A stretch of 16,792 bases of DNA, from assembly GCA_048939015.1 (NCBI GenBank), contig JBHLPW010000050.1:1-16792 (forward strand). Direction: 5' to 3'. The notes beneath the pieces are model-generated. The model did not search any database, was not told the origin of the DNA, and saw nothing but the letters and a program-made list of their open reading frames with translations. Positions 1 through 16,792 of this stretch are shown piece after piece (the first letter of the stretch is position 1; each line of letters starts with the position of its first letter). The stretch comes from Promethearchaeota archaeon (GTDB lineage Archaea > Asgardarchaeota > Lokiarchaeia > Sigyniarchaeales > SOKP01). A program made the translations under genes and the position numbers.

Positions 1-51
1 TTTTAATAGAACATAGTTATAGTCATTTTGAGTCTTGTTTTTATGAATCAT
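1..51 (-). CDS. Possible 5' end of a divergent gene running off the left edge (MIHKNKTQNDYNYVLLK...)
   Basis: ATG at 51 on the minus strand stays open for 17 codons to the window edge, and divergent genes are common in this locus. Too short to identify. Confidence 0.25.
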   Translation of the reverse strand, partial: MIHKNKTQNDYNYVLLK

Positions 52-199
52 TTAGAACCAATCAATTGAAATTTTGGAATTTTTTTTAATATTATGTGTT
101 TTTAAAGTTAATTAATTTGAAAAAAATATAAAAGCATGCAATCTAATTAATTTTAATTTAAGATTTTTAAGATATTTCCATTTAAGAATAAATCATAGT

Positions 200-1630
200 A
201 TGAAAATTGTAATAGTTAATCCTCCAAGATTTCAAGATTCATCAGTTACTAGAGAGGGACGTTGTGAGTTTATTTGCAATTACCGTGTTGATACACCAGC
301 AACGCTGTTAATCATAGCATCCTTATTATCAAATCAAAAATATCAGATCGATTTCATTGATGCAAATGCTAAAGATCTCGATTATAGAATTATAGGGAAT
401 TTATTGAAAAATAAGTATCCTGATTGTGTTATTTTTACTTTCAACTCTTGGATTATCGATCATGATTTAATTATTTGTAAAATAGCAAAAGAAATTAATC
501 CAGTCTGTAAAACAATAGGTTATTCATGGTTTGCTAAAAATTTTTCTATAGAAATACTTTCGAAGTTTAAAAATTTAGATATTCAAATAATTGAAGATCC
601 TTTTTCTGTGATTGAGAGCTTGATGGATTGTTTGAATAATAGAGGAAACCTCGAAAAAATTGAGGGAATTGCATATAAAAATAGTGATAATGAAATAAAA
701 ATAAATAATAAATTGAAAATTAAAAAGAGTTTTGAAGAATTACCTTTCCCTGCATATAATTTAATAGAATCATTTAAACCCTATTATTTATATACGCCCT
801 TCTTAAAGCCATATGCTTTAGTCTATGCTGGAAAAGGGTGTCCTTATAGTTGTGCATACTGTCCTGATGCTAATACAAAATATAGTGGTCGTTCAGCAGA
901 AGATATTGTAGAGGAATTAAAAGTTCTGAAGAATTTAGGAAAAATAAAATACGTTTGGTTTTATGACCAAGTATTTACTATTAACAGAAAACGTGTCATT
1001 AATTTCTGTAAAAAGATGATTGAGGAAAATCTAAATATTAGTTGGTTCTGTGATACTAGAGCAGACTTGGTTGATGAGAGACTATTAAAACTAATGAAGA
1101 CAGCAGGGTGTATAGGTGTTGCTTATGGTATCGAATCAGGCTCTCAAAAAATTTTAGATAATATGAAGAAATCTATATCTATAATTCAAGCGATACGAGC
1201 TTTAAAGTGGACTAGAAAAGCTAAGATTCCTATTCAACTAAATTTAATATTAGGATATGTGGGAGAGGATATAAACACACTTAAAGAAACAGGTAATTTT
1301 ATTAGATTAATTTTACCAGAATTTTTACAAATTTCTTTCATAATTGCGATGAGTGGCACAGAATTTACACATTTAGCAATAAAGAATGATTGGATAAGTA
1401 ATGAGTTGGGATCAAAAGATAAGTTTACAGATTTACCCTTAGACAAGAATCGATATAAGCCATTTCAACTCAATTTGCAAAAAGAAATAAGAAAACTGTT
1501 TAAAGCCATATTTCTGAATCTTAGATGGTGGACAATATGTATTAAATCATTAATTAATAATCGCCAATTGATTATACCAATTTTAGGAATGCTCCTATAT
1601 AGATCAAAGTCAATAAAAATTTTAAAATGA
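200..1630 (+). CDS. Radical SAM protein with N-terminal B12-binding-like domain (class B methyltransferase / BchE-HpnJ-like architecture)
   Basis: CxxxCxxC motif GCPYSCAYC (C214/C218/C221, nt 839-862). Family motifs: N-terminal VNPP...P-x-x-L...IDANA, LPFPAY, and GIESGSQKIL. Confidence 0.9.
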   Translation: MKIVIVNPPRFQDSSVTREGRCEFICNYRVDTPATLLIIASLLSNQKYQIDFIDANAKDLDYRIIGNLLKNKYPDCVIFTFNSWIIDHDLIICKIAKEINPVCKTIGYSWFAKNFSIEILSKFKNLDIQIIEDPFSVIESLMDCLNNRGNLEKIEGIAYKNSDNEIKINNKLKIKKSFEELPFPAYNLIESFKPYYLYTPFLKPYALVYAGKGCPYSCAYCPDANTKYSGRSAEDIVEELKVLKNLGKIKYVWFYDQVFTINRKRVINFCKKMIEENLNISWFCDTRADLVDERLLKLMKTAGCIGVAYGIESGSQKILDNMKKSISIIQAIRALKWTRKAKIPIQLNLILGYVGEDINTLKETGNFIRLILPEFLQISFIIAMSGTEFTHLAIKNDWISNELGSKDKFTDLPLDKNRYKPFQLNLQKEIRKLFKAIFLNLRWWTICIKSLINNRQLIIPILGMLLYRSKSIKILK

Positions 1631-2652
1631 AGATAAACTATTCTATAAGTTCATTAAGAGCGATTGCTATTATTCAAGTATTATTAATTCATGTTTTTTC
1701 TTATTATTTTCACAGTGCAACTTCTACTATCTTTTTAATTCCATTTTTTGATCAAATTATTCAATCAGCTGTACCCATTTTTATTTTTATATCAGGATAT
1801 ACTTTATCTTTAAGATATTGGGAGAATTTTTCTATTAAAACCTTCTATAAAAAAAGATTTAAGAATATTATTTTCCCCTATGCTTTTTTTAGTACACTTT
1901 ATATTGTTATTCCATCTTTAATAGATGGAACACCCATAATATTTGATTTCGAGGATTTTTTGAATATTCTTTTTGATCCCTGGAATTTTTATTATGTTTT
2001 CTGGTATATCGCTCTCATATCTTCATTTTACATTTTTTATCCTTTGTTGTTAAAAATATTTTTATGTTATAAAAATCAATTATTCCTCGTTCTAATGGCT
2101 TCAATATTAATTCAGATTGTATATAGATACTTTCACTTTTTTATAATTATTAGTCTTGAGAGCCTAAGCAATTTTATTGTTCTATATAAATTTTTATATT
2201 GGATACTGAATTATTCATTCCTTCGTTTCATATCTTATTTTGTTTTAGGTGTGTATATTTGTAAAAATTATTCCAAACTAGATTCAAATAGAAAATTTAT
2301 TTACTTATTAACGATTCCCGTTTTTATCTTTGCTACTTTAGGAGCTATTATAAATTCATATATATTTGAACCTTTTTTTTCAATTTTTATTATTCTCATA
2401 TATCTGGTTTTTCTATTAAATAAACAGAATTTTTTTTTAGAGACTACTGCTAAATATTCTTTTGGTATGTATCTGATTCATGCTTTAATTATGGATTATG
2501 TTGTTAGATTACTTGATCTAAGTTTTAATTATTGGTATTTCTACTTATTTTCTTTTGTTTTAACATTTACGTTTAGTATCTCAATTATTTTTGGGCTAAG
2601 TAAAGTACCAAAATCACATTATTTAATAGGAAAAACAGAAATTAATTATTAA
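1627..2652 (+). CDS. Acyltransferase family 3 (OafA/WecH/IcaC-like) membrane O-acyltransferase
   Basis: Motifs LRAIAIIQVLLIH (R-x10-H), AVPIFIFISGY, KRFKNIIFPY, FWYI and YSFGMYLIH. Polytopic hydrophobic protein. ATGA overlap with the radical SAM stop suggests translational coupling. Confidence 0.9.
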   Translation: MKINYSISSLRAIAIIQVLLIHVFSYYFHSATSTIFLIPFFDQIIQSAVPIFIFISGYTLSLRYWENFSIKTFYKKRFKNIIFPYAFFSTLYIVIPSLIDGTPIIFDFEDFLNILFDPWNFYYVFWYIALISSFYIFYPLLLKIFLCYKNQLFLVLMASILIQIVYRYFHFFIIISLESLSNFIVLYKFLYWILNYSFLRFISYFVLGVYICKNYSKLDSNRKFIYLLTIPVFIFATLGAIINSYIFEPFFSIFIILIYLVFLLNKQNFFLETTAKYSFGMYLIHALIMDYVVRLLDLSFNYWYFYLFSFVLTFTFSISIIFGLSKVPKSHYLIGKTEINY

Positions 2653-3568
2653 GAAATTCCTCTTGCTTTTTCATCTTCATAAGTGATTCTTCAATAGTTA
2701 ATGATCTAACATTCAATAATCTCTCAGCTTTACTCACATCCAAACAACAACGCATAGGTCTTTTAGCATCTTGTTTGAACATATCACTTGTAGTGGGCTT
2801 AATCAAACTTTTGTCGATCTCAAAAACTTCAGCAATTTTTAGTGTAAACTCATAACGATTGATACATTCTTTGCCAACAGTGTGAAAAAGACCATTGATA
2901 TTTGAATCTGCCATAGAAAATAAAAACTCAGCTAAATTATCTGCCAAAGTAGGTGTACTAAATTGATCAGTTACAATTTGTATTATTTCCTCATTTCTTA
3001 GTTTATTTAGAGCCCAAATAACATAATTCATTGTCTTCCCAGAACTAGATTTCTGTCCCTTAAGTTCTCCGGGATTCCACCCATAAACAAGACTTGTTCT
3101 TGCTATAGCAAAGCTAGCTCCAGAATTGGCTATTCCCTCTTCAGCTTTAAGTTTTGACTTACCATAGAAATTTAGTGGATTAGGCTCGCTGTTTTCATCA
3201 TACTTTTTATCCATACCATCAAATACATAATCTGTAGATATATAAATTAGTCTAGCATTGATCTTTTTACATAAATCTGCGATAAATAGAGGAGCTTTTA
3301 CATTAATATTCCAAGTTTCTTCTTGATGTGTCTCACAATAATCAACATTATGAAGAGCAGAGCAATCTACAATAATATCTGGTTTAATATCATTTACTAT
3401 AGAACTCAATCCTTCTTTATCTGTTTTATCCAGTTGAAAAATCTCACAATTATCAATTGTTACTGCACGATTATTATATGTACCATAAACATGATACTTT
3501 TGGGTTGCTGAATTTGCTAATTTATAGCCAGTTAACCCACTTGCTCCGATAATTAGTAACGTTTTCAT
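2642..3568 (-). CDS. rmlD: dTDP-4-dehydrorhamnose reductase family (NDP-4-keto sugar C4 reductase)
   Basis: GASGLTG Rossmann motif, VDYCE, YISTDYVFDG, YGKSK (YxxxK), DQFSTPT and AKRP. Confidence 0.88.
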   Translation of the reverse strand: MKTLLIIGASGLTGYKLANSATQKYHVYGTYNNRAVTIDNCEIFQLDKTDKEGLSSIVNDIKPDIIVDCSALHNVDYCETHQEETWNINVKAPLFIADLCKKINARLIYISTDYVFDGMDKKYDENSEPNPLNFYGKSKLKAEEGIANSGASFAIARTSLVYGWNPGELKGQKSSSGKTMNYVIWALNKLRNEEIIQIVTDQFSTPTLADNLAEFLFSMADSNINGLFHTVGKECINRYEFTLKIAEVFEIDKSLIKPTTSDMFKQDAKRPMRCCLDVSKAERLLNVRSLTIEESLMKMKKQEEFLNN

Positions 3569-3671
3569 AATAATATAGATTTTTTAAAAATTATAAATAT
3601 TAAAATTTACTATACAAAATTTACAAAATTAAAATTGACTGATTTAATCTTAAATAAAGAGGCTAATAGAG

Positions 3672-4190
3672 ATGATTGAAGGTATTGAAATTAAAGACAT
3701 TAAGAAATTTGTAGATGAGCGTGGATTCTTTTCTGAACTTTTAAGGGAAGATTGGAAAGATTTATTATCAGATGATAAAATAGTTCAATTTAACCTCTCA
3801 TTTAGTTATCCTGGCATCGTTAGGGCATGGCATAGACATTTAAAAGGACAAATCGACTATTTCATTTGTATCACTGGAGCGATAAAAGTGTGTGCTTATG
3901 ATGACAGAAATAACTCTGGAACTTCTGGGGAAATTGACGAAATTATACTTAGTGAAGAAAATTTAAGGGTTGCAAGAATACCTGGAATCCTTTGGCATGG
4001 ATATAAAGCAATTGGTACTAAACCAATTAAAATGTTATATGGTGTGAATATGTTATATGATTATTCAGAACCTGATGAAGAAAGAAGGAGTTGGAACGAT
4101 GCTTCTATAATTCCAAAATCAATAAATGGAAAAATCAACGATCCGAGAGTCGGAAAACCTTGGGATTGGTATTATTCACCTAATAAATAA
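3672..4190 (+). CDS. rmlC: dTDP-4-dehydrorhamnose 3,5-epimerase family cupin (SpsL/archaeal type)
   Basis: DERGFFSE, SYPGIVRAWHRH, IPGILWHGY and PDEERRSW motifs. GAGG RBS-like sequence upstream. Confidence 0.85.
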   Translation: MIEGIEIKDIKKFVDERGFFSELLREDWKDLLSDDKIVQFNLSFSYPGIVRAWHRHLKGQIDYFICITGAIKVCAYDDRNNSGTSGEIDEIILSEENLRVARIPGILWHGYKAIGTKPIKMLYGVNMLYDYSEPDEERRSWNDASIIPKSINGKINDPRVGKPWDWYYSPNK

Positions 4191-4221
4191 ATCTCTATTT
4201 TATAATACAAAAAACCTAAAA

Positions 4222-4228
4222 AAGGAGA
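4222..4228 (+). promoter_or_regulatory. Shine-Dalgarno-like site (AAGGAGA) of the SDR gene
   Basis: AAGGAGA lies 7 nt before the ATG at 4236. Confidence 0.55.
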
Positions 4229-4235
4229 ATTTAAT

Positions 4236-5219
4236 ATGAAAATTTTAGTAACTGGTGGATGTGGATTTGTAGGATGCTCAATAGTACCTCTACTTTTAGA
4301 AAATGGATACCAAATTAAAATTTTAGACTTGTTGTTATTCGGAGAAGAACCTATAGAATCCTTTAAGGATGATGTGGAAATTATAAAAGAGGATATAAGA
4401 AATTTCAATCCGTCAATTTTTGATGATATTGACACTGTTATCCATTTAGCTGCACTTTCACAACCAGATGAACTCAAACAAATACCACAAAATCTCTTTT
4501 ATGAAATAAATCTTAATGGTTCTACCAGAGTAGCAGAATATTGCAAGAAGGCTGGTGTTGAAAGGCTCATATTTGCATCTACATGTAGCGTATATGGTTA
4601 CCAGAAAGAGGTAATATATGAAACTACTGAACCGAAGCCATTAGAGGCTTACGGTGATTCTAAATTAAAAGCTGAGAAAGAACTTTTAAAACTAAGTGAT
4701 AAAGATTTTTGTGTTACTATAATGAGGCCAGCAACTATGTATGGGCTTTCTCCAAAAATGCGTTTTGATTTAGTCGTAAACGGTATGACATATGCATTAT
4801 ATAGCACAAAAGAAGTCAATGTTATGAAACCTGGAACACAATGGAGACCAAATATTCATGTTAGAGATGTGGGTCAAGCAATTAGAAAGATAATGGAAGC
4901 TGATAAGGAACTTGTTGATAAAGAGATTTTTAATATAGGTTCTAATGACCAGAATTATCAAATTCAAACTCTTGCGGAGGAGTTGGCGACCACGGTGTTA
5001 GGTGAATACAATCCAAAATGGTATGGACAGCCAGATACAAGATCTTATAAAGTTAATTTTGATAAATTGAGAGATACACTAGGTTTCAAACCAAATTATA
5101 CAGTATCCGATGCAGCAAAAGAAATAACTAAGGCGCTTGAGAGTGGGCAAATCGAAAAAACTGATAAAACAATCAATCTAAATTGGTATAAACTCTTGGT
5201 AGAAACAAAACAAATCTAA
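4236..5219 (+). CDS. Extended SDR NDP-sugar oxidoreductase/epimerase (not RmlB; candidate Cj1427-like C4-dehydrogenase)
   Basis: GGCGFVG, HLAA, ASTCSVYG, YGDSK (YxxxK), RPATMYGLSPKMRFDLVVN, IHVRD and DTRSY. Lacks the RmlB signatures STDEVYG and AESHVD. Confidence 0.85.
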   Translation: MKILVTGGCGFVGCSIVPLLLENGYQIKILDLLLFGEEPIESFKDDVEIIKEDIRNFNPSIFDDIDTVIHLAALSQPDELKQIPQNLFYEINLNGSTRVAEYCKKAGVERLIFASTCSVYGYQKEVIYETTEPKPLEAYGDSKLKAEKELLKLSDKDFCVTIMRPATMYGLSPKMRFDLVVNGMTYALYSTKEVNVMKPGTQWRPNIHVRDVGQAIRKIMEADKELVDKEIFNIGSNDQNYQIQTLAEELATTVLGEYNPKWYGQPDTRSYKVNFDKLRDTLGFKPNYTVSDAAKEITKALESGQIEKTDKTINLNWYKLLVETKQI

Positions 5220-5251
5220 TTTTACTTTTTTGATCCTACTTTTAAAAACTT
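5220..5251. terminator. T-rich gap between convergent SDR and rmlA (possible archaeal-type oligo-T terminator)
   Basis: TTTTACTTTTTT directly follows the SDR stop. No hairpin. Weak signal given the AT content. Confidence 0.3.
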
Positions 5252-5992
5252 TTATTCTTGTTCGATATTCTTTTCCATAAAAGTACTACATCGAAGTAAA
5301 GTTCTAAAAGTGCCTGCATCAGACCAAAAACCTTGCACAATTTGAGCTTTAGTTACTCCCTTTTTAATATAATGATTATTTACATCAGTAATTTCCAACT
5401 CTCCTCTGTCTGAATATCCAATGTTGTTTATAACATCTTCAATGATATCAAATATTCTCTCATCATAGAAATAAAGTCCAGTTACACAAAAATCAGTTTT
5501 AGGGACTTCTGGTTTTTCTTCAATATCAATAATTTCTCCTTTCCCATTTAGCTCTGCTACACCAAATCTCTCTGGATCAGGAACCTTTTTTAGAAATAGT
5601 AAACATCCATATTCTTTTGTTGTTTCAAATTCTGTTACAGCATTAGAAAATGAATTTTCAAATATATTATCACCTAAAATAACAGCAATTTTATAACCTT
5701 TCACTATTTTTTTAGTTAAATATAATGCTTCAGCAATGCCGCCAGCACCTTGTTGATAAACGTAATTAAAATTGGCATTAAATTCTGAACCGTCACCAAG
5801 CAATTTAATAAAATCACCAACGCTTTCGCCTCCAAGCACTATTGTTATATCATAAATACCTGAATTTGTTAGAGTTTTAATAGGTTTATATATCATTGGT
5901 TCGTCATAAACTGGTAGGAGATGTTTATTAGTCACTTTTGTGAGAGGAGATAATCTTGTACCAATTCCGCCAGCCAATATTATGCCTTTAAT
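5252..5992 (-). CDS. rmlA: Glucose-1-phosphate thymidylyltransferase, short SpsI/archaeal type; start revised to ATT at 5992 (246 aa)
   Basis: The frame extends upstream of the TTG call to give (M)KGIILAGGIGTRL. Also NKHLLPV, ILGDNIF, PERFGVAE, EKP, RGELEITD and WSDAGT. An in-frame TGA at 5999-6001 bounds the start. Confidence 0.9.
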   Translation of the reverse strand: MKGIILAGGIGTRLSPLTKVTNKHLLPVYDEPMIYKPIKTLTNSGIYDITIVLGGESVGDFIKLLGDGSEFNANFNYVYQQGAGGIAEALYLTKKIVKGYKIAVILGDNIFENSFSNAVTEFETTKEYGCLLFLKKVPDPERFGVAELNGKGEIIDIEEKPEVPKTDFCVTGLYFYDERIFDIIEDVINNIGYSDRGELEITDVNNHYIKKGVTKAQIVQGFWSDAGTFRTLLRCSTFMEKNIEQE

Positions 5993-6099
5993 ATGGAGTC
6001 ACTTATGCATTTTAAATATATTTTGAAAAATATTTTTTCAAAAAGTTATATATTTTAATTTTATTCAGAGAATATCAATTTTTTCATTTAATGCTGATT

Positions 6100-7017
6100 T
6101 CACTCAATTATTTTTAAAAATAATTCTTCTAAGGAAATTTTTGGTTCATTGATTCGACGAATTTTGTAGTTACTTAACATAGAAAATAAATCCTTGTAAT
6201 AACTCCTACGTTTCAAAATTATACCTATACCTTCATTTACTTCAAAAATATCCTCAATAAAATCTGATTTTTTCAAATTATTTTTCAATTCATTCTTTTC
6301 TTCACTTAATTCAACGATTATTCTAATTTGTGTTTGCATCAAATCTTTAACTTCATTCTGAGTGCCAATTTTTAAAATTCTACCTTTATTTATAAAAGCC
6401 ACCCGATCACAAAGTTTATCGACTACACTCATATCATGACTCGTGAGGAAAATTGTTTTCTTAAGAGTTTTTAATTTTTCAATTATAAAATTAGTTGTTG
6501 GTAAATCTAATCCTAATGTGGGTTCATCTAACACTAAGATCTGACGTTCTAGAAGTAGAGTTCTGCATAAGGCTAGTTTCATCTTCATCCCATTAGAATA
6601 TGAACTAACATATTGCCCCAACCAATTATTTAGCCCAAATTCATTAGAGATTTTCTCAATTTTTTTTTTATAATTTGGAATTTTATAAATTCTACAAAAA
6701 AATTTTAAGTTATCATAGCCAGTTATCCTATAATATAGCATCTGACTGTCTAACATAAGCCCAATTAAGGATTTTACCTTTTTGGGTTGTGTCACAACAT
6801 TAAATCCATTTACAAACGCAGACCCACTTGTAGGTTGAGTTATTGTTGTTAAAATTTGGATTAGAGTAGTCTTTCCAGCACCATTCGGCCCTAAAAGTCC
6901 AAATATCTCACCATTTTTAATAGATAGATTTACTTTATCTAATGCTTGAATTTCACTATGCCTTCCTTTTAAATTATAGACTTTTGAGAGGCTAGATGTT
7001 TCAATTATTTCTGTCAT
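6100..7017 (-). CDS. ABC transporter ATP-binding protein (DrrA/NodI-like)
   Basis: Walker A GPNGAGKT, signature YSNGM, Walker B/D-loop LVLDEPTLGLD, H-loop TSH, and C-terminal SLEELF. Confidence 0.93.
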   Translation of the reverse strand: MTEIIETSSLSKVYNLKGRHSEIQALDKVNLSIKNGEIFGLLGPNGAGKTTLIQILTTITQPTSGSAFVNGFNVVTQPKKVKSLIGLMLDSQMLYYRITGYDNLKFFCRIYKIPNYKKKIEKISNEFGLNNWLGQYVSSYSNGMKMKLALCRTLLLERQILVLDEPTLGLDLPTTNFIIEKLKTLKKTIFLTSHDMSVVDKLCDRVAFINKGRILKIGTQNEVKDLMQTQIRIIVELSEEKNELKNNLKKSDFIEDIFEVNEGIGIILKRRSYYKDLFSMLSNYKIRRINEPKISLEELFLKIIE

Positions 7018-7025
7018 AATGCTTA

Positions 7026-7847
7026 TTAGTATCCAGTTATTCCGTATTTTTTATAAACATAATTAAAGAGGGCAACACCAATAATAGGTAGGATAATAGT
7101 TGTACCTATTAAAACTATAAAGTGAAGTGAGAAAGTACTAATTACAATTAATATATCATTTTGAATCCACGTTAACCGTAATATATCAAAAATATAGTAA
7201 AGTGGGTTTAGAAATATTAAGTTTTGTAAAAATTCTGGGAAAATTTCAAATGGATATGTAACACAACTAAACCAAATAATAAAAAGCATTATAAATTTTA
7301 ACAAATTCCAGATATTCTCGTTTGATATTGCAAAAACACCCATAATTAAACCAATACCACTAAAGACTAATGCAATAATAAAAAATATCAAAAGGACTAC
7401 TAAGAATGTAAATATTGAAATTGGATAAATTATATAACTAAGAATTAAAAAAATAGTGAAAGGAATTGATATCATGATTAGATGTGAAAAAAATATTCCA
7501 AGTAAAAGATTAAATCTATTAAATGGGCCAATTATAAGAGCTGGTAAAGTTTTCCAGTATTTCTCATTACGAAATTGACCAGGAAAAATCTCGGTTATTC
7601 CTGATAGGAGCATAATATTATAGGCAATAAATTGATATAGAAGAAAATTATTAGACGTCCAAGGGCCGATATCTGATCTAAACTGAAATAAATTTCCCAT
7701 AACAATTAATGGTGTAAAAATCGATACTAAATAGGTTATATATGAAATAATAAGTCCAAGTTTGTATCTTAACCTTAATTTAATGTTCTTTTCAGTTAAT
7801 GCTAATATTTGAGATAAGTTCTCCTTAATTGTATTATTATTGACCAT
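7026..7847 (-). CDS. ABC-2 type transporter permease
   Basis: About 6 hydrophobic segments and a YPFEIFPEFLQ...LNPLYY motif. Its stop lies 8 bp upstream of the ATPase gene start. Confidence 0.88.
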   Translation of the reverse strand: MVNNNTIKENLSQILALTEKNIKLRLRYKLGLIISYITYLVSIFTPLIVMGNLFQFRSDIGPWTSNNFLLYQFIAYNIMLLSGITEIFPGQFRNEKYWKTLPALIIGPFNRFNLLLGIFFSHLIMISIPFTIFLILSYIIYPISIFTFLVVLLIFFIIALVFSGIGLIMGVFAISNENIWNLLKFIMLFIIWFSCVTYPFEIFPEFLQNLIFLNPLYYIFDILRLTWIQNDILIVISTFSLHFIVLIGTTIILPIIGVALFNYVYKKYGITGY

Positions 7848-7986
7848 ATTTTTGTAAAAATCTGTAATATTCTTCTAAATAATTAAAGTTAAAAGGTTCT
7901 CTTGTTTAAACATTATTATTTTAACTTAAATCAATTTTAGATTATTTCTAAATAGATTTATTTTTTATCTTATTTGAATGACGATT

Positions 7987-8874
7987 TTATTGTTTTTTTA
8001 ATGATTTCCCAACACATAATACACTCGCACATGCAATCCAAGGACTTATTCCATCTAAAATTCGAGATATTACTCTTCCAATGAAGTTAAGTTTAAAATT
8101 AATACTATAGGGCACTTTTAAGAAGGGGAAGTCAACTCCTAATCCAATTGCATGGTTTTTAGAATCATGAAAATCATGGGGTACTGTTTGAATAACTTTA
8201 AAATTAGATTGTTTTAGGAATGAATGTAATTCTTTAATTGAATATCTATACTCTACGAAATGCCGATAAATTCTTTTCTTTTTGGAACCACTTCCTTTAA
8301 AATCATCTTTTTTAAATTTAGTCTTATTGCCGATAATTCTAATTTTACCTATTAAAAAATAGAGTCTATTCAATAACTGAAGAATAGGTTTAATGAATAT
8401 CTTTCTGATAACATTAACTGTAGGTGTTGACAAAAAAATTATACCATTTGGCTTCAAAACTCTATTTGCTTCTTTTAAAGCGAGCAAAGGTCCCTCTTCA
8501 AAATGTTCTACCACACCCATCGAAATATAAGCATCATAATAATTGTCTGGGTATTCTAAATTTAAAATATCACCAAATTCTACCTTTAAAGACTTATTAA
8601 AATTTTTCAATTTACTTATTGCTATTTCATTATTATCTACACCAATAACATCATAGCCTTTCCTTGAAAGGTATATCACCCATTTACCAAAACCACACCC
8701 TCCATCGATAATTCTCCCTTTTTTGGGAATATATGATAAAAACATCTCTCTTGGAGCAGTTTCTATATCACATGCTTCTAATTCATCTTTGATAGTTCGA
8801 GTGGACCACATACCATCCCATAACGTACATTTGGGATTATTATCATAATAATAAATCTTTTGCAGTTTTGACAC
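7987..8874 (-). CDS. Class I SAM-dependent methyltransferase (Methyltransf_11/25-like)
   Basis: IIDGGCGFG motif I, GVD, GDI, YDAYISMGVVEHF and RVLKPNG. GTG start; an in-frame CTG at 8865 is an alternative. Confidence 0.88.
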   Translation of the reverse strand: MSKLQKIYYYDNNPKCTLWDGMWSTRTIKDELEACDIETAPREMFLSYIPKKGRIIDGGCGFGKWVIYLSRKGYDVIGVDNNEIAISKLKNFNKSLKVEFGDILNLEYPDNYYDAYISMGVVEHFEEGPLLALKEANRVLKPNGIIFLSTPTVNVIRKIFIKPILQLLNRLYFLIGKIRIIGNKTKFKKDDFKGSGSKKKRIYRHFVEYRYSIKELHSFLKQSNFKVIQTVPHDFHDSKNHAIGLGVDFPFLKVPYSINFKLNFIGRVISRILDGISPWIACASVLCVGKSLKKQ

Positions 8875-8961
8875 CTGTTTTTTTGTGTTTGTAAATAAAA
8901 AGCTTGTAAAATAACAATAAAATGAGCTATTCGTTAGAATTGCAACTAAAATTGAGGTTTA

Positions 8962-10521
8962 TCAAAAATTAATTTTAAGTTTATTAATTGTTTTATCTAG
9001 TATATTTTTTTCTCTTTCTGAGATTAAATATTGTAAACTATCAACATTTTTTATTTTTTTTCTAAAATTAAATAAATATGATTTCATCTCGTTATAGTTT
9101 TCATCATTTTGGTCAACAATATTAATTTGTTCGAAAGGATCGTTAACCAAATCATAAAATTCTTCAATTTGGTTTTGAAAATTTATATACTTATATCTAC
9201 TACTTCTAAGGAAATATAAATCATAAATTATTTTCGGAATTTGGTCTTTTTTTATATGTTTTCTGTGATTATTAACAATCATATGCATCTCTCTTCTTAC
9301 TTTTAAATGTTCTCCATAAATATAATGTGGCGTAGTATTATTATCAATCTGGTATAAAATTGATTTTTCAGGATTTAAATATTTATTTCTATCATTTGAA
9401 ATTCCAGTTAAATGAAGGATTGTATGAAATAAGTCTATTAATTCAACTTGATTTGATATTATTCTTTTTTTGAAATTAGTGTTATAAATGATTAATGGGA
9501 CTCTTATCAATGGCTCATATGCACTTTGGTCAACTCCATGACCATAAAAACAATATTCTTTTTGATCAGATAAATGTTCTCCATGATCCGATGTAATAAT
9601 AACGTACGTATTTTGTAATAACTTTAATCTACTCAGAATAGAAAATATTTTTCCGATAATCATATCACTATAATAAACACTTGAATCATACAATTTCTTA
9701 AGGATCTTAGTTTGCTTTTCAGATAAATATTTTGATTTTATATTAATATTAAAAAACGTCCTTCTTGCATTAATTAAAAAATTTTTAATATATTTAAAAT
9801 CATGAATATCAAATTCACAGTAATCTAAAGCTTTTTGAATTGGAATATATGGGTAATGTGAAGCCATTATATTGAAAAACAAATATATAGGCTTTTTTTC
9901 AATGTTATTCTTCAAAAAGATATAATATTTTTCCAAAATATCAAGTGTATTCTTTGATTCAAAGAGCCAATTCTTCCAGGAAATGGATTTGATAATCATT
10001 TCAATAAAATACTTAAGTCGGATCTTAATCTTTCTCCATAATCGTGATATTGATTTAATATATAATCCCTTATCTAGTATAAAGTCTATTCTATTTAAAA
10101 TGGAATCAGAAAAAGAAGCTGCTTTATTATTTTCAAGGATTTCGAATGTTTTTCTAGCATTTCTGAAGATATGGTCAAAACCTCTTGTTAATCTAAAAAA
10201 TCTGTTTATCCAAGGATTTTCTGTATAACAAACAGTAGAGTAACCTAAATCTTTGAGTGTTTCTGTTAATATAGGTAATTTATAACTTAAATTATGTAAA
10301 TATTTACTAAAAAGTTTTATTTGGGTGGAGTACAATCCTGTGAACATAGATAAATGAGAAGGTAAAGTCCAAGTGTTATTACTTATGCAATTTTCAAAAT
10401 AGATGGAATTATCTAATATTTTTGATATATTCGGAGTTAAATTCTTATCTTTAAAAGTTGCTGAAATTTTATCAGCTCTTAGTGCATCTAATACAATAAA
10501 AATAATATTTGGTGAATTCAG
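8962..10521 (-). CDS. Sulfatase-like alkaline-phosphatase-superfamily enzyme with a Thr nucleophile; start revised to CTG at 10521 (519 aa)
   Basis: The frame stays open 58 codons upstream of the ATG call and encodes PNIIFIVLDALRAD, TPNI and WTLPSHLSMFTG. Downstream motifs are SHYPY, TSDHGEH, HG, RVPLII and YDLVNDPFEQ. An in-frame TGA lies 4 codons before the CTG. Confidence 0.85.
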   Translation of the reverse strand: MNSPNIIFIVLDALRADKISATFKDKNLTPNISKILDNSIYFENCISNNTWTLPSHLSMFTGLYSTQIKLFSKYLHNLSYKLPILTETLKDLGYSTVCYTENPWINRFFRLTRGFDHIFRNARKTFEILENNKAASFSDSILNRIDFILDKGLYIKSISRLWRKIKIRLKYFIEMIIKSISWKNWLFESKNTLDILEKYYIFLKNNIEKKPIYLFFNIMASHYPYIPIQKALDYCEFDIHDFKYIKNFLINARRTFFNINIKSKYLSEKQTKILKKLYDSSVYYSDMIIGKIFSILSRLKLLQNTYVIITSDHGEHLSDQKEYCFYGHGVDQSAYEPLIRVPLIIYNTNFKKRIISNQVELIDLFHTILHLTGISNDRNKYLNPEKSILYQIDNNTTPHYIYGEHLKVRREMHMIVNNHRKHIKKDQIPKIIYDLYFLRSSRYKYINFQNQIEEFYDLVNDPFEQINIVDQNDENYNEMKSYLFNFRKKIKNVDSLQYLISEREKNILDKTINKLKINF

Positions 10522-10789
10522 AGTAAGATATCATCTAAATGTCTTTTAAATTATACTTGATTTAAACAAGAATAGTTTAAAAAATTTTGTAAGGTTTTAA
10601 AGTTGGAAAAGCAATTTGTATCTATTTTAAGCAAATATTTTTATTATTTTAAAATCTTGAATTTTCTACTTTTAAAGAAGCTACTCCATCGAGATGATTA
10701 TGGATAATTGGGGTAAAATATAATATAAAAGATATGAAATATTTTAGAAAAATAATTCAGTTCCTTGAATTAATATAGGTTTATATCTT

Positions 10790-11770
10790 TTGGAAAAGTT
10801 AGTCTCGATAATAATCTTAAATTATAATGATTATTCATATACAATTGCTTGTATAAAATCATTATTAAATCAAACCTACCATCATTTTGAGATAATTCTT
10901 ATTGATAATGGTTCTAAATTCAACTTGTATTTAGAATTAAAAAATAAGATAAAGCAATTTGAATATAAACTAGTTATTAAATTAGTAAGAAATGAAAGAA
11001 ATTTGTATTTTGGGGGAGGGAGTAATAAAGGGATAAAAATAGCAAAAGGAGATTATATCTGCTTATTAAATAATGATACTATAGTTATGCCAGATTTTAT
11101 TGAAAAAATGGTTAATTTCTTAGAAAAACATCCCGAGGCTGGTATGATTACTCCAAAAATAAAATTTAATAAACACAAAGAATATATTTGGAATGCAGGA
11201 GCTTTTATAAATTATAGAACTACAATTGTAGTAATTAATAGGGGTTATTTGGATTATGATCCTATGAATGAGAAATACAATAATATTACAAAAATAGATT
11301 TTGCTCCCGGTACTGCTGTTTTTCTTAAAAAACAAATTGTTGATGAAATTGGATTAATGGATGAGATATTCTTAATGTATCATGAAGATCCCGACTGGAA
11401 TATTAGAGCTCAACAGAAAGGTTATATAAGTTATTATGTTCCTACTACAATAGTTTATCATGATGTACCTATTAAAAATAATGAAAATAGGCAATTATTT
11501 AACTCATATTTCTTTAAAAGAAATTCCCAAATCATGGTCTGGAAGTATGCTACCTTTCATAACGTAATAATTTTTAATGTTCTTTTTTTTTATAGTATTC
11601 TATGGCAAATTATTACAGCGATTTTCCTCGGAAAAATGAAAGAACTCTTTTTTTCACTCAAAGCAATATGGCAAGGTTTCATTATAGGTATTAAAAGAAG
11701 GACAAATCGATCATGTAAAAAAAATCTAATAAAAAATTACTATTTTGTAAAAAATCTCCAGACGTTTTGA
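10790..11770 (+). CDS. Family 2 glycosyltransferase (WbbL/RfbF rhamnosyltransferase-like), paralogue A
   Basis: SIIILNYN, IDNGS, LLNND, FLMYHEDPDW and VYH motifs, with a C-terminal hydrophobic segment. TTG start. Confidence 0.92.
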   Translation: MEKLVSIIILNYNDYSYTIACIKSLLNQTYHHFEIILIDNGSKFNLYLELKNKIKQFEYKLVIKLVRNERNLYFGGGSNKGIKIAKGDYICLLNNDTIVMPDFIEKMVNFLEKHPEAGMITPKIKFNKHKEYIWNAGAFINYRTTIVVINRGYLDYDPMNEKYNNITKIDFAPGTAVFLKKQIVDEIGLMDEIFLMYHEDPDWNIRAQQKGYISYYVPTTIVYHDVPIKNNENRQLFNSYFFKRNSQIMVWKYATFHNVIIFNVLFFYSILWQIITAIFLGKMKELFFSLKAIWQGFIIGIKRRTNRSCKKNLIKNYYFVKNLQTF

Positions 11771-11812
11771 GTCCAATAATAAGAGATTTAGAAGTCCTTA
11801 CAAAATTTCAAG

Positions 11813-12676
11813 TTAGCTATTGAAAATTATTCCAATCCCATATCCCTCTTGATGGTACTTCTCTATTATTTCATTTGTCTTACAATTTTCACGGATCTCA
11901 TTCCAGAAATTAGGAACACCTCCTACTTTATCATTAGAACCTTGAATGATATCGTGAAAGCATATTAAACCTTCCGGCTTAACTAATGGTTTATACATTT
12001 CGAAATCTTTCTTTACACCTTCATAAGTATGATCTCCATCAATAAAAAGAATATCAATTTTCATATTTTTTAAAATCTTCTTTATTCTTTGGAATGTTGA
12101 GAGTTTATGAGAATCACTTCTGATCAAAATTATTTTTTGTTTTTTCTGGGCAAATGATTTAATAAAAGCTGTATTTTTACCACCAATTTTCCCTTTTAAT
12201 AAGTCTATTGATATTAGAATTGCATCAGAAGAAACAAATCTAGAAAATAGGAATAAGGTTCCTCCCATAGCGGTTCCAATTTCGAGAATTATTTTTGGAT
12301 TGAATGAATCCATTAATTTTAGAAATCTAATAATTTCAGATTTAATTTGATAAGGAGTTAGGTTTATTTCATAGCATGAATGTAATGGGATATCAGGAAG
12401 AGAAAATCGGAAATTATAGCAAAGATCAACAATTTCTTCAACATTTTTAGATTTGGTGCTTAATTTTTGCAATTTTTTTGATGCTAAAATATTGGTAACG
12501 TTTATTATTAAATTCCTTGAGTTATTTCCTGTGAGTAAATCGATGAATTCGATACCAAACCTACTTTTTAATACAATATGATAAAAAAGGATACTTCCAC
12601 TTTTTGTATCAGTAAATGCTTTAAAGAAATTATGTATTATTTTCTTTATTAAGATTTTAATTCTTAAATCACACAT
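11813..12676 (-). CDS. SAM-dependent methyltransferase, Methyltransf_24-like (candidate sugar O-methyltransferase)
   Basis: ILEIGTAMGGT, ISID, SDS, DILFIDGDHTYEGVKKDF, LVKPEGLICFHD and GVPNFW. The exact start is uncertain. Confidence 0.87.
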   Translation of the reverse strand: MCDLRIKILIKKIIHNFFKAFTDTKSGSILFYHIVLKSRFGIEFIDLLTGNNSRNLIINVTNILASKKLQKLSTKSKNVEEIVDLCYNFRFSLPDIPLHSCYEINLTPYQIKSEIIRFLKLMDSFNPKIILEIGTAMGGTLFLFSRFVSSDAILISIDLLKGKIGGKNTAFIKSFAQKKQKIILIRSDSHKLSTFQRIKKILKNMKIDILFIDGDHTYEGVKKDFEMYKPLVKPEGLICFHDIIQGSNDKVGGVPNFWNEIRENCKTNEIIEKYHQEGYGIGIIFNS

Positions 12677-12914
12677 CCTTTAGTTTTAATCATAATGAGA
12701 TAGTACGATTGAAAATTATTTTAATTCATAATGAATTTTTTTAGAAAATAATTCTCTTATTGATTGTCTCTAAAGATTCTAAAATAATTTTAATTTATGA
12801 ATCACAATACTTATTAAGAAATAATTAAGTAATTTAAACCTGTAAGCTTTAAGAAAATTAGATCTTATCACATTTAAAATTAACAAGGCTTCTATTTATA
12901 AAGGGTCATTATTT

Positions 12915-13895
12915 TTGGAAATTTTAGTTTCTGTTATTATATTAAATTACAATAATTATCGACTTACTCTTGATTGCTTAGAATCATTAACAAAACAAAC
13001 TTACAAAGAATTTGAAGTAATCCTACTTGATAACGGTTCAAAAAAAGAATTATTTTTAGAATTGGAAAAAGGAGTTAATCGATTTAAAACAATTTTAAAT
13101 ATCAAATTAATTCAAAATACAAGAAATACGTATTTTGTAGCAGGCAGTAATAAAGCTATTAAAATAGCAAAAGGAGAATATATTTGTCTACTTAATTATG
13201 ATGTAATTGTTAATGCAGATTTTATAGAAAAAATGGTTTTTTTCTTGAAATCTCATCCAGAAGCTGGTATGATTACTCCTAAAATTAGAGTTTATAAAGA
13301 CAAACGTATATTGTGGAATACTGGGGCATATCTTAACTTTAGATCTGCGATCGTCATTGGAAATCGTGGATATTTAGATTATGATCCACAAAATAAAAAA
13401 TATAATGAAATAGAGGCAATCGGATTTGCTCCTGGTACTTCTGTTTTTATAAAGAAAATTGTAATTGAAAATATTGGATTAATGGATGAAATTTTTTTGA
13501 TGTATCATGAAGATCCTGATTGGAATTTACGAGCGCAAAAGAAAGGATATATATCATATTACGTTCCTACAACAACAGTTTATCATAATATCCCTCGTAT
13601 TATATCAGAGGAGAGAGTAATTTTCAATCACTATTTCTTTACAAGAAATTCTCAGATTCTTATATGGAAACATGCTAAATTCTTAGATATTCTAATCTTT
13701 TATTATATTTTCGTTATTTTTAATATTGGGATTATTTTTTTAAATATTATAACGAAAAAATTCAATTCAATTATTATAAGGCTTAATTCAATTAAACAAG
13801 GATTTAGAATCGGTTTAAAAAGAAGGACAAACCGTTCATGTAAAGAGTATATTGTTTCTGATTATAAATATATCAATAAAATTCAAAATTTTTAA
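12915..13895 (+). CDS. Family 2 glycosyltransferase (WbbL/RfbF-like), paralogue B
   Basis: SVIILNYN, LDNGS, LLNYD and FLMYHEDPDW motifs. TTG start. Colinear with 10790..11770. Confidence 0.92.
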   Translation: MEILVSVIILNYNNYRLTLDCLESLTKQTYKEFEVILLDNGSKKELFLELEKGVNRFKTILNIKLIQNTRNTYFVAGSNKAIKIAKGEYICLLNYDVIVNADFIEKMVFFLKSHPEAGMITPKIRVYKDKRILWNTGAYLNFRSAIVIGNRGYLDYDPQNKKYNEIEAIGFAPGTSVFIKKIVIENIGLMDEIFLMYHEDPDWNLRAQKKGYISYYVPTTTVYHNIPRIISEERVIFNHYFFTRNSQILIWKHAKFLDILIFYYIFVIFNIGIIFLNIITKKFNSIIIRLNSIKQGFRIGLKRRTNRSCKEYIVSDYKYINKIQNF

Positions 13896-13903
13896 TAAAT
13901 CAA

Positions 13904-14929
13904 TTAGATGTATTTAAAAATTTTATTTAGAGTATTTAAGAATTTTCTAAAGAATTTAATTCTCTGTAAATTACCAAGTAAAATGGGATCTAAAGTTTTT
14001 GATAACTTCTGATAAGGTAATAGATCTACTACTTTCATAGATTTTTCTCTTACACTTTTTAAATGCTTGATATTAAAGATAAGCTCTAGATAAATTTTAA
14101 GCCTTAACCCAAATTTTCTAATCAAAAATGAATGAAAGATTAAGATTAATTCCACAATTATAATTATTGGAAATAATTTGTGGATATTACTAACGTTTCT
14201 AATAATTAAGATAAACCGATTACGTTCAAGGAAGTAGTATTGAAATTTATTTAGGGTTTGGAATTTTTTTTGATGGATGAGGAAAGGATCATTAGTTGTA
14301 TATATTTTATATCCATTTCTTAACAATCTTAATGATAAATCAGTATCTTCATAATACATGAAGAATTTTTTATAAAAACCTCCCATTTTTAAGAATAAAT
14401 CTTTTTTAATGAATAATGTTCCACCAGACAATCTCTGAGTGAGTTTTATAATCTTATTTTTGGGTAGTTCTTCATCAACTTCAGGGGTATAAGAGAATCC
14501 CAGGAAATGATTTTTTGCCCCAAAATAATGAATTCTTCCTGTTTCAAAAACCAATGCAGGAGATATTACAATTTCGTGATTTAATTTAAAATCTTTATAA
14601 ATTTGATTCAATTTCTCAAAAAAATCAGGAGGGAACAAGACATCTTGATTTGTAATAAATAGAAAATCTCCATTAGATTTCACTGCCCCTGAATTACAAG
14701 CTCCGGCAAACCCTTCATTTTTTGGATTTTTAATTAGTTTAATTTTAATATCTTTTTCAAAAGATTTTATTGTTTTAATCGTTGAATCAGTTGACATATT
14801 ATCAATAATAACAACCTCAATTCTCTTCAAACTATTTAATCTTTTTATAGAATCCAAATTTTTTTTTAAACAAAATGCTCCGTTATAAGTTGGAATTATA
14901 ATTGAAATGGAAGGTGTTGTTATTTGCAT
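13904..14929 (-). CDS. Family 2 glycosyltransferase (WbbL/RfbF-like)
   Basis: SIIIPTYN, IDNMSTD, NEGFAGACN, ITNQD, FFMYYEDTDL and ERNR motifs. Confidence 0.92.
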   Translation of the reverse strand: MQITTPSISIIIPTYNGAFCLKKNLDSIKRLNSLKRIEVVIIDNMSTDSTIKTIKSFEKDIKIKLIKNPKNEGFAGACNSGAVKSNGDFLFITNQDVLFPPDFFEKLNQIYKDFKLNHEIVISPALVFETGRIHYFGAKNHFLGFSYTPEVDEELPKNKIIKLTQRLSGGTLFIKKDLFLKMGGFYKKFFMYYEDTDLSLRLLRNGYKIYTTNDPFLIHQKKFQTLNKFQYYFLERNRFILIIRNVSNIHKLFPIIIIVELILIFHSFLIRKFGLRLKIYLELIFNIKHLKSVREKSMKVVDLLPYQKLSKTLDPILLGNLQRIKFFRKFLNTLNKIFKYI

Positions 14930-15116
14930 AATTTCGAGATTGTTTTAGTTTTCGAAGAATAAGGAATAAATATAATCATTTAATTATCTTATTAATTGTT
15001 TTGCCTAATAATTTTTAATATAGTAATATAATGTAATATTTTTTACAGTTGAGAAAAATATATTTACATAATTTAATTAACAATTAAAAAAAATTGATAT
15101 TATTAAAGTAATTTTA

Positions 15117-16792
15117 ATGAAAATAATAAATTTTATAAAGTTAAGAATTCATTTACTATTCTTACTCATTTCAGTATCTTCTCTCATTTTTATATATTTA
15201 AATTATATCAATATTAAAAGCTATGCATGGATTTCGAAAAACACATTTATTTTAATTCTACTTCAACTAACAATAAATTCAAGTGCGGTTTTTGCTGTAT
15301 TATTCTTACCTACTTATCCAATATTTTTTCTTTTAATGAAAAACAAGAATTATCATTTTCGAGAAATTTTAGGCATTTCAATCGTATCTAATTCATCTTT
15401 CTTCATAATAGCTGGATTTATTGGTTCATGGATTAAGATATCAATAACTTTTGAATATTTCTTTTTTTTAACGATCGTAACCTATTTTTCACTAATTTTG
15501 ATAACGATTTTTCGTGATCTACGGCGAAGTACAAGCAGTATCTTTAAAAAAGTACAAATTGTTGAAATAAAAGATGGTTTCAAATCAATATTTAAGTTAT
15601 TCCATAAATTTGGTTTCACGAGTGGATTACTCTTAATAATCTTCATAACACTATTTTGTATTTTAAATCTCGTAAACACAAGTTTTTTTGCAGGAACAGA
15701 TGTATGGCTTCACCTTTCATTAGTAAGATACATAAAAGAATTAAACGTTATTCCAATAGATCAGTACTATGGAGCATTTGGATTGCACATATTTGGTGTA
15801 GTGATTTATTATTTTTCGGGAATTAATTTGATAATACTACCTAAATGCTTTATTTTTTATACAGTTCCTTTATGTTCCTTAATTTTCTACAATATTTTCA
15901 TGAGAATATTTAAAAATAAGAATCTGGCTATACTTGGTGTCTTTTTATTAGTTTCATCATTTGGATTTTCTTGGTATATGATGGTCCAATTTTGGCCATC
16001 AGCCATTACATTAATACAAGGATTAGTTCTATTCTCTCTTTTTTATATAAGATTACAAGGATTTCTTGAGGAAAATGTTCCAGAAAGGGAAGATATATCA
16101 TCAAATATTCTATCTTTTTACATCTTATCTATATTTATATTCATAAGTTCTTTACTAACACATTCATTATTAATAATGATAATAATAACTTCTTATCTAT
16201 GGTTATATTTAATTTATTTTACTAAAAACTATAGGAGGGGATTTGATTTAATATTAATTTTAACATTTTTTAGTATTTTTTTTATCTTTTATTTTTTCAA
16301 TATTAGTACAGGTTATTTTCAAGTTTTTGACCCATTTAAGCTTATCCCATGGTATTACTTTCTTTTTGGATCATTAGGATTTGCATTTATAGTAGTGTTA
16401 ATTCTTTTACGTTATCGGAAATTAATGGATTTTTCCAAAGGAAAATATAAATCGATCATAACAGGCAAAAATAAAAAATTTTACAAAATAATTGAAAATA
16501 AAATTATATTTCCTTTAATTTTTTTTTTGACTTTCTTTCTCTCTATTGTTTTTACTCTTTTCAACATAGCAGTTATGAATATCTTTACAACATATATCAT
16601 TTATTTCATTGAGATGCTTTTAATTAGTTCTTTTGCAGTATGGGGAATCTTCCTTTTTCGATATAAACCAAGAGGTAAACCATTGTTTATTTGGGGTTTA
16701 GCATTAGATACTTTATTCTTTTTAATATTTTTATATGATGCGATAATTGGATTTACTACTTTTTTTTTAAGAGTATATTTTATAACAACTAT
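15117..16792 (+). CDS. Large polytopic membrane protein, probable GT-C fold glycosyltransferase (3'-truncated, at least 558 aa; absent from ORF track)
   Basis: Manual translation from ATG 15117 has no stop to the window end: MKIINFIKLRIHLL...LFLPTYP...FAGTDVWLHLSLVRYI...YYGAFGLHIF...QFWPS...SLLTHSL... It has many TM segments and a D-x-x-x-H loop motif after a TM helix. Confidence 0.8.
   Translation, partial: MKIINFIKLRIHLLFLLISVSSLIFIYLNYINIKSYAWISKNTFILILLQLTINSSAVFAVLFLPTYPIFFLLMKNKNYHFREILGISIVSNSSFFIIAGFIGSWIKISITFEYFFFLTIVTYFSLILITIFRDLRRSTSSIFKKVQIVEIKDGFKSIFKLFHKFGFTSGLLLIIFITLFCILNLVNTSFFAGTDVWLHLSLVRYIKELNVIPIDQYYGAFGLHIFGVVIYYFSGINLIILPKCFIFYTVPLCSLIFYNIFMRIFKNKNLAILGVFLLVSSFGFSWYMMVQFWPSAITLIQGLVLFSLFYIRLQGFLEENVPEREDISSNILSFYILSIFIFISSLLTHSLLIMIIITSYLWLYLIYFTKNYRRGFDLILILTFFSIFFIFYFFNISTGYFQVFDPFKLIPWYYFLFGSLGFAFIVVLILLRYRKLMDFSKGKYKSIITGKNKKFYKIIENKIIFPLIFFLTFFLSIVFTLFNIAVMNIFTTYIIYFIEMLLISSFAVWGIFLFRYKPRGKPLFIWGLALDTLFFLIFLYDAIIGFTTFFLRVYFITT

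Follow-up and report, generated by a model that had tools for sequence, protein, structure and literature searches.

Gene layout

What sugar does an rml-like gene block make when rmlB is missing from it? The question is raised by a stretch of 16,792 nucleotides from a Promethearchaeota archaeon, hereafter the window, in which genes for RmlD-like, RmlC-like and short RmlA-like proteins flank that of an extended SDR. Our answer is that a relative of a Campylobacter sugar oxidase stands in for the dehydratase, so that the product is probably not rhamnose but a rare L-sugar whose 6-hydroxyl is retained. The arrangement of rmlD, rmlC and rmlA around an STCSVYG-type extended SDR had been put forward in the original prediction, with which ORF coordinates, family scans and motifs all agree. 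The features of the window are as follows, those from position 7987 onwards being assigned by Pfam/NCBIfam scans:

200-1630, plus strand: B12-type radical SAM enzyme (Pfam PF04055)
1627-2652, plus strand: AT3 acyltransferase (Pfam PF01757)
2642-3568, minus strand: RmlD-like protein, 308 aa (P0003), putative C4-reductase, divergent from the rmlC-SDR pair
3672-4190, plus strand: RmlC-like cupin, 172 aa (P0002), putative C3/C5 epimerase of a 4-keto sugar
4236-5219, plus strand: extended SDR, Cj1427-like, 327 aa (P0001), putative NAD-dependent NDP-hexose C4-dehydrogenase replacing RmlB
5252-5992, minus strand: short-form RmlA-like sugar-1-phosphate thymidylyltransferase, convergent with the SDR
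6100-7017, minus strand: ABC-2 type exporter ATPase (PF00005)
7026-7847, minus strand: ABC-2 type exporter permease (PF01061)
7987-8874, minus strand: SAM methyltransferase
8962-10347, minus strand: sulfatase/phosphodiesterase-like gene
10790-11770, plus strand: GT2
11813-12676, minus strand: CmcI-like methyltransferase
12915-13895, plus strand: GT2
13904-14929, minus strand: GT2
15117-16790+, strand not given: large membrane protein, open end

The RmlC-like gene is co-directional with the SDR gene across a gap of 45 nt and adjoins it in nearly all orthologous loci. Its product matches dTDP_sugar_isom (PF00908, 67.5 bits) and TIGR01221 (58.9 bits; cut-off 155.75), with His54 and Tyr129 aligned to the base and acid of RmlC; an Asp at the Lys73 position is shared with the RmlCs of Asgard RmlB-type operons. 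The RmlD-like protein carries the motifs STDYVFDG and YGKSK and scores 227.7 bits on RmlD_sub_bind (PF04321) and 225.1 bits on TIGR01214 (cut-off 224.05). The RmlA-like reading frame is open beyond its listed TTG start at 5977 as far as an ATT at 5992, and a start at the TTG would lose the conserved KGIILAGG strand; scanned as 5252-5977, the protein is an NTP_transferase scoring 222.5 bits on TIGR01207 (cut-off 360.65), with Bacillus anthracis RmlA as its top PDB match (3HL3/4ECM, E 1.1e-65) and 380-392 bits when compared with RmlA from the canonical rmlACBD operons of Asgard genomes. As a correction to the labels rmlC and rmlA, both proteins stay under the curated equivalog cut-offs.

The radical SAM enzyme (120-148 bits on class-B models, each under its own cut-off) and the AT3 acyltransferase probably serve this glycan locus as tailoring enzymes, a membership inferred from position only. 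The three GT2s had been called rhamnosyltransferase-like, which holds only weakly: they score 42-55 bits on the 'rhamnosyltransferase' model TIGR01556, far under its cut-off of 200.55, and hence their donor specificity is not shown.

Absence of RmlB

The claim that no rmlB occurs in the window stands, and extends to the whole genome: the motif [ST][ST]DE[VI][YF]G is absent from every ORF of its 4.86 Mb, and no protein reaches the RmlB family cut-off in this 94.9%-complete assembly, the top TIGR01181 match having 167.7 bits (cut-off 365.1). Among 301 sampled Asgard genomes, RmlB is present in 45 and never together with the SDR, being found in none of the 20 with an SDR ortholog; chance alone would give about three of these 20 with it, and related genomes do not count as independent. 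Nor was RmlB found in Thermococcus sp. 21S7, or in seven of 10 other carriers of the SDR. Cultured carriers without RmlB include Paenibacillus sp. GYB003, Marinobacter oulmenensis DSM 22359, Stappia sp. WLB 29 and Thermodesulfobacterium hydrogeniphilum DSM 14290.

The SDR and its closest relatives

The translation bears out that the SDR has neither the Asp-Glu pair nor the AESHVD of RmlB. Its catalytic segment is F-A-S115-T116-C117-S118-V-Y-G, without the T-D-E of RmlB, HLAALSQPD stands at the position of AESHVD, and the triad is T116/Y139/K143. The segment S-[ST]-C-S-[VIL]-Y-G is present in 119 of 120 family members, and Ala replaces the Cys in some members of the same gene context. The top NCBIfam model is GalE, with 122.3 bits (cut-off 262.3), and the RmlB model TIGR01181 gives 82.1 bits (cut-off 365.1).

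The closest characterised relative of the SDR is Cj1427 of Campylobacter jejuni, by sequence, profile and fold. It is the top PDB match (6VO6/6VO8, E 1.1e-32), scores 178.9 bits on the SDR family profile (next structure 132.9, RmlB at most 105, the lowest among close SDRs), and ranks first in Foldseek as 6VO8 (TM 0.82-0.88); 4-epimerases follow shortly after in both fold and profile searches. In the tree, too, the SDR lies outside the RmlB clade, so that the phylogenetic and structural check proposed earlier does not group it with RmlB. The resemblance in motifs stated in the original prediction proves real: the SDR carries RPATMYGLSPKMRFDLVVN (residues 164-182), IHVRD (207-211) and PDTRSY (266-271), with which RMRLDLLVN, IHVRD and DKRDY of Cj1427 align, the common forms being RMR[FL]DL[LV]VN, IHVRD and DxRxY. 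Acting before Cj1430 and Cj1428, Cj1427 oxidises GDP-D-glycero-D-manno-heptose at C4, and its tightly bound NADH is re-oxidised by alpha-ketoglutarate, yielding L-2-hydroxyglutarate (PMC10680097).

Distribution of the module and linkage to an oxidase

A survey for rmlA, rmlC, rmlD and an RFDL-type SDR without rmlB, as the original prediction had proposed, recovered the module across archaea and bacteria. Of 69 loci, drawn from many phyla of both domains, 63 have RmlC, RmlD or RmlA beside the SDR; within 5 kb of it lie RmlA in 51, RmlC in 47, RmlD in 44 and RmlB in one, and 11 have ABC transporter ORFs in the vicinity of the module. Both module types coexist in two genomes; Paenibacillus hemerocallicola has an additional, separate RmlC-RmlD-RmlB cluster, and in a Thaumarchaeota MAG the SDR and RmlB modules stand side by side with one RmlA. 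In the tree, RmlDs adjoining the SDR fall in clades apart from those adjoining RmlB. The SDR module is thus taken as a pathway distinct from that of RmlB, and one in which a change of SDR goes with a change of RmlD.

In 12 of the 69 loci the module contains or adjoins the gene for an FAD oxidase. Eight of the 10 scanned, from several distant lineages including Paenibacillus, Cohnella, Thermodesulfobacterium, Acidiferrobacterales and Thermoplasmata, pass the cut-off (299 bits) of NF008726, L-2-hydroxyglutarate oxidase, with 306-546 bits, a cut-off passed in only one of 14 control genomes; no convincing match to this model was seen in 30 matched Paenibacillaceae RmlB loci. On the tree the linkage requires at least five changes. 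It fits a Cj1427-type dehydrogenase, since the substrate of the oxidase is the by-product of the re-oxidation of bound NADH by alpha-ketoglutarate. The linkage is confined to a sister, mostly bacterial subclade; the archaeal subclade of the window is without it, and no protein of the window's genome passes the L-2-hydroxyglutarate oxidase cut-off (top score 149.7 bits), both points against a C4-dehydrogenase.

Proposed pathway and alternative explanations

The sequence of C4 oxidation, 3,5-epimerisation and C4 reduction originally predicted is supported by the tree, the absence of RmlB, the survey and the oxidase linkage. On balance we favour the reading, with appreciable doubt, that the SDR works by a ping-pong mechanism as an NDP-hexose C4-dehydrogenase and supplies a 3,5-epimerase and a C4-reductase; the product is unproven, and none of the evidence is biochemical. 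From what is observed (gene identities, motifs, RmlB absence, module conservation and, in relatives, oxidase linkage) we infer every catalytic step, the nucleotide, the sugar, its final stereochemistry and the oxidant in an anaerobe-like archaeon. The RmlA-like enzyme would form dTDP-D-glucose, or possibly UDP-glucose; the SDR would oxidise C4 to release free dTDP-4-keto-D-glucose with its 6-hydroxyl intact, and a 2-oxoacid may re-oxidise the bound NADH (in relatives alpha-ketoglutarate, giving L-2-hydroxyglutarate). The RmlC-like cupin would then epimerise C3 and/or C5, and the RmlD-like reductase would reduce C4 with NAD(P)H. RmlC tolerates a 6-OH, since it binds dTDP-glucose with O6 hydrogen-bonded (PMC7949155). 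The predicted product is a dTDP-L-hexose with a 6-OH, L-manno or L-talo after full 3,5-epimerisation and other epimers if a single centre is inverted, so that dTDP-L-mannose is one of several possible products. Neighbouring glycosyltransferases, methyltransferases, acyltransferase and ABC-2 exporter may use, decorate and export it. To our knowledge, L-mannose and L-talose are not established natural sugars, which counts against a C4-dehydrogenase.

The main rival, which we regard as rather unlikely, is that the SDR is a non-canonical dTDP-glucose 4,6-dehydratase, an RmlB analogue with, for example, Cys117 as general acid, and that the block makes dTDP-L-rhamnose after all. Its strongest ground lies in Thermococcales, where the SDR occupies the exact slot of RmlB between RmlA and RmlC, RmlCs from SDR-type operons fall among those of RmlB type (80-88% identity) and the RmlA of these operons is orthologous to the canonical one (66-83%): the pattern expected of isofunctional replacement, and as such evidence against a C4-dehydrogenase. 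In a Thermococcus operon RmlA (537 bits), RmlC (283) and RmlD (320) all pass equivalog cut-offs, and the mutual exclusion of SDR and RmlB in sampled Asgard genomes, the RmlA-X-RmlC-RmlD layout and the nearly invariant Cys117 at the place of RmlB Asp134 point the same way. Yet neither dehydration position is acidic, the Cys gives way to Ala in some module-linked members, and among characterised enzymes the nearest is a dehydrogenase, RmlB being more distant. Moreover, RmlD is replaced along with the SDR (in Thermococcales it sits on a long separate branch, support 100/100), some genomes retain a full RmlB set besides the SDR module, and a dehydratase, which restores its NAD+ by itself, would leave without purpose an oxidase embedded in the module in at least five lineages.

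Could the substrate instead be a nucleotide-heptose, supplied by a heptose operon on the same contig, with the RmlA-like enzyme activating heptose-1-phosphate? Genes for hddA-like, gmhA, rpe, gmhB, tal, hldE-like and tkt do lie about 20 kb downstream (contig C33), with the same arrangement in genome G023, no HddC-type guanylyltransferase reaches the cut-off in the window's genome, and the sole characterised relative of the SDR uses a heptose. We nonetheless consider this very improbable: GmhA was not found in 11 of the 20 Asgard genomes with an ortholog, including a 100%-complete single-contig genome, and is present in only one of nine carriers outside family f1; between the two loci lie genes for a tRNA synthetase and a RING ligase; and the nucleotidyltransferase is of RmlA type, as its B. 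anthracis match indicates, scoring 513-537 bits on rmlA_long in modules outside the window's genome, with only 44.8 bits on HddC here, under other nucleotidyltransferases of the genome. Harder still to credit is that the SDR simply epimerises C4, either of NDP-glucose in the manner of GalE or of dTDP-L-rhamnose in that of WbiB/Tle, and is no 4-keto source for RmlC and RmlD. GalE is the top NCBIfam model, 4-epimerases come close behind Cj1427, and the S-T-C-S / S-S-A-S segment is epimerase-like, plant UDP-xylose 4-epimerases having S-T-C-A-T-Y-G. However, the GalE score is far under its cut-off, RmlC and RmlD depend on a free 4-keto sugar for which RmlB-less carriers have no other source, a rhamnose epimerase would need RmlB too, and an epimerase restores its NAD without help from a 2-hydroxyglutarate oxidase. 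The triad also differs from that of WbiB/Tle, S121/Y181/K185 with a 60-residue spacing (PMC11549994).

Comparison with known systems

With the canonical RmlA-RmlB-RmlC-RmlD pathway to dTDP-L-rhamnose the block shares three of four gene families and the operon layout, and canonical rmlACBD operons with a short RmlA very similar to the window's occur in sister Asgard genomes. It departs from that pathway in lacking RmlB at the locus and in the genome, in its SDR without T-D-E and AESHVD, in RmlD partners of separate clades, and in RmlC-like and RmlA-like proteins under equivalog cut-offs. The SDR shares its extended-SDR fold with GalE and related 4-epimerases, its next-best matches after Cj1427, and like them has no acidic residue in the catalytic segment; unlike GalE-type epimerases, whose keto intermediate stays bound and whose cut-off it does not approach, it pairs with RmlC, RmlD and 2-hydroxyglutarate oxidase, which an epimerase would not explain. 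GDP-mannose 3,5-epimerase (GME), which makes GDP-L-galactose and GDP-L-gulose, offers a precedent for an L-hexose with a 6-OH formed via transient C4 oxidation, C3/C5 epimerisation and reduction. In GME a single SDR performs all steps, with NAD retained and a Cys/Lys acid-base pair, whereas the module would split them over three enzymes; its Cys is at +1 after the catalytic Ser/Thr, as against what we take to be +2 in GME.

The nearest parallel is the conversion of GDP-D-glycero-D-manno-heptose to GDP-D-glycero-L-gluco-heptose by Cj1427, Cj1430 (MlghB) and Cj1428 (MlghC) in C. jejuni HS:2 (PMC10680097, PMC7949155). The proposed order is the same, C4 oxidation without dehydration followed by a cupin C3/C5 epimerase, of the RmlC superfamily in both, and a C4 reductase, and the L-2-hydroxyglutarate oxidase genes near SDR relatives fit the alpha-ketoglutarate ping-pong of Cj1427. 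There are differences: identity to Cj1427 is only about 30-35%, the nearly invariant T-C-S of the SDR family contrasts with T-N-S in Cj1427 (which counts against a C4-dehydrogenase), and the window, unlike those relatives, has no linked recycling oxidase. The nucleotidyltransferase is of RmlA type (dTDP/UDP-hexose) instead of serving GDP-heptose, the reductase belongs to the RmlD family whereas MlghC is GDP-fucose-synthase-like (PMC7949155), and, unlike the C. jejuni capsule locus, the module spans many archaeal and bacterial phyla.

Gene Content of the Locus

The window constitutes the first 16.8 kb of a 35.6-kb contig, in a genome assembly of 4.86 Mb with 30% G+C that is 94.9% complete. Proteins of Promethearchaeia, Hermod-, Loki- and Thorarchaeota are the closest homologs with a name, which marks the source as an Asgard archaeon. 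The original prediction placed rmlD-, rmlC- and rmlA-like genes around an extended SDR, and the four open reading frames are indeed found as follows:

2642–3568, minus strand, RmlD-like reductase
3672–4190, plus strand, RmlC-like cupin
4236–5219, plus strand, extended SDR, starting 45 nt past the cupin
5252–5992, minus strand, short RmlA-like nucleotidyltransferase

These genes, which we call the module, are surrounded by those for a B12-type radical SAM enzyme, an AT3 acyltransferase and an ABC-2 exporter, and further genes encode two methyltransferases, a sulfatase-like protein, three GT2 glycosyltransferases and a large membrane protein; the whole set is that of a surface-glycan locus. The GT2 proteins had been called rhamnosyltransferase-like, which holds only to the extent of a weak match to that subfamily, and their use of the module's product is inferred from position alone.

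The reading frame of the rmlA-like gene deserves a separate remark. At 5975–6010 on the minus strand it runs ATG-CAT-AAG-TGA and then CTC-CAT-ATT-AAA-GGC-ATA-ATA-TTG, so that the conserved KGIILAGG strand already starts at ATT 5992, ahead of the TTG (5977) listed as the start codon and after an in-frame stop. This points either to a non-canonical start or to an upstream open reading frame of very small size.

Beyond the window, the same contig bears sulfate-activation genes, namely ATP sulfurylase, APS kinase and a type I phosphodiesterase-family gene (L026:15091-18211, minus strand; L026 is a stretch of this contig). The same set (L021:1401-6765) lies directly upstream of an RmlA-SDR-Ldh_2-RmlC-RmlD operon in Thermococcus sp. 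21S7, which hints at sulfated glycans in both archaea.

Absence of RmlB

Profile searching of the whole window genome with the RmlB model TIGR01181 gave a best match of 167.7 bits, below the cut-off of 365.1, and scanning it for the motifs [ST][ST]DE[VI][YF]G and AESHVD retrieved no RmlB-like open reading frame. A hidden RmlB among the remaining extended SDRs can be discounted too, for these proteins carry epimerase-, UXS-, GMD- or CDP-glucose-dehydratase-like segments, none scores above 168 bits with TIGR01181 and none is linked to the module. The absence extends to other organisms: among 301 sampled Asgard genomes, SDR orthologs with at least 41% identity occur in 20 and RmlB in 45, without any overlap, several of the 20 carriers being 98–100% complete, and the genome of Thermococcus sp. 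21S7 likewise has no RmlB.

Relationship of the SDR to Cj1427

In RmlB, the Thr-Asp-Glu of the STDEVYG motif provides the acid and the base for C5-C6 dehydration, and this motif is present in the Asgard and Thermococcales RmlB proteins that were retrieved for comparison. As had been noted from the sequence, the SDR lacks both this motif and AESHVD; it has instead the catalytic segment F-A-S-T-C-S-V-Y-G and, at the position of AESHVD, HLAALSQPD. The segment S-[ST]-C-S is kept in 119 of 120 close relatives, in which neither dehydration position is acidic; Ala replaces Cys in some module-linked members from Nitrososphaerota and Zixibacteria, and the Cys cannot therefore be an indispensable dehydration acid. 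The protein scores well below the equivalog cut-off of RmlB (82.1 vs. 365.1 bits with TIGR01181) and that of GalE (122.3 vs. 262.3 bits with TIGR01179).

Its best solved relative is Cj1427 of Campylobacter jejuni (PDB 6VO6/6VO8, E value 1.1e-32), with which the motifs RMR[FL]DL[LV]VN, IHVRD and DxRxY align (RMRLDLLVN, IHVRD and DKRDY in Cj1427). A profile built from 15 family members gives 178.9 bits with Cj1427, 132.9 with the runner-up, the structure of a UDP-glucuronate 4-epimerase, and 80–105 with RmlB structures. Consistently, Foldseek ranks 6VO8 first for the AlphaFold model of the SDR (pLDDT 91.6), with 4-epimerases close behind. In a FastTree phylogeny rooted at midpoint, the SDR family forms a clade of its own (support 99), to which neither the four RmlBs nor the five other SDRs of the window genome in that tree belong; Cj1427 was not included in the trees, and its placement rests on the PDB sequence and on profile and fold scores. 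The likeness to Cj1427 named in the original prediction has thus been borne out, as has the expected separation from RmlB.

As a C4-dehydrogenase, Cj1427 holds its NADH tightly and relies on alpha-ketoglutarate to re-oxidise it, which yields L-2-hydroxyglutarate; the epimerase Cj1430 and the reductase Cj1428 act afterwards (PMC10680097).

Partner Enzymes and Spread of the Module

The partner proteins deviate from canonical forms to different degrees. The RmlC-like protein obtains 58.9 bits with TIGR01221, below the equivalog cut-off of 155.75. The catalytic set of canonical RmlC comprises His63, Lys73, Tyr133 and Asp170, with Lys73 stabilising the enolate; the window protein keeps the catalytic His and Tyr and has Asp at the Lys73 position. 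Since the RmlCs of canonical Asgard rmlACBD operons have the same Asp (L050:839-1315 and L051:975-1457), this change is a class trait of the short archaeal RmlC, the nearest solved relative of which is the uncharacterised structure 3EJK, and not evidence of inactivity. The RmlA-like protein is a short form falling below its equivalog cut-off (222.5 vs. 360.65 bits with TIGR01207), its best solved relative being the short RmlA of B. anthracis (E value 1.1e-65), with about half of the residues identical over the HMMER alignment. The RmlD-like protein barely exceeds the equivalog cut-off (225.1 vs. 224.05 bits with TIGR01214) and belongs to a clade separate from RmlB-associated RmlDs.

In nearly all orthologous Asgard loci, RmlC-, RmlD- and RmlA-like genes lie around the SDR, and the four genes form a single operon in Thermococcus sp. 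21S7, Thermococcus sp. JdFR-02 and a Nezhaarchaeales genome. Scanning species-representative genomes with the two motifs of the SDR family found at least 600 stretches, from which 80 loci were returned, 69 of them with a clear ortholog. Among the matches listed, these 69 loci belong to Bathyarchaeia, Thermoproteota, Nitrososphaerota, Thermoplasmatota, Aenigmatarchaeota and Archaeoglobus within archaea, and to Bacillota, Alpha- and Gammaproteobacteria, Planctomycetota, Thermodesulfobacteriota, Chloroflexota and others within bacteria. Within 5 kb of the SDR, the 69 listed loci have RmlC in 47 cases, RmlD in 44, RmlA in 51 and any of the three in 63, while RmlB is found in one only. The combination of the three partner genes with this type of SDR and no rmlB, for which a survey had been proposed, hence recurs in both domains.

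The two types of module can coexist in one genome. Paenibacillus hemerocallicola has the cluster RmlA-oxidase-RmlC-SDR-RmlD plus an RmlC-RmlD-RmlB cluster elsewhere, and the Thaumarchaeota MAG REEA14 (L143:446-10160) has an SDR of variant S-S-A-S-I-Y-G with its own RmlC and RmlD beside a complete RmlC-RmlB-RmlD set and one RmlA. Two products are suggested by such parallel sets with a common RmlA.

In Thermococcales, RmlC loci mostly show the canonical RmlA-RmlB-RmlC-RmlD order. The two SDR-type operons of this group have an RmlC that nests among the canonical ones (80–88% identity) and an RmlA 66–83% identical to canonical RmlA, with an RmlD on a long separate branch that has full support. Across archaea, moreover, SDR-adjacent and RmlB-adjacent RmlDs form separate clades. 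This replacement of RmlD argues for a dehydrogenase, because an isofunctional swap of RmlB alone would need no new reductase. Canonical RmlC can accommodate a 6-hydroxyl, O6 being hydrogen-bonded in its complex with dTDP-glucose (PMC7949155).

The SDR-type operon of the Asgard genome G044 (locus L034) has an RmlC nested within the Thermococcales radiation and an SDR that groups with the Thermococcus SDRs, a pattern in the sequences suggesting that the whole operon may have been transferred between Thermococcales and an Asgard lineage. A further group of more distant relatives, which have the RxRFDLV motif, occurs in open frames of 470–550 codons without RmlC or RmlD neighbours (L044, L048, L049, L155, L160-L163, L167-L169 and L171); they may have an N-terminal extension or fusion.

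Recycling Partners and Aminotransferases

Clustering of all neighbouring open reading frames revealed that 12 of the 69 listed loci have an FAD oxidoreductase within 1.5 kb of the SDR, mostly on the same strand. Eight of the ten FAD oxidases scanned exceed the cut-off of 299 for L-2-hydroxyglutarate oxidase (NCBIfam NF008726), with 306–546 bits. Among the carriers are P. hemerocallicola, two Cohnella species, Thermodesulfobacterium hydrogeniphilum and MAGs of Acidiferrobacterales, Bacillota and Thermoplasmata; judged by similarity, this neighbour is present in Paenibacillus sp. GYB003 as well. The linkage changes at least five times on the SDR tree, and the oxidases fall into two score classes. 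NF008726 is passed in only 1 of 14 control genomes, and 30 canonical RmlB loci of Paenibacillaceae contain no convincing oxidase match, only two short open reading frames at E values around 1e-7. No L-2-hydroxyglutarate arises from a 4,6-dehydratase, which restores its NAD+ by itself. The linkage argues for a dehydrogenase, because the oxidase consumes exactly what Cj1427 leaves as a by-product. It is nevertheless confined to a sister subclade and not found in the archaeal subclade of the window, which has no linked L-2-hydroxyglutarate oxidase, nor is there any above the cut-off in its genome (best score 149.7 bits). Re-oxidation of NADH by alpha-ketoglutarate in the SDR has only indirect support, by analogy with relatives in which the oxidase is embedded in the module.

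In Thermococcus sp. 21S7, a 2-hydroxyacid dehydrogenase of the Ldh_2 family lies between SDR and RmlC (L021:9069-10172, plus strand), scoring 329 bits with the L-sulfolactate dehydrogenase model, the cut-off of which is 500. ComC, a methanogen enzyme of the same family, interconverts alpha-ketoglutarate and (S)-2-hydroxyglutarate, and the Thermococcus protein may be a recycler analogous to the bacterial oxidase. As a general recycler Ldh_2 was rejected, for it is linked to the module in that locus only and the two copies of the window genome are unlinked.

A DegT/DnrJ/EryC1 aminotransferase adjoins the SDR in 16 listed loci, many of which lack RmlC or RmlD (L133, L150, L154, L164, L170, L134, L144, L136, L099, L124 and others); L170 and L124 also carry L-2-hydroxyglutarate oxidase. 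Sugar aminotransferases consume a keto sugar and release alpha-ketoglutarate. This context fits an SDR supplying keto sugars, without discriminating by itself between dehydrogenase and dehydratase, and suggests a route to 4-amino-4-deoxy-hexoses that retain the 6-hydroxyl.

Alternative Readings

What reaction, then, does the SDR catalyse? RmlC and RmlD require a free 4-keto sugar, so the SDR must supply it. A plain 4-epimerase, which would leave both enzymes without substrate, is unlikely. The dTDP-L-rhamnose 4-epimerases WbiB/Tle, moreover, have the triad S121/Y181/K185, in which Ser and Tyr stand about 60 residues apart (PMC11549994), against 23 for T116 and Y139 of the SDR, a comparison of spacing made without direct alignment. 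An atypical 4,6-dehydratase would supply a keto sugar, and several observations are compatible with it: the SDR occupies the exact slot of RmlB, it never co-occurs with RmlB in the Asgard sample, the RmlA, RmlC and RmlD of Thermococcus pass their equivalog cut-offs, the Cys is nearly invariant without explanation, and the oxidase linkage lies outside the archaeal subclade of the window, the genome of which has no L-2-hydroxyglutarate oxidase. Yet no acidic residue stands at either dehydration position, and Cys117 as a new dehydration acid is weakened by the Ala of some module-linked members; RmlD changes along with the SDR, the oxidase sits beside the module in relatives, and SDR and RmlB modules coexist in P. 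hemerocallicola and the Thaumarchaeota MAG. We consider this reading unlikely, though not negligible.

A dehydrogenase of this kind could also act on heptose, as Cj1427 does, and a heptose operon is present about 24.7–31 kb into the same contig (C33:24751-31062, equal to L026:8751-15062). It forms one co-directional block with an hddA-like kinase, gmhA, rpe, gmhB, transaldolase (tal), an hldE-domain-I-like gene and transketolase (tkt) halves. However, GmhA is missing in 11 of the 20 Asgard carriers of the SDR, including a complete single-contig genome, and of nine carriers that do not belong to the family of the window, just one has it; the transferase of the module is RmlA-type everywhere, and that of the window scores below other transferases of the genome on HddC. 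No HddC-type nucleotidyltransferase reaches the cut-off anywhere in the window genome. Heptose is accordingly rejected as a general explanation, is unlikely as the substrate of the module, and for the window genome itself appears very improbable, though not excluded. A hexose is the more likely substrate than GDP-D-glycero-D-manno-heptose.

The heptose operon fuses heptose synthesis with the non-oxidative pentose phosphate pathway. Directly upstream of it, a 377-residue SDR (C33:23480-24613, equal to L026:7480-8613, minus strand) has an insert of about 55 residues with C-P-N-C-G between its catalytic Ser (ASSNTVYG) and Tyr (YAFSK), a spacing resembling that of WbiB/Tle; it is accompanied by a second SDR (CTSAEYG, GMD/LegB-like).

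Proposed Pathway and Comparison with Known Systems

On comparative evidence alone, the window block is one case of a widespread module with a Cj1427-like C4-dehydrogenase in place of RmlB, and the pathway most likely retains the 6-hydroxyl to give a rare dTDP-L-hexose of L-manno, L-talo or single-centre epimer configuration. The logic of C4 oxidation, 3,5-epimerisation and C4 reduction in the original prediction is supported to the same extent. Our broader proposal is tentative, and we place it a little short of probable: an unrecognised pathway, widespread in archaea and bacteria and annotated everywhere as rhamnose synthesis, would make dTDP-L-mannose or dTDP-L-talose, its free dTDP-4-keto-glucose coming from a C4-dehydrogenase driven by an alpha-ketoglutarate/L-2-hydroxyglutarate shuttle and also feeding DegT-type aminotransferases, towards 4-amino-4-deoxy-hexoses that are not 6-deoxy. 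Searches of the accessible literature returned nothing relevant on a dTDP-glucose C4-dehydrogenase, on a link with 2-hydroxyglutarate or on archaeal rhamnose clusters without RmlB, and no description there of such a route to dTDP-hexoses; to our knowledge neither L-mannose nor L-talose has been established in nature.

Were this proposal true, hundreds of archaeal and bacterial loci annotated for dTDP-rhamnose synthesis would make another sugar, and genome-based inventories of rhamnose users would be wrong for the organisms that have them. Surface glycans would be predicted to contain new L-hexoses in Asgard archaea and in cultured bacteria, among them Paenibacillus, Cohnella, Marinobacter, Stappia and Thermodesulfobacterium. 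Cj1427, a ping-pong dehydrogenase from the capsule of a single pathogen and reportedly unique, would become one member of a broad class of enzymes acting on hexoses, with L-2-hydroxyglutarate oxidase as its dedicated recycling partner. In gene content the resemblance is already apparent: like Cj1427, the SDR is paired with a cupin C3/C5 epimerase and a C4 reductase, without a 4,6-dehydratase.
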